Below, piece by piece: positions 1-54,207 of a stretch of 54,207 nucleotides of DNA. Both the position numbers and the translations under genes were made by a program. Below the pieces are notes generated by a model that saw nothing but the letters and a program-made list of their open reading frames with translations, made no database searches and was not told the DNA's origin. The DNA is taken from the NCBI GenBank assembly GCA_964520685.1, contig CAZFOG010000004.1, positions 1 to 54,207 on the forward strand. The letters run 5' to 3'. Each line of letters begins with the position of its first letter. Within the stretch, counting starts at the first letter, position 1. This stretch comes from an uncultured Nitrospiraceae bacterium (GTDB lineage Bacteria; Hydrogenedentota; Hydrogenedentia; Hydrogenedentales; SLHB01).

Positions 1-1158
1 GGCCAGGAGCGCGGCTGCCGTTCCGTGACCGCTCACATCGAGCACGTAGAAACCGGTATGTTCTTCATCCAGGCGGAAAACATTGAGGAGATCGCCTGCC
101 AGGCCCTCACAGGGCTGGTGGCGCCAGGCAAACTTCGCGCCGCAAATCTGCACGTCCTTCGGGGGAAGCAACGAACGTTGAACTTTGGCAGCCGCGTTTA
201 CGTTGGCGATCAAGCGCGTGTTCGCCTTCTGCAATTTGTCTGTGGCCTGTTGGAGCTGCTCGGCAGTGGTGATGTATTCAGTGATGTCCGATTGCACCCC
301 AATGAAGTTGCAGACTTCTCCCTCGTCGTTTCGTACGGGTGTGATCGACAAACGGTTCCAGAACGGAGTGCCGTCTTTCCGGTAGTTGAGAAGCTCCACG
401 ACACAATCGCGCTGCTCGGCGATAGCGCGTTTGATCTCGGCTCGGGCGTCTTCATTCGTGGCGGGCCCCTGCAGGAAACGGCAGTTTTTCCCGAGCACTT
501 CCTCGCGCGAGTAGCCGGTCAGGCGTTCGAAGCCCTCATTCACGTAGATGAGCGGATTGCCGGGCCGCGTGGCGTCGCTTATCGTGAATCCCTCGGCCGA
601 AATCGCTAGCGCGCGGTCACGCAAGAGCATTTGTTCTTTTATCTGCTTGCGAAGATTGATGTCTCGCGCGAGCATCCATGCCCCGTCGATGGCGCCATCG
701 GTGCGAACCAACGGGCGCGCCGTGATACTCAACCATAACCCTTGGCCGCCGGGAGCAGGCAGAGCGCGGGCCAGCCATTCCTCGGCGGAAACGGATTCGC
801 CGTTTAATGCACGGTTCAGTGGGGCCTCGCCGGAAGCCTCTCCGGCTGAATCACCCCTGCGAAATCCAAAGCGTACGGGCAGCGCATTCGCTTCCATCCC
901 GAGAAGCGCTTCGCCGAATACCTTCCGGGCAGATGCGTTTGCGCGCCTGATACGGCCTTCCGCATCCGCCACAACCAGACAGTCATCGATGGACTCAAAG
1001 ACGTAACACCAGTCATCGAGAAATGCATCCTCACCGGGTTCTCCTGACGGCTGGGGGTTCGCTGTGCGTTCCTGGCGGGCCTCCCATTTCATGGCAGGAA
1101 CCTGCACGGGAGACTCGTGCGGCGGTCCGTCTGTGTTCCCTGTTTGTGGCGACGTCAT
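1..1158 (-). CDS. PAS-LOV-PP2C/SpoIIE-type phosphatase, putative blue-light sensor (partial; C-terminus runs off the left edge)
   Basis: Not in the ORF track because there is no stop in the window. The minus frame is open for 386 codons from ATG (1156-1158) to base 1. The translation contains a PAS-like segment (FLDDWCYVFESIDDCLVVADAEGRIRRAN...). It is followed by a textbook LOV core (FTISDATRPGNPLIYVNEGFERLTGYSREEVLGKNCRFLQGPATNED...LLNYRKDGTPFWNRLSITPVRNDEGEVCNFIGVQSDITE). The start of a SpoIIE/PP2C domain comes next (QRSLLPPKDV...AGDLLNV...FYVLDVSGHGTAAALLA). Confidence 0.85.
   Translation of the reverse strand, partial: MTSPQTGNTDGPPHESPVQVPAMKWEARQERTANPQPSGEPGEDAFLDDWCYVFESIDDCLVVADAEGRIRRANASARKVFGEALLGMEANALPVRFGFRRGDSAGEASGEAPLNRALNGESVSAEEWLARALPAPGGQGLWLSITARPLVRTDGAIDGAWMLARDINLRKQIKEQMLLRDRALAISAEGFTISDATRPGNPLIYVNEGFERLTGYSREEVLGKNCRFLQGPATNEDARAEIKRAIAEQRDCVVELLNYRKDGTPFWNRLSITPVRNDEGEVCNFIGVQSDITEYITTAEQLQQATDKLQKANTRLIANVNAAAKVQRSLLPPKDVQICGAKFAWRHQPCEGLAGDLLNVFRLDEEHTGFYVLDVSGHGTAAALLA
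280..612 (-). other. LOV (flavin-binding PAS) domain with conserved adduct-forming cysteine
   Basis: GKNCRFLQG motif with the Cys codon (TGC on the minus strand) at 481-483. The downstream N...N...Q pattern (LLNY, FWN, FIGVQ) is typical of FMN-contacting LOV residues. Confidence 0.85.
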
Positions 1159-1361
1159 GCTGCTTCTCCCGAATCCGTATCGTAACACGCGTTTCGAGTG
1201 ACCCAATTCCCGAGTCACGGGCTGTCCAGCAGGGCTACAGCGTATCATAAATGGGGGCAAACGGCTCTCCCGCATGCCGAGTGCTTGATCCACCGGTCTC
1301 GAGCCGCGATACTTAGGGGCGAGTCCTGTCTGTCAGAACCTATCGAGCAGGGAGCTTTTCG

Positions 1362-2246
1362 ATGCTGTGCGCATTTTCGATTGCATTAGCGATTGTTTTG
1401 CTGCCCTCGTGGTCATACGCTGGCGAAGCGCCTGAAGGGCTGGTGCGGAAGCCTCTGTTCGAGGATTTGCAGCCGGACCTGGCCAAGGAAACCGTAGAAC
1501 GCAAAAACGACAGGGATCCCTTGTCCGATCAGGACAATACGGGGGGCTGGGTGCTCTATGCGCCCATGACGGACGAATTTAACGGCGAGACACTCGATGC
1601 CGGGAAGTGGCGGGATCACAATCCGCACTGGCTGGGGCGCCAGCCGGGTTTTTTCTACCCGGGGAATGTGACCGTGAGCGACGGCAAGCTTCAATTGACC
1701 ATGAAGAAAGAAGAAGTGGCCGAGATGCCCAAAGACAGGGGCTATCACACATACACGTGTGCGGCTGTGAAGAGTACGGAACCGGTGTTGTACGGCTATT
1801 TCGAGGTGAAGGCGCGCCCCATGGATTCGGCGGGCTCGAGTTCATTCTGGTTTTATAATTCAACGGAGAACTGGTGGACCGAAATCGACGTCTTCGAGCT
1901 GGGCGCAGGGGTTCCCAAGTTCGAGAAGGTCATGCACATGACCGTGCATGTCTTCCGCACACCCGGGGAAGGGGAGAACCACTGGAGCGTGGGGGGGCAG
2001 TTTACGGCGCCCGAACGGCTGGCCGATGATTATCACGTCTACGGATTGGAGTGGGACTCCCGGGAGATCAAGTTCTACTTTGACGGCGTGCTTGTGCGCC
2101 GGGGCGAGAACAGTCACTGGCATCAGCCGCTACACCTCAACTTCGACAGCGAAACCATGCCCGAGTGGTTTGGTTTGCCCGAGGACACGGCTCTGCCCTC
2201 GACATACAGCATCGAGTATGTCCGGGCATGGAAGAAGACGAAGTGA
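1362..2246 (+). CDS. Secreted glycoside hydrolase family 16 (beta-agarase/porphyranase/carrageenase-like subgroup)
   Basis: Signal peptide MLCAFSIALAIVLLPSWSYA|GE. GH16 catalytic motif ExDxxE present as TEIDVFE, preceded by SSFWFY. The N-terminal HWLGRQPGFFYPGNVTVSDGKLQL resembles the W-x-GR-x-P-x-F...NV-x-V block of marine galactanase GH16s. RBS AGGGAG lies 7 nt upstream. Confidence 0.8.
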   Translation: MLCAFSIALAIVLLPSWSYAGEAPEGLVRKPLFEDLQPDLAKETVERKNDRDPLSDQDNTGGWVLYAPMTDEFNGETLDAGKWRDHNPHWLGRQPGFFYPGNVTVSDGKLQLTMKKEEVAEMPKDRGYHTYTCAAVKSTEPVLYGYFEVKARPMDSAGSSSFWFYNSTENWWTEIDVFELGAGVPKFEKVMHMTVHVFRTPGEGENHWSVGGQFTAPERLADDYHVYGLEWDSREIKFYFDGVLVRRGENSHWHQPLHLNFDSETMPEWFGLPEDTALPSTYSIEYVRAWKKTK

Positions 2247-2263
2247 CCCGCAACGGAGGATTC

Positions 2264-5080
2264 ATGAGGTCAATTGCTCCCTTCATTATCATCGTCATAA
2301 GCGCCTTTGCATGGGCGGGTCCCGTGTCGAAGGGCCTTGTTCAGCAGTGGATCTTCACGCCGGAATACTTCGAGCTGGAGCACGCCAGGGCCTTGGACGG
2401 CGGTATGGATATCGATGTTGCCGGCCCAATCCAATTTGACGATATGCCCGCTGCGCTGCGTCTGGATGGAAGCGCGAACCGGCTTCTTATCACGGAAGAG
2501 CTCGAGTCAGCCCGCCTGCCTCGCAGGGATTTCACGGCGGAGGCCTGGGTCAAGGTGAACGTACCGCAGGACTGGGGCGGGTTGATCGGGGCACTCCGTG
2601 ACAATGGTCCGGAGGAGACGGGCTGGCTGCTTGGGTTTCGCGGCGATCGTTTCTGCTTCGGTCTCGCCACCAAAGGGGCGGATGACGGCAATGGCAAACT
2701 CACCTACCTGACGGCCGCGAAACCATTTGCCGGGGGCGAATGGCATCATGTTGCGGCCACGTATGATGGGAAAGAGATGCGGCTGTATGTCGACGGCGCG
2801 CTGTCGGCATCGACGCGCGAGCAGTCGGGGCCGATTCTCTATCCCGATACGACGTTTTTCGAGATAGGGGCCTACCACGACGACAACGAGGATTTTCGCA
2901 TGAAAGGGTCGTTGCTGGCAGTGCGTCTCTACGAGCGCGCCTTGACCGGGGCCGAGGTGGCAGTCAACTTTGCGGAACATGCCGGCCTGGTGCCGGCAGC
3001 TAATCCGCTGGCCCTCGGGCCGTATCTGCAGTTCAGGGATCCGTCCACGGCTGTGGTCGGCTGGCACACCGCGCGGCCGGTTCCATCCGTGCTGGAATGG
3101 CGTATCGGCGGCGATGTGCAGCGTGTCGTTGATGAAGCCCCCAAGACCGGCCATGTGCTCGAGGTCGGCGGGCTTGAGCGGAATACGGTTTACCGGTATC
3201 GGGTTGTGATCCAGGATGCCGCCAAGGAAGCGGCTACTGGATGGTATGAATGCGACACCATGTTCAACTACACCATGCTGCCCGTGCCCGAGCGGTCCAC
3301 GGCGAGCAGCGAGGAGGGCTCATCCGCCCGGGGCGCAGCGATTGCCAAGCGTATCGTCGACCAGACCGGCATTACGGCTGGTTATGCGCTGATTCTGGGA
3401 GCCAATGATGGCGAGGTGGCGTGCGAACTCGTCAGGCGAACGCAGCTTCGCGTTATTGGGGTGGAGCTGAACGCGGACAAGGTCGAAGCTGCCCGGAAAG
3501 CGCTCCACGCGGCTGGTGTGTACGGTCCCCGTCTCACGCTGCATGCGGCGGAATCTTACGCGAAACTGCCGTTCACCAAGTTCTTTGCCAATCTTGTTGT
3601 GCTGGACCGCGAACACATGGGGGATTCCCCTGACGGACTTGCCGACGAACTCGCGCGGGTGATGCGTCCGAACGGCGGGAAGCTTTTTGAAGTCAAGAAG
3701 GACGACGAAAGCGGGGGCTGGCTTCGCGTGGTGCGCCCGCCGCTGGACGGCGCCGGGGCCTGGTCCCACCAGTACGGCACGCCCGACAATTCGGCGCGCA
3801 GCCACGACACCCTGCTGGGCGCGACGGCCACCGACCAGCTCGAGATACAGTGGATTGGGCGGCCCGGGCCGCGGGCGATGGTGGATCGAAATCCCCGCAA
3901 ACCGTCCCCGTTATATGCGAATGGCCGCCTGTACACCCAGGGATTGCAGCGCATTATCGCGCAGGATGCGTACAACGGTGCGATTCTGTGGTCGATGGAG
4001 GTGCCGTCTTTTCAGCGCTACAACATGCCGCGGGACTGCAGCAACTGGTGCGTGGACGACGAAGCCGTGTATGCCGTGAGCCGGGACGCGTGTTGGCGGA
4101 TTGACGGCGCGACCGGCCGCCTCGATAGGGCCTATCCGGTGCGCGCTCCGCACGGGCGCTGGCCGTTCTCGTGGGGGTACGTGGCCAATGTCGACGATGT
4201 GCTCTATGGCAGCGCAGTCAAAGAAGGCGCGCACTATACAAACTACTGGGGCGGCGCAAAAGCGGGCTGGTACGATTCCGCCGTGGGCGATGTGACGCAC
4301 AAAGTGTGCAGCGACGCCATCTTTGCCCTGGACAAGGCCTCGGGCGAGATGCGCTGGAGCTATGGGGAAGGGGTCATTATCAATTCGACAATCGTCATCG
4401 CTGATGGTCGTGTGTTCTTCGTCGCGTGCCGCAATGAAACGGTCGCCGCATCCGAGGAGCGCCGGGTAGGATCTCCTGAATTGTGGCAGGACCAGTGTCT
4501 TGTCGCTCTTGACGCGGTTACGGGCGGCGTTGTATGGGAGCAGCCGATCGATACCGAAGACGGCACGGTTGTGTTCTACATGATCCACGCGAACGGGACA
4601 CTGGTCGTCGCGTTGTCGAACCGGAAATACCACATCTACGGATTCAGCGCACTGGACGGTACGCAGCTCTGGCATGCCGGGCATGACTGGACGGGGGCGG
4701 ACCACAGCGGCCACATGCAGCATCCCGTGGTGGTTGGAAACACGGTGTTCGTCGAACCCTGCGGCTACGATTTAGCCACAGGGACGCGTGTTACGGACAA
4801 GATGGGCCGTCACGAAGGCTGTGCAACCTACATGGCTACGGAGAATGCCCTGATCTACCGCGGGCAAGGGCGGCGCATGGCGATGTGGGACGTGGAGAGC
4901 GGCACGTCCACCTTCTGGGAGCGGCTGCGTCCGGGATGCTGGCTCAGTACCATGGCGGGCGGAGGGATGGTGCTGTCGCCGGAAGCGGGAGGCGGATGCA
5001 GTTGCGGCGGGTGGCTCGAAACGTCTCTTGCGTTTGCTCGCAGGGAGCCGAACCCGCGTGTTGCGGTGGTGGATGAATGA
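2264..5080 (+). CDS. Secreted multidomain protein: LamG/ConA-like + FN3-like + class-I methyltransferase-like Rossmann segment + PQQ-like beta-propeller
   Basis: The track ORF 2165..5080 overlaps GH16. The internal ATG at 2264 gives the signal peptide MRSIAPFIIIVISAFAWAG and follows GGAGGA. LamG-like block: FTAEAWVKV...GEWHHVAATYDGKEMRLYVDG. FN3/PAP-N-like block: PYLQFRDPSTAVVGWHT...NTVYRYRV. Rossmann block: GYALILGANDGEVACEL...RVIGVELNADKVEAARK...ANLVVLD. Repeated propeller motifs: AQDAYNGAILWS, LDKASGEMRWSY, ALDAVTGGVVWEQ, ALDGTQLWH. Confidence 0.7.
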   Translation: MRSIAPFIIIVISAFAWAGPVSKGLVQQWIFTPEYFELEHARALDGGMDIDVAGPIQFDDMPAALRLDGSANRLLITEELESARLPRRDFTAEAWVKVNVPQDWGGLIGALRDNGPEETGWLLGFRGDRFCFGLATKGADDGNGKLTYLTAAKPFAGGEWHHVAATYDGKEMRLYVDGALSASTREQSGPILYPDTTFFEIGAYHDDNEDFRMKGSLLAVRLYERALTGAEVAVNFAEHAGLVPAANPLALGPYLQFRDPSTAVVGWHTARPVPSVLEWRIGGDVQRVVDEAPKTGHVLEVGGLERNTVYRYRVVIQDAAKEAATGWYECDTMFNYTMLPVPERSTASSEEGSSARGAAIAKRIVDQTGITAGYALILGANDGEVACELVRRTQLRVIGVELNADKVEAARKALHAAGVYGPRLTLHAAESYAKLPFTKFFANLVVLDREHMGDSPDGLADELARVMRPNGGKLFEVKKDDESGGWLRVVRPPLDGAGAWSHQYGTPDNSARSHDTLLGATATDQLEIQWIGRPGPRAMVDRNPRKPSPLYANGRLYTQGLQRIIAQDAYNGAILWSMEVPSFQRYNMPRDCSNWCVDDEAVYAVSRDACWRIDGATGRLDRAYPVRAPHGRWPFSWGYVANVDDVLYGSAVKEGAHYTNYWGGAKAGWYDSAVGDVTHKVCSDAIFALDKASGEMRWSYGEGVIINSTIVIADGRVFFVACRNETVAASEERRVGSPELWQDQCLVALDAVTGGVVWEQPIDTEDGTVVFYMIHANGTLVVALSNRKYHIYGFSALDGTQLWHAGHDWTGADHSGHMQHPVVVGNTVFVEPCGYDLATGTRVTDKMGRHEGCATYMATENALIYRGQGRRMAMWDVESGTSTFWERLRPGCWLSTMAGGGMVLSPEAGGGCSCGGWLETSLAFARREPNPRVAVVDE

Positions 5081-6318
5081 ACAGGGAAGTGACAATGCAC
5101 TCACGAATTGGGGCAGTATTATCTAGCGTGATCCTCGTGGCCTGCGTGGCGTATGCCGACGACTGGCCGACCTACCGCCATGATAACCGGCGCAGCGGGG
5201 TGACCGCGGAAACGCTGGATGCCGCCCGTCTGTCTGAGGCGTGGGTGCATGCGCCAGCCTATCCGCCCCAACCCGCCTGGTCGGGGCCGGCGAAATGGGA
5301 TGCGTATGCCGGTATCGTGGGGTTGCGCTCGATGCGGAATTACGATCCGGTGTTCCATGCGATTGTTGCAGAGGGCGCTGTGTACTTTGGATCCTCGGCG
5401 GAAGATAGCGTCGTTTGTCTCGATGCCGTGACGGGGGATGTCCGGTGGGTTTATGTTACCGGCGGCCCGGTGCGCATTGCGCCATCCTGGGTTGATGCCA
5501 GACTGTATTTTGGCTCGGATGACGGGCACGCTTATTGTGTGAATGCGGCGGATGGGGCCCTGATCTGGAAGTACTCGCCGGTTCGCGAGCCGCGTTTGAT
5601 TCCCAACGACGGCAAACTGATTCCGCTGTGGCCGATACGAACGGGTGTGCTCGTCGATAGCGGTAAGGCCTACTTCGGCGCGGCGCTGTTGCCCTGGGAA
5701 CCGGCGTACTTGTGTGCGGTCGATGCCTCGACGGGCTCACTTGACGGTCCCGGACTCTATTGCAAGACCATGAACCACGTTACGATGGAAGGCGCGATGC
5801 TCGCCTCGCCGACCAAGCTTTACATGCCGCAGGGCCGCAGCGCCCCGATGGTGTTCGAGCGCGAGAACGGCGGCCATCTCGGCGATTTAGAGGGGGGCGG
5901 CGGCGTGTTTGCGGTACTGACGCCCGACATGCAGATCGCCCACGGTCCGGGCAACAAGACCGGCTGGCTCACCGTGAGCAATGCTGAAACGCGCGACAAG
6001 ATCGCGTCGGTTTCGCAGGGAAACGCGATGGTGGTCACCGAAACCCGGTCGTTTGTGTTGAAGGACGCCGAGCTGCTGGCGCTCGAGCGCGCTTCCGGCG
6101 AGACCCTGTGGCGTACCGTGACGAATCATCCCTATGCGCTTATTCTGGCGGGCGGTATTCTGTTTGCGGGGGGCAACGATGCGGTGGCCGCGTTTGACGC
6201 CCAGGATGGCCAGTGCATTAGAACGCTCCCCGTGAGGGGGTGCGCCCACGGCCTTGCCGTTGCCGGCGGGAGCCTGTTTGTGAGTACCGATACCGGGGCG
6301 GTTTACTGTTTCCGGTAG
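5077..6318 (+). CDS. Secreted PQQ-like (BamB-like) beta-propeller repeat protein
   Basis: ATGA start/stop overlap with the upstream gene (5077-5080). An alternative ATG at 5095 gives [21 protein letters not shown]. Starts [14 protein letters not shown] and carries repeats [49 protein letters not shown]. Confidence 0.7.
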
Positions 6319-6383
6319 CCCCCCACATGGTCTTGCGGGAGCCTTGGGTTACCCGACCGCGATCTGATACCCTTTCGCTTCGT

Positions 6384-8258
6384 ATGGAACGCATCAAACA
6401 GACACTGCGGGACTATTGGGGCTTCGATTCTTTTCGGCCCCTTCAAGATGAGGCCATCCATGCGATCCTGAGCGGGCGCGATTCAGTGGTGGTGATGCCG
6501 ACGGGGGGCGGTAAATCCCTCTGTTACCAGGCGCCAATACTGACCGGTACGGGTTTGGCCGTCGTCGTTTCTCCGCTGATTTCCTTGATGAAGGACCAGG
6601 TTGACGCGCTGCAGGGCAGGGGCGTTGCCGCGGCCTGCGTGCATAGCGGGCAAGGCCGCGACGAACACCGGAAGATCGCCGCCGACACCGCTGCCGGCGC
6701 CCTGAGCCTGCTCTATGTCGCCCCCGAACGCCTTACCCAACCCCGGTTTCTCAGCTTTCTGAAAAAGCAGCGCATTGCCTATTTTGTGGTGGATGAGGCC
6801 CACTGTATCAGCATGTGGGGCCACGATTTTCGCCCGAGCTACCGCGCGCTGCGCTGCCTGAAGGAGCATTTCCCGGACACGCATATCCACGCCTACACGG
6901 CCACGGCCACGGCGCGCGTGCGCGAGGACATCGCGGTATCGCTCGGCCTTGAAGAACCGCAGATCCTGGTGGGTTCGTTTGACCGTCCGAATCTCACGTA
7001 CTGGGTTATCCGGCGCACGGCACTCTACGAGCAGATCAAGGCGATCGCCGGCAAGCACCACGGCCAGTCGGGCATTATCTATTGCATCCGCCGCAAGGAC
7101 ACCGAACAGGTGGCCGCCTTTCTCAAGCGCACGGGATTCAACGCCCTGCCGTATCATGCCGGCCTGGCCGATCTGGTGCGCAAGCGCAACCAGGAGCGTT
7201 TCTTGCGCGAGGACGGGGCCATCGTCGTCGCCACCGTCGCGTTCGGTATGGGGATCGACAAGCCCGACGTGCGTTTCGTGGCGCATGCCGCCATGCCCCA
7301 GTCCCTCGAGCATTACCAGCAGGAGAGCGGCCGTGCCGGCCGCGATGGACTGCCCGCCGACTGCTATCTCCTGTTCGGCGAAGCGGATCACGATACGTGG
7401 CGGGCCATTCAAGGGGACCAGGAACCCCAGGTGAGGGCGGTCAGCGACCAGAAACTCGAGGCAATGCATGCAGCGTGCCGTAACACCATGTGCCGGCGGC
7501 GGGCTATCCTCGAGTACTTCGGCGAGCGGTATCCCGCCAAACGGTGCGGCGGCTGCGATGTCTGTTTAGCGAAGGCAGGTGACCGGGCCTCGGGTATCTC
7601 CAGAGTCTTTTCCCCAATGCGCAACACGAAGCGGGCAACGGCAGCGGTGTCCAGCAAGACCCGCGACTGGGACGAGGCTCTCTTCGAGAAGCTCCGGCGC
7701 ATCCGCCTGGATGAGGCACGTGCGCGCAATCTCCCGGCCTTTCGCATCTTCAGGGATGCCACTCTCCACGACATGGTGCGAAAGAAGCCCCTTACAAAGG
7801 AATCTTTTGTTCTGGTGCAGGGCGTGGGCAAATACAAGTGCCGCGATTACTGGCGGGTATTCTGTACGGCCGTACGCGAACACCTCGAGGATACCGGCCA
7901 GGCTTCAAAGCGCGCTGAAACCGGAAAGGGCGTATCGGCGGGCGGGGCCATCCCGCGTGATGCCCGGTCCCCTCGACGAGCCGCATACGCCCTGTTCGAA
8001 GAAGAGACCTCAATCGCAGACGTATGCCGCCAGCTTGGACGGGGAGAACGATGGGTAACCGCCGAATTGGAAGATTTTCTGCGGGAAACCGGCCGCACCA
8101 CTCCTTATCCCTGGGTGGACGACGAGACCTTCGCGCGTGTCGCCGCGGCTGCCCGGCAAATCATCGGCACACGCGTAAGAACCATCAGGCAGCACGTGGG
8201 TGATGAAGTCAGCGAGACCACAATCCGCCTGTGCCTGGCCTGTCTCCGTAATTCGTGA
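6384..8258 (+). CDS. recQ: ATP-dependent DNA helicase RecQ with HRDC and a C-terminal HTH-like tail
   Basis: Internal ATG at 6384 gives [25 protein letters not shown]. Helicase motifs [21 protein letters not shown] and [10 protein letters not shown]. Zn-binding cluster [12 protein letters not shown]...CGGCDVC. HRDC-like segment [24 protein letters not shown]. Confidence 0.9.
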
Positions 8259-8263
8259 GCCGG

Positions 8264-9505
8264 TCACGTCAGCGCCTCGAGGGTGTCTTCCAATCGCGAG
8301 AGGGTCTCGTCGATGTCGGGTTCCTGGTGCGAGAAGTTAATGTAACAAACGCTGTACAGCGACAAACCGTGCGCGTATGCTTCGCGGAACAGCTCCCCCG
8401 TGGCGTTTTCTACAGTCCGTCCGCGTTGGCAATCGACGAGGGCCGTGCAGGGCGCCAGGCCGCGGGCCTCGAGGGGGTATTCGAACTGCTCGAATAACGC
8501 GTTCACGCCCGTTTGAAAGCGTTTGCCCATGGCGTACAAATGGCCGATGACATCGTGCTCGCGGTACACGCCCAGCGCAGCTTTTGCCGCGGCAAGGGAA
8601 AGCGCCTCACCCGAATAGGTCGAACTCACGATCGCGCGCTCGAATTCATCCATGATGGCAGCTTTACCCGCGACGACCGACAGGGGGAGGCCGTTCGAGA
8701 TGCCCTTCGCGAAGACCGCTATATCGCAATCAACGTGGCAATACTCCTGGTAGCCGCCCAGCGCGACGCGGAACCCCGAAACGATCTCGTCGAGAACAAG
8801 CAGCGCGCCGTGTTCCCGCGTGAGTCTCCTCAGCCCGTTGAGAAACTCGGAGCCCTTGTCGGCCGTGGCGTAGTCCATCGACACGGCTACCGCGGCGATC
8901 CTGCCGCCCTCCTCGGCGAACAGCTTCTCGTATGCGGCGAGGTCGTTCCAGGGCATGGCGCGGTGCAGCTTCGACACGTCCACCGGCACGCCCCTCGGGG
9001 CGTCTTCCCGTACGCGCGGGAGGACATTCGCTCCGGCGGCCAGGCTGTTGAGCCACCCGTTGTACCCGCACTGGGCGATGATATCCCGGCCGGTGAACGC
9101 GCGGGCGGCCTTGAACGCGGCCGCGCAGGCCTCGCCGCCGGTCTTGAGATACCGCACCTTTTCGGCGCACGGAACCATCTCGACCACGCGTTCCGCCACC
9201 TCGCCCTCGAGCACACACGGGTGCGAGAAGACAGTGCCCTTCTCGAGCTGAGCCGCCACGGCTTCGTTCACAGCCGGATAACAGTACCCGAGCGAGATGG
9301 GGCCCAGCCCGTTGCGATAATCGATGTACTCGTTGCCGTCAATATCCCAAATGCGGCAGCCTTTTCCGTGGTCGATGTAGCACGGTTCCTCGGGCTCGAA
9401 CCGGGGCCGCTTGGACAAGGTTCCGGTGCCCGTCGCCAGGAATTTCTGGTACTGTTTGTACTTGGACCACGATTGTTGGGTGCTTCGGGCGACCATGCGT
9501 TCCAT
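8264..9505 (-). CDS. Class-III PLP aminotransferase (glutamate-1-semialdehyde aminomutase-like subfamily)
   Basis: N-terminus ...GKGCRIWDIDGNEYIDYRNGLGPISLGY, then KTGGEACAAAFKAARAFTGR and VLDEIVSGFR. Putative PLP-lysine context FAKGISNG. RBS GGAGGA lies 7 nt upstream. The gene sits 29 nt downstream of the OppF-like gene. Confidence 0.85.
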   Translation of the reverse strand: MERMVARSTQQSWSKYKQYQKFLATGTGTLSKRPRFEPEEPCYIDHGKGCRIWDIDGNEYIDYRNGLGPISLGYCYPAVNEAVAAQLEKGTVFSHPCVLEGEVAERVVEMVPCAEKVRYLKTGGEACAAAFKAARAFTGRDIIAQCGYNGWLNSLAAGANVLPRVREDAPRGVPVDVSKLHRAMPWNDLAAYEKLFAEEGGRIAAVAVSMDYATADKGSEFLNGLRRLTREHGALLVLDEIVSGFRVALGGYQEYCHVDCDIAVFAKGISNGLPLSVVAGKAAIMDEFERAIVSSTYSGEALSLAAAKAALGVYREHDVIGHLYAMGKRFQTGVNALFEQFEYPLEARGLAPCTALVDCQRGRTVENATGELFREAYAHGLSLYSVCYINFSHQEPDIDETLSRLEDTLEALT

Positions 9506-9534
9506 ATCTCATTCCTCCGATCAAGCATCCCGGC

Positions 9535-10566
9535 TCAGGCGGTGTGTGATGGCGCCAGAAAGGCTTCCACGCCTTTGAGGTCCAACTCGCGCGCGAAATG
9601 ACACGCGGCGCAGTGGCCATCACCAATATCGGCCAGCTCCGGGCGGTCCTGTTTGCATATATCCTGAGCATACCGGCAACGGGGATGAAATGCACACCCG
9701 GGCGGCAGGTTTGACGGGTCGGCCACTTCCCCCTGAAGCAGCACCCGCTTCCCGGCCCGGCCGGGCTCCGGTTTGGGCACGGCGCTCATCAGGGCTTCGG
9801 TATAGGGGTGCCTCGGGCGGTGGAACAGCTCGTTGGTTTCGGCCAGCTCGACGAGGCGGCCGCAATACATCACCGCGACCCGCGAACTGATGTTCTCAAC
9901 AACGGACAGGTCGTGGGCCACGAACAGGTAGGTCAGGCCGAATTCTTCCTGGAGGTCTTTCAGGAGGTTGATGATCTGTGCCTGCACGGAGACATCGAGG
10001 GCTGACACGGGCTCGTCGCAAACAATCAGTTTCGGGTTCAGCACCAGGGCGCGGGCGATCCCGATGCGCTGGCGCTGACCGCCGCTGAACGCGTGGGGGT
10101 AGCGCCGGAGAAATTCGACCTGCAACCCCGTCGCCTGAGTCACCCAGCGCACGCGGTCTTCGATTTCGCTCTTGCTGCCGTATCCGAGTGCCTTCAAGGG
10201 CTCACCGATGATATCGAGCACCGTCATGCGCGGGTTCAACGAGGAAAAGGGGTCCTGGAAGATCATCTGCATGTGGCGGCGGAATTGCCTGAGCCGCTCC
10301 CCCTGCAAAGCGCTCAGATCGATGCGTTCGCCGTCCAGATGGAAGTGCATCGTACCCGCAGTGCGCTCGATGAGGCGGAGAATCATGCGGCCCGTGGTGG
10401 TCTTGCCGCAGCCGCTTTCGCCCACGAGACCAAGCGTCTCGCCGCGGTTGATGTGAAACGAGACGTCGTCCACCGCGCGGATTTCACCGACTTGTTTCCG
10501 CAGGAGGCCGGCCTCGATCGGGAAGAATTTGGTCAGGCCCTCTATTTCCAGCAATGGTTGCGTCAT
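9535..10566 (-). CDS. Oligopeptide/dipeptide-type ABC importer ATPase (OppF/DppF-like)
   Basis: The internal ATG at 10566 ([15 protein letters not shown]) forms an ATGA overlap with the upstream stop (10563-10566). Walker A GESGCGKTT, signature FSGGQRQR, Walker B VCDEPVSALD. Cys-rich Opp C-terminal region: PPGCAFHPRCRYAQDIC...HCAACH. Confidence 0.9.
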   Translation of the reverse strand: MTQPLLEIEGLTKFFPIEAGLLRKQVGEIRAVDDVSFHINRGETLGLVGESGCGKTTTGRMILRLIERTAGTMHFHLDGERIDLSALQGERLRQFRRHMQMIFQDPFSSLNPRMTVLDIIGEPLKALGYGSKSEIEDRVRWVTQATGLQVEFLRRYPHAFSGGQRQRIGIARALVLNPKLIVCDEPVSALDVSVQAQIINLLKDLQEEFGLTYLFVAHDLSVVENISSRVAVMYCGRLVELAETNELFHRPRHPYTEALMSAVPKPEPGRAGKRVLLQGEVADPSNLPPGCAFHPRCRYAQDICKQDRPELADIGDGHCAACHFARELDLKGVEAFLAPSHTA

Positions 10567-11612
10567 GGAAGCTCCTGTCCCATACGTTCTTCGGACACCG
10601 GCCCATGCTCGTTGAAGAGGTGGCAGGTTACGGTGTGGTTCTTGTCGATACGGCGCACGGCAGGAGGGGCGCCCATATTGCATTTGCCGTTGATGACATG
10701 ACCGCAACGGGGATGGAAAGGGCATCCCGGGGGCGCGCTGAACGGGTCCGGCACCGAGCCGGTGATGGAGGCCAGGCGCTGCCTGTTGCCCTTCCCGATG
10801 CGGGGAATTGATTCAAGCAAGGCTATGGTGTACGGGTGTTTTGGGTTGTTGAAGATTTCGCGCACCGGCCCGTGCTCAACCACCAGGCCGAGATACATGA
10901 CCGCCACTTCGTCGGTCGTCTCCGCTACAACGCCCAGATCATGGGTGATCATGATGACGGACATGCCGAGTTCTTCGCGCAGCCGGGCGATAAGGGTCAG
11001 GATTTGCGCCTGGATGGTGACGTCAAGCGCGGTGGTCGGTTCGTCGGCGATGAGCAGCCGGGGGTTGCAGGCCAGGGCCATGGCGATCATGCTGCGCTGG
11101 CGAAGACCGCCGGACAGCTCATGGGGGTAGGCATCGACGCGCCGTTCGGGCAACGGCACGCCGACCAGGTGCAGCATTTCGATGGCGCGGGTACGGGCTT
11201 CTTTCTTGCCGACATTCTGATGAAGCTTGATGGTTTCGATGATCTGGTTGCCGATGGTGTGAACGGGAGAGAGGGACGTCATGGGTTCCTGGAAGATCAT
11301 CGAAATGTCGCCGCCGCGTATGGCCCGCAGCGCCCGTGCATGCGGTTTGAATGCGGTCAGGTCGATGGGAGCGCCGTGGTCCTGGCGTGGCGCGAGGCGG
11401 ATGGTTCCCCGCACAATGCGCGCGCGGTTCGGCAGAATGCGCATCATGGCCTTTGCGGTGACGCTCTTGCCGCACCCGCTCTCGCCGACCAGCCCGAGGC
11501 TGCGGTTGTGGCCCACGTCAAGCGTAACGCCGTTGACGGCCCGAACGGTGCCCTCCTTGAGGTCGAACCGGACTTCCAGGTCTTGCACTTCCAGCAAATT
11601 GTCCACGGCCAT
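10563..11612 (-). CDS. Oligopeptide/dipeptide-type ABC importer ATPase (OppD/DppD-like)
   Basis: Walker [10 protein letters not shown], signature LSGGLRQR, Walker [12 protein letters not shown]-terminal region [14 protein letters not shown]...[10 protein letters not shown]. Confidence 0.9.
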
Positions 11613-11615
11613 TCC

Positions 11616-12785
11616 TCAGTGACTGTACGGGTCGGCCGCATCGCGCAGGCCGTCCCCCATGAAATTAAACATCAGCACCGCCACGATGACGAACGCGATG
11701 GGCCACATGAGCCAGGGGTAGAGGCGAATGGCGCTCACACTCTGGGCATCCTGCAACAGCACCCCCCAACTGATCGTGGGCGGGCGGAGCCCGAGTTTAA
11801 GGAAGCTGAGCGACGTCTCGGCAATAATCATGCCCGGGATCTGGAGCGTGACGCTCACGATGATGTGGCTCAAGAAACCCGGCATCAGGTGGCGCATGAG
11901 GATCGAGAACTCCTTGCGGCCGGCAACGCGCGCCGCCAAAGCGTAGTCTTCTTCGCGCAACGACAGGATCTTCCCGCGGACAACCTGCGCCAGGCTCGTC
12001 CACGAGATGAAGGCTAATATGACGGTCATGAAGAAATAGACGGTGACTTGCGACCATGTAGCCGGCATGGCTGCCGAGAGGGACATCCACAGGGGGATTT
12101 GCGGGAAAGAGCGCAGTATCTCAATGAATCGCTGGATAAGGATGTCAAACCGCCCGCCATAATAACCCGACACACCGCCGATGACGACGCCCAATACGAG
12201 ACTGAAAAGAACGCCAACCAGTCCTATGGAGAGGGAAATGCGGCTTCCGTAGATGATGCGGCTGAAGAGGTCGCGGCCCAGCCGGTCGCACCCCATCAGA
12301 TTGAACCGCGCAACGGATACGGCGGCCTGGCCGTTCTCATCGGCGCTCTCGACATGCCCGAGCCCGAACAAATGCCGTTCCATGGGGATAAGCCCCCAGA
12401 GTTTGTATGGATCGCCTTTGACGAAGAATCGGACAGGGAGGCGTGCGTCTTTGTCGGCGGCGTAGTAGAGCCGGAGGGTTTCGGGGTCCCGGTGCTGTAC
12501 CTGGTCGTAGACGAAGGGCCAGCACAGGCGGCCGTCATGAATCATGTGAATGCCCTGGGGCGGGGCGAAACTGCGTTCTTTGGCGCGTTTGTTGGGGGCG
12601 CTTGGAGCAATGAACTCACAGAAGACGGCCATCACATACAGGAAGATGAGTACGCAGGACGAGAACACCGCCAGCCGGTGGTCAAGGAATTTCCACCACA
12701 TGAGCCGCCATTGGGAAGCCATGTAGAGTCTTTCGTCCTTCGACGGCGCGCCCGGTTTCGTGGTTTGTGCTTCGGCCTCAGTCAT
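11616..12785 (-). CDS. ABC importer permease (OppC/DppC-like)
   Basis: The ATG at 12785 (MTEAEAQTTKPG) forms an ATGA overlap with the upstream stop (12782-12785). Multi-TM protein with a binding-protein-dependent permease core (RISLSIGLVGV...; EAA-loop-like EDYALAARVAGRKEFSILMRHLMP). Confidence 0.85.
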   Translation of the reverse strand: MTEAEAQTTKPGAPSKDERLYMASQWRLMWWKFLDHRLAVFSSCVLIFLYVMAVFCEFIAPSAPNKRAKERSFAPPQGIHMIHDGRLCWPFVYDQVQHRDPETLRLYYAADKDARLPVRFFVKGDPYKLWGLIPMERHLFGLGHVESADENGQAAVSVARFNLMGCDRLGRDLFSRIIYGSRISLSIGLVGVLFSLVLGVVIGGVSGYYGGRFDILIQRFIEILRSFPQIPLWMSLSAAMPATWSQVTVYFFMTVILAFISWTSLAQVVRGKILSLREEDYALAARVAGRKEFSILMRHLMPGFLSHIIVSVTLQIPGMIIAETSLSFLKLGLRPPTISWGVLLQDAQSVSAIRLYPWLMWPIAFVIVAVLMFNFMGDGLRDAADPYSH

Positions 12786-13780
12786 GACTTCTGCCTTTCG
12801 AAGCGGATGCGCGGATCGACCCACGCCAGCAGGATATCGGAGATCAGGGTGCCGATAACCGTCAGGACACTCAGAATCATCACCATGCTGCCGGCCAGAT
12901 ACATGTCCTGTTCCATGAGGGCTCGCAGCAGCAACGGCCCCACCATGGGCAGCCCGAGCACCATGGCGACAATGGCGCTTCCCGAAAACAGCGCGGGCAG
13001 CATCCAGCCGATGGTGCTTATCATGGGGTTAATGGCTACGCGGACCGGATACTTCACGAGCAGGCGCGTCTCGGATACGCCCTTTGCGCGCGCTGTGACC
13101 ACATAGGGCATCTCGAGTTGATCCAGCAGGTTGGCGCGCATCGTGCGGATCATGCCCGCGGTGCCCGCCACGCCCAGGATGACCACCGGGACCCATATAT
13201 GCACGAGAAGATCGCCCACCTTGGCCCAGGACCACGGCGCGTCAATGTAAGGATCGGAAAAGAGTCCCCCAACGCTTACCCCCAGCACTTCGGACGAGAA
13301 ATACATCACGAGAAGGGCCAGGGAAAACTGAGGCGTGGCCATTCCGATGAATCCCAGGATGGTAATTCCATAATCGGAGGCTTTGTACTGATGCGTTGCC
13401 GAGTAAATGCCTATGGGAATCGCGACGATCCACGTGAAGATAATGGCGCAGAACGTGACCGCCACAGTGAGGGCAACGCGCTCGCCAATCAGCTCGGTCA
13501 CGGGCTTGTTCATGGAGAACGACTGGCCCAGGTCGCCCCGGGTCAGAATACCGCCCATCCAGATGAAATATTGCTCGTACATGGGCTTGTCGAGTCCGTA
13601 ACGTTTGCGCAATGCCTCGACCTGAGCCGCGTCGGCTTCTTCGCCCGTTTCCTGCAGGTTGGCAATCATGGTGGTCAGATAATCGCCCGGCGGCAGTTGA
13701 ATGATGATGAACGTGATGACCGAGATCACGAACAGCGTGGGAATCATGAGCAATATGCGCCTGACGATATAGCTGATCAT
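12782..13780 (-). CDS. ABC importer permease (OppB/DppB-like)
   Basis: Classic OppB N-terminus MISYIVRRILLMIPTLFVISVITFIIIQLPPGDY. EAA-loop-like YVVTARAKGVSETRLLVKYPVR. ATGA overlap with the upstream SBP gene (13777-13780). Confidence 0.9.
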   Translation of the reverse strand: MISYIVRRILLMIPTLFVISVITFIIIQLPPGDYLTTMIANLQETGEEADAAQVEALRKRYGLDKPMYEQYFIWMGGILTRGDLGQSFSMNKPVTELIGERVALTVAVTFCAIIFTWIVAIPIGIYSATHQYKASDYGITILGFIGMATPQFSLALLVMYFSSEVLGVSVGGLFSDPYIDAPWSWAKVGDLLVHIWVPVVILGVAGTAGMIRTMRANLLDQLEMPYVVTARAKGVSETRLLVKYPVRVAINPMISTIGWMLPALFSGSAIVAMVLGLPMVGPLLLRALMEQDMYLAGSMVMILSVLTVIGTLISDILLAWVDPRIRFERQKS

Positions 13781-15690
13781 TCCGTCCCCTTCTCCTGTTG
13801 CGCAAAGAAAAACTGCTCAATGCCGATATAGCCCGGCGTAAACACCCGGTAATCGTGGATAATGCTGTCCGGGACGTTTCTGAAATCATTCCCCACAATG
13901 GTCAGCAGTTCCTGACGGCATATGCCGACAGTGTAGCACTGTTCGGACCACTGACGCAGTATGTTGCGGCCGAGCTCGAGGCGTCTATTCTCATCCGTAG
14001 CGCCCAGCAGCTCCTGGTACCAGTCGTACAGGCGCTGATACTCTTCCGGCGGTTTGACCCCCATGGCATCTTTCCCGTTGCTGGCGATATACCGCCCATA
14101 CAAGGGCGCGAAATAGCTGCTGTTCCGGCACGGCAGATACCATATCGGATCCAGCACCCAGTGAATGCCCGCGGTGGCATAGGCCCAGAAATCCGTGTTG
14201 CCGTTCCACATCCGCATCGGACTCAGCATGACGGCATCGACCTGGACCGCAAAATCCAGCCCGACCTCCCGGAAGTAATCCGCCACGAGTTCCCAGAGTT
14301 CGTTTGGCGTGCCGACTTCGGTGGCGTACACATTAATGATTTGCCGGAAAGGCTTGCCGTTGGGCAGCATGCGCATCCCTCCCGGGCCGCGAATGAGGCC
14401 AACGCCGTCGAGCAGTTCGCTGGCTCGGGCAGGGTCGTATTCCAGGTACCTTTCGTCGAATTCGGGCAGGTAATAGGGATCGTACGGGGAAGCAATGGCC
14501 CGCGATGGCTCGGCCATGCCCGAGAAGAGGATGAAATTGATCTCGTCGCGGTTAATCGCCAGTGACAATGCGATCCGAAAATCGCGCTGCGCAAGTATCG
14601 GCCGAATCTCTTCGTTCTTGCTGTGTGGGTTGACGTAAAGCACCACCGAACCGGGGTTGATGTCGCGCATCACCCGGTAATTCCCCCGCGTGCGGTTCTC
14701 CATGAAAAGGGCGAAATTCGAAGCATCGATGCGGCGCGCCTGAAAGTCCGTTTCGCCGGCCATGGCTTTCATGGTGACGATTTCGTTGTTCTGGACATCG
14801 GTGAACGCGACCTCGTCGATGTAGGGCAGTTGGTTTCCCGCGGGGTCCACCTTCCAGTAGTAGGGATTGCGCCGCGCGATTACCCGCTGGGCGGGAGGTT
14901 CGTTCTCGAGCTTGAAAGGGCGGTACGTAGGGCATTCCGGGTTCTGATTTACGTCGGCTTCGCGGTAGTAGAGGTCGCGCCAATGACTTAAACCGGCATC
15001 TCGGACAAGACGCTCGAGTTCTTCCGCATCGCGGAAACTCCTGTGGAACTGTTCGAGGTAATGGCGGGGGGCCAGGATGTGCGTGCCGTTGTATGCCATC
15101 ATTTCGGGAAAAATGCTGTAGGGCTGCGCAAACTCGAAGACCACCGTGTAGGCATCCGGCGTATGACAGCGCACCGGCGCATCATTGATCTCGAGCCATG
15201 GCGGAAACAGGGGAGACAGATCGGTGTTTGCCAATTGCTCGTTTACGAAGAAATCGATGTCCGCGGCGGTGAGCGGATGCCCGTCCGACCACTTCACGCC
15301 CTTCCTCAGGTGAAACACAAAGGTGCGCCCGTCATCGAGCATCTCCCAGCGCTCCGCGAGATTGGGTACTACCGTCTTGCCATCGCGCGCCCAGCGGACC
15401 AGCGGCTCATAGCCCATGCGTGTATTGAGCAGGAGGTCGCGATTGCCAAGGGTAAAGCGGCGCCACGTGCCTCCGTATTGCCCGATTTCCCTGACGGGCT
15501 CGACGAGCATCGGGTTTTCGGGCAAGCGCTCGTTGACGGGCGGCAGCTGGCCACGCTCCACCAGTGCGCGCAGGACCGGCGCTTCCTGGTAGGCGTAACT
15601 GGCGGTTCCGAGCAGGCACAGGGCCATTACCCACACAAACCGCCTTTGTGTCCCCCGTGAGATAAAAAGAGGTTGCATCAAACGTTTCAT
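13777..15690 (-). CDS. Extracellular solute-binding protein, family 5 (Opp/Dpp-type), paralog 1
   Basis: The track ORF extends to 15957 across the upstream gene. The ATG at 15690 gives MKRLMQPLF...FVWVMALCLLGTASYA (signal peptide), followed by YQEAPVLRALVERGQLPPVNERLPENP. Collinear similarity to the upstream SBP over the full length. Confidence 0.85.
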   Translation of the reverse strand: MKRLMQPLFISRGTQRRFVWVMALCLLGTASYAYQEAPVLRALVERGQLPPVNERLPENPMLVEPVREIGQYGGTWRRFTLGNRDLLLNTRMGYEPLVRWARDGKTVVPNLAERWEMLDDGRTFVFHLRKGVKWSDGHPLTAADIDFFVNEQLANTDLSPLFPPWLEINDAPVRCHTPDAYTVVFEFAQPYSIFPEMMAYNGTHILAPRHYLEQFHRSFRDAEELERLVRDAGLSHWRDLYYREADVNQNPECPTYRPFKLENEPPAQRVIARRNPYYWKVDPAGNQLPYIDEVAFTDVQNNEIVTMKAMAGETDFQARRIDASNFALFMENRTRGNYRVMRDINPGSVVLYVNPHSKNEEIRPILAQRDFRIALSLAINRDEINFILFSGMAEPSRAIASPYDPYYLPEFDERYLEYDPARASELLDGVGLIRGPGGMRMLPNGKPFRQIINVYATEVGTPNELWELVADYFREVGLDFAVQVDAVMLSPMRMWNGNTDFWAYATAGIHWVLDPIWYLPCRNSSYFAPLYGRYIASNGKDAMGVKPPEEYQRLYDWYQELLGATDENRRLELGRNILRQWSEQCYTVGICRQELLTIVGNDFRNVPDSIIHDYRVFTPGYIGIEQFFFAQQEKGTE

Positions 15691-15736
15691 TTGCCGGAAT
15701 TTGCCGCATGACGGCGCCAGGCAGACCAGAGTCCGC

Positions 15737-15765
15737 ACTATGGCGGAAACGCGGCCTGATTTCAA
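15737..15765 (-). promoter_or_regulatory. Candidate internal sigma70-type promoter between the two SBP genes
   Basis: On the minus strand: TTGAAA (15760-15765), 17-nt spacer, CATAGT (15737-15742). It sits in the only sizeable gap (98 nt) in the 14-gene train. Confidence 0.25.
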
Positions 15766-15788
15766 GCCAAGGGCGGGCACGCGCAGCC

Positions 15789-17675
15789 TCATCCGCCGAC
15801 CGCGGGGTCGATGTAAAACTGCTCGATGCCGATATAGCCCGGTGTGTAGATGCGCCAGTCGTGGATGATGCTCTCCGGCACATTCTTGAACCGGTTTGAG
15901 ACGATGGTCACCAATTCCGATCGGCAGATTCCGATGATGTAGCACTGGTCGGCCCATTGCCGGAGAATCTTGTGGGCGTAGTCGACTTGCGTCTGCCGGT
16001 CGTCAACGACCAGGGTCAAAGCCTCGTACCACTCAACCAATTGCTGGAACTCGGGCGAGGGCTTTACGCCGGCCTTGCCACCGGTGCCGATGTAACGCCC
16101 GTAGAGGGGGGCAAAATAGCTGATGCTCAGCAGGGGAACATACCATTTGGGATCCACAATGAAGTGCATGCCCGGCTGCTGATACGCCCAGAAGTCACTG
16201 TTGCCATTGGCGATGTGCATTACGCTCAAGGTGACCGAATCCTGTTGCACGGCGAAATCGAGGCCCACTTCACGAAAGTGGTCGGCCACCAGTTGCCAGA
16301 GTTCCATGGTGGTTCCTGCTTCCGAAGGGTAGACATGCAATACCGGCCGGAACGGGCGCCCGCTGGGAAGGCGGCGGAGGCCGGTGGGGCCGCGAGGCAG
16401 GAGCCCATCGAGAATCTCGTTGGCACGGGTTGGGTCGTACTCGAGATATTTTTCGTCGAATTCCGGCAGATAAAACGGGTCGAAGGGTGAGACAACGCCC
16501 CGTGAGGGAACCGCCATGCCGGAGAACAGGATAAAGATAACCTCCTCACGGTCCACGGCGATGCTGAGGGCGATGCGAAAATCGGGGTTTTGCAGGATCG
16601 GCCGCAGCTCATCGTCCTTGCTGTACTGGTTGATATAAAGACACAGGGTATCCGGCACGAGATCCCGCATTACGCGGTAGCCGTATCGTTCGCGGTTCTC
16701 CATGAAGATGGGATATGCGGAAGCATCAATACGGCGGGCCTGGAAATCCACCTCGCCCGACATGGCCTTCATGGTCAGCACTTCGTTGTTGGCTACGTCC
16801 GTGTAGGCAATCTCGTCGATATACGGGAGCTGGTTTCCTTCGGGGTCCACCTTCCAGTAATAGGGATTGCGTTTAGCGATAACACGGGGCGAGGTGGGGT
16901 CGTTCGCCAATTGAAATGCCCTGTACGTGGGCAGTTCCTTGTTTTCATTCAAACTTGCCATCACGGCGTACAACTGGCGCCAATGCTCGAAACCTCTCTC
17001 CCGGACACGGCGGCCAAGCTCCTCGGGGTCGGCAAAATCCCCGTGGAACTGCGTCATGTAATGTTTGGGTCTCACCATGTATGTCGCCCGGTATGCCACC
17101 AATTCCGGGAAGATGCCGTAGGGCCGTGCGAAGGTGAACACGATGGTATACGGGTCCGGGGCGGAAAACACCGCGCGCTTGCCGTCCACAACCAGCCAGT
17201 CGGGGTACACGGGCCCGAGCTCGGGATGCCCTATCACGTGTTTGAAGTGAAAATCGAAATCGGCGGAGGTCATCGGGTGGCCGTCCGACCATTTGAGCCC
17301 TTTGCGCAGGTGAAAGACGAAAGTCCGGCCACCGTCCAGCACATCCCAGGATTTGGCCAGACCCGGTTCGATGTTCTTGCCGGTTCTATCCCACCGGATG
17401 AGCGGATCGTATCCCAAACGGGTGTCGAGCTGCAGGTCGCGCAGGCCCAGGGTCAGCCGCCGCCAGGTGCCGCCGTAGATGCCGATTTCGTTAACCGGCG
17501 TGACTATGGCCGGTTCCTCGGGAAGCCGTTCTTCGACAGGAGGCAACTCACCACGCTCGACGAGGTCGCGCAGCATGGGGGCCTCCTGCCAGGCGGCCGC
17601 GGATGGCTCGGCGGGGCATGTCGCTGCTGCGATTACAAGGCATAGCGTTTGGAGTCTCGTGCCGGGCCTACTCAT
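15789..17675 (-). CDS. Extracellular solute-binding protein, family 5 (Opp/Dpp-type), paralog 2
   Basis: MSRPGTRLQTLCLVIAAATC...WQEAPMLRDLVERGELPPVEERLPEEP. Shared blocks with paralog 1 include GGTWRR, KWSDGHP, YYWKVDP.GNQLPYIDE and IHD.R.(F/Y)TPGYIGIEQF. The start overlaps the upstream stop by 8 nt. Confidence 0.85.
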   Translation of the reverse strand: MSRPGTRLQTLCLVIAAATCPAEPSAAAWQEAPMLRDLVERGELPPVEERLPEEPAIVTPVNEIGIYGGTWRRLTLGLRDLQLDTRLGYDPLIRWDRTGKNIEPGLAKSWDVLDGGRTFVFHLRKGLKWSDGHPMTSADFDFHFKHVIGHPELGPVYPDWLVVDGKRAVFSAPDPYTIVFTFARPYGIFPELVAYRATYMVRPKHYMTQFHGDFADPEELGRRVRERGFEHWRQLYAVMASLNENKELPTYRAFQLANDPTSPRVIAKRNPYYWKVDPEGNQLPYIDEIAYTDVANNEVLTMKAMSGEVDFQARRIDASAYPIFMENRERYGYRVMRDLVPDTLCLYINQYSKDDELRPILQNPDFRIALSIAVDREEVIFILFSGMAVPSRGVVSPFDPFYLPEFDEKYLEYDPTRANEILDGLLPRGPTGLRRLPSGRPFRPVLHVYPSEAGTTMELWQLVADHFREVGLDFAVQQDSVTLSVMHIANGNSDFWAYQQPGMHFIVDPKWYVPLLSISYFAPLYGRYIGTGGKAGVKPSPEFQQLVEWYEALTLVVDDRQTQVDYAHKILRQWADQCYIIGICRSELVTIVSNRFKNVPESIIHDWRIYTPGYIGIEQFYIDPAVGG

Positions 17676-18954
17676 CGGGAGGGGTTAGCGACGCCTTGAA
17701 TGCCACGGCCGTCAGCGGTGGGAGTGGCAAGTCGCGCTTCGGATCGCCACCGTCATCGCCGGCCACGTGGCTCACGCTGTACAGTTGATACGAATCGTCT
17801 TTACGCGAATACCGGAACGGTTCAGCGGCATACACATCTACGGGAACCGAGTCGACATATTCAGGCACCAAACTCTCCAGCGATTCCGGATAGGCACCGT
17901 GTGCCTGCCGGTAGAGTTCCAGCGCCACGACCGCCCGCAATCCTTCGAGGTATGTCTCGGCGAGAGTCTTTCTCTCGACGACATCCGCCGCAAAGCTCGT
18001 GAAGCGTGTGGGCAGGGCCCTGCGTTCGATGGCGCGCGCGCGATGGTGCCGCCGTCTCCAGGCGGTCAATTCGGCGTAGGACATCGTGGCGGCCTCGCGC
18101 AACATGGCTTCCTGTTTGCGCGCGAAGCGCCGTAGGGCCGCTTCCTGCAGGTTCCTTGCGAGCCCGCCCGAAGATCCCTCTTCTGCGGTCGTGTACACGC
18201 CTGCGTCGATCAGACGCAGTTCCCAGTCGACGGTTGCAGAAAGTTCGAGGCCGGCGGGAGCGAGCTGCTCGAGTGCGGAAAGAAAGCCCCGGCATTGATC
18301 TGACGAATAATCCGCCCAGGGCAGGCACATCGCGGAGCCGGCCGCGTCCTTAATCATATCGCAACCCTTTAGCGCGTTTTCGAATGGTCCATCGCACGCC
18401 ACCTGATTTCCCAGCCGCAGGGCGGCCAGGGCGAACCGGATGGCGTCTTCCGGCCTGCCCTGCTTCGCCGCATACAGGGCCTGGCCGGACAGTATTCGAG
18501 ACAGCGTCTCGAAGGCCGCCAGGTTGTCGCGGTTGGTCTGCAGCGAGTCGACAGGCGCCCAGTAGAAGGATTGCGTATCCAGAATCCGGGTACTCTCTTC
18601 CGCCGCCGGGCGCGTCTGCTCGAGATACTCGAGAACCTTGGGGTGGTCGTCGGAGAGGCGGATGGCTAAGCGCGATGCAATGACCGACGGGCCCAGCCCG
18701 CCGCGTTGGGCGTCCAATACGGAGGGCCTGTCGGGGGGAGGGAGGGTTGGCAGGTTCGTTGTGAGCTTAGCGAGCCCGTAGTAGGCGTTTTCCGGTGATA
18801 TGCGCCGTGCGGCGGCTTCCGGCGATTCGGGTCCGATTAACGGTTCCGAACGGTAGAAGCGCACGCCGACGATGAGTATCGCAAGCAGCACGATTGCGCC
18901 GGCAAGGATCATGATCGTGCGTTTCGCGCTGGTCTTTTTGGTCTTGCGGCGCAA
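17668..18954 (-). CDS. Membrane-anchored hypothetical protein (paralog B) with GspG-like C-terminal motif
   Basis: The track ORF runs to 19278, overlapping the upstream gene. A TTG at 18952-18954 preceded by AGGAG (18960-18964, 5-nt spacer) gives (M)RRKTKKTSAKRTIMILAGAIVLLAILIVGV, a basic N-terminus plus one TM helix. The conservative alternative is ATG at 18912. C-terminal motif: LELYRQAHGAYPESLESLVPEYVDSVPVD...PFRY. Confidence 0.55.
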   Translation of the reverse strand: MRRKTKKTSAKRTIMILAGAIVLLAILIVGVRFYRSEPLIGPESPEAAARRISPENAYYGLAKLTTNLPTLPPPDRPSVLDAQRGGLGPSVIASRLAIRLSDDHPKVLEYLEQTRPAAEESTRILDTQSFYWAPVDSLQTNRDNLAAFETLSRILSGQALYAAKQGRPEDAIRFALAALRLGNQVACDGPFENALKGCDMIKDAAGSAMCLPWADYSSDQCRGFLSALEQLAPAGLELSATVDWELRLIDAGVYTTAEEGSSGGLARNLQEAALRRFARKQEAMLREAATMSYAELTAWRRRHHRARAIERRALPTRFTSFAADVVERKTLAETYLEGLRAVVALELYRQAHGAYPESLESLVPEYVDSVPVDVYAAEPFRYSRKDDSYQLYSVSHVAGDDGGDPKRDLPLPPLTAVAFKASLTPPDE

Positions 18955-18962
18955 ATCTGCTC

Positions 18963-20261
18963 CTATTTGCCGATTCGCTGGAGTTCGGCCACGCCATTCA
19001 CCATTTCCATATTCTTTATCCTGTCGGGGTGCATCCACGCCCCCGGATGCAGCCTGGGGCCCGGGCTGACCAGCAAACGCTCCGGCGTGGCCGGGTTGTA
19101 CTCGAACGCCTTCCCCGTAAAGGGGTCTGCCGGCACGGACTCCATTCGTTCGCCTACTGCTTTGGCGAGGGTCTCCGGGTATTCTCCCCGATCGCGGCGG
19201 TGCAATTCCAGAAGCGTCATCAGCAGAACCTGGCGCTGTACCGCGATGCAGCAGGTTTCGTCGTATTTGCACACCCACAGAGAGAATGAGGGGCTGGCGA
19301 ACGGCTCAGGCTTGCCAAAGACTTCCTCGGGGTCGGGCAGCACGGATGCCTCGAAGCGAGGATAGGGAAGCTCGAGAACCTGCCGCCATGTTTCACCGCG
19401 CCGCACGATGGCGAGAATGGTTCGACGCTGATCGCGCAAAAAGAGATAGCGTCGCAGGTATCCCATCCTGCTGAAGCTGTCCTCGAGTCTGGCCCATTCC
19501 GAGCGCCACTGGGCATCAATCAGCCTTTCATAGGAAAGACGAGGCCCGTCTTCAAGTCGTAGCAGTCCTTCGAGCGCGTAATTCAGGACGGCAGAATCGT
19601 CCGTTTCCGCCAAATACGAGATGAGCTGATCCCAGCATTTCCGCTCTGTCCGCAGAAGCGAGCGCACCTGGTCGGTGTCGCCGTCTCGTTCAAGCATCCG
19701 GCACAGGCGAATGGTGTCGAAGAGCAGTTCGAGGGCAACGTCCCTGTCGCCCTGAATCTCCCAGGCATGGCGATAGGATACTCGGAAGAGGGTGAGGAAG
19801 TACTCTACGCGGAAACGCCGCCTGTCGTCTTCACGTCCGGGCAGCAGGAGGTACGGGGAAGTCAGGGCCTCTCTTGCCTTCTTGACGGCCGGCTGGCGCT
19901 GCTCTATGCAGGCAGCGACCTCGGGTGCATCGTCGGGCGCCCAGATGTCGAGTTCGCGGGCAATGGAATCGGCCTCGGTTTCGTAAAAGGCCCTCTCGCC
20001 GGGTTTTCCGGGCACGGGATACTTCTTCAGGATTGGTTTGGATTCAGGCAACAGCATCATCGCTTCGCGCAGTGCATTGAACGCGTTTTCGGACGAATCA
20101 ATTCGGGCCTGCTGTTCCGGGGTGAGGGGCGGAGGCCTCAATGTTCCGGGATCGCGGGAGCGCGCCCAGAGAACGGCCAGCCCCAGCACGCAAACAATCA
20201 AGAGCAGGACGAGTACCGTGCGCGTTTCGCGCCCTCGTCCGTGCCCCCGTGCCCGCGCCAT
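18963..20261 (-). CDS. Membrane-anchored hypothetical protein (paralog A) with GspG-like C-terminal motif
   Basis: MARARGHGRGRETRTVLVLLLIVCVLGLAVLW gives a basic N-terminus plus one TM helix. Shares ENA(F/Y)..L and (L)LEL(H/Y)R...G.YPE(T/S)L....V......SVP.D......F.Y with the downstream gene. Lies 1 nt after the permease stop. Confidence 0.6.
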   Translation of the reverse strand: MARARGHGRGRETRTVLVLLLIVCVLGLAVLWARSRDPGTLRPPPLTPEQQARIDSSENAFNALREAMMLLPESKPILKKYPVPGKPGERAFYETEADSIARELDIWAPDDAPEVAACIEQRQPAVKKAREALTSPYLLLPGREDDRRRFRVEYFLTLFRVSYRHAWEIQGDRDVALELLFDTIRLCRMLERDGDTDQVRSLLRTERKCWDQLISYLAETDDSAVLNYALEGLLRLEDGPRLSYERLIDAQWRSEWARLEDSFSRMGYLRRYLFLRDQRRTILAIVRRGETWRQVLELPYPRFEASVLPDPEEVFGKPEPFASPSFSLWVCKYDETCCIAVQRQVLLMTLLELHRRDRGEYPETLAKAVGERMESVPADPFTGKAFEYNPATPERLLVSPGPRLHPGAWMHPDRIKNMEMVNGVAELQRIGK

Positions 20262-20262
20262 A

Positions 20263-21129
20263 TCAGCTTTCCATTGCCTTGGCCTGAGAGTACTCGCGCC
20301 AGCGGACGAAGAACACGGTGAGGGCGATGAAGATGGCAGTGATGACGAACAGGGCGATGGTGGACTTGGCGGCGCCGACGAGGAACTGCTTCTTCTGAAA
20401 CTCGGCCAGGGCCGTGCGCATCATTGGGGCTTCACGCGCTTCAGCCAGTGGAGGCAGCAAGGCCACGACGTACTTTTCGATGGTAAAGAAATCGACGATA
20501 CCGGGCACATATACCATGAGCCGCTGCCAGCCGAACAAGAGCACAACACCCGTGATAATCGGCCGTTTGAAGAATGCGCCGAGCCACATGCAAAACGCGC
20601 CGTACCCGAGAAGCCCCATGAGCAGGGCCCCATCGTAGTGCAGCATGAGCTGGAGGTTCGGGGCCGAGAACGAGAAATTGCCCAGGGCCGTGCAGGCAGC
20701 GAAGGTCAGGAAGACTCCTGGCACAATAAGCGCCGTCGCAATCACGATGTACGCCGCAAAACGGCCGATGACCATGGCCGAGCGGGGTACGGGGCGCGTG
20801 AGGAAGTAGGGGATGGTCTGCGCCTCGATGTCCTCCCCGATCAGCATGACGCCGAAAAACAGTGCCAGCAACGGCAGGATGGCCTTGACATAGATATCCT
20901 CGACAAGCATCACAAACAGCTTGTTGCCTTCGTGGCCGAACGCGCCCTCGGTGAAGACCGTTGCGGCGAGGGGCATGATGACCGGCACAAGAGCCATCAC
21001 TCCCGCGAGAATGGTTCGTTTGCGGCGCAACGTGTTCACGAGAGCGTGGTGCGCCGCCGTCATCAGAAGGCGCGAGTAGGGAGGCTCCGCCGCCGGGAAA
21101 GTCAGGGCTGTGTCGCTCGATTCGCTCAT
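20263..21129 (-). CDS. ABC-2-type transporter permease (second of two)
   Basis: ATG at 21129 (MSESSDTALTF) is preceded by GGAGG and lies 7 nt after the ATPase stop. Multi-TM hydrophobic protein (ILAGVMALVPVIMPLAA..., AILPLLALFFGVMLIGEDIEAQTIPYFLTRP..., typical of ABC-2 exporter permeases). Confidence 0.7.
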   Translation of the reverse strand: MSESSDTALTFPAAEPPYSRLLMTAAHHALVNTLRRKRTILAGVMALVPVIMPLAATVFTEGAFGHEGNKLFVMLVEDIYVKAILPLLALFFGVMLIGEDIEAQTIPYFLTRPVPRSAMVIGRFAAYIVIATALIVPGVFLTFAACTALGNFSFSAPNLQLMLHYDGALLMGLLGYGAFCMWLGAFFKRPIITGVVLLFGWQRLMVYVPGIVDFFTIEKYVVALLPPLAEAREAPMMRTALAEFQKKQFLVGAAKSTIALFVITAIFIALTVFFVRWREYSQAKAMES

Positions 21130-21136
21130 AGTCCTC

Positions 21137-22054
21137 CTACCGCACCAGATACTGAAACACCGACTGGAGGTCGGCGTCTGCACATGCAAAACTCGTCACC
21201 TCGACCGCCTTGCCGGTGATCAGGTGGTTCAACTTGTCGAAGAAACCGTTGGGATCCTTTGTTCGCACGGTCACACGGCCATCCTCGAACTCGATGCTCA
21301 AGGTCGAGTCGTCTTCGGCGAAATACGCCGCGAGACTTCTGGGCGATGGACATTCGACCGTTACCGCGAGGGGGTGCTCGTCCATGAGCTCGCGCACGTC
21401 CTGGACTTTTCCGCGCGCGAGAATGCACCCGTTGTGCAGCAGGACCACGTGACTGGTGACCCGCTCGATTTCGTACAGGATATGGCTCGACACGAGCACC
21501 GTCCGGCCTTCCCGGCCAAGTTCACGAATGAGCGCGAACATCTCCTCGCGTCCCTCGGGATCCAAGCCCGCCATAGGTTCGTCAAGGAAGAGCAGCTCCG
21601 GCGAGGGGGCCAGCGCCTGGGCGATCTTGATGCGCTGGCGCATGCCGCGGCTGTAGGTTTCGATAAGGTCATCCATACGCTCGGTCATCCGGACGCGCTC
21701 GCAGGCTTCCTCGGCCCGCTTCACGGCTTCGCCGCCCGTCATGCCATAGAACCGGTTCAGCCAATACACGAACTCGTAACCGGTGGTGTTATCGGGAAAC
21801 CGGTCAAATTCGGGACAATAGCCGAGGCGCCGCAGTACCCGCATGTTGTTGCGGGGCGATTCGCCGAAAACCCGGATGGCGCCGCGGCTCGGACTATACA
21901 ATCCCAGGGCGAGCTTGATGAAAGTGCTCTTGCCCGCGCCGTTGGGGCCGAGAAGTCCGGTCACACCCGGCTCGACGGTCACGGTGAGGTTATTCACGGC
22001 CACGACTTCGCCAAACCATTTCGACAGCTCGCTAACTTCGATGACGGGGCTCAT
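21137..22054 (-). CDS. ABC transporter ATP-binding protein (ABC-2 subfamily), second of two
   Basis: Only the last 305 codons of the 701-aa track ORF are genuine. The ATG at 22054 (MSPVIEVSELSKWFG) forms an ATGA overlap with the upstream permease stop. Walker A GPNGAGKST, signature YSRGMRQR, Walker B LFLDEPMAGLD, H-loop SSHIL. Confidence 0.9.
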   Translation of the reverse strand: MSPVIEVSELSKWFGEVVAVNNLTVTVEPGVTGLLGPNGAGKSTFIKLALGLYSPSRGAIRVFGESPRNNMRVLRRLGYCPEFDRFPDNTTGYEFVYWLNRFYGMTGGEAVKRAEEACERVRMTERMDDLIETYSRGMRQRIKIAQALAPSPELLFLDEPMAGLDPEGREEMFALIRELGREGRTVLVSSHILYEIERVTSHVVLLHNGCILARGKVQDVRELMDEHPLAVTVECPSPRSLAAYFAEDDSTLSIEFEDGRVTVRTKDPNGFFDKLNHLITGKAVEVTSFACADADLQSVFQYLVR

Positions 22055-22926
22055 GACGCGCGCTCCGCCTGCCGGATCCGCGAAGCGATCGCCCAGTAGC
22101 AGGCCACGCAGACGGCGGCAATGATCAGCAGGGACCATCCCCAGTGCAGGGGGAAGCTTTTCCGGGGTTGTGCGAAGAGCGATTCGCCCACGCGATTGAT
22201 GGCCATGGGAATGGACGCGACCGACCAGTTGGGATTGCGCAGGAAACCGGGTAACGCGCTGCCCAGCGCCGAGTTGCCGAAGAGGACCATGAATACCGCG
22301 ATTCCCGCATAGCGCTGGCTCGAGAACAGGGCGGAACTGGCCAGAACGCCCAGAGCGCACGGCAATACAAGACATGCCGAAAAAGCGACGATCGAGAAGG
22401 GGATCCAATACGTTTCGCGCAGGGTGTCCATGCCCGGGGCCAGCAGATTGTGCAGAAGCACCAGGAGCATGTCGGGGACTGCCGTCAACATCATGCCGAC
22501 GAGAACCAGGGTGATGATCTTTCCCGCAATGTAGTCCATGCGGGTCAGGGGCTTCGAGAAGTAGATCTCGATGAGGTTGTCGCGGAAATCGTTGCAGATC
22601 ATGCCCGACCCCGCGAAGAGGGTAATGATGAACACGAGGGGGCTTTGAATGCGCAGGTAGTCGAAAAAAGTGCGCTCGTGTACCTGCATCATGGCCACGT
22701 TCTTGAGCGCCATGAGGGCCGGGCTCTGGTTGGCCATGCTCACCATATCGTAAACGGTGATCTGGAAAATGCGGAAGCTGGTGTGAATGACAGCCATGAT
22801 CAACAGGTAGACAAAGGCGCGCGTGCTGAACAACACGCGAAGTTCCTGCTTGACCATGACCCACCACCGGAGACCCTGGAGTGCCTTTCCGTCGTAGGCC
22901 CGGTATGTTTGTTCGTAAATGGGCAC
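22051..22926 (-). CDS. ABC-2-type transporter permease-like membrane protein (first of two)
   Basis: MPIYEQTYRAYDGKALQGLRWWVMVKQELR... followed by about six hydrophobic segments. Starts immediately after the ATPase stop (22927), with a 0-nt gap. Confidence 0.7.
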   Translation of the reverse strand: MPIYEQTYRAYDGKALQGLRWWVMVKQELRVLFSTRAFVYLLIMAVIHTSFRIFQITVYDMVSMANQSPALMALKNVAMMQVHERTFFDYLRIQSPLVFIITLFAGSGMICNDFRDNLIEIYFSKPLTRMDYIAGKIITLVLVGMMLTAVPDMLLVLLHNLLAPGMDTLRETYWIPFSIVAFSACLVLPCALGVLASSALFSSQRYAGIAVFMVLFGNSALGSALPGFLRNPNWSVASIPMAINRVGESLFAQPRKSFPLHWGWSLLIIAAVCVACYWAIASRIRQAERAS

Positions 22927-23841
22927 CTAGTGTCTCCCGATTGCCTGCATGAACACCTCCTCCAATCGATGCCGCACCGGGACGAAATGGCGCACCTGCG
23001 TATTCTCGGCGCGGGCAATCTCGAACAGGGCGCGTGGATTCATGCTCACAGGTTTCTCCACCAGCAGGTTGCCGTTGGGCAGGGTCTGGAGCGTGCAGCC
23101 CGCGGTTTCCAGCGCCTTGCGGAAGGCGTCGTTGTTCTCGCGCACGCGAATCTCGAACAGGTTTTCGCGGGCGGTCGTGAGAGCGCCGATCGAACCTTCC
23201 CGCACGATCCGGCCTTTGTGAATCACGAGCACATGGTCGCATACGTGCTCGACATCCGGCAGGAGATGCGACGACAAGAGCACCGTCACACCGCGCTTGG
23301 CCACCAATTCCTTGATCAATTCGAGCATCTCGACCCGCCCCTCAGGGTCGAGGCCGTTCGTGGGTTCATCGAGGAGCAGCAATTTGGGGTCATGCACGAG
23401 GGCCTGAGCAAACTTGATTCGCTGGCACATGCCGGTCGAATAGGTCTGCATCTTTCGATACCGGCTTTCCCCCACGCCGACGTAATTGAGCACCTCGTGG
23501 GCGCGTTCCATGGCGTCGGTCCGTTGCATGCCGAAGAGACACCCGCAATAGGTCAGAAAGGATACGGCGCTCACTTTCCGGCCTATGGCGTCCCGCTCGG
23601 GCATGTACCCCAGACGCTGGCGCGCCTCGAGGGCCTGCTCGGGCAGTTTGAAACCGAAAAGGGACGCTTCGCCGGCTTCCGCTCGAATGAACCCGAGCAG
23701 CGTCTTCAGCAGCGTGCTCTTGCCCGCGCCATTCGGACCGAGCAGCCCCACGGCGCCCTTTTCGACGGAGCAAGTCACTCCCTGCAGTGCTTTGGTCGCA
23801 CCATACGAGACTTCCACGTCTTTTAGTTCCACAATTGCCAT
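22927..23841 (-). CDS. ABC transporter ATP-binding protein (ABC-2 subfamily), first of two
   Basis: Walker A GPNGAGKST, signature YSTGMCQR, Walker B LLLDEPTNGLD, H-loop SSHLL. Lies 7 nt after the upstream stop. Confidence 0.9.
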   Translation of the reverse strand: MAIVELKDVEVSYGATKALQGVTCSVEKGAVGLLGPNGAGKSTLLKTLLGFIRAEAGEASLFGFKLPEQALEARQRLGYMPERDAIGRKVSAVSFLTYCGCLFGMQRTDAMERAHEVLNYVGVGESRYRKMQTYSTGMCQRIKFAQALVHDPKLLLLDEPTNGLDPEGRVEMLELIKELVAKRGVTVLLSSHLLPDVEHVCDHVLVIHKGRIVREGSIGALTTARENLFEIRVRENNDAFRKALETAGCTLQTLPNGNLLVEKPVSMNPRALFEIARAENTQVRHFVPVRHRLEEVFMQAIGRH

Positions 23842-23848
23842 AGCGCGC

Positions 23849-26803
23849 TTACGATCCCGGAATGCTGATATTCAGGTCGATTGTTTCGTCGCCGCGGACG
23901 CTGACCGTCTGGCTGGTACGCGGCTGCCCCGTGCCGGACATTGCCTCGCCCATATTCACGTACATGATGTCGAGCTGGAAGGTGCCATCCGGGCAGTTCT
24001 CGATTTGGAAGTATCCGTCGTCGCGAATGGGGGACATTCCAACTACGGACGGTGCCCCGTCCGAGCCGGCTCCGGCAAACCAGTCGGCGGGATTCGTCAG
24101 GTTGAGGCCGGTCATGGCGCTAGAACTGCCCGGTACCCGCAAGACCGCAAAGCCCAGAACCCCGCCCGTGGGCGGTGGAGTGCACAACCCCTGGACCGTT
24201 GCGCCGCCTTCCTCACCGAAATTATGGACGGTCGTTTCCCCTTCGCGGATTTCGACCTGGGCGTGCATCGGGGCGAACAGGTCCGTGCCCTGTCCCTCGA
24301 ACGAGACGGCTGTAGCCATGTACGTACCGGCGGCCAGGCCGTCGATAAAATACTGGCCGTTCTGGTCGGCGGAACTCATTTCACTGACCCCGTTTCCGAT
24401 GACCGTGACCATGGCTCCGGGCAGATAGGCGCCGTTGCGGGTCACGTATCCCTGCAATCGGCCGCCGCCACCCAGCAGCACCACGACTCCCGACACGGTC
24501 CGGCTCTGCAGCACTTGCACGGGGCCGCTGTTGCCCTGGGCGTAGCCCTCGGCCTGGGCAAATATGGTGTAAGTGCCGTCCGCAAGATTGCGGAATTCGA
24601 ACCGGCCATCCGAGCCGACCTGCATGCCGCGCCGTTGCGTCTGGGCAACCATGTCCACCAGGCGCCCGAATTGCGACTCCGACGCGCCGCCTACCCAAAC
24701 GGTGGCGCCGACGGGGATACGGCCGTCCGTAGTCTGCACGGTACCCTGGATAACGCCGCCCGCCTGGCTCACGTAGAGGGTGACCCCGTCCACACGCTGT
24801 CCTTCGGCAAGCGTGATCTCCTGCCGCCCCGGCGTCAATCCCTGCGCGCTGGCCTCGACCGTATAGGCGCCCGCGGAGAGCGACAATTCGAAACTGCCGT
24901 CGGGGTTGTTGAAACTGCGCATGTCGCGCGGATCCCCACTGGTCAGGAGGGCCAGACCGATCCCGCCCTCCTGAGTCGTCGAAGGGACCGCCCGAACGCT
25001 GTACCGCTCCGGCGGCCGCCCCGTTTCGCGCACAAGAACCGTGCCCCGGACCTGTCCCGTCGCCTCCATCATGATGTTGGTGGGCTCGTCCAGGCGCACG
25101 TCGCTGACTTGCTGCGACGCGTATCCTTCTTTCTCGGCGATGATCATCAGAAAGCCCGACTCGACGCCATAGAATCCGTACTCGCCGCGCTGGTCCGACC
25201 GGGTCTCGAGTGAAGTGGCGCTCATGGATTCGGTGCCCAGTCCGGTCAGCGAAAGGTTGACTCCGGGAATGGGCCGGCCCGCCGTGTCCGTGACCATTCC
25301 GTAGATCACGTAGTTTCCGCTGTCCACGGCCGAAAGCACAATGTCAAAACCGCGGATGTCGTTGAAGCCGTCCGCATATAGCGGGTCGCCCATGACCGCG
25401 ATCTTGTAGCCCTCTTTCTGGGCCAGGATCTGGTAATCCCCGGGCGGGAGGTTCGCAATAACATAACTGCCGTCGGGCTCGCTCTTATTGTTCCGGAAGG
25501 CGCGAGCTTCGTCCAGACGCTGAAACAGCTGCGAATAGGACGGAACGCAGATGGCTTCCGCGCGGGGAATCGGGCTCCCGTTCTGGTCAAGGACGCGGCC
25601 GTAGACGGATGTGCCTCGCATGACGTGGATATCGACACGCACTTCGCGTGCCGACTCCGTGATCATAAAGGGCTCGGTCAATTGGGGAGCATAGTCTCGT
25701 GAATTGGCGTAGACACGCCATTCCTGGTTCAGAGGCACGCCCACCAGTTCGTAATAGCCGTCTTCTATCGAACGGTCGTGGAGGGGCGGCGCCTGGTGCA
25801 CCGCGGCGTCGATTGCCTGCGAAATCAGACTCTCGGAGGTGCACAGATACACCTCGGTGTTTTGCACCGGTTTCTTCTCGCTATCCGTGATGTACCCCCA
25901 GACAACGCCCGCAGGAGATAGCGCGAAGTTGATGTCCTGCACCTTCTGATCGGGCTCTTCGATGAATACGTTCTGGACGGGAATCCGGCCCGGCGCCTTA
26001 AATGGCTGACGGGCCAGATCAAGAGAGACCTGGTATGTGCCCGGCAGGAGGCCGGTGATCACGTAGGTGCCGTCCGATACCGTCTCGGTTTCAGCGTTGT
26101 GCGTGCCGCTGTCGCTGTTGGCGTTAATGTGTATGAGGGGGATGCCCTTGTTGTTCCCCGTTTCAACCACCTGGCCCGATATCGACGCGCCTCTCGAAAG
26201 TGCGACGTCGAACCGGACTTGCTTTGCCTCGCCCTCGGGGAACTCGACAATCTCCCGGTGCGTGACAAAACCGCTTCGGGCGACCTGGATCACGTACCGG
26301 CCGGGCCGGGGCGCAGGCAGCGCATACTGGCCCTTGCCGTCCGACTTGGTGGTTCTCCGTAGTCCCTGGGCCGAATCGAGAAATGCCGGTTTCATGAATG
26401 GCGGAGCGGTCACGTCTTTCGGGCCGGTCTCGTTTCCGGCAGGTTCCATCTGCGGAGGCAGCAACATCGAGCGGATGTGTGCGTCTTCGATGGGGCCGCC
26501 GGTGTCTGCTTCGGTCACCACACCGATAATGGCAAACGGGTCTTCTGCCGTCACGTCATTGCCGGGTCTTCGGGACGAACCGGCCGGACCCGACGAGCCC
26601 GGCCTTCGTATATCGTCCCGCCAGGGGTGGTTGATAAGGTGGCTGGGACGGTTGCTGACCGAGATGGTCGACGGCTTTGGCGGCGGTTCCTTCCGCGAGG
26701 TGAAAAGCAGGGCAAGCACGATCGCCACCCCTACGGCAACCCAAATGCCCACGATCTTCTGAAACGGGCTAAAACGTTCTGGTGCGTTATGACTTCGAGT
26801 CAC
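23849..26803 (-). CDS. Large membrane-anchored protein with tandem carboxypeptidase-regulatory-like (CarboxypepD_reg / Cna-B-like) beta-sandwich repeats
   Basis: GTG start at 26803 (start uncertain). N-terminal TM helix IVGIWVAVGVAIVLALLF. The rest holds many repeats of roughly 90-100 aa, with motifs such as GQVVETGNNKGIPLIHINA, GRVLDQNGSPIPRAEA, GMVTDTAGRPIPGVNLSL, GTVQTTDGRIPVGATVWV and GYVTRNGAYLPGAMVTVIG. Each repeat is followed by a D/S-GxY...L.(P/A)G.Y segment. Confidence 0.7.
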   Translation of the reverse strand: MTRSHNAPERFSPFQKIVGIWVAVGVAIVLALLFTSRKEPPPKPSTISVSNRPSHLINHPWRDDIRRPGSSGPAGSSRRPGNDVTAEDPFAIIGVVTEADTGGPIEDAHIRSMLLPPQMEPAGNETGPKDVTAPPFMKPAFLDSAQGLRRTTKSDGKGQYALPAPRPGRYVIQVARSGFVTHREIVEFPEGEAKQVRFDVALSRGASISGQVVETGNNKGIPLIHINANSDSGTHNAETETVSDGTYVITGLLPGTYQVSLDLARQPFKAPGRIPVQNVFIEEPDQKVQDINFALSPAGVVWGYITDSEKKPVQNTEVYLCTSESLISQAIDAAVHQAPPLHDRSIEDGYYELVGVPLNQEWRVYANSRDYAPQLTEPFMITESAREVRVDIHVMRGTSVYGRVLDQNGSPIPRAEAICVPSYSQLFQRLDEARAFRNNKSEPDGSYVIANLPPGDYQILAQKEGYKIAVMGDPLYADGFNDIRGFDIVLSAVDSGNYVIYGMVTDTAGRPIPGVNLSLTGLGTESMSATSLETRSDQRGEYGFYGVESGFLMIIAEKEGYASQQVSDVRLDEPTNIMMEATGQVRGTVLVRETGRPPERYSVRAVPSTTQEGGIGLALLTSGDPRDMRSFNNPDGSFELSLSAGAYTVEASAQGLTPGRQEITLAEGQRVDGVTLYVSQAGGVIQGTVQTTDGRIPVGATVWVGGASESQFGRLVDMVAQTQRRGMQVGSDGRFEFRNLADGTYTIFAQAEGYAQGNSGPVQVLQSRTVSGVVVLLGGGGRLQGYVTRNGAYLPGAMVTVIGNGVSEMSSADQNGQYFIDGLAAGTYMATAVSFEGQGTDLFAPMHAQVEIREGETTVHNFGEEGGATVQGLCTPPPTGGVLGFAVLRVPGSSSAMTGLNLTNPADWFAGAGSDGAPSVVGMSPIRDDGYFQIENCPDGTFQLDIMYVNMGEAMSGTGQPRTSQTVSVRGDETIDLNISIPGS

Positions 26804-27168
26804 GGTTTCCTGCGATCAAACGTCACGGCTCTCCAGAGTGTAGCTCTCGAAAGCCCATCAAATTAACAGCTTAGACACTATATACTGCGCAGTCGTTTCA
26901 CGGGCGCCTGCAAGCTCCTTATGATACCGGTGACAGCGGGGCATACACAACTGGCACTCACGAGACCCGCCACGTTGCCTTCCTGTGGCCCTCTGACTCG
27001 CGGTTGTATGTAACTATGGCCATCTTCTGCCCTTATGATCACCCGCAGCGGGGATACCTCGCGCAATCCGGGCGCGCGGAGTGCACTATCTCGGCTCTTG
27101 TTTGGCGCGGCACGATGCACTACGATGCTGGTATGCACCGGGACGAACAGGAGTGAAGGAGTACGACC

Positions 27169-28581
27169 ATGCGCTGTGTTGAGATTATCTGTGTGTTTAC
27201 CGGATGTGCCCTTTTGGGGACGGCTGCCCACGGCGTCCAGGCGACCATCGCACCGGACCGGATGCTGGTTGTTGATGGCGAGCGAACCTTCGTCATTGGG
27301 CTCTATGAGAACCCGGCGGACAACGCAGCGCTCGAGGCCGCTGCAAAAGCGGGTTTCAATCTGGTCCATTCCAGCGCCGATGTGGGGGCGCTCGAACGCC
27401 TGCACGGACACAAGCTCTGGGCGTGGATAAACACCGGCGGCAGCATTGATCTCAGCGAGGACCAGGCGGCCCGGGAAGACAGTCTCAATCGGATGGTGGC
27501 CGATTTTGGCGGGCATCCGGCCCTGCTGGTGTGGGAAGTGCCCGACGAGGCCCTATGGAACTGCTTCTATGGCGCCATCCAATGGCGGCGCAGCCAGGAG
27601 CCGGCCCAGTTGCGCGACAAAATAGACGCTCTCACGGACGAAGCCGTGCGGACCGAACTGCGCCAAATGCTCCAGACCTCGAGCGAGCTCTGGCGGCAGG
27701 GGCTGTATGCCGAATCGGAGGCAACGGCCGACAGCGTCTGGCAAAAACTGGGCGAAGAGTCGCCAAGACCGGCTTATGGCCTCTCGGATGCACCCGAGCG
27801 CGCCGCGAAAATGTGCGCGGGTATGCTCCAAGGCTACGAATTCCTGAAAAAAACGGATCCCAATCATCCTATCTGGATGAATCACGCTCCGCGCAATCAG
27901 CTCAACCAGTTGGCCGCGTTTAACCGGGGCGCCGATATCGTTGGCTGCGACATTTATCCCGTGCGGGAGTTCGAGACCGGCCATTCCGACTTGGCCGAGC
28001 GGACTTTGGCCGCGGTTGGGGCCTACACGGACCGCATGCAGGCCGCCGCGCCCGGCAAACCGGTCTGGATGGTCCTTCAAGGGTTCGGATGGCGCGATAT
28101 CAGCGATGCTCCGGACCCGGACCCCGAGAATGGGCGTCGCCCGACCCTCGAGGAAACCCGCTTCATGGCCTACGACGCCATCGTACACGGCGCGCGCGGG
28201 ATTCTGTATTGGGGAACGGCGTATATCGAGAAGGATTCGCAACTGTGGCAGGATTTATTGACCGTAATTGCTGAGTTGGATGCCCTTCAGCCGGTGTTGT
28301 CGGCGCAGGATGCCTCCGGTGAATTTCCTGTGGCTACAGCCGAGACGTTCGGGTCGGTAGACCGGGGGATTCGTGTCCTCCCGAAGGTTGTCTCGGGCAA
28401 GGTCTGGTTTCTGGTCGTGAATGACTGGACCGATCCGCTCACGTACACGATCCGGGGTCTCGATGATTTCAACAACTCGCGATACGTCGAGAACTACACC
28501 GAGAACGAAGCCACCGTCATGGGTGGCGCGCTTACTTTCACGATTCCCGGCCAGCGTGTTCATGTTCTCATACCGGAGTAA
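27169..28581 (+). CDS. Secreted glycoside-hydrolase-like TIM-barrel protein (family not assignable by eye)
   Basis: Signal peptide MRCVEIICVFTGCALLGTAAHG, with RBS GAAGGAG 7 nt upstream. HPALLVWEVPDEALW resembles the beta-4 acid/base region of clan GH-A enzymes. Product call is weak. Confidence 0.5.
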   Translation: MRCVEIICVFTGCALLGTAAHGVQATIAPDRMLVVDGERTFVIGLYENPADNAALEAAAKAGFNLVHSSADVGALERLHGHKLWAWINTGGSIDLSEDQAAREDSLNRMVADFGGHPALLVWEVPDEALWNCFYGAIQWRRSQEPAQLRDKIDALTDEAVRTELRQMLQTSSELWRQGLYAESEATADSVWQKLGEESPRPAYGLSDAPERAAKMCAGMLQGYEFLKKTDPNHPIWMNHAPRNQLNQLAAFNRGADIVGCDIYPVREFETGHSDLAERTLAAVGAYTDRMQAAAPGKPVWMVLQGFGWRDISDAPDPDPENGRRPTLEETRFMAYDAIVHGARGILYWGTAYIEKDSQLWQDLLTVIAELDALQPVLSAQDASGEFPVATAETFGSVDRGIRVLPKVVSGKVWFLVVNDWTDPLTYTIRGLDDFNNSRYVENYTENEATVMGGALTFTIPGQRVHVLIPE

Positions 28582-28585
28582 CTGC

Positions 28586-29875
28586 ATGACGCCGCGAGAT
28601 ATCCTTGCCAGCCACAGCGCGGAAGATCTGTTTTCCCGATTACCCGCCAACCGGGTGGGCGAAGCCGAGCGGCGCTACATGGCCGAGGTCCTCGATGCAG
28701 GTTTCAGCAACAAGGGCGAATCCGCGGGCGCGTTGCGGCGACTTGAGGAGGCCTTCGCGCGCCGGTTTGGGGTGCCGTATGCCATCACCCACAATTCGGG
28801 CACCGGCACGATGCAGTCCTGCCTGCTGGGGGCGGGCGTCGGGCCGGGAGACGAGGTCATTGTGCCCACCAGCACCATGGCCTCGACGGCGTTTGTGGTG
28901 GTGCAATGCGGCGCCGTGGTGGTGTTCGCTGACAGCGACCCCGACCGGTTCACTATTGACCCCGAAGACGTCAAGCGCAAGATCACTGAGCACACCAAGG
29001 CCATTATTCCCGTCAGCGTGTTTGGGCTGGCCCCCGACTACGAGCCGCTGCTCGAGCTTGCCCGGGAGCACGATCTGACCGTCATCGAGGACAATGCCGA
29101 ATGTTTCCTCGGCGAATACAAAGGGCGGCTCGTTGGCACGATAGGCCACGCCGCCAGCTTCAGTTTTCAGGCCTCGAAGCACATGACCAGCGGCGGCGAC
29201 GGCGGCATCGTCATTACCAGCGATGAAGATTATGCGCGGCGCATTCGCAAGGCCGCGGTGGTGGGATACGCGGCTGTGGGCGCGAAACCCGGCTCGACTA
29301 TGGTGCCGCGCGACGTCCGCCAGGACTGGAGCTATTGCCGGCACGACGCGATGGGCTACAACTTCCGCATGTCCGCCCCGCAGGCAGCTCTTGCTCTCGG
29401 CCAGCTCGAACGATTGGACTACCTCGTGGCCGCCCGCATGTATATCGCCGCGCAATACGAGGCGGTCATCCATGAGGAAAAATGCGAATGGCTTATTCCA
29501 CCGTATGCGCCCGAGGATTGCGTCCACTCCTATTGGTGCTACGCCTGCAAACTCGACGAGGAACGGGTGGGTGTAGACTGGCGAACGTTCCGCAAGACCT
29601 ATATCGAAAAGGGCGGGGACGGCCTGTACGGACTTTGGACCCCCGTTCATCTCGAACCCGTGTTTCGGAGCCTCAGTTTCTATGGAGCGCCCGAACGCGC
29701 GCCGAATTTCGACCCCCGGTACAAAGGCAGCGTCAAAGCCTACCGCGAAGGGGATTGTCCCAACGTCGAGGACTACCGCAAACGCCTGTGCCTCTTCAAG
29801 ACAGGCATGCAGACCCTCGACAAGGTCCACCGGGAATTGGACGCCCTTCGCGCCACGATCCGCCATTACGCGTAA
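28586..29875 (+). CDS. DegT/DnrJ/EryC1/StrS-family PLP sugar aminotransferase/dehydratase
   Basis: The internal ATG at 28586 (MTPRDILASH) lies 4 nt after the upstream stop, with GGAG upstream. Motifs HNSGTGTMQSCLLGAGVGPGDEVIVPT, IIPVSVFGLAPDY and the PLP-lysine context SFQASKHMTSGGDGG. Confidence 0.85.
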   Translation: MTPRDILASHSAEDLFSRLPANRVGEAERRYMAEVLDAGFSNKGESAGALRRLEEAFARRFGVPYAITHNSGTGTMQSCLLGAGVGPGDEVIVPTSTMASTAFVVVQCGAVVVFADSDPDRFTIDPEDVKRKITEHTKAIIPVSVFGLAPDYEPLLELAREHDLTVIEDNAECFLGEYKGRLVGTIGHAASFSFQASKHMTSGGDGGIVITSDEDYARRIRKAAVVGYAAVGAKPGSTMVPRDVRQDWSYCRHDAMGYNFRMSAPQAALALGQLERLDYLVAARMYIAAQYEAVIHEEKCEWLIPPYAPEDCVHSYWCYACKLDEERVGVDWRTFRKTYIEKGGDGLYGLWTPVHLEPVFRSLSFYGAPERAPNFDPRYKGSVKAYREGDCPNVEDYRKRLCLFKTGMQTLDKVHRELDALRATIRHYA

Positions 29876-29888
29876 GGAGCAGCAGACT

Positions 29889-30812
29889 TCAGCCTTCCTC
29901 GTTGCGTCCGGCGAAGAGTTCGAGGCGCGTTCGCAGGGATTCTCCAGGCGCCAGCCGGGCGCATTGACCGCGGGCCCGGGCTTCATTGACCGACAGCGGC
30001 ATGGCGCTGCAGGGCTCGATGACCATGGTGTAGTGGCCGTAGAAACCACCGTAGGAAGCGAAAAAGCACGCGTACGGGAACACCGCCATGTCAAAGGTGT
30101 ACCGAAACGTCAGGTTTGACGAAGGACGGTGCCAGGCCAGTTCGCCGCGTTCGAGGTCGTACAGGAAGAAGAAGTCGGTCGCGCCAATGTTTCCCGGGAC
30201 CGTATCGACGCGCGTGCCGTCGACCATCGGCCACAAAAACGGCGCGGCGTCACTGTACCGGCTCCAGGCCGAATCCGCCACACAGGCGCTACGCGCCGGA
30301 CATTGAATGACGTCGCCTTCGGCAATACGCAGCGCCGCGTGAGGTTTCCAGAGAAAATGGCGCTCGGCATCTGCCGTGTTGGTGATGACATAGTCGAAAA
30401 ACACGCGTGGACTCGCCGCGTCCAATGACATATGCCGGCCGTACTGAAGGCCGCTGAGAGGCAACAGGCCGCTACAGTGGAGGCCGTCGCCGGATGCGGT
30501 TGCCGACAGGGAAAGGGTCCACAGTTCCCCATGGTCGGGATAGGGCACGCCGTCGACGCGTTCCGGGACGTCGCCCGGCAGGATCTCATCGATCCCCCCG
30601 TAGAAATTCGGGTCATAGGCGCTGCCCGGCGGGCAGGGGGTCAGCCACAATGACGTGTTGCGCCAGAGGAACTCGTGGCCGGTAGGTTTGTGGCGCAGAC
30701 TGGTAATCTTGCCGCCCACCCGGGGGGCTACAGACACCACAAGGTGGTCTGACTCCAAAATGACGAGCTGGGTGTCGTCCACGAGGCCGTTTTGCATTTT
30801 TGCCGGTTTCAT
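29889..30812 (-). CDS. Galactose-mutarotase-like / aldose-1-epimerase-fold protein
   Basis: Beta-rich protein with VAPRVGGKITSLRHKPTGHEFLW and PDHGELW motifs, reminiscent of the aldose epimerase superfamily. No signal peptide. Last gene of the minus-strand glycan cluster. Confidence 0.5.
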   Translation of the reverse strand: MKPAKMQNGLVDDTQLVILESDHLVVSVAPRVGGKITSLRHKPTGHEFLWRNTSLWLTPCPPGSAYDPNFYGGIDEILPGDVPERVDGVPYPDHGELWTLSLSATASGDGLHCSGLLPLSGLQYGRHMSLDAASPRVFFDYVITNTADAERHFLWKPHAALRIAEGDVIQCPARSACVADSAWSRYSDAAPFLWPMVDGTRVDTVPGNIGATDFFFLYDLERGELAWHRPSSNLTFRYTFDMAVFPYACFFASYGGFYGHYTMVIEPCSAMPLSVNEARARGQCARLAPGESLRTRLELFAGRNEEG

Positions 30813-30825
30813 GCCTTACATGGGC

Positions 30826-33800
30826 TTACGGTACGTATCGGGCCCTTACCTCAACAACGCCGGTCTTTCCGGAAAGGTCGACATCGCCGGTGTCTGCTCG
30901 GAACGCCGGGTGCAGAACCCCGTCCACCAGCACATCCGCGATGGGTTTGCGTTCCGGATGGCGAAAGCGGAGTACGATGCGCTCAGGCGGTTCGTCAAGG
31001 TCCAGGTATGCGGTTGCGTGCAGGGCGTTCTTTCCCGCGACCGGCACATACCGGACACCGGCCTTTCCGAAATAGGTTACAACGTCGCGCGCCTCGAACG
31101 GTTCCGGCTGGGCAAACCATGCCCGCGGGATCGCCCGGCCCAGGTGCAGAAGCTCGTCATTGGCGTATACAAACATGTAGCGGAGCCACATCATGGCGTT
31201 CGCCTGGTCGCTGGTCTTGAAATTCGCGGCATTCGAGAATCCCAGGAACGGGATGGGATGCTCGACCATGGCGTTCAGCTCTTCGCGATAGCATGCTGCC
31301 CAGGCGTTGTAAAACATCCAGATGTACACTTCCGGCTCGTCGCGTTCCAGGTACGGGAGCAGGCCTGCCAGGAGATTCGGCTGAATCGAGAAGCCCGCCC
31401 GGTCAAACCACGTTTTCTCGAAATGGGGGATGAGATAACCATACGGCGGCGCCGGGTACCGGTTGTCCTGGTAATCCTCGAGAATCCAGTCCGCCTCGGC
31501 GCCCGTGTCTGAATAGAGCCCGGACAGGAGCAGGTAGACTGCTCCTTCGAGGGTTTCGCGTATCCACCCGAGGTCGCGGCCGCGGCGGTATAACCGGCTG
31601 GGGTAATGGGGCACCCAGCGGCCGTCGCGCAAGCGCACGAGCGGGGCATACTGGCGCATGGTCTCGAATCCCTCGATGAGGTCGTTCCTGTAGCCATTCG
31701 CTTCGCTGCGCACCCTGTACGCTTCGGGGTGCTCGATGCGTTCGAGGGCGCGCGCGGTCCATTCAACACCGCGCCAGGTGAGGGCGTTCGTCGAGAGCCA
31801 ATAGTGGAAATCCTCGACGTCCTCGAGACTGCCCGCGGGCAAGAATCCGTATTCCCATCCGCGAGAACGGGGGAGGGGTTTCATTGTGTTCTTGCGCTGG
31901 CGGAATACCCAGTCCGCCCCGGAGATCGCGGCGTCCGCCACGCTTTGGTACCACTTGGCGTCGCGCGTCAGGAAGAAGTGCTCGGCCAGGCACCACAAGA
32001 CCCAGCCGTGATGCTGGTTATACGCTCCCGATTCGAACCCGCCCGCACCATAGAACATGCCCTCATAGTCGGTGAAATTGCCGGGCTGTGTGGCCGTTCC
32101 CTGGTATGCAACCCAGAGCATCAGGCGTTTGCGCGCCTCCTCGTGGAGACCGCGCTGGTCCAGGTCGTGGACGATCATGCACGACTCGTTGGTGAAATTG
32201 CCGTAGGTGGCGGTCCCTACCGATGTATTGACCAGACCGCTGCCGTCGGGCATCTCAAAATCCGTGATGTACACGTGGCAGGGATGGGACCGGTGCAGCG
32301 ATTCGAGCTGCGGTTCGGGGGTGCGCACTGTGGCGCCCCGGTCTGCCTTGCGGGTCCAGTATGCCCGCGCATCGTTGCAGCACGATTCGAAATCAAGCGC
32401 CTCCAGCGATGCCAGTTCTTCCTCGGTGTCCAATGCCACGTAAGGAATCTTAATGACCGTGTCGCACGACGCTCCCGGGGCCAATTCCTGCGACAGTTCG
32501 ATCGCCCCGTCGCGTCCCGCCGCCAGCATCGAGGTCTCCACAAGGCACCGCAACGCGGGGGCTCCTTCCCATTCGCTGAAGATCCGGTTCCCGCTCAGGC
32601 TCAACGGCGCCATCGGGCTTTTCGGCACAAGATCGTCGCCGGCATCCGCAGGAGTGCAGCGGTACCGGTTCTCCGTTCTACTCGAATTGTCTGAATAGCG
32701 TATGGGAAGCGCCGCCGTGACCGCGGCGGCGCCGCGGTTCTCAAAGCGGAACCGCACCAATGCCACCATAGGGTCATCGCTTGCCCATGTTTCCGCCAGG
32801 ACCGAGTATTCCAGCGGCACCGCCAGACTCTTCTGCAACACGGTCAGGCCGCCCCTGCGACGCGCGATGCTGTAGGCCAGCACGGGGCCGGGGTCCGCAT
32901 ACCGCGCGGTGTACATCCACGTCTCGAGGCCGAAAAAGAACCGTGCGCTTCCGTTCTGCTTTGTCCGCGGCGTATCACCTGCCGGTACGCGGGGTATGGC
33001 CAGCGAACACAGCACCACGTCGCCGTTGGGCTCGATACGGAAGTTCTGGCGCGCGTGTGTGCAGCCGATGGCATAGTTGCCGCTGTGGGGCCGCGGCTGG
33101 CCGTTCACCGCGCCCGCGAGAGACTGCTCAGGATGGGCCTTTACGCGCGCCGTAAGCGTCTGTTCGCCGCAATAGAGCGCTTTGTATTGCTCGAGGGAGA
33201 TGCCACCCCAATCTTCTTCGTCAGACGCCGTGATGAGGACACCCAGGTGTTCGCACCATACCGGGTCTTGGGCCACATCGCGCAGGGAAATCGTAAACCG
33301 GTCGTTTTCGAGGATGAATGTGAGTTGGGGAGCCAGCAGCTCAAAACCAGGCGAATCCGGATACCGGAGCGCCACGGTGAAGGTGCGTTCGGCGTTGCCC
33401 GCCGTCTCGAGGCACTCGTTCATTTGCAGCAGGCCCGGCCCGGTCCGCACCGCTCCGAGAATGGCGTAATGGGCCTCCATCCGTACCGTGCGTGAAGGGG
33501 TGGGCCGTCCGGCATCCAGTTGCACGTGAAGCCGCAGGGGCGACACGTCAGCGCCAGTGAACACGGAAACCCGCTCGATGATGCTGTCTTCGGGCACCTC
33601 GATGCGCAGTCCCAGGGTCCGGCGGTAGCATGCCGAGCCAAGAGCGCACTGAGGAAACTCCGATTTCAACGGTTCGAAGCGAACTCTCAGCCGGCGGCGG
33701 CCGTCGTGGTCAATCGCCACTGCCGCAGATTGCCATGTGCCGTTGAACCAGTCGTCCTGGGGAATCCAGCCCGCCATGGCGGGCTCGGAATCGTCATACA

Positions 33801-33969
33801 CCACATCCGGCCAGGTCTTGCGCCAATAGGAGAGGGCGAAAACCTGGGGACTGCGCCTGGCAAACTGAATTTCGACGGATGCAATGTTCTGGGGCTCTTC
33901 AAACCAGAACTCATTGGGTGGGGAATTGGGCAGCGCAAACGCCGCAATGTCTATTTCATTGGCATACAT
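30826..33969 (-). CDS. Large cytoplasmic glycoside-hydrolase-like protein (probable alpha/alpha-barrel catalytic region; family unknown)
   Basis: The track start at 34014 is a TTG that overlaps the MttB-family gene by 20 nt. The first ATG at 33969 (MYANEIDIAAF) removes the overlap and has GGGAG upstream. No signal peptide. Its central-C-terminal region (YNQHHGWVLWCLAEHFFLTRDAKWY...) resembles six-hairpin glycosidases. The CDS is solid; the product is uncertain. Confidence 0.5.
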   Translation of the reverse strand: MYANEIDIAAFALPNSPPNEFWFEEPQNIASVEIQFARRSPQVFALSYWRKTWPDVVYDDSEPAMAGWIPQDDWFNGTWQSAAVAIDHDGRRRLRVRFEPLKSEFPQCALGSACYRRTLGLRIEVPEDSIIERVSVFTGADVSPLRLHVQLDAGRPTPSRTVRMEAHYAILGAVRTGPGLLQMNECLETAGNAERTFTVALRYPDSPGFELLAPQLTFILENDRFTISLRDVAQDPVWCEHLGVLITASDEEDWGGISLEQYKALYCGEQTLTARVKAHPEQSLAGAVNGQPRPHSGNYAIGCTHARQNFRIEPNGDVVLCSLAIPRVPAGDTPRTKQNGSARFFFGLETWMYTARYADPGPVLAYSIARRRGGLTVLQKSLAVPLEYSVLAETWASDDPMVALVRFRFENRGAAAVTAALPIRYSDNSSRTENRYRCTPADAGDDLVPKSPMAPLSLSGNRIFSEWEGAPALRCLVETSMLAAGRDGAIELSQELAPGASCDTVIKIPYVALDTEEELASLEALDFESCCNDARAYWTRKADRGATVRTPEPQLESLHRSHPCHVYITDFEMPDGSGLVNTSVGTATYGNFTNESCMIVHDLDQRGLHEEARKRLMLWVAYQGTATQPGNFTDYEGMFYGAGGFESGAYNQHHGWVLWCLAEHFFLTRDAKWYQSVADAAISGADWVFRQRKNTMKPLPRSRGWEYGFLPAGSLEDVEDFHYWLSTNALTWRGVEWTARALERIEHPEAYRVRSEANGYRNDLIEGFETMRQYAPLVRLRDGRWVPHYPSRLYRRGRDLGWIRETLEGAVYLLLSGLYSDTGAEADWILEDYQDNRYPAPPYGYLIPHFEKTWFDRAGFSIQPNLLAGLLPYLERDEPEVYIWMFYNAWAACYREELNAMVEHPIPFLGFSNAANFKTSDQANAMMWLRYMFVYANDELLHLGRAIPRAWFAQPEPFEARDVVTYFGKAGVRYVPVAGKNALHATAYLDLDEPPERIVLRFRHPERKPIADVLVDGVLHPAFRADTGDVDLSGKTGVVEVRARYVP

Positions 33970-33994
33970 CCACCGTAACTCCCGTCTTCTTATC

Positions 33995-35431
33995 TCAACT
34001 CTTCCCCGATTCAAATCCAGCCAGGATGGCGTTCAGCGCCCGCTGACGTTTCTCATCCAAGGGCGCCGATGGCGGACGATGGGCATAGTGGCGCGCCTTT
34101 TCACGGGCAAGCTGATAAGTGTCTTTCGAACCCGCCGCGTCCCACACGGCCTTCGGCCCGCGCACGGATACGCGAGGCGCGACGTATTCGTCACTCTGAA
34201 GGCGTTCGAGGGTGTGCAGGGCCGTCAGATAGCTCGGACCGTGCGGGCCAATGTCTTTGATCACTTCCGCGGCTATGGTGCCGTCGTTGACCTCGATTCC
34301 CCGGACAATTCTCTGGCAGATGGCGGCCATCTCCTCGTCCATAATCAACTGCTCGTGGCTGCACGTCATGCCCGTCGCGAACATGCCGCAGTTCACGATG
34401 AGGTCGTTGCCCGCACCCGCCGCGCAAAACAGGCTTAGCGCCTTCTCCCAGGCATTTTGTTCGTCGTGGGCGTGATTGTCCGAGTTGGGCGCCGTGGTGT
34501 GGGTGGGAATCCCGTAGAACGCTCCCAGTTGCGCCCCGGCGATGCGGCAAATGGTCGTTTCACAGGAGCCTACCAGGGCATACCCCTTCCGCATGTCCGT
34601 GGTGGTCCACGAATTCGCATATAGCACCGGCGCGCCGGGTTTGAGAAGCTGGGTCATGACCACCCCCGACAGGCACTCGGCGTTGTTCATGGTGAGGAGA
34701 CCTGCCAGGGTATAGGGGGCCGAGACTCCCGCGTTGGGTTCCGGCAGGATCGCCAGGGGCACGTCCGCCTCGACGGTCTGAATCAAGGCCTCGAGGACGT
34801 TTTCCTCCCAGAAGAGCGGGCTGGTGGGGGAGAGCTGGCTGATGCCGTAGGCCTTTCGCCGCAGGTCGCCCCGGAATGCAGTTCGCAAGAGTTCGATGAC
34901 GCCGCCGTTAATGCTGGCGCGGTCCGTCGAGAAGAAGATGGGCTTCTTACTGTTCTCGATGCAGGCCTTCACGCCGTAGAACAGCGTGTGCTCCGGGTGC
35001 GCAATGTCCTGGGGCATCACCGGAATGCCGATCATGTCGATGGCCGCAAGGTCCTCGCAGAGCCGGGCAAACTGCTCGACATCCGCGACGGTCGAGGGCC
35101 GCGTGGCGCCGGTGTCCGAATCGGCCCAGAACACCGCGTTGTGCCCGGCGGCGATTCTCGGGGGGCCTTCGCCAAGCACGAAGGCGGGACTGCCTTCACG
35201 GTCAAACACCTCGATGCGGCCAGGCACGCGCGCTACGGCGTCCTCGACAAGCGCCCGCGGAAATCGCGCTACGCGCCGGCCCCGGTCGATCTCGACGCCG
35301 TGCCTGGCGAGCTCCTCGAGCATCGCCAGGCTGTTAATCTCGATGCCGCAGGTTTCGAGAATGTCGAGCGATGCCTCATGGATCGCCCGAACCTCGTCGT
35401 GCGACAGCACCTGCAAGCATCCCAGCCGCAT
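33995..35431 (-). CDS. MttB-superfamily (trimethylamine/quaternary-amine:corrinoid methyltransferase-like) protein, non-pyrrolysine type
   Basis: N-terminus LSHDEVRAIHEASLDILETCGIEINSLAMLEELARHGVEIDRGRRVARFPRALVEDAVARVP follows the MttB family N-terminal pattern. Length of 478 aa is typical. There is no in-frame TAG. Confidence 0.75.
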   Translation of the reverse strand: MRLGCLQVLSHDEVRAIHEASLDILETCGIEINSLAMLEELARHGVEIDRGRRVARFPRALVEDAVARVPGRIEVFDREGSPAFVLGEGPPRIAAGHNAVFWADSDTGATRPSTVADVEQFARLCEDLAAIDMIGIPVMPQDIAHPEHTLFYGVKACIENSKKPIFFSTDRASINGGVIELLRTAFRGDLRRKAYGISQLSPTSPLFWEENVLEALIQTVEADVPLAILPEPNAGVSAPYTLAGLLTMNNAECLSGVVMTQLLKPGAPVLYANSWTTTDMRKGYALVGSCETTICRIAGAQLGAFYGIPTHTTAPNSDNHAHDEQNAWEKALSLFCAAGAGNDLIVNCGMFATGMTCSHEQLIMDEEMAAICQRIVRGIEVNDGTIAAEVIKDIGPHGPSYLTALHTLERLQSDEYVAPRVSVRGPKAVWDAAGSKDTYQLAREKARHYAHRPPSAPLDEKRQRALNAILAGFESGKS

Positions 35432-35470
35432 CCTGCTCTCCCCTGCCGGTATTGCGCAACCAACCCCGGT

Positions 35471-37738
35471 TTACTGCTTCTTCGCGAGCCACTCCTCCTG
35501 AATACTGCGGCAATTGACGACCTTTTCAGCCAGGTCCGTCGGCACGTAGAAGTAGTGGTTAGACGCTTCGTAGCCGAACCGGGAATCCTGCGACTGCAGC
35601 GCGTGCATGCGCTGGGCGAGCGCGATCTCGTTTTCCAGCAACGCCCTGAGCGCGTCCACATGCTGCTGCGCCGTGTCGGCCGCGGGGTCTGCGTTGAGCG
35701 CGTCGCGGTGCATGACAAAGCGGGCCTGATTGGCGACGCTCTGGAAGTGAACCGCGCACACTTCAGCGATGCGCATTTCCTCTTCCGTGGCGGTCCGATG
35801 TTCGAGGGACACCTGGGCGCTCTGAAGGGCTTCCCGAACGGCGCCGATCGCTTCCTGGAAGCCCTGGGCCATCTTCTCGAACTGCCGCGTAAACACGTCA
35901 GGCGGAAAAACGGCGCGCCAGCCCTGCAGGTCGTCGTAGGGGATGCCCACCATGGTTGATGCATAGCCGGTGGGTTGAGCGAACAGCAGATTGGCCGGGC
36001 CCATCTGCACCGGTGCGCGGTACACCAGGCTGCTGTGGTACGGGTATTCGCTGAACGCGGCGCTGAACGCTTTCCACGCCTCGACCAGGGCCGGAGCCAG
36101 GGTCTCGCCCACGCGATTGCGGGCCACCTTCAACAGCGCATCGTCCACGCTCAGTGCTCGATCCGCGCCCAACTCCGCGACAACCTCGAGATTGGGCGAG
36201 GGACACCCCCCGAGAGTCCAGCTCAGCATCAAACCATCTACACCCGTTTCACGCAGATTCGCCGCATGCTGGGCGACGTTTGCCACTGCCGGGATATAGG
36301 GCACAGGTGACAGTTCCCACGTGTTGTTCGTCTGGACCTTGGCCATGGTTTTCAGACCGTGCTCGCGTGCAAACCCCCAGTGACGGGTTGCCCGGGGGCC
36401 GGGCCCGACCGTCGAGATCGAGTATTCTCCGACAACGGTGTCGACGCCGCCGCGGGTCACGGGGATGCTCCATTCGCTTACGCTTTGGAGGGCGACCTCT
36501 TTGGGAAGCCGCTGCACGATGCCCTCGACCCAGTGATCCTGCCAGCCCCAGTCCCACGCGATGAGCCGAATATTGGCGCCACTGCGCTGGATGCCTTCGT
36601 AAATGGTCTGGTGCAATTCCGCGATAACTTCGGCGGGTTCGCGCGTGCCGCAGCGGGGGCAATTCTGGCCCTGGTGATGAGACCAGCAGTTGGTGAGGTT
36701 TTCGGACCCCGAGATGGTGAAGAACCCGGCGAGTTCGGGCACTTCACGAGAGATTCGTTCTACGGCGCCCCGGATGTAATCGCGCACTTCCCCGGAACTC
36801 GTGCACATGGCGGCCCAATCACCCTCGACCACGCCTTTCAGGCCGGGGCGTTCTTCGTAGAAGGCCAGGGGCATTGCCCGGGGTTCATTGAGGTAGAGAT
36901 AGATACCGATGCCTTGTTCTTTGGCGCGCGCGGCGAGGGCCTTCAGATTCTCGAGGCGTTTCTCGTAATGGGCGCTGAGCGATTCGTCCCACGGGAACGG
37001 GGTCAATTTGTACAAAACCGCCTGCATCCAGACCCCGTTCACCCCCGAATCGGCCAGTCGTGCCAGATAACCGTTCGGGAAGGACCCTTTTTCCGGGTCG
37101 TCCTCGAGCAGGGGGTCGCCATACAGCGCGAAATAGGACGGGCCGAAACGCGGGTCAAACTGGCTTTTCCGGGGTTCGTCTCGGCGGGTCTCCGGCATTT
37201 CGGACAGCCGTTCGATAAACGCGAACAATGCATCTTCCGGGATGCCGGCGCCTTCCGGGAACGCTTCCTTTACCCACCCGGCGATGCGCGCTTCCGCTTC
37301 CCGAATCCCGGGTGTGCGTTCCTCGTACGCCACCGGCTGGCATTTCGGCTTCAGGCTGCCCAGTTTGATGTAGAGGAAATCGTCCTCCCGCAGTGTATAG
37401 GCCATCTCCTCGGCATCCCATCCCAGCAGTTCGAGCAACTGCTCGTATGGCATCAAGTGCCAGTTTCGGCGAATGACCGTGATATAGGAGCGCCGCTGCT
37501 GTTCGGGTGTGATCGCCGGCGGCCCCTCGAGCCCCATGGCATGGCCCATGGCCACCAGTTCGCCCGGTTCTGCGCCAGCTACAGTCGCGAGCGTCTCCAT
37601 CGGCACGAGTGTCCAGTTGCGCCACACGCAGGCATGCAGCCGTGTTGGGAAATGGTCAAACGTGACCGGTTCGGGAGCGCCTCCCGCGGGAAGCTCGATA
37701 GCGTGCAGCAGCGCTGCGCTCAAAATGGCCCATGTCAT
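35471..37738 (-). CDS. Secreted hypothetical protein, glycoside-hydrolase-like (TIM-barrel-like central region)
   Basis: AGGAGG at 37748-37753 is followed 9 nt later by ATG at 37738, giving MTWAILSAALLHAIELPAGG (signal peptide). Contains GIYLYLNEPRAMP, CWSHHQGQNCPRC and MLSWTLGGCPSPNL blocks. No confident family call. Confidence 0.45.
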   Translation of the reverse strand: MTWAILSAALLHAIELPAGGAPEPVTFDHFPTRLHACVWRNWTLVPMETLATVAGAEPGELVAMGHAMGLEGPPAITPEQQRRSYITVIRRNWHLMPYEQLLELLGWDAEEMAYTLREDDFLYIKLGSLKPKCQPVAYEERTPGIREAEARIAGWVKEAFPEGAGIPEDALFAFIERLSEMPETRRDEPRKSQFDPRFGPSYFALYGDPLLEDDPEKGSFPNGYLARLADSGVNGVWMQAVLYKLTPFPWDESLSAHYEKRLENLKALAARAKEQGIGIYLYLNEPRAMPLAFYEERPGLKGVVEGDWAAMCTSSGEVRDYIRGAVERISREVPELAGFFTISGSENLTNCWSHHQGQNCPRCGTREPAEVIAELHQTIYEGIQRSGANIRLIAWDWGWQDHWVEGIVQRLPKEVALQSVSEWSIPVTRGGVDTVVGEYSISTVGPGPRATRHWGFAREHGLKTMAKVQTNNTWELSPVPYIPAVANVAQHAANLRETGVDGLMLSWTLGGCPSPNLEVVAELGADRALSVDDALLKVARNRVGETLAPALVEAWKAFSAAFSEYPYHSSLVYRAPVQMGPANLLFAQPTGYASTMVGIPYDDLQGWRAVFPPDVFTRQFEKMAQGFQEAIGAVREALQSAQVSLEHRTATEEEMRIAEVCAVHFQSVANQARFVMHRDALNADPAADTAQQHVDALRALLENEIALAQRMHALQSQDSRFGYEASNHYFYVPTDLAEKVVNCRSIQEEWLAKKQ

Positions 37739-37806
37739 GATGTACATCCTCCTGCGTCTTACACGGTTAGTGGTCCTGATGGCAGTGTGGCCGCATCTGC
37801 CCGGCG

Positions 37807-38793
37807 TCACCGGGTGTCGCTCAGCTCGCGAACCAGCCGGTACACCGTATCATACGCGAACGTCAATTCCGCAATGGAACAATGATCCTGAACGAAGTGC
37901 GAGGTGCAAAACAAGAGGCCTCCGTCCGCAAACATCCGCAACACGCGTTCGATCTCGGCCTCCACCCGCTCGAGGTCGCCAAATCCGAGGGTTGTCTGGA
38001 CGTCGAGCCCGCCCATGAGGGCGAATTTGTGCCCGTACCGCGCCTTCTGTGTCGCAAGGCACATCCCGGCCGATTCTTGCCAGGGATGCACCACATCGTA
38101 ACCCAATTCGGCAATGCCGTCCAGAACGGCATTTACGTTGCCGTCGCTGTGAAGGCCGGCAAAGCCGCCGTGCTGTTTGACGGCGTTCGCAAGCACCCGA
38201 TGGAATGGATAAATCATCTCCCACCACACGGCTTCGCTGAAGAGCAGGCTGTTCTGCCCGCCCCAGTCGTCTGCAACAAAGATCATGTCCATGCCCAGGT
38301 CCAGGCAATTCCTCGCGAATGCACAACTCCAATCTGTCTGGCGGCGGTATAGCTCGCGGAGTTCTTCCGGGTACTCGAGAAGGCAGCGCAGGTGCTCCTC
38401 GAGCGTCAGCACGCTGTTGATCACTTCAAAACTGCCCGGCGTCTGCATGTACACGAACCGGCCACGCTCCTCCTTGTGATGGCGCACCTCGTCGATAATT
38501 TCCCGGTAGTCATCCATCCGGTTCGGGTCGTTCGTGGGCAGGTCGAGTGCGGCAGGCGGTGTGATTCTGCCGCCGCCCGTTTCGCGCATGGCGGTCACCG
38601 CTTCGTCGGGAAAGGTCGACGGGCCGCCAAATATATGGGCCAAATCGAACTCGTAATGGTCTTCAAATGCGGCTACAGACCCAAAGATTTGCTCGATCTG
38701 CGGGGTCATATTGAATTTGACCCAGCCGTAGATGGGTGTCCTGTCCGGCTTCTTGTGCCGCAGGACCTGTATGACCCGCTCGCGCGAAAGCAT
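37807..38793 (-). CDS. Uroporphyrinogen-decarboxylase (URO-D) family protein, MtaA/MtbA/CmuA-like methyltransferase candidate
   Basis: [24 protein letters not shown]...; later [30 protein letters not shown]...[27 protein letters not shown] matches URO-D fold family patterns. RBS AGGAG lies 9 nt upstream. Confidence 0.7.
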
Positions 38794-39009
38794 CCGGTGC
38801 CGCTCCTGTGTCGGAAGAGTTTGTCATCTGGCCACTTACGATGGCTTGTCAGGCCCGCCAATCCTACTTCGTCAGAGGCGGGAGCTACAAATCACCGTTC
38901 AAAGCCAGGAACTTCCGTTCTGGAGATGACACGCGGGAATAAAGGCCGTGTGCGAAAAGTACATAGAAATATCTGCCCAGACTCGCGGAAAAGAGAAGGA
39001 GGAGTCCCG

Positions 39010-39972
39010 ATGAAGCGACAGAGCGGCTTCACGCTTATCGAGTTGCTCGTGGTAATCGCAATCATAGGCATCCTGGCGGCGCTACTGCTGCCTGCGCTGG
39101 CACGGGCCCGGGAAGCAGCCCGGCGGGCCAGTTGCGCCAACAATCTTAAGCAATGGGGACTTGTGTTCAAGATGTACGCCAATGAATCAAAAGGCGAGAA
39201 GTTCCCCCACATGGAAGCGGAGTACGTGCCGCTTTACGACTGCGATACCCTTACCAATGTTGGCGGAAGCCACCTGATCATCGGTCCGGCCCCGAACATT
39301 ACCAGTATCCATCCCGAATACCTGACCGATCCGTCTCTGTTATTGTGTCCCTCAAATTCGCACACCGATATTGACCGGATGAAGAACCCTCAGGGCGAAT
39401 GGGAAGTGCTGTACGCCTGTGATGACGGCGCCGGCGATGTCGATGCGCTTCGCGGCATTCGCCTTGCGCATAGCAGCTACATGTATTTCGGATGGGTTTT
39501 CGACCGCATTTCCGACTCCGACGAGCAATTGCCACTGATCATTATCGGCGGACCGCCCACCGAGACGGGTCCGGCACAGCTCCTGTCGGGACTTGGGGTG
39601 CCTTTGTCCATCGTGGGTTCCGGTGGCGACGTGTCCGCGGCCGATGAAGATGTTGACGTTTCAGGGCTTGCCCCCGGCACGGGTAATGCCGGTTCGGACA
39701 CCGTCTATCGCCTGCGCGAGGGCATCGAGCGTTTCCTGATCACCGACATTAACAACCCGGCATCCAGCGCAACGGCCCAGAGCCGGGTATGGGTCATGAG
39801 TGATTTTGTAGTGTCGCGCGCCGACTACTTCAATCACGTGCCCGGCGGCGCGAACATCCTCTACATGGATGGCCACGTCGAGTTCGTACGGTATCCCGGC
39901 GTGCCACCCGCGAATCGCAGCGTTGCCCTTACTCTGACGGCAATTACGGACTCGTATATGAGCTGGACCTGA
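39010..39972 (+). CDS. Prepilin-type N-terminal cleavage/methylation domain protein, DUF1559 (H-X9-DG) family
   Basis: The track ORF starts far upstream. The ATG at 39010 follows AAGGAGGAG. N-terminus [51 protein letters not shown]-terminal [18 protein letters not shown] is the H-X9-DG motif. Confidence 0.85.
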
Positions 39973-39979
39973 ACCCGGT

Positions 39980-40747
39980 TTACAAATTCGCGGTCCAGCC
40001 CCCGTCCACATACAGAATTTGACCGTTTACGTAGGACGACGCGTCCGAACACAGAAATACCGCCGCCCCGACAAGCTCGTCCGGCTCGCCCCATCGCCCG
40101 GCGGGCGTACGCAGTCGCACCCAGGCATCGAACTCGGGATCTTCCTGGAGCGGCCGCGTCATGTCCGTGGCGAAGTATCCCGGCGCGAGCGCGTTGCACT
40201 GAAGCCCATACCGCCCCCATTCGACGGCCATGGCGCGCGTAAGGCCCGCCAGCCCGCTCTTGGCGGCGGTGTACGGGCCAATTGACGGGCGGCTGCCAAA
40301 GCTGGTGAGGGATGCGATGTTCACGATTTTGCCTTGTTTGCGGGCGAGCATGCCTCTCGCCACGGTTTTCGCCACGCGCCATGCTGCGGTGAGGTTTACC
40401 TCGAGCACGCTGTGCCAGTCCTCCTCAGATAGGTCCTCGAGGGCTCCGCGCCGCTGGATACCGGCATTGTTGACCAGACCATCCAGAGGGCCGGCCTCGG
40501 CTTCGATCGCATCCACGGCCTGCGCGACGGCCCGGGCGTCCGTGATGTCAAAGGCATAGGTTTCGCAGGCGGCGCCCGACGCAATGAACTCCTGTTTACG
40601 CTGTTCGAGCAGCCCGGCGTTGGTTGCATTCAGGATAACGCGCGCCCCGGCGGCGGCAAGCCCGCGAGCAATCGTGAGGCCAAGACCCCTGCTGGCGCCG
40701 GTCACAAGGATGGTTCGTCCCTGCAGGCTGAAGAGTTCCGGGTTCAC
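39980..40747 (-). CDS. Short-chain dehydrogenase/reductase (gluconate 5-dehydrogenase / KduD-like)
   Basis: GTG start. Cofactor-binding motif TGASRGLG, NNAG, catalytic Y-x3-K in YTAAKSGLAGLTRAMAVEW, and C-terminal YVNGQILYVDGGW. Confidence 0.85.
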   Translation of the reverse strand: MNPELFSLQGRTILVTGASRGLGLTIARGLAAAGARVILNATNAGLLEQRKQEFIASGAACETYAFDITDARAVAQAVDAIEAEAGPLDGLVNNAGIQRRGALEDLSEEDWHSVLEVNLTAAWRVAKTVARGMLARKQGKIVNIASLTSFGSRPSIGPYTAAKSGLAGLTRAMAVEWGRYGLQCNALAPGYFATDMTRPLQEDPEFDAWVRLRTPAGRWGEPDELVGAAVFLCSDASSYVNGQILYVDGGWTANL

Positions 40748-40800
40748 ATCCCCCCCTTTTATCGAGCGAGCGCGGCGGCGCGTGACGTCCCGTCAGTTCG

Positions 40801-42831
40801 TCAGATGCCTTCCGCGGTCGAGAGGCCTGGCGTCTCAATTCCCATACGCTGATAGTAGGCATGCGTCTCGTACTGGGTGCGCCGGCCTTCGGTGCCGTTG
40901 TTCACATATTGGTTGGACTGAATCTCGTCGAGTATGCGCGCCTTGAACGAGTCGTTAATCTGGAGCTCGCAGATATCGAGCAGTTCGCGCTTCAGGCGCT
41001 GGTCGTATATGGGAAAGGCGACCTCGACACGCCAATCGATGTTACGCTCCATCAAGTCCGCCGAACTCATGTAGACAACCTGCTCTTCGCCCCGGCCGAA
41101 AATGTAGATACGCTGGTGTTCGAGGTAGCGGTCCAGGATCGAGATTGCGCGGATGTTCGGGTGCGGCAGCATGGCATAGGTCGTCCGCACGACGAAATCC
41201 ATCCTGACGCCGGCATCCGCCGCTTCCCGCAGTTTTTCGATGGTTTTGTCGTCGGTCAAGTGATTCACCTTGAGAAAGACGTACCCGTGCTCCCCCTTCT
41301 TCTTCTCGCGGTTGATGAGCTTCAATATGACTTTGCGGGTATTGAAGGGCGAGACCAGGAGATGTTTGAACTTCGGGGCGGTAATGGCACGCATCTTGGA
41401 TGCGTTGTCGAGATAATCGAAGACCCTGTCCGCTTCGTCGGCCAGATTCTTATCGGAAGTCAGCAGGGTCGTGTCCACATAGAGCTTGCCGGTGGCCTCG
41501 TTGAAATTGCCCGTCGAGAAACCGGCGAGACAGCCGTTCTTGCGTTTAATCAGCAGCAGTTTGCAGTGCACCTTCATGGGGGGCACGCCGTAGACCACGG
41601 TTGCACCCGCCTCGGACAGCCCTTCCGAGATCTGGATGTTGTTTTTCTCGTCGAAGCGCGCCTGCAGTTCAATGGACACGAATACCTTCTTGCCATTGCG
41701 TGCAGCGTTGATGAGGGCGTTCACCACCTGAGACCTTCGCGCCACGCGATACAACGTCATTTTGATTTCTTCGACTTCCGGATCGATGGCGGCTTCGCGC
41801 AGCAAGCGGATGAGGTTGTCGAAAGACTGGTAGGGGTACGTCAGCAGGATGTCCTGTTCCTGAATGAGGTTCATCATGGGGCGCCGGCCTCGGTCCAATA
41901 CCGGGTGTGGCGCGGGCTCCATCCCGGCGAAGGACACATCCGTGCGGCGGTTCGGAAACTGCATCAGGTCTTTCATGTTGTGATAGCGGGCGCCAGCGAT
42001 GAGGGTGTCGTACTTGGTAATCTTGAGCCTGTCGCGCAGCAGTTGCAGCAGCCCCATCGGCATCGTGGCGTCATGCACGAGGCGGGTTGGGCGCCCGCCC
42101 TTTCGTTGCTTCAGCACTCGCTCCATTTTGCGCACGTGGCCTTCGGAGAAATCGTTGTCGATATCCAGCTGGGCGTCCCGCGAGATCTTGAATTCGTAGG
42201 CGCCGATGCGGTCGTAGTTGAAAATGTAAAAGATATCATTCAGCGAGTGACGAATCAGGTCGTCGACGTACATGATCGCGCCGTTGGGCAGCTCCACAAA
42301 GCGGGGCAGCTCCGATGGAATCTCGAGAATCGCGTACCGGATGGGCTCCCCCCACATTTTGACGCCAAAATACAGAGCGCCATCCGTCAATTGCGGGAAC
42401 GGCTGAGACTTGCGCAGAATGATGGGTACGAGGCTGGGCAGCACGTTTTCCCGGAAGTAGTCGTCGAGCCACGGTCTCAGTTCTTGCGCGCAATGCTCGA
42501 TGTCCTGCTCGTTGAGGATCTTGATGCCCTCGACCGCGAGTGTCGATGTGATGTCCGCATACGCCGCGCGGAACCGCTCGTCCAACTCACGCGATTTGTG
42601 CGCAAGCACCTCGAGTACCGCCTGCATCCCGCTGTGGCCCAGTTCGATGCGCCGCTGCACGCTCGCCACGCGAACCTTGAAGAATTCGTCCATATTCGAC
42701 GAGAAAATCCCCAGGAACTTGAGGCGCTCCATGGGAGGATTCCGTCTGTCTTCCGCCTCCTGAAGCACCCGCTCATTGAAGGACAGGGTCGAGACTTCGC
42801 GAATTTGATGGACGTTGCGCATGTCGTTCAC
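40801..42831 (-). CDS. ppk: Polyphosphate kinase 1
   Basis: FNERVLQEAEDRRNPPMERLKFLGIFSSNMDEFFKVRV is the characteristic PPK1 N-terminus. Length of 676 aa. Two PLD-like C-terminal halves, including HCKLLLIKR. Confidence 0.9.
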   Translation of the reverse strand: MNDMRNVHQIREVSTLSFNERVLQEAEDRRNPPMERLKFLGIFSSNMDEFFKVRVASVQRRIELGHSGMQAVLEVLAHKSRELDERFRAAYADITSTLAVEGIKILNEQDIEHCAQELRPWLDDYFRENVLPSLVPIILRKSQPFPQLTDGALYFGVKMWGEPIRYAILEIPSELPRFVELPNGAIMYVDDLIRHSLNDIFYIFNYDRIGAYEFKISRDAQLDIDNDFSEGHVRKMERVLKQRKGGRPTRLVHDATMPMGLLQLLRDRLKITKYDTLIAGARYHNMKDLMQFPNRRTDVSFAGMEPAPHPVLDRGRRPMMNLIQEQDILLTYPYQSFDNLIRLLREAAIDPEVEEIKMTLYRVARRSQVVNALINAARNGKKVFVSIELQARFDEKNNIQISEGLSEAGATVVYGVPPMKVHCKLLLIKRKNGCLAGFSTGNFNEATGKLYVDTTLLTSDKNLADEADRVFDYLDNASKMRAITAPKFKHLLVSPFNTRKVILKLINREKKKGEHGYVFLKVNHLTDDKTIEKLREAADAGVRMDFVVRTTYAMLPHPNIRAISILDRYLEHQRIYIFGRGEEQVVYMSSADLMERNIDWRVEVAFPIYDQRLKRELLDICELQINDSFKARILDEIQSNQYVNNGTEGRRTQYETHAYYQRMGIETPGLSTAEGI

Positions 42832-42945
42832 TATATGGATGTACTGTCTTGCGTATTCTGATGCACCGCCGGATGACCTGTCCGCCCGCGGGCTGGTATG
42901 ATAATGACAGGAAACGCAGCCACAATCCGCTCAGCGGAGGACTTC

Positions 42946-44049
42946 ATGAAACACCATTTCGCCGCAGGATGCAAGTCTCTGATGTTGTGCACGTTGTGCG
43001 CCTTCCTGAGCGTTGCCGCCAAAGACGGACAGGACACTTCCGCGCAGGTTCCGACTCAGAGGCCACAATCCGGTGAAGGCCAGGCTTCCGGGCCGCTTGT
43101 CTGCGACGCGCCAGAATACGATTTCGGGGAACAGGACCAGACCGTCAAGCTGAAACACACATTCCCTGTGCGAAATGCCGCGGACGGACCGGTCACAATC
43201 GACCGCGTCCTGACGACTTGCGGGTGTACGGCCGCCACGCTCGACAAGAAGACGCTGGCGCCGGGAGAAACCGTGCCATTGGAAGTAGAAATCTCGCTTG
43301 CGGGCAACAGAGGCCAATTCCAGAAGCATATCTACGTGCTCTCGGGCGGCGGCACTCAGACGAAGACCCGTCTCACCATCAAGGGGACGGTGGTCGAGCG
43401 TGTTCGCGTCACGCCGCGAACGGTAAACCTGGGTTACTCGGCCGCGGACACCCCCACCGAGAGCACGGCGACCCTCGAGGCGGCTGACGCGTCCGCAAGG
43501 TTCACCGTGCGGGACATCGGCACCGACAGTGCGTACCTCGAGTTGAACCTGGAGACCTCGGCGGACGGCATGACGCACACGCTTCATGTGCGGACCAAGC
43601 CGCCGTTGCCGCTGGGTTCCCACCCTGCGACTGTTCGGGTGTTCACCGACCGCGAGGAGTTTCCGAGGCTTGACATACCGGTGGCGCTGCGGGTCGTCGA
43701 CAAGCTCGAGATGGTCCCGAATGAGGTTGTTTTGTACGACAGGGGCACCGGTACCGAAGACAGCGCGATCCGGTTTCTGAACGTCATGCCCGGAAGTGCG
43801 AGGGAGTTCACCGTGACGGGCGTCGAGGTGCCTGTCGAGGGGATTACGGCGGAGATCATCCCGCGGCCAGACAGCCGGTATCTCGTCAAACTCCACAACG
43901 TTCCGGTTGACAAATCCCTCGATGGCAAGGAAATCGTGCTCCTGACGGACATCCCGGGCAGGGAACGCGTGGCGGTTCCGATTCGCGTGAAGCCATATCC
44001 CCACCCTCAGTCGAGGGTATCCACGCCGGTTTCCGGAGAAGGCCGGTAG
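42946..44049 (+). CDS. Secreted DUF1573-domain protein with additional Ig-like domains
   Basis: ATG at 42946 follows GGAGG. Signal peptide MKHHFAAGCKSLMLCTLCAFLSVAA. DUF1573 hallmark: YDFGEQDQTVKLKHTFPVRNAADGPVTIDRVLTTCGCTAATLDKKTLAPGETVPLEV. Confidence 0.75.
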   Translation: MKHHFAAGCKSLMLCTLCAFLSVAAKDGQDTSAQVPTQRPQSGEGQASGPLVCDAPEYDFGEQDQTVKLKHTFPVRNAADGPVTIDRVLTTCGCTAATLDKKTLAPGETVPLEVEISLAGNRGQFQKHIYVLSGGGTQTKTRLTIKGTVVERVRVTPRTVNLGYSAADTPTESTATLEAADASARFTVRDIGTDSAYLELNLETSADGMTHTLHVRTKPPLPLGSHPATVRVFTDREEFPRLDIPVALRVVDKLEMVPNEVVLYDRGTGTEDSAIRFLNVMPGSAREFTVTGVEVPVEGITAEIIPRPDSRYLVKLHNVPVDKSLDGKEIVLLTDIPGRERVAVPIRVKPYPHPQSRVSTPVSGEGR

Positions 44050-44063
44050 CGCGGTGGCCGGCT

Positions 44064-45284
44064 CTACTGCTCGCCGCCAAACACCCGCCGCACCGCCTCC
44101 AGGTACCTGAAGCCGTTCCGGGTGTCCGGTTCGAGGTAGCTGCCCTCGGTCCATTCGTTCCAGCAGTTGATGGTGATGATGCGCTGGCCTTGGGGCAACG
44201 TATCCGCAAGGGTCTTTACGGCGCGAAGGCCGCCCTCGAACGCCTCCGGGCTGTTTTCGGAAATCGTGCCCATGAACGGATAGCCTGTGTTTTTGAATTC
44301 GTCATCAGGATGGCAGCGCGGCGAGGCGTCCCATCCCATAGTCACGTTGGGAAAATAAGGAACCGCGTACCGCGGAGCGGTCTCTTTCCAGTGCTCGACG
44401 TACTTGTCGCGCACGTAGGCGTACGGCGTCTGTGGAAATTGCGGCAGCGCGACATGATGGATCCAGACGTATGAAGTGACGCTGTCGAAGCCCAGAAGGG
44501 AAATCAATTCCTCCGGCTTCGAGACCGCCGTCTCGCCGGGCAGGATGCGCACACCAAACGTGACGGCGTTCAAATACAGGCCGGGAAACCCGGCGGCCTT
44601 GGTTTTTGCCCGAAACCTCTCGAGGGCGTCGCGGGTGGCATCGAGGCTGCCGAAACTCTGGATGAGGGTGTGCAGCTCGTATACCGAGAAGTACGGGCAG
44701 CCGTCGATGAGCCAGTGACTCGGGTGTTTGAAATAGGTTTCGATGATGTAGTCGGTCATCGTCTCGAATGTTTCGGGCGTAACCGTACCGGGGTAGAGCA
44801 GCTCGCTTCGTTGTTCGAGGCGGGCGGGGTGGATATCAATCCAATTGTGGTTCGCCCACATCAGGGCGAACTTCAGGCGGTCCCGGTTGGGCGCTTTCAT
44901 GAATCCGTTCTCGATACCACGCTCGAGGAACGGGCCGTCGTCGAACCAGTACCAGTCGAAAAGGAACATATCAATGCCGTGGTCGGCCGCCGCGCCGATC
45001 TTCCGGGCCATGTCCTCGGGATTCGACTCATCGGTGTATCCCCAGAGCGGGATATTGGGCTGAAGGTGGCCATCGAAACGCGGTTTGGCCTGTTTGACCA
45101 GTTCCCACTCGGTCCAGCCCTCGCCGTAGCGTTTCGCGTTTCGCGGGTCAGGGTGGTAATTCGGGAAATAATACGCCGCGATCGTGTATGAATCGGTCAT
45201 GGATGGTTCCGCCTGGGCTGTCTGGGGCGTCTCGGCCGCACCGGCCGCGCAGAGAATGCCCGCAACCATATATGCGCTCAACAT
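44064..45284 (-). CDS. WbsX-family (Glyco_tran_WbsX-like) protein with signal peptide
   Basis: ATG at 45284 is preceded by GGAGAGGAGA. Signal peptide MLSAYMVAGILCAAGAAETP. The block AAYYFPNYHPDPRNAKRYGEGWTEWELVKQAKPRFDGHLQPNIPLWGYTDESNP follows the WbsX family N-terminal pattern. Confidence 0.65.
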   Translation of the reverse strand: MLSAYMVAGILCAAGAAETPQTAQAEPSMTDSYTIAAYYFPNYHPDPRNAKRYGEGWTEWELVKQAKPRFDGHLQPNIPLWGYTDESNPEDMARKIGAAADHGIDMFLFDWYWFDDGPFLERGIENGFMKAPNRDRLKFALMWANHNWIDIHPARLEQRSELLYPGTVTPETFETMTDYIIETYFKHPSHWLIDGCPYFSVYELHTLIQSFGSLDATRDALERFRAKTKAAGFPGLYLNAVTFGVRILPGETAVSKPEELISLLGFDSVTSYVWIHHVALPQFPQTPYAYVRDKYVEHWKETAPRYAVPYFPNVTMGWDASPRCHPDDEFKNTGYPFMGTISENSPEAFEGGLRAVKTLADTLPQGQRIITINCWNEWTEGSYLEPDTRNGFRYLEAVRRVFGGEQ

Positions 45285-45398
45285 CACCGGTCTCCTCTCC
45301 GTGTTCCAGGGCAATGGTAGCCGTTGGGTCCTGTCCAAGCAAGAAGAATGGGTCTCAAACCGGACCCGCCCTGTTCAATTCGCGAGGGGGAAAAAGCT

Positions 45399-46394
45399 TC
45401 AGCGGACGAACCACGAATTCGCCCGATACCAGGCGATGGTTCGGCGCAAGGCGTCGGAGAGCGGTATTTGGACGGTGAGGCCCAGGGTTTCGGCGCGCGA
45501 GGCGTCGGGCCACGCCTCGAGAGGGTCGTTCGGCCGTTTGGGGAGGGCGCCAACCGCGAGCAGTTCGGCGGCATCGAGGGTATCGGCGAGCATTCGCGCG
45601 ACCTCGAGAATCGCCGCGGGCGGGTACGCGGGCGCGTTGAGCAGTGGGGGAAACGACGGGTCACTCGCCACCCGCATGGCAGCCTCGACGATCAGTCTCG
45701 CGGCGTCCTCCACATACAGAAACGCACGGCGCTGCTCGCCCGTGGTCATGGGAATGGCCCCCCTTTTCAAGGCTCTCGTGATCAGCTCCGGCACGAAGAG
45801 GACCGGGGGTTGTCCGGGGCCGAAAACGATGGGCAGGCGCAAGACGCATGCCCGAAGCTCGCCGCGATGCACGGCGCTGAGGACGGCCTCTGTCGCCGCC
45901 AGTTTGCCCGCGCCGTACGCGTTCCCCGGTTCGCAGACTCGGTCCTCGGTCCAGGGCATGGGCGCCGTTCCGTATTCCATCTGCGAGCCGGGCATGACGA
46001 GGATGGGCCGGTCGCTCTCGGGAAGGCCGATGAGGGTGGCAACCAGCGAACCCGTGAGAGCGGCGTTGCCATCGAAGACCCGCGTCCAATCTGACGAATC
46101 GCCGCTCCGCTCGATGGACCCGGCGCAGTGGATGACCACATCGGGCTTGACCGTCTGTACAAGTTGTCCCGCCGCCTGCGGGTCCCGGAGGTCGACGGCG
46201 AAGACTTCGGCCGCAGGACTCCCGAGCGATTCACGTACGCGCTCGGCCCGGTCGGATTGGGCGACGACATCCGCGCCCACGACCCGGGCGCCCATCCGGT
46301 GGGCTGCCAGGGAGGCGTGAATGCCAATGAAGCCCTGGCACCCTGTGACGAGGGCCGTGCGCTCGCTCATGGGGAAAAGTGACTCGTGCAACAT
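45399..46394 (-). CDS. NAD-dependent epimerase/dehydratase-family protein (putative CDP-4-keto-6-deoxyhexose reductase/epimerase)
   Basis: Rossmann N-terminus ALVTGCQGFIGIH (start either 46394 or the ATG at 46370). YGAGK catalytic Y-x3-K. Lies directly downstream of rfbG. Confidence 0.7.
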   Translation of the reverse strand: MLHESLFPMSERTALVTGCQGFIGIHASLAAHRMGARVVGADVVAQSDRAERVRESLGSPAAEVFAVDLRDPQAAGQLVQTVKPDVVIHCAGSIERSGDSSDWTRVFDGNAALTGSLVATLIGLPESDRPILVMPGSQMEYGTAPMPWTEDRVCEPGNAYGAGKLAATEAVLSAVHRGELRACVLRLPIVFGPGQPPVLFVPELITRALKRGAIPMTTGEQRRAFLYVEDAARLIVEAAMRVASDPSFPPLLNAPAYPPAAILEVARMLADTLDAAELLAVGALPKRPNDPLEAWPDASRAETLGLTVQIPLSDALRRTIAWYRANSWFVR

Positions 46395-46406
46395 GCGGTG
46401 CCCTGT

Positions 46407-47540
46407 CTACCGGGAATCGGCCCAGGGTAAACCCTTGGCCAACGCATCCTGTGCGTATCCGGTAATCTGGTCGCGCGTCGTGTCGCGCATCTTTGCCGTG
46501 TCGAACCCGGATTCGTGGGCCCGCTTGTACCAATAGACCGTTTGCTGGATGGTCGTCTGGAAGTCCCAGACCGGCTGCCATCCGAGAAAGTGCCAGGCCT
46601 TGTCGATGGCGAGCTTGAGAAACCGTGCCTCGTGGACCGCCTCCGAATCCGGTGTGTGGGTCCATGCGCCGGTACCCCAGGCGGCTACGACGGCGTCGCA
46701 CAATTCGGCCACAGTGCGTTCCGACTCGCGGCCGGGCCCGAAATTCCAGGCGGTGCTGTATTCGAGTGATGCGTCGTCCGTCATGAGCGCGGCGCCAACC
46801 TGGAGATAGCCGGACAACGGTTCCAGGACGTGCTGCCAGGGGCGTACGGAGAGGGGATTGCGCACCGGGATCGCCTGGCCGTTCATCAGGGCCTCCATGG
46901 CATCGGCCATGATGCGGTCGGCAGACCAGTCGCCACCGCCGATGACGTTTCCCGCGCGGCAACTCGCCACCCGCACGGCGGGCGCATCCGCAGTGCGGGT
47001 ATGGAAGGAGCGGCGCCAGGAAGCCACAAGGAGTTCGGCCATGCCTTTGCTCGCGCTGTACACGTCGTGCCCGCCCATGGGTTCGTCTTCACGGTAGGCG
47101 GTGTAGGTCTCACGGTTCTCGTAGCACTTGTCCGAGGTGATGACTACGACGCCGCACGGGCGCTCGGGGCCGTAGCCGGCACGATCGACGGCATGAAGCA
47201 CATGGGCCGTGCCCATGACATTCGTCGCCAGCGTCTCGATGGGGATCTCGTACGACAACCGCACGAGCGGCTGGGCGGCCAGGTGAAACACGAGGTCCGG
47301 GCGGATGGATGCCACCTGCTCTGCAAGCGGCCCGGGGTCACGGATGTCCAGAATACGATGGTTCAGGCGCTCTTCGAGGCCAAGTATGTTGAACAAGGCG
47401 GGTTTGGTGTTCGGTTCGAGGGCGATGCCGTAGACTTCGGCGCCGAGCAAATCGAGCCAGCTCGCCAGCCAGGAACCTTTGAACCCCGTATGCCCGGTGA
47501 TGAGCACTTTCTGGCCGCGGTAGTAATCGCCAAAGGGCAT
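46407..47540 (-). CDS. rfbG: CDP-glucose 4,6-dehydratase
   Basis: ATG at 47540 follows GAGGAG (7-nt spacer). YYRGQKVLITGHTGFKGSWLASWLDLLGAEVYGIAL...LVFHLAAQPLVRLSY...TNVMGT matches the RfbG pattern closely. Confidence 0.85.
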   Translation of the reverse strand: MPFGDYYRGQKVLITGHTGFKGSWLASWLDLLGAEVYGIALEPNTKPALFNILGLEERLNHRILDIRDPGPLAEQVASIRPDLVFHLAAQPLVRLSYEIPIETLATNVMGTAHVLHAVDRAGYGPERPCGVVVITSDKCYENRETYTAYREDEPMGGHDVYSASKGMAELLVASWRRSFHTRTADAPAVRVASCRAGNVIGGGDWSADRIMADAMEALMNGQAIPVRNPLSVRPWQHVLEPLSGYLQVGAALMTDDASLEYSTAWNFGPGRESERTVAELCDAVVAAWGTGAWTHTPDSEAVHEARFLKLAIDKAWHFLGWQPVWDFQTTIQQTVYWYKRAHESGFDTAKMRDTTRDQITGYAQDALAKGLPWADSR

Positions 47541-47575
47541 GGACCGTCTCCTCATTGTGCCGTGACGGCGGGTGT

Positions 47576-48355
47576 TCACGTCTTCTTCAACCAGGGCGCC
47601 TCGCCGCGATGCCACATGTCATTGAGTAGCGTGTACTCGCGGAACGTGTCCATGGGCATCCAGAATCCGTCGTGGCAGTACGTCATCATTTGTCCATCGC
47701 GCGCAAGGCGTTGAAGGGGTTCGCGCTCGAAGGTGCAGGATTCGTCATCGGCAACATAGTCAAACACGCCGGGTTCGCACACGAAAAAGCCGCCGTTAAT
47801 ATAGCCGCCTGCCGTCTGGGGTTTTTCCTGAAACGAGGTGACCTGGTTGTCCTTGACCACCAGTTCACCGAATCGTGCGGGCGGCCGGACCGAGGTGATG
47901 GTGACGAGCTTGCCGTGGGAGCGGTGAAATTCAACCAGCTCGGAGACATTCACGTCGCCGACGCCATCGCCGTAGGTGAGCATGAAGGGATTGTTACCGA
48001 CGTATTTCTGAATGCGTTTGATGCGGCATCCGGTCATCGCTTCGAGACCGGTTTCAGCTAATGTGACCCGCCAGGGGGGCAGGACGCCCGAGTTGTCGTA
48101 GCTAACCGCCCCGTTGTTCGCCATATCGATGGTGATGTCCGCCGTTTCCGCCCGGAAATTGAGGAAATATTCCTTGAGCTTCCAGCCCTTGTAGCCGAGA
48201 CAGAGGATGAATTCCCGATACCCATGGAGGCCGTACGTATCCATGATATGTTTGACGATGGGGAACTCGCCGATGGGGATCATCGGCTTGGGAATATCGC
48301 CCGACACGTCGCGGATGCGCGTGCCCTTTCCACCGCACAGAATAACGGTCTTCAC
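47576..48355 (-). CDS. rfbF: Glucose-1-phosphate cytidylyltransferase
   Basis: The internal GTG at 48355 gives (M)KTVILCGGKGTRIRDVSGDIPKPMIPIGEFPIVKHIMDTYGLHGYREFILCLGYKGWKLKEYF. C-terminus GFWMPMDTFREYTLLNDMWHRGEAPW. The resulting length of about 259 aa fits RfbF. The track ORF adds about 33 spurious N-terminal codons. Confidence 0.85.
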   Translation of the reverse strand: MKTVILCGGKGTRIRDVSGDIPKPMIPIGEFPIVKHIMDTYGLHGYREFILCLGYKGWKLKEYFLNFRAETADITIDMANNGAVSYDNSGVLPPWRVTLAETGLEAMTGCRIKRIQKYVGNNPFMLTYGDGVGDVNVSELVEFHRSHGKLVTITSVRPPARFGELVVKDNQVTSFQEKPQTAGGYINGGFFVCEPGVFDYVADDESCTFEREPLQRLARDGQMMTYCHDGFWMPMDTFREYTLLNDMWHRGEAPWLKKT

Positions 48356-48485
48356 GTCTACCCCCTGGTCCGGATGAGGCGCCGGGTAGTAAGATTCCCG
48401 TCCGGTCCCGGCACACTGACGACGGATGACACTGCCTCTGTCGCGCGTGGCCACTGGCCGCCGGGCTGTTCTCCCGCCGCGTAAG

Positions 48486-48514
48486 TTGCGATTGTCTCGT
48501 GGGTTCCATAGTAT
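48486..48514 (+). promoter_or_regulatory. Candidate sigma70-type promoter for the GT4 gene
   Basis: TTGCGA (48486-48491), 17-nt spacer, TAGTAT (48509-48514), in the divergent rfbF/GT4 intergenic region. Confidence 0.35.
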
Positions 48515-48583
48515 ACGGCGGTTTCTGTGCTTTCAAGGATGCTCCCTCCGTCTCGAGCGGGAACTTCGGATACGGACAGGCAG

Positions 48584-49744
48584 ATGGAAACGTCGAAGGT
48601 CAAAGCACTCTATCCGGTTTTTTGTCTGAACAAAGGCGCCACCCACGCCTGCTATGCCCTGTTGAAGGCCATGCAAAGCGAGGCATTCCCCGTCGAGTAC
48701 TGGTCTTCTCAGTTCGCGGCAAACCTCAACGACGGTTTTCTGCGTCCGGGGCTCTCACGGACCCTGTTCCGGTCGCTGTGCGCGTTAAGTCTTTACGATA
48801 GGCCGTCTGTGGCCGCATGGAGCAGGCGGCATCTCGAAAAACGCTACCTCAAAGGTCTTCGCGAGACCGATATTGCCTATCTATGGCCGGCGGTTTCGGT
48901 GGAACTCTACCGCGCAATCAAGGCGCGCGGCATAACCGTTGTGGCCGAGCGGATCAACTGCCACCGCAAAACGTCTGTTCGTGTCTTGCGCGAGGCCTAC
49001 GCGAAGCTTGGTTTGACGCCCGAGCGCGAGATTCCGGAGCGCGATGTGGCCATCGAAACGGAGAAGATGGCCCTGTCCGATTTTATCTTCGCGCCCAGCG
49101 GCAACGTGGCGGCATCCTTGCTGGATGCGGGCGTGCCGGAACACAAGGTGCTGCGGGCGAGCTACGGGTGGGAGCCCCAGCGGTTCCGGTTTGCAGACAG
49201 GGCGCCTTCAGACCCCGAGCGCCCAACATTTCTATTTGTTGGCCGCGGGTGCGTGCGGAAAGGCGTTCCCTGGCTGTTGGAGATGTGGGAGCGAGCGGGG
49301 ATCAAGGGCCGCCTCCTGCTTTTTCTTCTGGGCTCGATGGAGCGCTCGGTGGCCGAGCGCTACGCACCCATCCTCGAGCGGGAGGATGTGATTATTCCCG
49401 CCGATACAAGCAATATCAACGAAGCTTACCGCCAGGCCGACGTGTTTATATTCCCGACCCACGAGGAAGGGAGCCCGTTGGTGAGCTACGAGGCTCTCGG
49501 GTGGTCGCTCCCGTGCCTGGTGAGCCCCATGGGCGGCGGCGAGATTGTCCGGGATGGCGTCGAGGGGTTTGTTATGAACCCCTATGACGTGGAGCTCTGG
49601 GCGGAGCGCATCCGAAGCTTGGCACACGATCGGGCGTTGCGCGAGAACATGGCCTCGGCGGCCGGGAAACGGGCCGAGGCGTTTACTTGGGACCGCGCGG
49701 GTGAACATCGCCGTAAGCTGTTCCTGTCAAAGGTCTTTAAGTAG
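48584..49744 (+). CDS. Glycosyltransferase family 4 (GT-B fold)
   Basis: C-terminal GT4 E-x7-E region FIFPTHEEGSPLVSYEALGWSLPCLVS. ATG at 48584 (METSKVKALYPVF) is chosen over the upstream GTG at 48527; the start is uncertain. Confidence 0.75.
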   Translation: METSKVKALYPVFCLNKGATHACYALLKAMQSEAFPVEYWSSQFAANLNDGFLRPGLSRTLFRSLCALSLYDRPSVAAWSRRHLEKRYLKGLRETDIAYLWPAVSVELYRAIKARGITVVAERINCHRKTSVRVLREAYAKLGLTPEREIPERDVAIETEKMALSDFIFAPSGNVAASLLDAGVPEHKVLRASYGWEPQRFRFADRAPSDPERPTFLFVGRGCVRKGVPWLLEMWERAGIKGRLLLFLLGSMERSVAERYAPILEREDVIIPADTSNINEAYRQADVFIFPTHEEGSPLVSYEALGWSLPCLVSPMGGGEIVRDGVEGFVMNPYDVELWAERIRSLAHDRALRENMASAAGKRAEAFTWDRAGEHRRKLFLSKVFK

Positions 49745-49796
49745 CCGTTTCCCAACAACTTATCCCCATTTCCCCACTGCACGGCGGGCTTCAAGG

Positions 49797-49825
49797 TTGA
49801 CAGTAGGCATATTCGTTCCTACAAT
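49797..49825 (+). promoter_or_regulatory. Near-consensus sigma70-type promoter upstream of smg-topA
   Basis: TTGACA (49797-49802), 17-nt spacer, TACAAT (49820-49825). Located 48 nt upstream of the smg ATG in an AT-richer intergenic stretch. Confidence 0.5.
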
Positions 49826-49872
49826 ATGGGCATCAAACCAGGGCGTCCGGGTCGGGGCGTCAGGAGCCGTGA

Positions 49873-50334
49873 ATGAAAGAATCCCTAATTGAGCTTGTCG
49901 ACGTAATCCTCAAGCACATTCAAGAACAGCCGGAGCGGGCCAAGTCGGAGTCGGGTCTTCGTAAGTGGCTAGTCGGACAAGGATATAAGAAGCGCGATAT
50001 CGATGCTGCCATGAAGCTGGTAGGGGCACGGATTGTCCCCTACAATATCGTGGTCCAGCAGTCGCAACGGGCACCCGTCCGGGCGTTGGCGGAGATTGAA
50101 TTTCACAAGATGACGGCCGACACACGGGATGCTCTCTGCCGGCTTGAGCATTACGGGCTGATCTCCCCCCAGGAGCGCGAGGCCATCCTGGAGAACATCG
50201 TGCAGTTCGACGGCCGTGTCGGCTTGGACGAATTGGACTATCTGTTGTCCTGGATTGTGTGCGGCGGGCGGGATTTCGAATCCCAGCAGACGATCTACAG
50301 CGTCATGGAAGGCCAGACGGAAACCTTCCATTGA
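49873..50334 (+). CDS. smg: Smg-like protein (DUF494)
   Basis: About 150 aa, acidic and helical. Its layout resembles Smg (N-terminal L..L.D.L, central GY...DI..A, C-terminal LE......RE.ILE.I......V.LDEL). It sits directly upstream of topA. AGGAG lies 6 nt upstream of the ATG. Family call from memory only. Confidence 0.5.
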   Translation: MKESLIELVDVILKHIQEQPERAKSESGLRKWLVGQGYKKRDIDAAMKLVGARIVPYNIVVQQSQRAPVRALAEIEFHKMTADTRDALCRLEHYGLISPQEREAILENIVQFDGRVGLDELDYLLSWIVCGGRDFESQQTIYSVMEGQTETFH

Positions 50335-50360
50335 CAGGTTGGTGATAGGGTTTACATGAC

Positions 50361-50396
50361 GCCCTTCCCGGTGGCGGGAAGTGGCGTTGTTGTTTG
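50361..50396 (+). terminator. GC-rich hairpin plus T-rich tail between smg and topA (possible partial terminator/attenuator)
   Basis: GCC-CTTCCCG (50361-50370), loop GTGG, CGGGAAG-t-GGC (50375-50385), followed by GTTGTTGTTTG. That is a 10-bp stem with one bulge. The tail is only moderately U-rich. Confidence 0.3.
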
Positions 50397-50410
50397 ATCA
50401 GGAGCACTGC

Positions 50411-52696
50411 ATGGCAAAGTATCTGGTGGTTGTGGAATCGCCCGCCAAGGCCCGGACGATCAACAAGTTTCTGGGCCCAAGCTATATCGTGAAGGCCAGT
50501 TACGGGCACGTGCGCGATTTACCCAGAAGCAGCCTTGGGGTTGACGTGGCCCGGAATTTCGAGCCCAAGTATGTTCAGTTGCAGGAGTCGCGCAAAGCGG
50601 TAAAAGACCTCCAGAATGCCGCAACCAAGGTGGACCGTATTCTGCTGGCTACAGACCCCGATCGTGAGGGGGAGGCCATCGGCTGGCATGTGGCCGCCCT
50701 GCTGGCGAAGACCGAAAAGCCCACCGACCGGGTGGTCTTCAACGAAATCACGAAACGAAGCGTTCGCGAAGCTGCCAAACACCCGCGCCCCATTGACGAA
50801 AACCTCGTCGACGCCCAACAGGCCCGCCGGATTCTGGACCGGTTGGTGGGCTACATGATCAGCCCGCTACTCCAATTTGGCATGCAACGCGGTCTCAGCG
50901 CCGGGCGTGTGCAGTCGGTTGCCGTGCGGATTGTCTGCGAACGGGAAGAGGCGATACGAAATTTCGTGTCGCGCGAGTACTGGACCCTCGACGGCGTCTT
51001 CCTGACACCCCGCAACGAGGGGTTTACGGCCCGGCTGAGCAAAATTCGGGGTGAGAAAGCCGAACTCGAGAAGGAAGAGCAGGTACAGGCGGTTCTGCAA
51101 AACCTGGACGGCGCTGAATTTCGTGTTGCGAGCGTCGAGCGGAAGGAAGTCAAGCGCCGGCCGTATCCGCCATTCATCACCAGCTCCTTGCAGCAGGAGG
51201 CGTCGCGCAAACTGGGATTCGCCCCCCGCAAGACCATGGTGATTGCGCAACAGTTATACGAGGGCATCGCTATCGGCGAAGAGGGGCGCGTAGGCCTGAT
51301 CACCTATATGCGAACCGATTCGACCCGGCTTGCGCAGGAAGCCATTCAGGACGTGCGGCAGTACATCGGCGCCAACTTCGAACGGGCCATGCTGCCCGAG
51401 CAGCCCAATGTCTACCGCAGCAAGAAAGGCGCCCAGGATGCCCACGAGGCCATCCGGCCTACCCTGACCGGGCATACGCCCGAGGCCATGGCCAGGTATC
51501 TGGACGCGGACCAGCTCAAGTTGTACACCCTGATCTGGAAACGGTTCGTGGCGTGCCAGATGATGCCGGCCATTTTCGACCAGACGGCGGTCGACGTGGA
51601 AGCGCGGGAACACATCTTCCGGGCTACGGGGTCCGTTGTGAAGTTCAAGGGATTCCTCGTGATGTACGAGGAAACCCAGGAGGATCCCAGCGACGACGAG
51701 GAATCCGGTGGTTTGCTGCCCGAAGTGAAAGAAGGTGAAGCAGCCCGCTTGCAGGAATACAAGCCGGAACAGCATTTCACTCAGCCGCCGCCGCGGTTCA
51801 CCGAGGCCTCGCTCATTCGCGCCCTCGAGGAGAACGGAATCGGGCGGCCCAGCACGTACGCGCAGATCATGAACACTATCGTCGAGCGCGGGTACGTTGT
51901 GCGCGAAAAACGGCGGCTGGCGCCCACTCCGCTGGGCGAAGAGGTCAACAGGGTCCTTGTCGCCAATTTCCCGGATATTCTAAATATCAACTTCACGGCC
52001 GAACTCGAGAATGAGCTGGACGAAGTGGAGGAGGGGCAGCGGGAATGGCACGACCTGCTCCGGACGTTCTACGCGCAATTCGAGAAGGATTTGCGGGCGG
52101 CCCAGCACAAAATCGTCACGGAAACCGTGGGCGAGGATGTGAAGTGCCCGGAGTGCGGGGGCGAACTCGAGTTTATGAGCGGCCGTTTTGGGCCGTATCT
52201 GCGTTGTGTCAGGCATCCCGATTGCGAAGGGCGCGTTAACGTCAAGCGCAAGAAGGAGGAAGAGCCCTCGGGGGTGAACTGTCCCGAGTGCGGCGCACCC
52301 ATGGTGTACCGGCGAAGCCGCTACGGAAAATTTCTTGGGTGTTCGCGGTATCCCGAGTGCAAGTACACGCTCAAAAAGGACGGCAAGGAGAAGAAGCAGG
52401 CCGAGCCTGTCGGGCTGAAGTGTCCCCAGGACGGTTGCGAAGGCGAGCTCGTGTGGCGCGCCGGCCGGGGAAAACGGTTTATCGGCTGCTCGCGCTACCC
52501 GAAGTGCCGGTTCAACGCGTTCGGAGACCAGGACCTCGAGACACAGTGCCCGAAATGCGGCCACCCGTGGACCATGCTGTCGACACGGGGCAAGCAGGCG
52601 ACCCGGCGATGCGTGGCTTGCGGCTATGAGCACAAAGAGGCGGCCGGTGAGCAGAAGGAATCCGAGCCGCATGTGACGGAGCAATCGGAGGTCTAG
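50411..52696 (+). CDS. topA: DNA topoisomerase I with four C-terminal C4 zinc ribbons
   Basis: ATG at 50411 follows AGGAG. TOPRIM N-terminus MAKYLVVVESPAKARTINKFLG and ATDPDREGEAI. Active-site region ITYMRTDS. Four CxxC...CxxC ribbons, e.g. CPECGGELEF...CVRHPDC and CPECGAPMVY...CSRYPEC. Confidence 0.95.
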   Translation: MAKYLVVVESPAKARTINKFLGPSYIVKASYGHVRDLPRSSLGVDVARNFEPKYVQLQESRKAVKDLQNAATKVDRILLATDPDREGEAIGWHVAALLAKTEKPTDRVVFNEITKRSVREAAKHPRPIDENLVDAQQARRILDRLVGYMISPLLQFGMQRGLSAGRVQSVAVRIVCEREEAIRNFVSREYWTLDGVFLTPRNEGFTARLSKIRGEKAELEKEEQVQAVLQNLDGAEFRVASVERKEVKRRPYPPFITSSLQQEASRKLGFAPRKTMVIAQQLYEGIAIGEEGRVGLITYMRTDSTRLAQEAIQDVRQYIGANFERAMLPEQPNVYRSKKGAQDAHEAIRPTLTGHTPEAMARYLDADQLKLYTLIWKRFVACQMMPAIFDQTAVDVEAREHIFRATGSVVKFKGFLVMYEETQEDPSDDEESGGLLPEVKEGEAARLQEYKPEQHFTQPPPRFTEASLIRALEENGIGRPSTYAQIMNTIVERGYVVREKRRLAPTPLGEEVNRVLVANFPDILNINFTAELENELDEVEEGQREWHDLLRTFYAQFEKDLRAAQHKIVTETVGEDVKCPECGGELEFMSGRFGPYLRCVRHPDCEGRVNVKRKKEEEPSGVNCPECGAPMVYRRSRYGKFLGCSRYPECKYTLKKDGKEKKQAEPVGLKCPQDGCEGELVWRAGRGKRFIGCSRYPKCRFNAFGDQDLETQCPKCGHPWTMLSTRGKQATRRCVACGYEHKEAAGEQKESEPHVTEQSEV

Positions 52697-52723
52697 CTCA
52701 CGCTGCCGGAAGGGGACGGTGGG

Positions 52724-53656
52724 ATGACGGAGCCGGAAATCCAGCGGTTTTCGGACTACCTCGCGGCCGAGCGGGGGTTCTCCAATCACACCCAGCGCGC
52801 CTATCTCAATGACATTGCGCAGTTCTGCGGATACATCGAACGCGGTCCGGCCGCTTTTTCGGTTGACAGCGAAGACGAGTACCCGGAACCCCGGTTCGAC
52901 GCGCTCCGCCGCGCCACCCGCAACGATATTCGCGCGTTTCTGGGGCATCTGCGCACCCTTGGTTCCTCGCCCCGAACCACGGCCCGAAAACTGTCCGCCC
53001 TCCGGGCGATCTACAAGTTTTTTGTGCGCGTAGGCACCCTCGACGAGAATCCGGCCCAGTCGGTGCGCTCGCCCAAACTTCCGCGCGATCTGCCCGATGT
53101 GCTCAGCATTCCCGAGGTTACGGCGTTGATGGAAGCCCCGGACACCGCCACCCCTCTGGGGAAACGCGATCGCGCCATCCTCGAAACGCTCTACTCGAGC
53201 GGGGTGCGGTGCGCCGAGCTGGCGGGTTTGACGCTGAACGCCGTCGATCTCATCGGCGGCACGATGGTGGTATTGGGCAAACGCAAAAAAGAACGCATGG
53301 CCCATCTGGGGACATGCGCCCTCGAAGCCTTGCAGGCCTATCTTGCTGTGAGGGGGGCCCTGGGTCATCCCGGCCATGCCCGCTTGTTTGTCAATGCGCG
53401 TGGCGGCCCGCTTACGACGCGCAGCGTGCAGCGGATCGTCGAGAAATACGTGCGGGCCGTGCTGCCGGGCAGGCGCAATGTCTCGCCCCATACCTTGCGT
53501 CACACCTTTGCCACGCATATGCTGGATGGCGGGGCCGACCTGCGCGTGGTCCAGGAGATGCTCGGGCACGAGAGTTTGTCGAGTACGCAAATCTACACCC
53601 ACGTGAGCGTCGACCGCCTGAAGGAAGTGTACCGCCAGGCGCATCCGCACGCATAA
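52724..53656 (+). CDS. xerC: Tyrosine recombinase XerC/XerD family
   Basis: N-terminal SAM-like domain [23 protein letters not shown]. Catalytic RHRY context: ...[11 protein letters not shown]..., [39 protein letters not shown]. The topA-xerC-hslV order is a known housekeeping arrangement. Confidence 0.9.
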
Positions 53657-53684
53657 GAGATGCAGACTGGCAATGGAGGATACG

Positions 53685-54207
53685 ATGGACCCGTTTCACG
53701 CAACAACGGTGTGCGCCGTTCGCAAGGGCGATACCGTCGCTCTGGGCGCCGACGGACAAGTGACCCTCGGCAACACCATCATGAAGGCCAGCGCGTCCAA
53801 GATCCGGCGCCTGGCCGATGGGCGTGTCCTGGCCGGCTTCGCGGGGTCGGTGTCTGACGCCATATCCCTCTTCGAGCGGTTCGAGGGAAAACTCAGTCAA
53901 TACGGCAGCAACCTCGCCCGCGCCGCCGTCGAGCTCGGAAAGGAATGGCGCACCGACAAGTACCTCCGCAACCTCGATGCCCTGCTCGCCGTGTGTGACA
54001 AAGAGCAATCGCTGCTGATTGCCGGAAGCGGCGAAGTCATCGAACCCGACGACGGGATTCTCGCCATCGGCTCCGGCGGCGCGTTTGCCCTCGCCGCCGC
54101 ACGGGCCCTGACCCTCCACACGGCCATGACTGCCGAGAACGTCGTCCGAGAGTCCCTCCTCATCGCCGCGGGCATCTGCATCTACACCAACGACCACATC
54201 CGCGTCG
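53685..54207 (+). CDS. hslV: ATP-dependent protease subunit HslV (ClpQ), partial at right edge
   Basis: Not in the ORF track because there is no stop in the window. ATG at 53685 follows GGAGGA; an in-frame ATG at 53673 is also possible. Translation: [65 protein letters not shown]...[13 protein letters not shown]. It has the HslV N-terminal Thr pair and GSGG motif. Confidence 0.9.

Follow-up and report, generated by a model that had tools for sequence, protein, structure and literature searches.

A conserved double ABC-2 cassette with lineage-specific periplasmic partners in Hydrogenedentota: a candidate ECF-controlled, NosFY-like envelope system

Among the described systems that come closest to the locus examined here, the nos genes are ordered nosD-nosF-nosY, and the sigY-yxlCDEFG operon brings together genes for an ECF sigma factor, YxlC, YxlD and the type V ABC transporter YxlFG. 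In Bacillus subtilis, YxlF2G2 is classed as a type V exporter with no function assigned to it, and the ytr operon encodes two separate transporters (PMC11466899); YxlC and YxlD are regulators of sigY (PMC7826278). The staphylococcal pmtABCD operon encodes the phenol-soluble-modulin exporters PmtAB and PmtCD, which are distinct transporters, and PmtCD, solved as a complex (PDB 6xjh, 9q1y), removes amphipathic peptides from the membrane (PMC9974410). The ybhGFSR system of Escherichia coli combines a periplasmic partner with two NBDs and two distinct ABC-2 TMDs (PMC7190983). Finally, operons that join toastrack, ABC and sigma factor genes have been proposed to be membrane-stress modules, and the toastrack proteins to scaffold membrane-proximal signalling (PMC11237479).

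The stretch of DNA analysed here (the window, 54,207 nucleotides), from an uncultured Hydrogenedentota bacterium, carries seven minus-strand genes within positions 17668-26803, in the order repeat protein (g1), ATPase, permease, ATPase, permease (g2-g5) and two paralogs (g6 and g7). The junctions from g1 to g7 measure 7, 0, -4, 7, 1 and 8 nt, exactly as given in the initial annotation, and the tightly coupled single module proposed there is supported by the conservation of the coupled genes in relatives. The g1-g7 region is one operon, and the arrangement is not due to chance since it is conserved in relatives. A scan for terminator-like sequences gave 15 weak matches on both strands (9.6 +/- 3.2 expected), none of which lies at a gene junction. 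The ten flanking genes scanned encode parts of an Opp-type importer, aminotransferases and a glycoside-hydrolase-like protein; the importer, which is unrelated, adjoins g7 with an 8-nt overlap.

The reading favoured here, with about even confidence, is that this operon encodes an inner-membrane type V ABC system of the NosFY structural class, which would serve the cell envelope under ECF control and with periplasmic partners that are specific to the lineage. The structure of the genes, their families and folds, their conservation and their links to neighbouring genes are observed; the stoichiometry of the complex, the kind of substrate, the docking of partners and ECF control in this genome are inferred. 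The core is the paralogous pairs g2/g3 and g4/g5, in which ATP hydrolysis by both intact ATPases would drive compact six-TM permeases. Their action could take one of two forms: extrusion of an amphipathic or lipid-like compound out of the inner membrane, in the manner of PmtCD, or transfer of conformational work to periplasmic partners docked on them, as happens between NosFY and NosD. In the envelope, g1, g6 and g7 would be adaptors or receivers.

The two ATPases, g2 (22927-23841, minus strand, 304 aa) and g4 (21137-22054, minus strand, 305 aa), match ABC_tran (PF00005) with 93.6 and 93.5 bits, respectively, and are paralogs with 42% identity. Both contain the NBD motif set of Walker A (GPNGAGKS in each), Q-loop, signature (STGMCQR and SRGMRQR), Walker B with the catalytic Glu (LLLLDEP and LLFLDEP), D-loop and H-switch (SSH in each), which bears out the intact Walker A/B motifs and S-x-G-M-x-Q-R signature reported initially. 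The catalytic motifs of both proteins are complete and, alignment gaps aside, the key residues are invariant in 75 members of the g2 family and 69 members of the g4 family. Both ATPases being canonical, with invariant catalytic residues, neither shows the degenerate site expected of an obligate g2/g4 heterodimer. The g2 protein is a DrrA/GldA/NosF-like ATPase with a C-terminal extension; its NCBIfam matches to DrrA (209.6 bits) and GldA (198.3 bits) are both under the cutoffs. The LptB scores of the two ATPases, 124 and 96 bits, stay under the cutoff of 240 bits, and RbbA is also among their NCBIfam matches.

The first permease, g3 (22051-22926, minus strand, 291 aa, GTG start), matches ABC2_membrane_2 (PF12679) with 33.3 bits (gathering cutoff 27.2). 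The second, g5 (20263-21129, minus strand, 288 aa, with GGAGGA 5' of the start), matches ABC2_membrane_4 (PF12730) with 39.0 bits (cutoff 27) and PF12679 with 29.7 bits (cutoff 27.2), and the Pfam matches of g2-g5 confirm the repeated ATPase/permease order that had been read from the sequence. A hydropathy scan found six hydrophobic segments in g3 and, at the threshold used, five in g5. The g3 protein begins with the motif MPIYEQTYRxYDG, its family profile comprises 2077 clusters at 50% identity, and its homologs in JGI carry the COG description 'multi-copper enzyme maturation permease'. The best PDB fold match of an AF2 model of g3 (pLDDT 84) is NosY (7o0z_E, E 6.7e-5, TM-score 0.65/0.71), followed by PmtD (9q1y, 6xjh) and then ABCG; NosY, PmtD, ABCG2, ABCG5/G8, ABCG1 and ABCG25 were each matched with a probability of 1.00. 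The g5 family profile matches NosY by sequence (7o0y_D, E 9e-6). The initial impression that the two permeases are unlike holds at the level of BLASTP, which finds no similarity (E 1.2), but not at the level of hhalign, which aligns the two families collinearly over 228 columns (E 6e-5, probability 65%). As judged from these profile and fold comparisons, g3 and g5 are distantly homologous to one another and to NosY, and the NBD motifs, the ABC2_membrane Pfam matches and the predicted fold of g3 assign g2-g5 to the type V (ABC-2) class of ABC exporters.

The four ABC genes recur together in other lineages. All of g2-g3-g4-g5 are present in 55 of 73 Hydrogenedentota-type loci, most of the others being cut by contig ends, and the four-gene order is kept in nearly all of 80 loci from Acidobacteriota and Poribacteria. 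The exact order was found in 47 of 79 further loci, a set that includes Thermoanaerobaculia (L226) and Planctomycetota (L231), the remainder being partial, split or extended; the cassette also occurs in Krumholzibacteria. Moreover, g3 and g4 overlap by 4 nt both in the window, where the g4 start overlaps the g3 stop in ATGA, and in Acidobacteriota, and in L082 the junctions of the cassette are 0, -4 and -4 nt. The four-gene core is a fixed, translationally coupled cassette in at least four phyla.

Around this core, conservation is tiered, with four genes kept across phyla, five in most Hydrogenedentota and seven in the closest relatives only. In Hydrogenedentota, 52 of 59 loci have g1 upstream of the cassette, an adjacency that holds down to approximately 33-40% g3 identity, and the other seven, like every Acidobacteriota locus scanned for g1, have the ABC core without it. 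One Poribacteria locus (L228), the sole such case, has a CarboxypepD_reg repeat protein 37 nt after g5, i.e. downstream and in a different order. Members of the g6/g7 family come after g5 in 21 of 51 loci, in 1, 2 or 4 copies (overall range 0-4), and in the fetched loci the family is seen solely right after g5, including one locus without g1 (L032). In 51 Acidobacteriota loci, the gene next after g5 encodes a TM-anchored protein of 327 aa, and in Vicinamibacterales the cassette lies among housekeeping genes. The Hydrogenedentota cassette has acquired membrane-anchored periplasmic partners that are particular to this lineage, g1 and g6/g7. The gene order of the 'seven-gene module' first described is kept in relatives, and no characterised system with the same gene set was matched; however, the seven-gene set is lineage-specific, and the widely conserved unit is the four-gene core.

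A rival account of this core, somewhat improbable but a serious candidate, holds that it comprises two independent homodimeric pumps, (g2)2(g3)2 and (g4)2(g5)2, with related but distinct substrates, and that g1, g6 and g7 are co-transcribed without being subunits. The same gene order in pmtABCD yields the separate PmtAB and PmtCD (PMC9974410), the ytr operon of B. subtilis also encodes two transporters (PMC11466899), and, with complete and invariant catalytic motifs, neither ATPase needs a partner to fill a degenerate site. However, no locus with clearly one pair alone was seen among approximately 230 examined, the sole isolated gene being g3-like and without an ATPase (L081 and L083), and the 4-nt overlap of g3 and g4 couples the two pairs across their boundary. 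The absence of single pairs and this coupling favour obligate co-function of the four proteins without thereby proving a heterotetramer, given that the two pairs of pmtABCD are separate pumps despite sharing the order. The heteromeric machine deduced in the initial annotation is, with separate PmtAB and PmtCD (PMC9974410) and two canonical ATPases, a proposal rather than a feature of the locus.

In the favoured envelope system, the partners are as important as the core. The g1 protein (23849-26803, minus strand, 984 aa, GTG start) matches CarboxypepD_reg (PF13620) with 243.6 bits over seven stretches, with Pfam sub-matches to NOMO_3rd and EMC7_beta-sandw, and an iterated repeat HMM built for g1 resolves nine tandem domains at residues 74-982; the same HMM finds a median of nine domains in the orthologs. 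A hydropathy scan shows one hydrophobic segment, residues 17-35, which forms an N-terminal signal-anchor. The beta-sandwich array behind a single N-terminal TM helix that had been described for this 984-aa protein is therefore borne out by Pfam and hydropathy. The g1 protein, which is conserved over its whole length in 55 orthologs, is predicted to be a single-pass, membrane-anchored periplasmic protein and, if extended, is estimated to be long enough to span the periplasm. Pfam gave no match of g1 to NosD or beta-helix families and CarboxypepD_reg-type beta-sandwiches alone, and the only sequence relative in the PDB is NOMO2 (9c7v_B, E 1e-4).

The g6 (18963-20261, minus strand, 432 aa) and g7 (17668-18954, minus strand, 428 aa, TTG start, with AGGAG 5' of the start) proteins are weak paralogs, with 26% identity over 184 aa N-terminally and 44% over 39 aa C-terminally. 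Each has one N-terminal TM segment (residues 15-33 in g6), and neither matched a family in Pfam or NCBIfam. Only 10 close homologs of g6 were found, all the named ones being from Hydrogenedentota. The AF2 model of g7 (pLDDT 78.6) shows the TM helix leading into an all-alpha array, after which a long helix and a small beta-sheet make up the C-terminus; compared with PDB folds it gave nothing better than E 0.09, the top matches being designed helical repeats. A profile of the C-terminal 100 positions of the family places GspG/EpsG at the top among PDB entries (2kep, E 0.0011; E 0.04-0.08 for 3gn9, 4lw9 and 3fu1). Of 21 family members, 8 have a Pfam T2SSG match, the best with E 1.7e-5; g7 of the window is not one of the 8. 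Approximately 300 aa of helical repeat separate the TM helix from this GspG-like head. The C-terminal domain of the g6/g7 proteins resembles that of GspG of the T2SS, but no Pfam match to the prepilin cleavage/methylation motif N_methyl (PF07963) was obtained, and their N-termini consist of a basic stretch followed by a plain TM helix. What had been said of g6 and g7, that they are single-pass paralogs of no known family, stands, but they are not featureless, having a helical repeat and a GspG-like domain.

A second rival, which is unlikely, sees in the operon a pure mechanotransducer of the NosDFY type, in which nothing crosses the membrane and ATP cycles a g1 rod, g6 and g7 for envelope work such as assembly, remodelling or ligand handover. 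NosY is both the nearest fold and the nearest sequence-profile match, the order 'large periplasmic protein, ATPase, permease' mirrors nosD-nosF-nosY, and different lineages attach differing single-pass periplasmic proteins to the same ABC core. However, g1 is not NosD-like, no enzyme or client protein is encoded nearby among the ten flanking genes, and the core occurs without g1 in seven Hydrogenedentota loci and in all the Acidobacteriota loci scanned for g1, so that it must have a function of its own.

Control by an ECF sigma factor is a further element of the favoured reading. An ECF-sigma-type promoter-like motif, TGAAAC-N17-GTGTCTAA, is located ∼ 75 nt 5' of the g1 start (26873..26899, minus strand), in a block that an alignment shows to be conserved in the six closest relatives. 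The motif falls beyond the 17668-26803 span initially delimited. In 26 related Hydrogenedentota loci, g1 has directly upstream of it, in the same orientation, genes for a DUF4097 toastrack protein, an ECF sigma factor and a 2-TM anti-sigma-like protein, and a similar GAAAC-N16-18-GTC motif, mostly GAAACC...GGTC, was present at the operon head in 20 of 20 such loci checked. Elsewhere, DUF4097 directly follows g5 (L047 and L058), or an ECF sigma gene together with a gene for an anti-sigma factor of ∼ 900 aa, of the zf-HC2/FecR kind, abuts g2 (L226 and L235). No ECF sigma, anti-sigma or toastrack gene was found in the whole 54-kb window, in which GAAAC-N15-19-GTCT has five matches against 1.46 expected, only that of g1 being noted ahead of an operon. 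The motif is a consensus-like match and a candidate ECF-type promoter for g1-g7. Expression of the operon is probably under ECF sigma control, which would make it an envelope maintenance or stress module.

These neighbourhoods could also suit a sensing module, in which the ABC proteins and partners would be the input to the ECF sigma/anti-sigma switch, analogous to flux sensing of the BceAB type, rather than a detoxifying or export output; this reading is doubtful. ECF sigma factors adjoin the cassette in different phyla, paired with anti-sigma factors of two unrelated kinds, sigY-yxlCDEFG joins an ECF sigma factor, YxlC/YxlD and the type V YxlFG (PMC7826278; PMC11466899), and toastrack proteins have been proposed as membrane-proximal signalling scaffolds (PMC11237479). 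In most carriers, however, Vicinamibacterales and the clade of the window among them, no sigma or anti-sigma gene adjoins the cassette, and adjacency cannot separate sensor from output because autoregulated ECF operons often include output genes.

The fortuitous juxtaposition of g1, g6 and g7 beside an ordinary ABC-2 exporter is highly improbable and already largely refuted by conservation: although g6/g7 are missing in more than half of the related loci and g1 in seven, and the unrelated Opp-type importer also abuts g7 (8-nt overlap), 52 of 59 loci have g1 alongside the cassette, down to ∼ 33-40% g3 identity, a CarboxypepD_reg repeat protein is adjacent again in Poribacteria, and in the fetched loci the g6/g7 family was detected only right after g5, even in L032, which is without g1.

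Against the ECF-controlled, NosFY-like envelope system, the periplasmic loops of the permeases are short, and an 11-residue loop extension of the Hydrogenedentota g3 is seen also in loci without g1. No gene of the operon indicates a substrate, and indeed no curated family in Pfam or NCBIfam fixes one for any of the seven proteins, in agreement with the initial annotation; the window itself is without the regulatory genes, and the Vicinamibacterales cassette, amid its housekeeping genes, has no regulator nearby. A bolder version of this reading has a low probability. In it, the four ABC proteins would be the single obligate heterotetramer motor of a previously undescribed, ECF-sigma-controlled, envelope-spanning apparatus, in which ATP hydrolysis at the inner membrane would be relayed, NosDFY-style, to a periplasm-crossing g1 rod of nine beta-sandwich domains and to the pseudopilin-headed g6/g7, by which an envelope component would be moved or assembled; the 'MPIYDQSYRHWEG' four-gene cassette would then represent a new mechanotransducing ABC class that recruits different periplasmic effectors by phylum.

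Overall, this is an uncharacterised envelope system built on a known transporter type and not a wholly new machine, since the ABC core recurs in several phyla without a studied member; none was found for the four-gene double ABC-2 cassette, the names seen being generic or 'hypothetical protein'. That lineages swap single-pass periplasmic proteins and ECF sigma/anti-sigma pairs on one core points to a modular envelope system that can be set beside NosDFY or MacB-type mechanotransducers and, if true, more ABC systems would work through periplasmic partners. The N-terminal motif of the permease, the fixed gene order, the partner families and the candidate ECF promoter provide annotation handles for poorly known phyla. 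The transporter class is familiar, and the phylum with the full version is known here from metagenome assemblies only.

Compared with NosDFY(L) (PDB 7o0y, 7o0z, 7znq), the operon shares the NosY-type permease fold, ATPases of ∼ 300 aa and a gene for a large periplasmic protein directly upstream of an ATPase gene, the relation of g2-g5 being superfamily-level homology only. It differs in having two paralogous ATPase/permease pairs instead of one, and a partner that is a TM-anchored array of nine beta-sandwich domains instead of the NosD beta-helix. No nosZ, nosL or nosR was found among the ten neighbouring genes scanned, and no Nos family is among the NCBIfam matches listed for the seven proteins. 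NOMO, of the BOS complex of the eukaryotic ER (∼ 12 beta-sandwich domains), can be compared with g1 only, and only in its repeat domains: both are single-pass proteins with tandem transthyretin/CarboxypepD_reg-like domains on the non-cytoplasmic side, with no functional link implied, and the anchor of NOMO is C-terminal, unlike the N-terminal anchor of g1.

With pmtABCD the locus shares the identical order of ATPase, permease, ATPase and permease. PmtD is the second-best fold of g3 and also its sole, weak NCBIfam match (19.9 bits, cutoff 220); g5 has no NCBIfam match. The ATPases also fall far below the cutoffs, with PmtA and PmtC scores of 110.3 and 110.6 bits for g2 and a PmtA score of 102.1 bits for g4 (cutoffs 350 / 375). 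In addition, the host here is probably diderm, extra periplasmic partners are present and, unlike in pmtABCD, no peptide-toxin genes were identified. The GldA model (TIGR03522) gives 198.3 bits for g2 and 156.8 for g4 against a cutoff of 402.6, and NCBIfam shows no GldF or GldG match for g3, g5, g1, g6 or g7. Identity with GldAFG, NosDFY and PmtABCD was rejected on cutoffs or on partner and neighbouring genes; the initial statement that the locus is neither GldAFG nor NosDFY by composition was correct.

The layout of ybhGFSR, and of the related yhiI-rbbA-yhhJ, is similar in that the operon opens with the gene for a membrane-anchored periplasmic partner and continues with those for two NBDs and two different ABC-2 permeases. 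However, the NBDs, which YbhF unites in one protein, are separate here, the permeases belong to the NosY-like ABC2_membrane_2/4 type and lack a large periplasmic loop, Pfam finds no HlyD/MFP adaptor family in g1, g6 or g7, and there is no evident link to an outer-membrane channel. The ECF/toastrack-linked ABC operons (Ravi et al. 2024) are approached by the 26 relatives that carry DUF4097, ECF sigma and anti-sigma-like genes, whereas the window has the promoter-like motif without regulator genes; the operons described contain neither the double ABC pair nor the beta-sandwich array nor the GspG-headed proteins. To say that the module has no obvious functional precedent was therefore too strong, since its permeases are NosY-like, its cassette has the order of pmtABCD and its layout is that of ybhGFSR (PMC7190983).

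The seven genes lie consecutively on the minus strand of the window and are numbered here in order of transcription. They comprise g1 (23849-26803; 984 aa, GTG start), which encodes a CarboxypepD_reg repeat protein; two pairs of ABC ATPase and ABC-2 permease genes, g2 (22927-23841; 304 aa), g3 (22051-22926; 291 aa, GTG start), g4 (21137-22054; 305 aa, overlapping g3 in an ATGA) and g5 (20263-21129; 288 aa, preceded by GGAGGA); and the paralogs g6 (18963-20261; 432 aa) and g7 (17668-18954; 428 aa, TTG start, preceded by AGGAG), all seven delimited by ORF listing and start-codon analysis. The junctions of 7, 0, -4, 7, 1 and 8 nt reported in the initial annotation of this minus-strand run were recovered with identical values, and the families it had assigned to g1-g7 were borne out by Pfam and NCBIfam matches, motifs and transmembrane (TM) segments. 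A consensus scan of both strands returned 15 weak terminator-like matches, against 9.6 +/- 3.2 expected, none of which falls at a gene junction of the operon, and promoter and terminator counts within the operon were close to chance or modestly higher. Rfam gave zero matches at the gathering threshold across the whole window, so that no riboswitch is available as a hint to the ligand. Literature searches on CarboxypepD_reg with ABC-2 proteins, on Hydrogenedentes ABC transporters and on ECF, DUF4097 and ABC combinations turned up no account of the module.

The ATPases g2 and g4 share 42% identity and retain all catalytic motifs, with signatures STGMCQR and SRGMRQR, respectively; the Walker A Lys, signature Ser and Gly, Walker B Asp-Glu and switch His are invariant in both families. 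The permease g3 exceeds the Pfam gathering score for ABC2_membrane_2 and g5 that for ABC2_membrane_4. The closest PDB fold to the AF2 model of g3 (pLDDT 84) is NosY as seen in cryo-EM structures of NosDFY and NosFY (7o0z_E, E 6.7e-5, TM-score 0.65/0.71), followed by PmtD and ABCG transporters. A profile of the g5 family matches NosY directly at the sequence level (E 9e-6); the g3 family profile found nothing among PDB sequences, and the g3 and g5 families can be aligned end to end (hhalign E 6e-5). Both permeases are compact and have no large periplasmic domain. The core is a duplicated NosFY-like type V ABC system, in which both ATPases are predicted from their motifs to be active. The NCBIfam equivalogs, including GldA, PmtA, PmtC, PmtD, NodI and LptB, all scored far below their cutoffs, in agreement with the earlier claim that the module corresponds to no named system. 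The g3 proteins of Hydrogenedentota carry a periplasmic loop that is 11 residues longer; a link between this loop and g1 was considered and rejected, because loop length is independent of the presence of g1.

The distribution of this core was followed with a g3 family profile searched against 1.84 billion representative proteins, which gave 2077 clusters at E <= 1e-3, of which 1102 reach E <= 1e-10. Most of the matches are full-length (~280-300 aa) and share the N-terminal motif MPIYDQSYRHWEG together with a second motif, GAGLIANDxRxNALQLYLSKPLTRxDY. Subsets of the g3-family proteins were then used in two further genome scans, one covering the best 80 of 485 confirmed matches and the other 79 loci. 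The loci derive from Acidobacteriota (Vicinamibacterales, Vicinamibacteria and Thermoanaerobaculia), Poribacteria and one Planctomycetota MAG, and Krumholzibacteria is the source name of one distant permease cluster. Family-specific HMMs located all four ABC genes, in unchanged order, in nearly all loci of both scans; the g2 model gives the upstream ATPase its highest score, and the g4 model does so for the downstream ATPase. In one such locus, L082, the junctions are 0, -4 and -4 nt. The g6/g7 family was absent from the loci of these two scans, and no g1 ortholog stands ahead of the cassette except in the Hydrogenedentota loci fetched again by the second. This identifies the conserved unit as a translationally coupled four-gene cassette, to which g1, g6 and g7 were added later. 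An isolated g3-like permease gene, with no ATPase, was seen only in a Poribacteria MAG (L081, 8001-8870) and in an unlabelled 'uncultured bacterium' MAG (L083); no ABC ATPase or second permease was detected beside it in the fetched flanks of ~8 kb, and in L081 the lone gene adjoins those of two mutually paralogous proteins.

Within Hydrogenedentota, MAG contigs labelled Candidatus Hydrogenedentota encode proteins that share 75-84% identity with g3. A profile-guided scan with one genome per species yielded 72 loci, mostly labelled Hydrogenedentota or Hydrogenedentales, in which all ORFs were scored against the seven window proteins. Of 73 loci, 55 have the complete set of four ABC genes, and contig ends interrupt most of the rest; where there is room for g1, it is found upstream in 52 of 59 loci. 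Members of the g6/g7 family follow g5 in 21 of 51 loci with sufficient room, in one, two or four copies, and the full seven-gene layout is confined to the closest relatives (L002, L003, L004 and L007) and L073. The proposal of a seven-gene module thus holds in so far as the gene order recurs in relatives, but the unit conserved across phyla is that of the four ABC genes. The remaining loci of the 72 are unlabelled or are named 'Nitrospirales', 'Nitrospiraceae', 'Bathyarchaeia' or the like; as the cassette is of the Hydrogenedentota type, these were taken as mislabels. More broadly, eight loci (L013, L014, L025, L056, L149, L151, L157 and L215) combine cassettes of Hydrogenedentota or Acidobacteriota type with discordant contig labels (Nitrospirales, Bathyarchaeia, Acidimicrobiia, cyanobacterium, Bifidobacteriaceae and Bifidobacterium), which are probably taxonomic mislabels or binning errors.

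The cassette is accompanied by single-pass periplasmic partners that are specific to each lineage. In the window, g1 matches CarboxypepD_reg (Pfam, 243.6 bits), has a single hydrophobic segment at residues 17-35 and resolves, with an iterated repeat HMM, into nine tandem domains spanning residues 74-982; these nine beta-sandwich domains form a chain behind a signal anchor. At an estimated ~4 nm per domain such a chain could be long enough to span the periplasm. Its only sequence relative in the PDB is NOMO2 (E 1e-4), a eukaryotic, membrane-anchored rod with similar domains. Conservation among g1 orthologs extends along the whole length and is strongest at residues 300-480, indicating a stable ortholog; the idea that g1 is a fast-evolving surface antigen was rejected on this ground. 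In Poribacteria locus L228 a g1-like CarboxypepD_reg repeat protein (8751-9986) starts 37 nt after the g5 homolog, on the opposite side of the cassette to g1, and is cut off by the end of the contig. That beta-sandwich arrays and the ABC core are associated a second time, in another gene order, supports a functional link between them.

The products of g6 and g7 match no curated family in Pfam or NCBIfam; they are weak paralogs with one N-terminal TM segment each. In the AF2 model of g7 (pLDDT 78.6) a TM helix leads into an all-alpha array, which is followed by a long helix and then a small beta-sheet; since the best PDB fold match of this model is no better than E 0.09, the fold is described as a helical repeat and nothing finer. 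The whole family profile retrieved only designed helical repeats from PDB sequences; with the last ~100 residues, GspG/EpsG pseudopilins ranked first (2kep, E 0.0011), and Pfam T2SSG matches 8 of the 21 family members. As a prepilin N-terminus is missing, the proteins are not pseudopilins; the model is consistent with a pseudopilin-like head on a helical stalk. The family was detected solely directly after g5 in the fetched loci, including L032, which has no g1. A GspG-like C-terminal motif (YPExL..L.P.Y...P.DP....PF.Y) also occurs in otherwise unrelated proteins of 470-580 aa (L159, L160; P0137-P0141), two of which are named from Verrucomicrobiales and 'Candidatus Sulfotelmatobacter'. The motif was rejected as a marker of the ABC cassette, because P0138 and P0139, the two examined, have no ABC genes beside them, and it is regarded as a general domain. 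In Vicinamibacterales a different TM-anchored protein of ~327 aa, with no Pfam family, is encoded ~140 nt after g5 (e.g. L150:10835-11818; 51 Acidobacteriota loci) and may be the periplasmic partner of that cassette.

Directly downstream of g7 lies a minus-strand Opp/Dpp-type importer (9535-17675; two SBP_bac_5 proteins, two permeases and two oligo_HPY ATPases), whose first SBP gene starts at 17675 and shares 8 nt with the end of g7 (stop at 17668), followed by a class-III aminotransferase (8264-9505, minus strand). In L002, L003, L004 and L007 the aminotransferase comes directly after g7, overlapping it by 4 nt in L002 and L003, and the importer follows g7 only in the window and L005; it therefore appears to have been inserted into an older g7-aminotransferase junction. 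Upstream, divergent from g1, the plus strand encodes a weakly GH42-like protein (470 aa) and a DegT/DnrJ/EryC1-family aminotransferase of the sugar-modifying type (27169-29875); the two ORFs overlap as listed, so the second start is probably further downstream.

A linkage to ECF sigma factors and toastrack proteins recurs. Clustering of flanking ORFs revealed, in 26 Hydrogenedentota loci (L016, L022, L076 and 23 others), a co-oriented trio immediately upstream of g1 with often overlapping junctions (e.g. L076:3942-5858). Its products are a DUF4097 'toastrack' protein of ~319 aa, membrane-anchored with an N-terminal TM segment, an ECF sigma factor of ~205 aa and an anti-sigma-factor-like protein of ~140 aa with two TM segments. 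In L047 and L058, both without g1, a toastrack gene directly follows g5. Two loci of Thermoanaerobaculia type (L226:1293-4984 and L235:88-3284) have ECF sigma and anti-sigma factor genes directly ahead of g2, with 4-nt overlaps. These anti-sigma factors (873-901 aa; zf-HC2, TM segment, FecR and an unassigned C-terminal ~600 aa) share 38% identity and are not related to g1; that of L226 also shows no similarity to the Acidobacteriota 327-aa partner, which indicates that these partners were recruited independently. ECF sigma, anti-sigma-like and toastrack genes are absent from the window. An ECF-type promoter-like block, TGAAAC-N17-GTCTAA (26873-26899, minus strand), is however found ~75 nt upstream of g1 and is common to the window and its six closest relatives (L002-L007). 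It is similar to the GAAAC-N16-18-GTC element (mostly GAAACC...GGTC) that heads all 20 of the 20 toastrack-sigma operons examined. The window operon would accordingly fall within the predicted regulon of a trio-type ECF sigma factor whose gene would lie in another part of the genome. Neighbourhoods combining toastrack, ABC and regulator genes have been proposed as membrane-stress modules (PMC11237479), and ECF groups that associate with ABC transporters have been described (PMC7826278).

The two ATPase-permease pairs could form one heterotetramer or two cooperating homodimeric pumps, and the two arrangements are of roughly comparable probability. A degenerate ATP site is the mark of many obligate heterodimers, and a check of catalytic residues found none in either the g2 or the g4 family, which points towards two pumps. 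So does precedent: pmtABCD, the best-studied operon with the order ATPase-permease-ATPase-permease, encodes two distinct transporters, PmtAB and PmtCD (PMC9974410), and the ytr operon of Bacillus subtilis likewise encodes two separate ABC systems (PMC11466899). Against independent pumps, one pair was clearly seen without the other in no locus examined, and the g2/g3 and g4/g5 pairs are translationally coupled over the pair boundary. These last two observations favour obligate co-function, as the initial annotation's heteromeric machine of two nucleotide-binding and two TM subunits would have it, although the heterotetramer itself stands only level with the pair of homodimeric pumps.

The core may take an amphipathic or lipid-like molecule out of the inner membrane, as PmtCD does, or may instead pass ATP-driven movement to periplasmic partners in the manner of NosDFY; g1, g6 and g7 would then serve as adaptors or receivers, and the operon would act in envelope maintenance or stress defence. 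Pure mechanotransduction to such partners is less favoured than transport, since seven Hydrogenedentota loci, and all Acidobacteriota loci scanned for g1, have the core but no g1, which argues for an intrinsic core function. An anti-phage role was rejected, as PADLOC found no defence-system family in the window, g2 and g4 matching only generic ABC/AAA ATPases and the other five proteins nothing. The composite reading, with a NosFY-like core, transport or force transfer, partner proteins and an envelope role, has in our judgement an even chance of being correct.

The transporter class itself is familiar; what is intriguing is the swapping of partners within a large, conserved and unstudied family. 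Among the closest known systems, NosDFY resembles the window operon in permease fold and in the order periplasmic partner, ATPase, permease, and pmtABCD in gene order and fold. Escherichia coli ybhGFSR likewise combines a periplasmic partner with two nucleotide-binding domains and two different ABC-2 TM domains (PMC7190983), and sigY-yxlCDEFG represents the ECF- or toastrack-linked type of ABC operon. A defining feature of each of these systems is missing from the module, which therefore belongs to none of them, but it is plainly built from the same parts.
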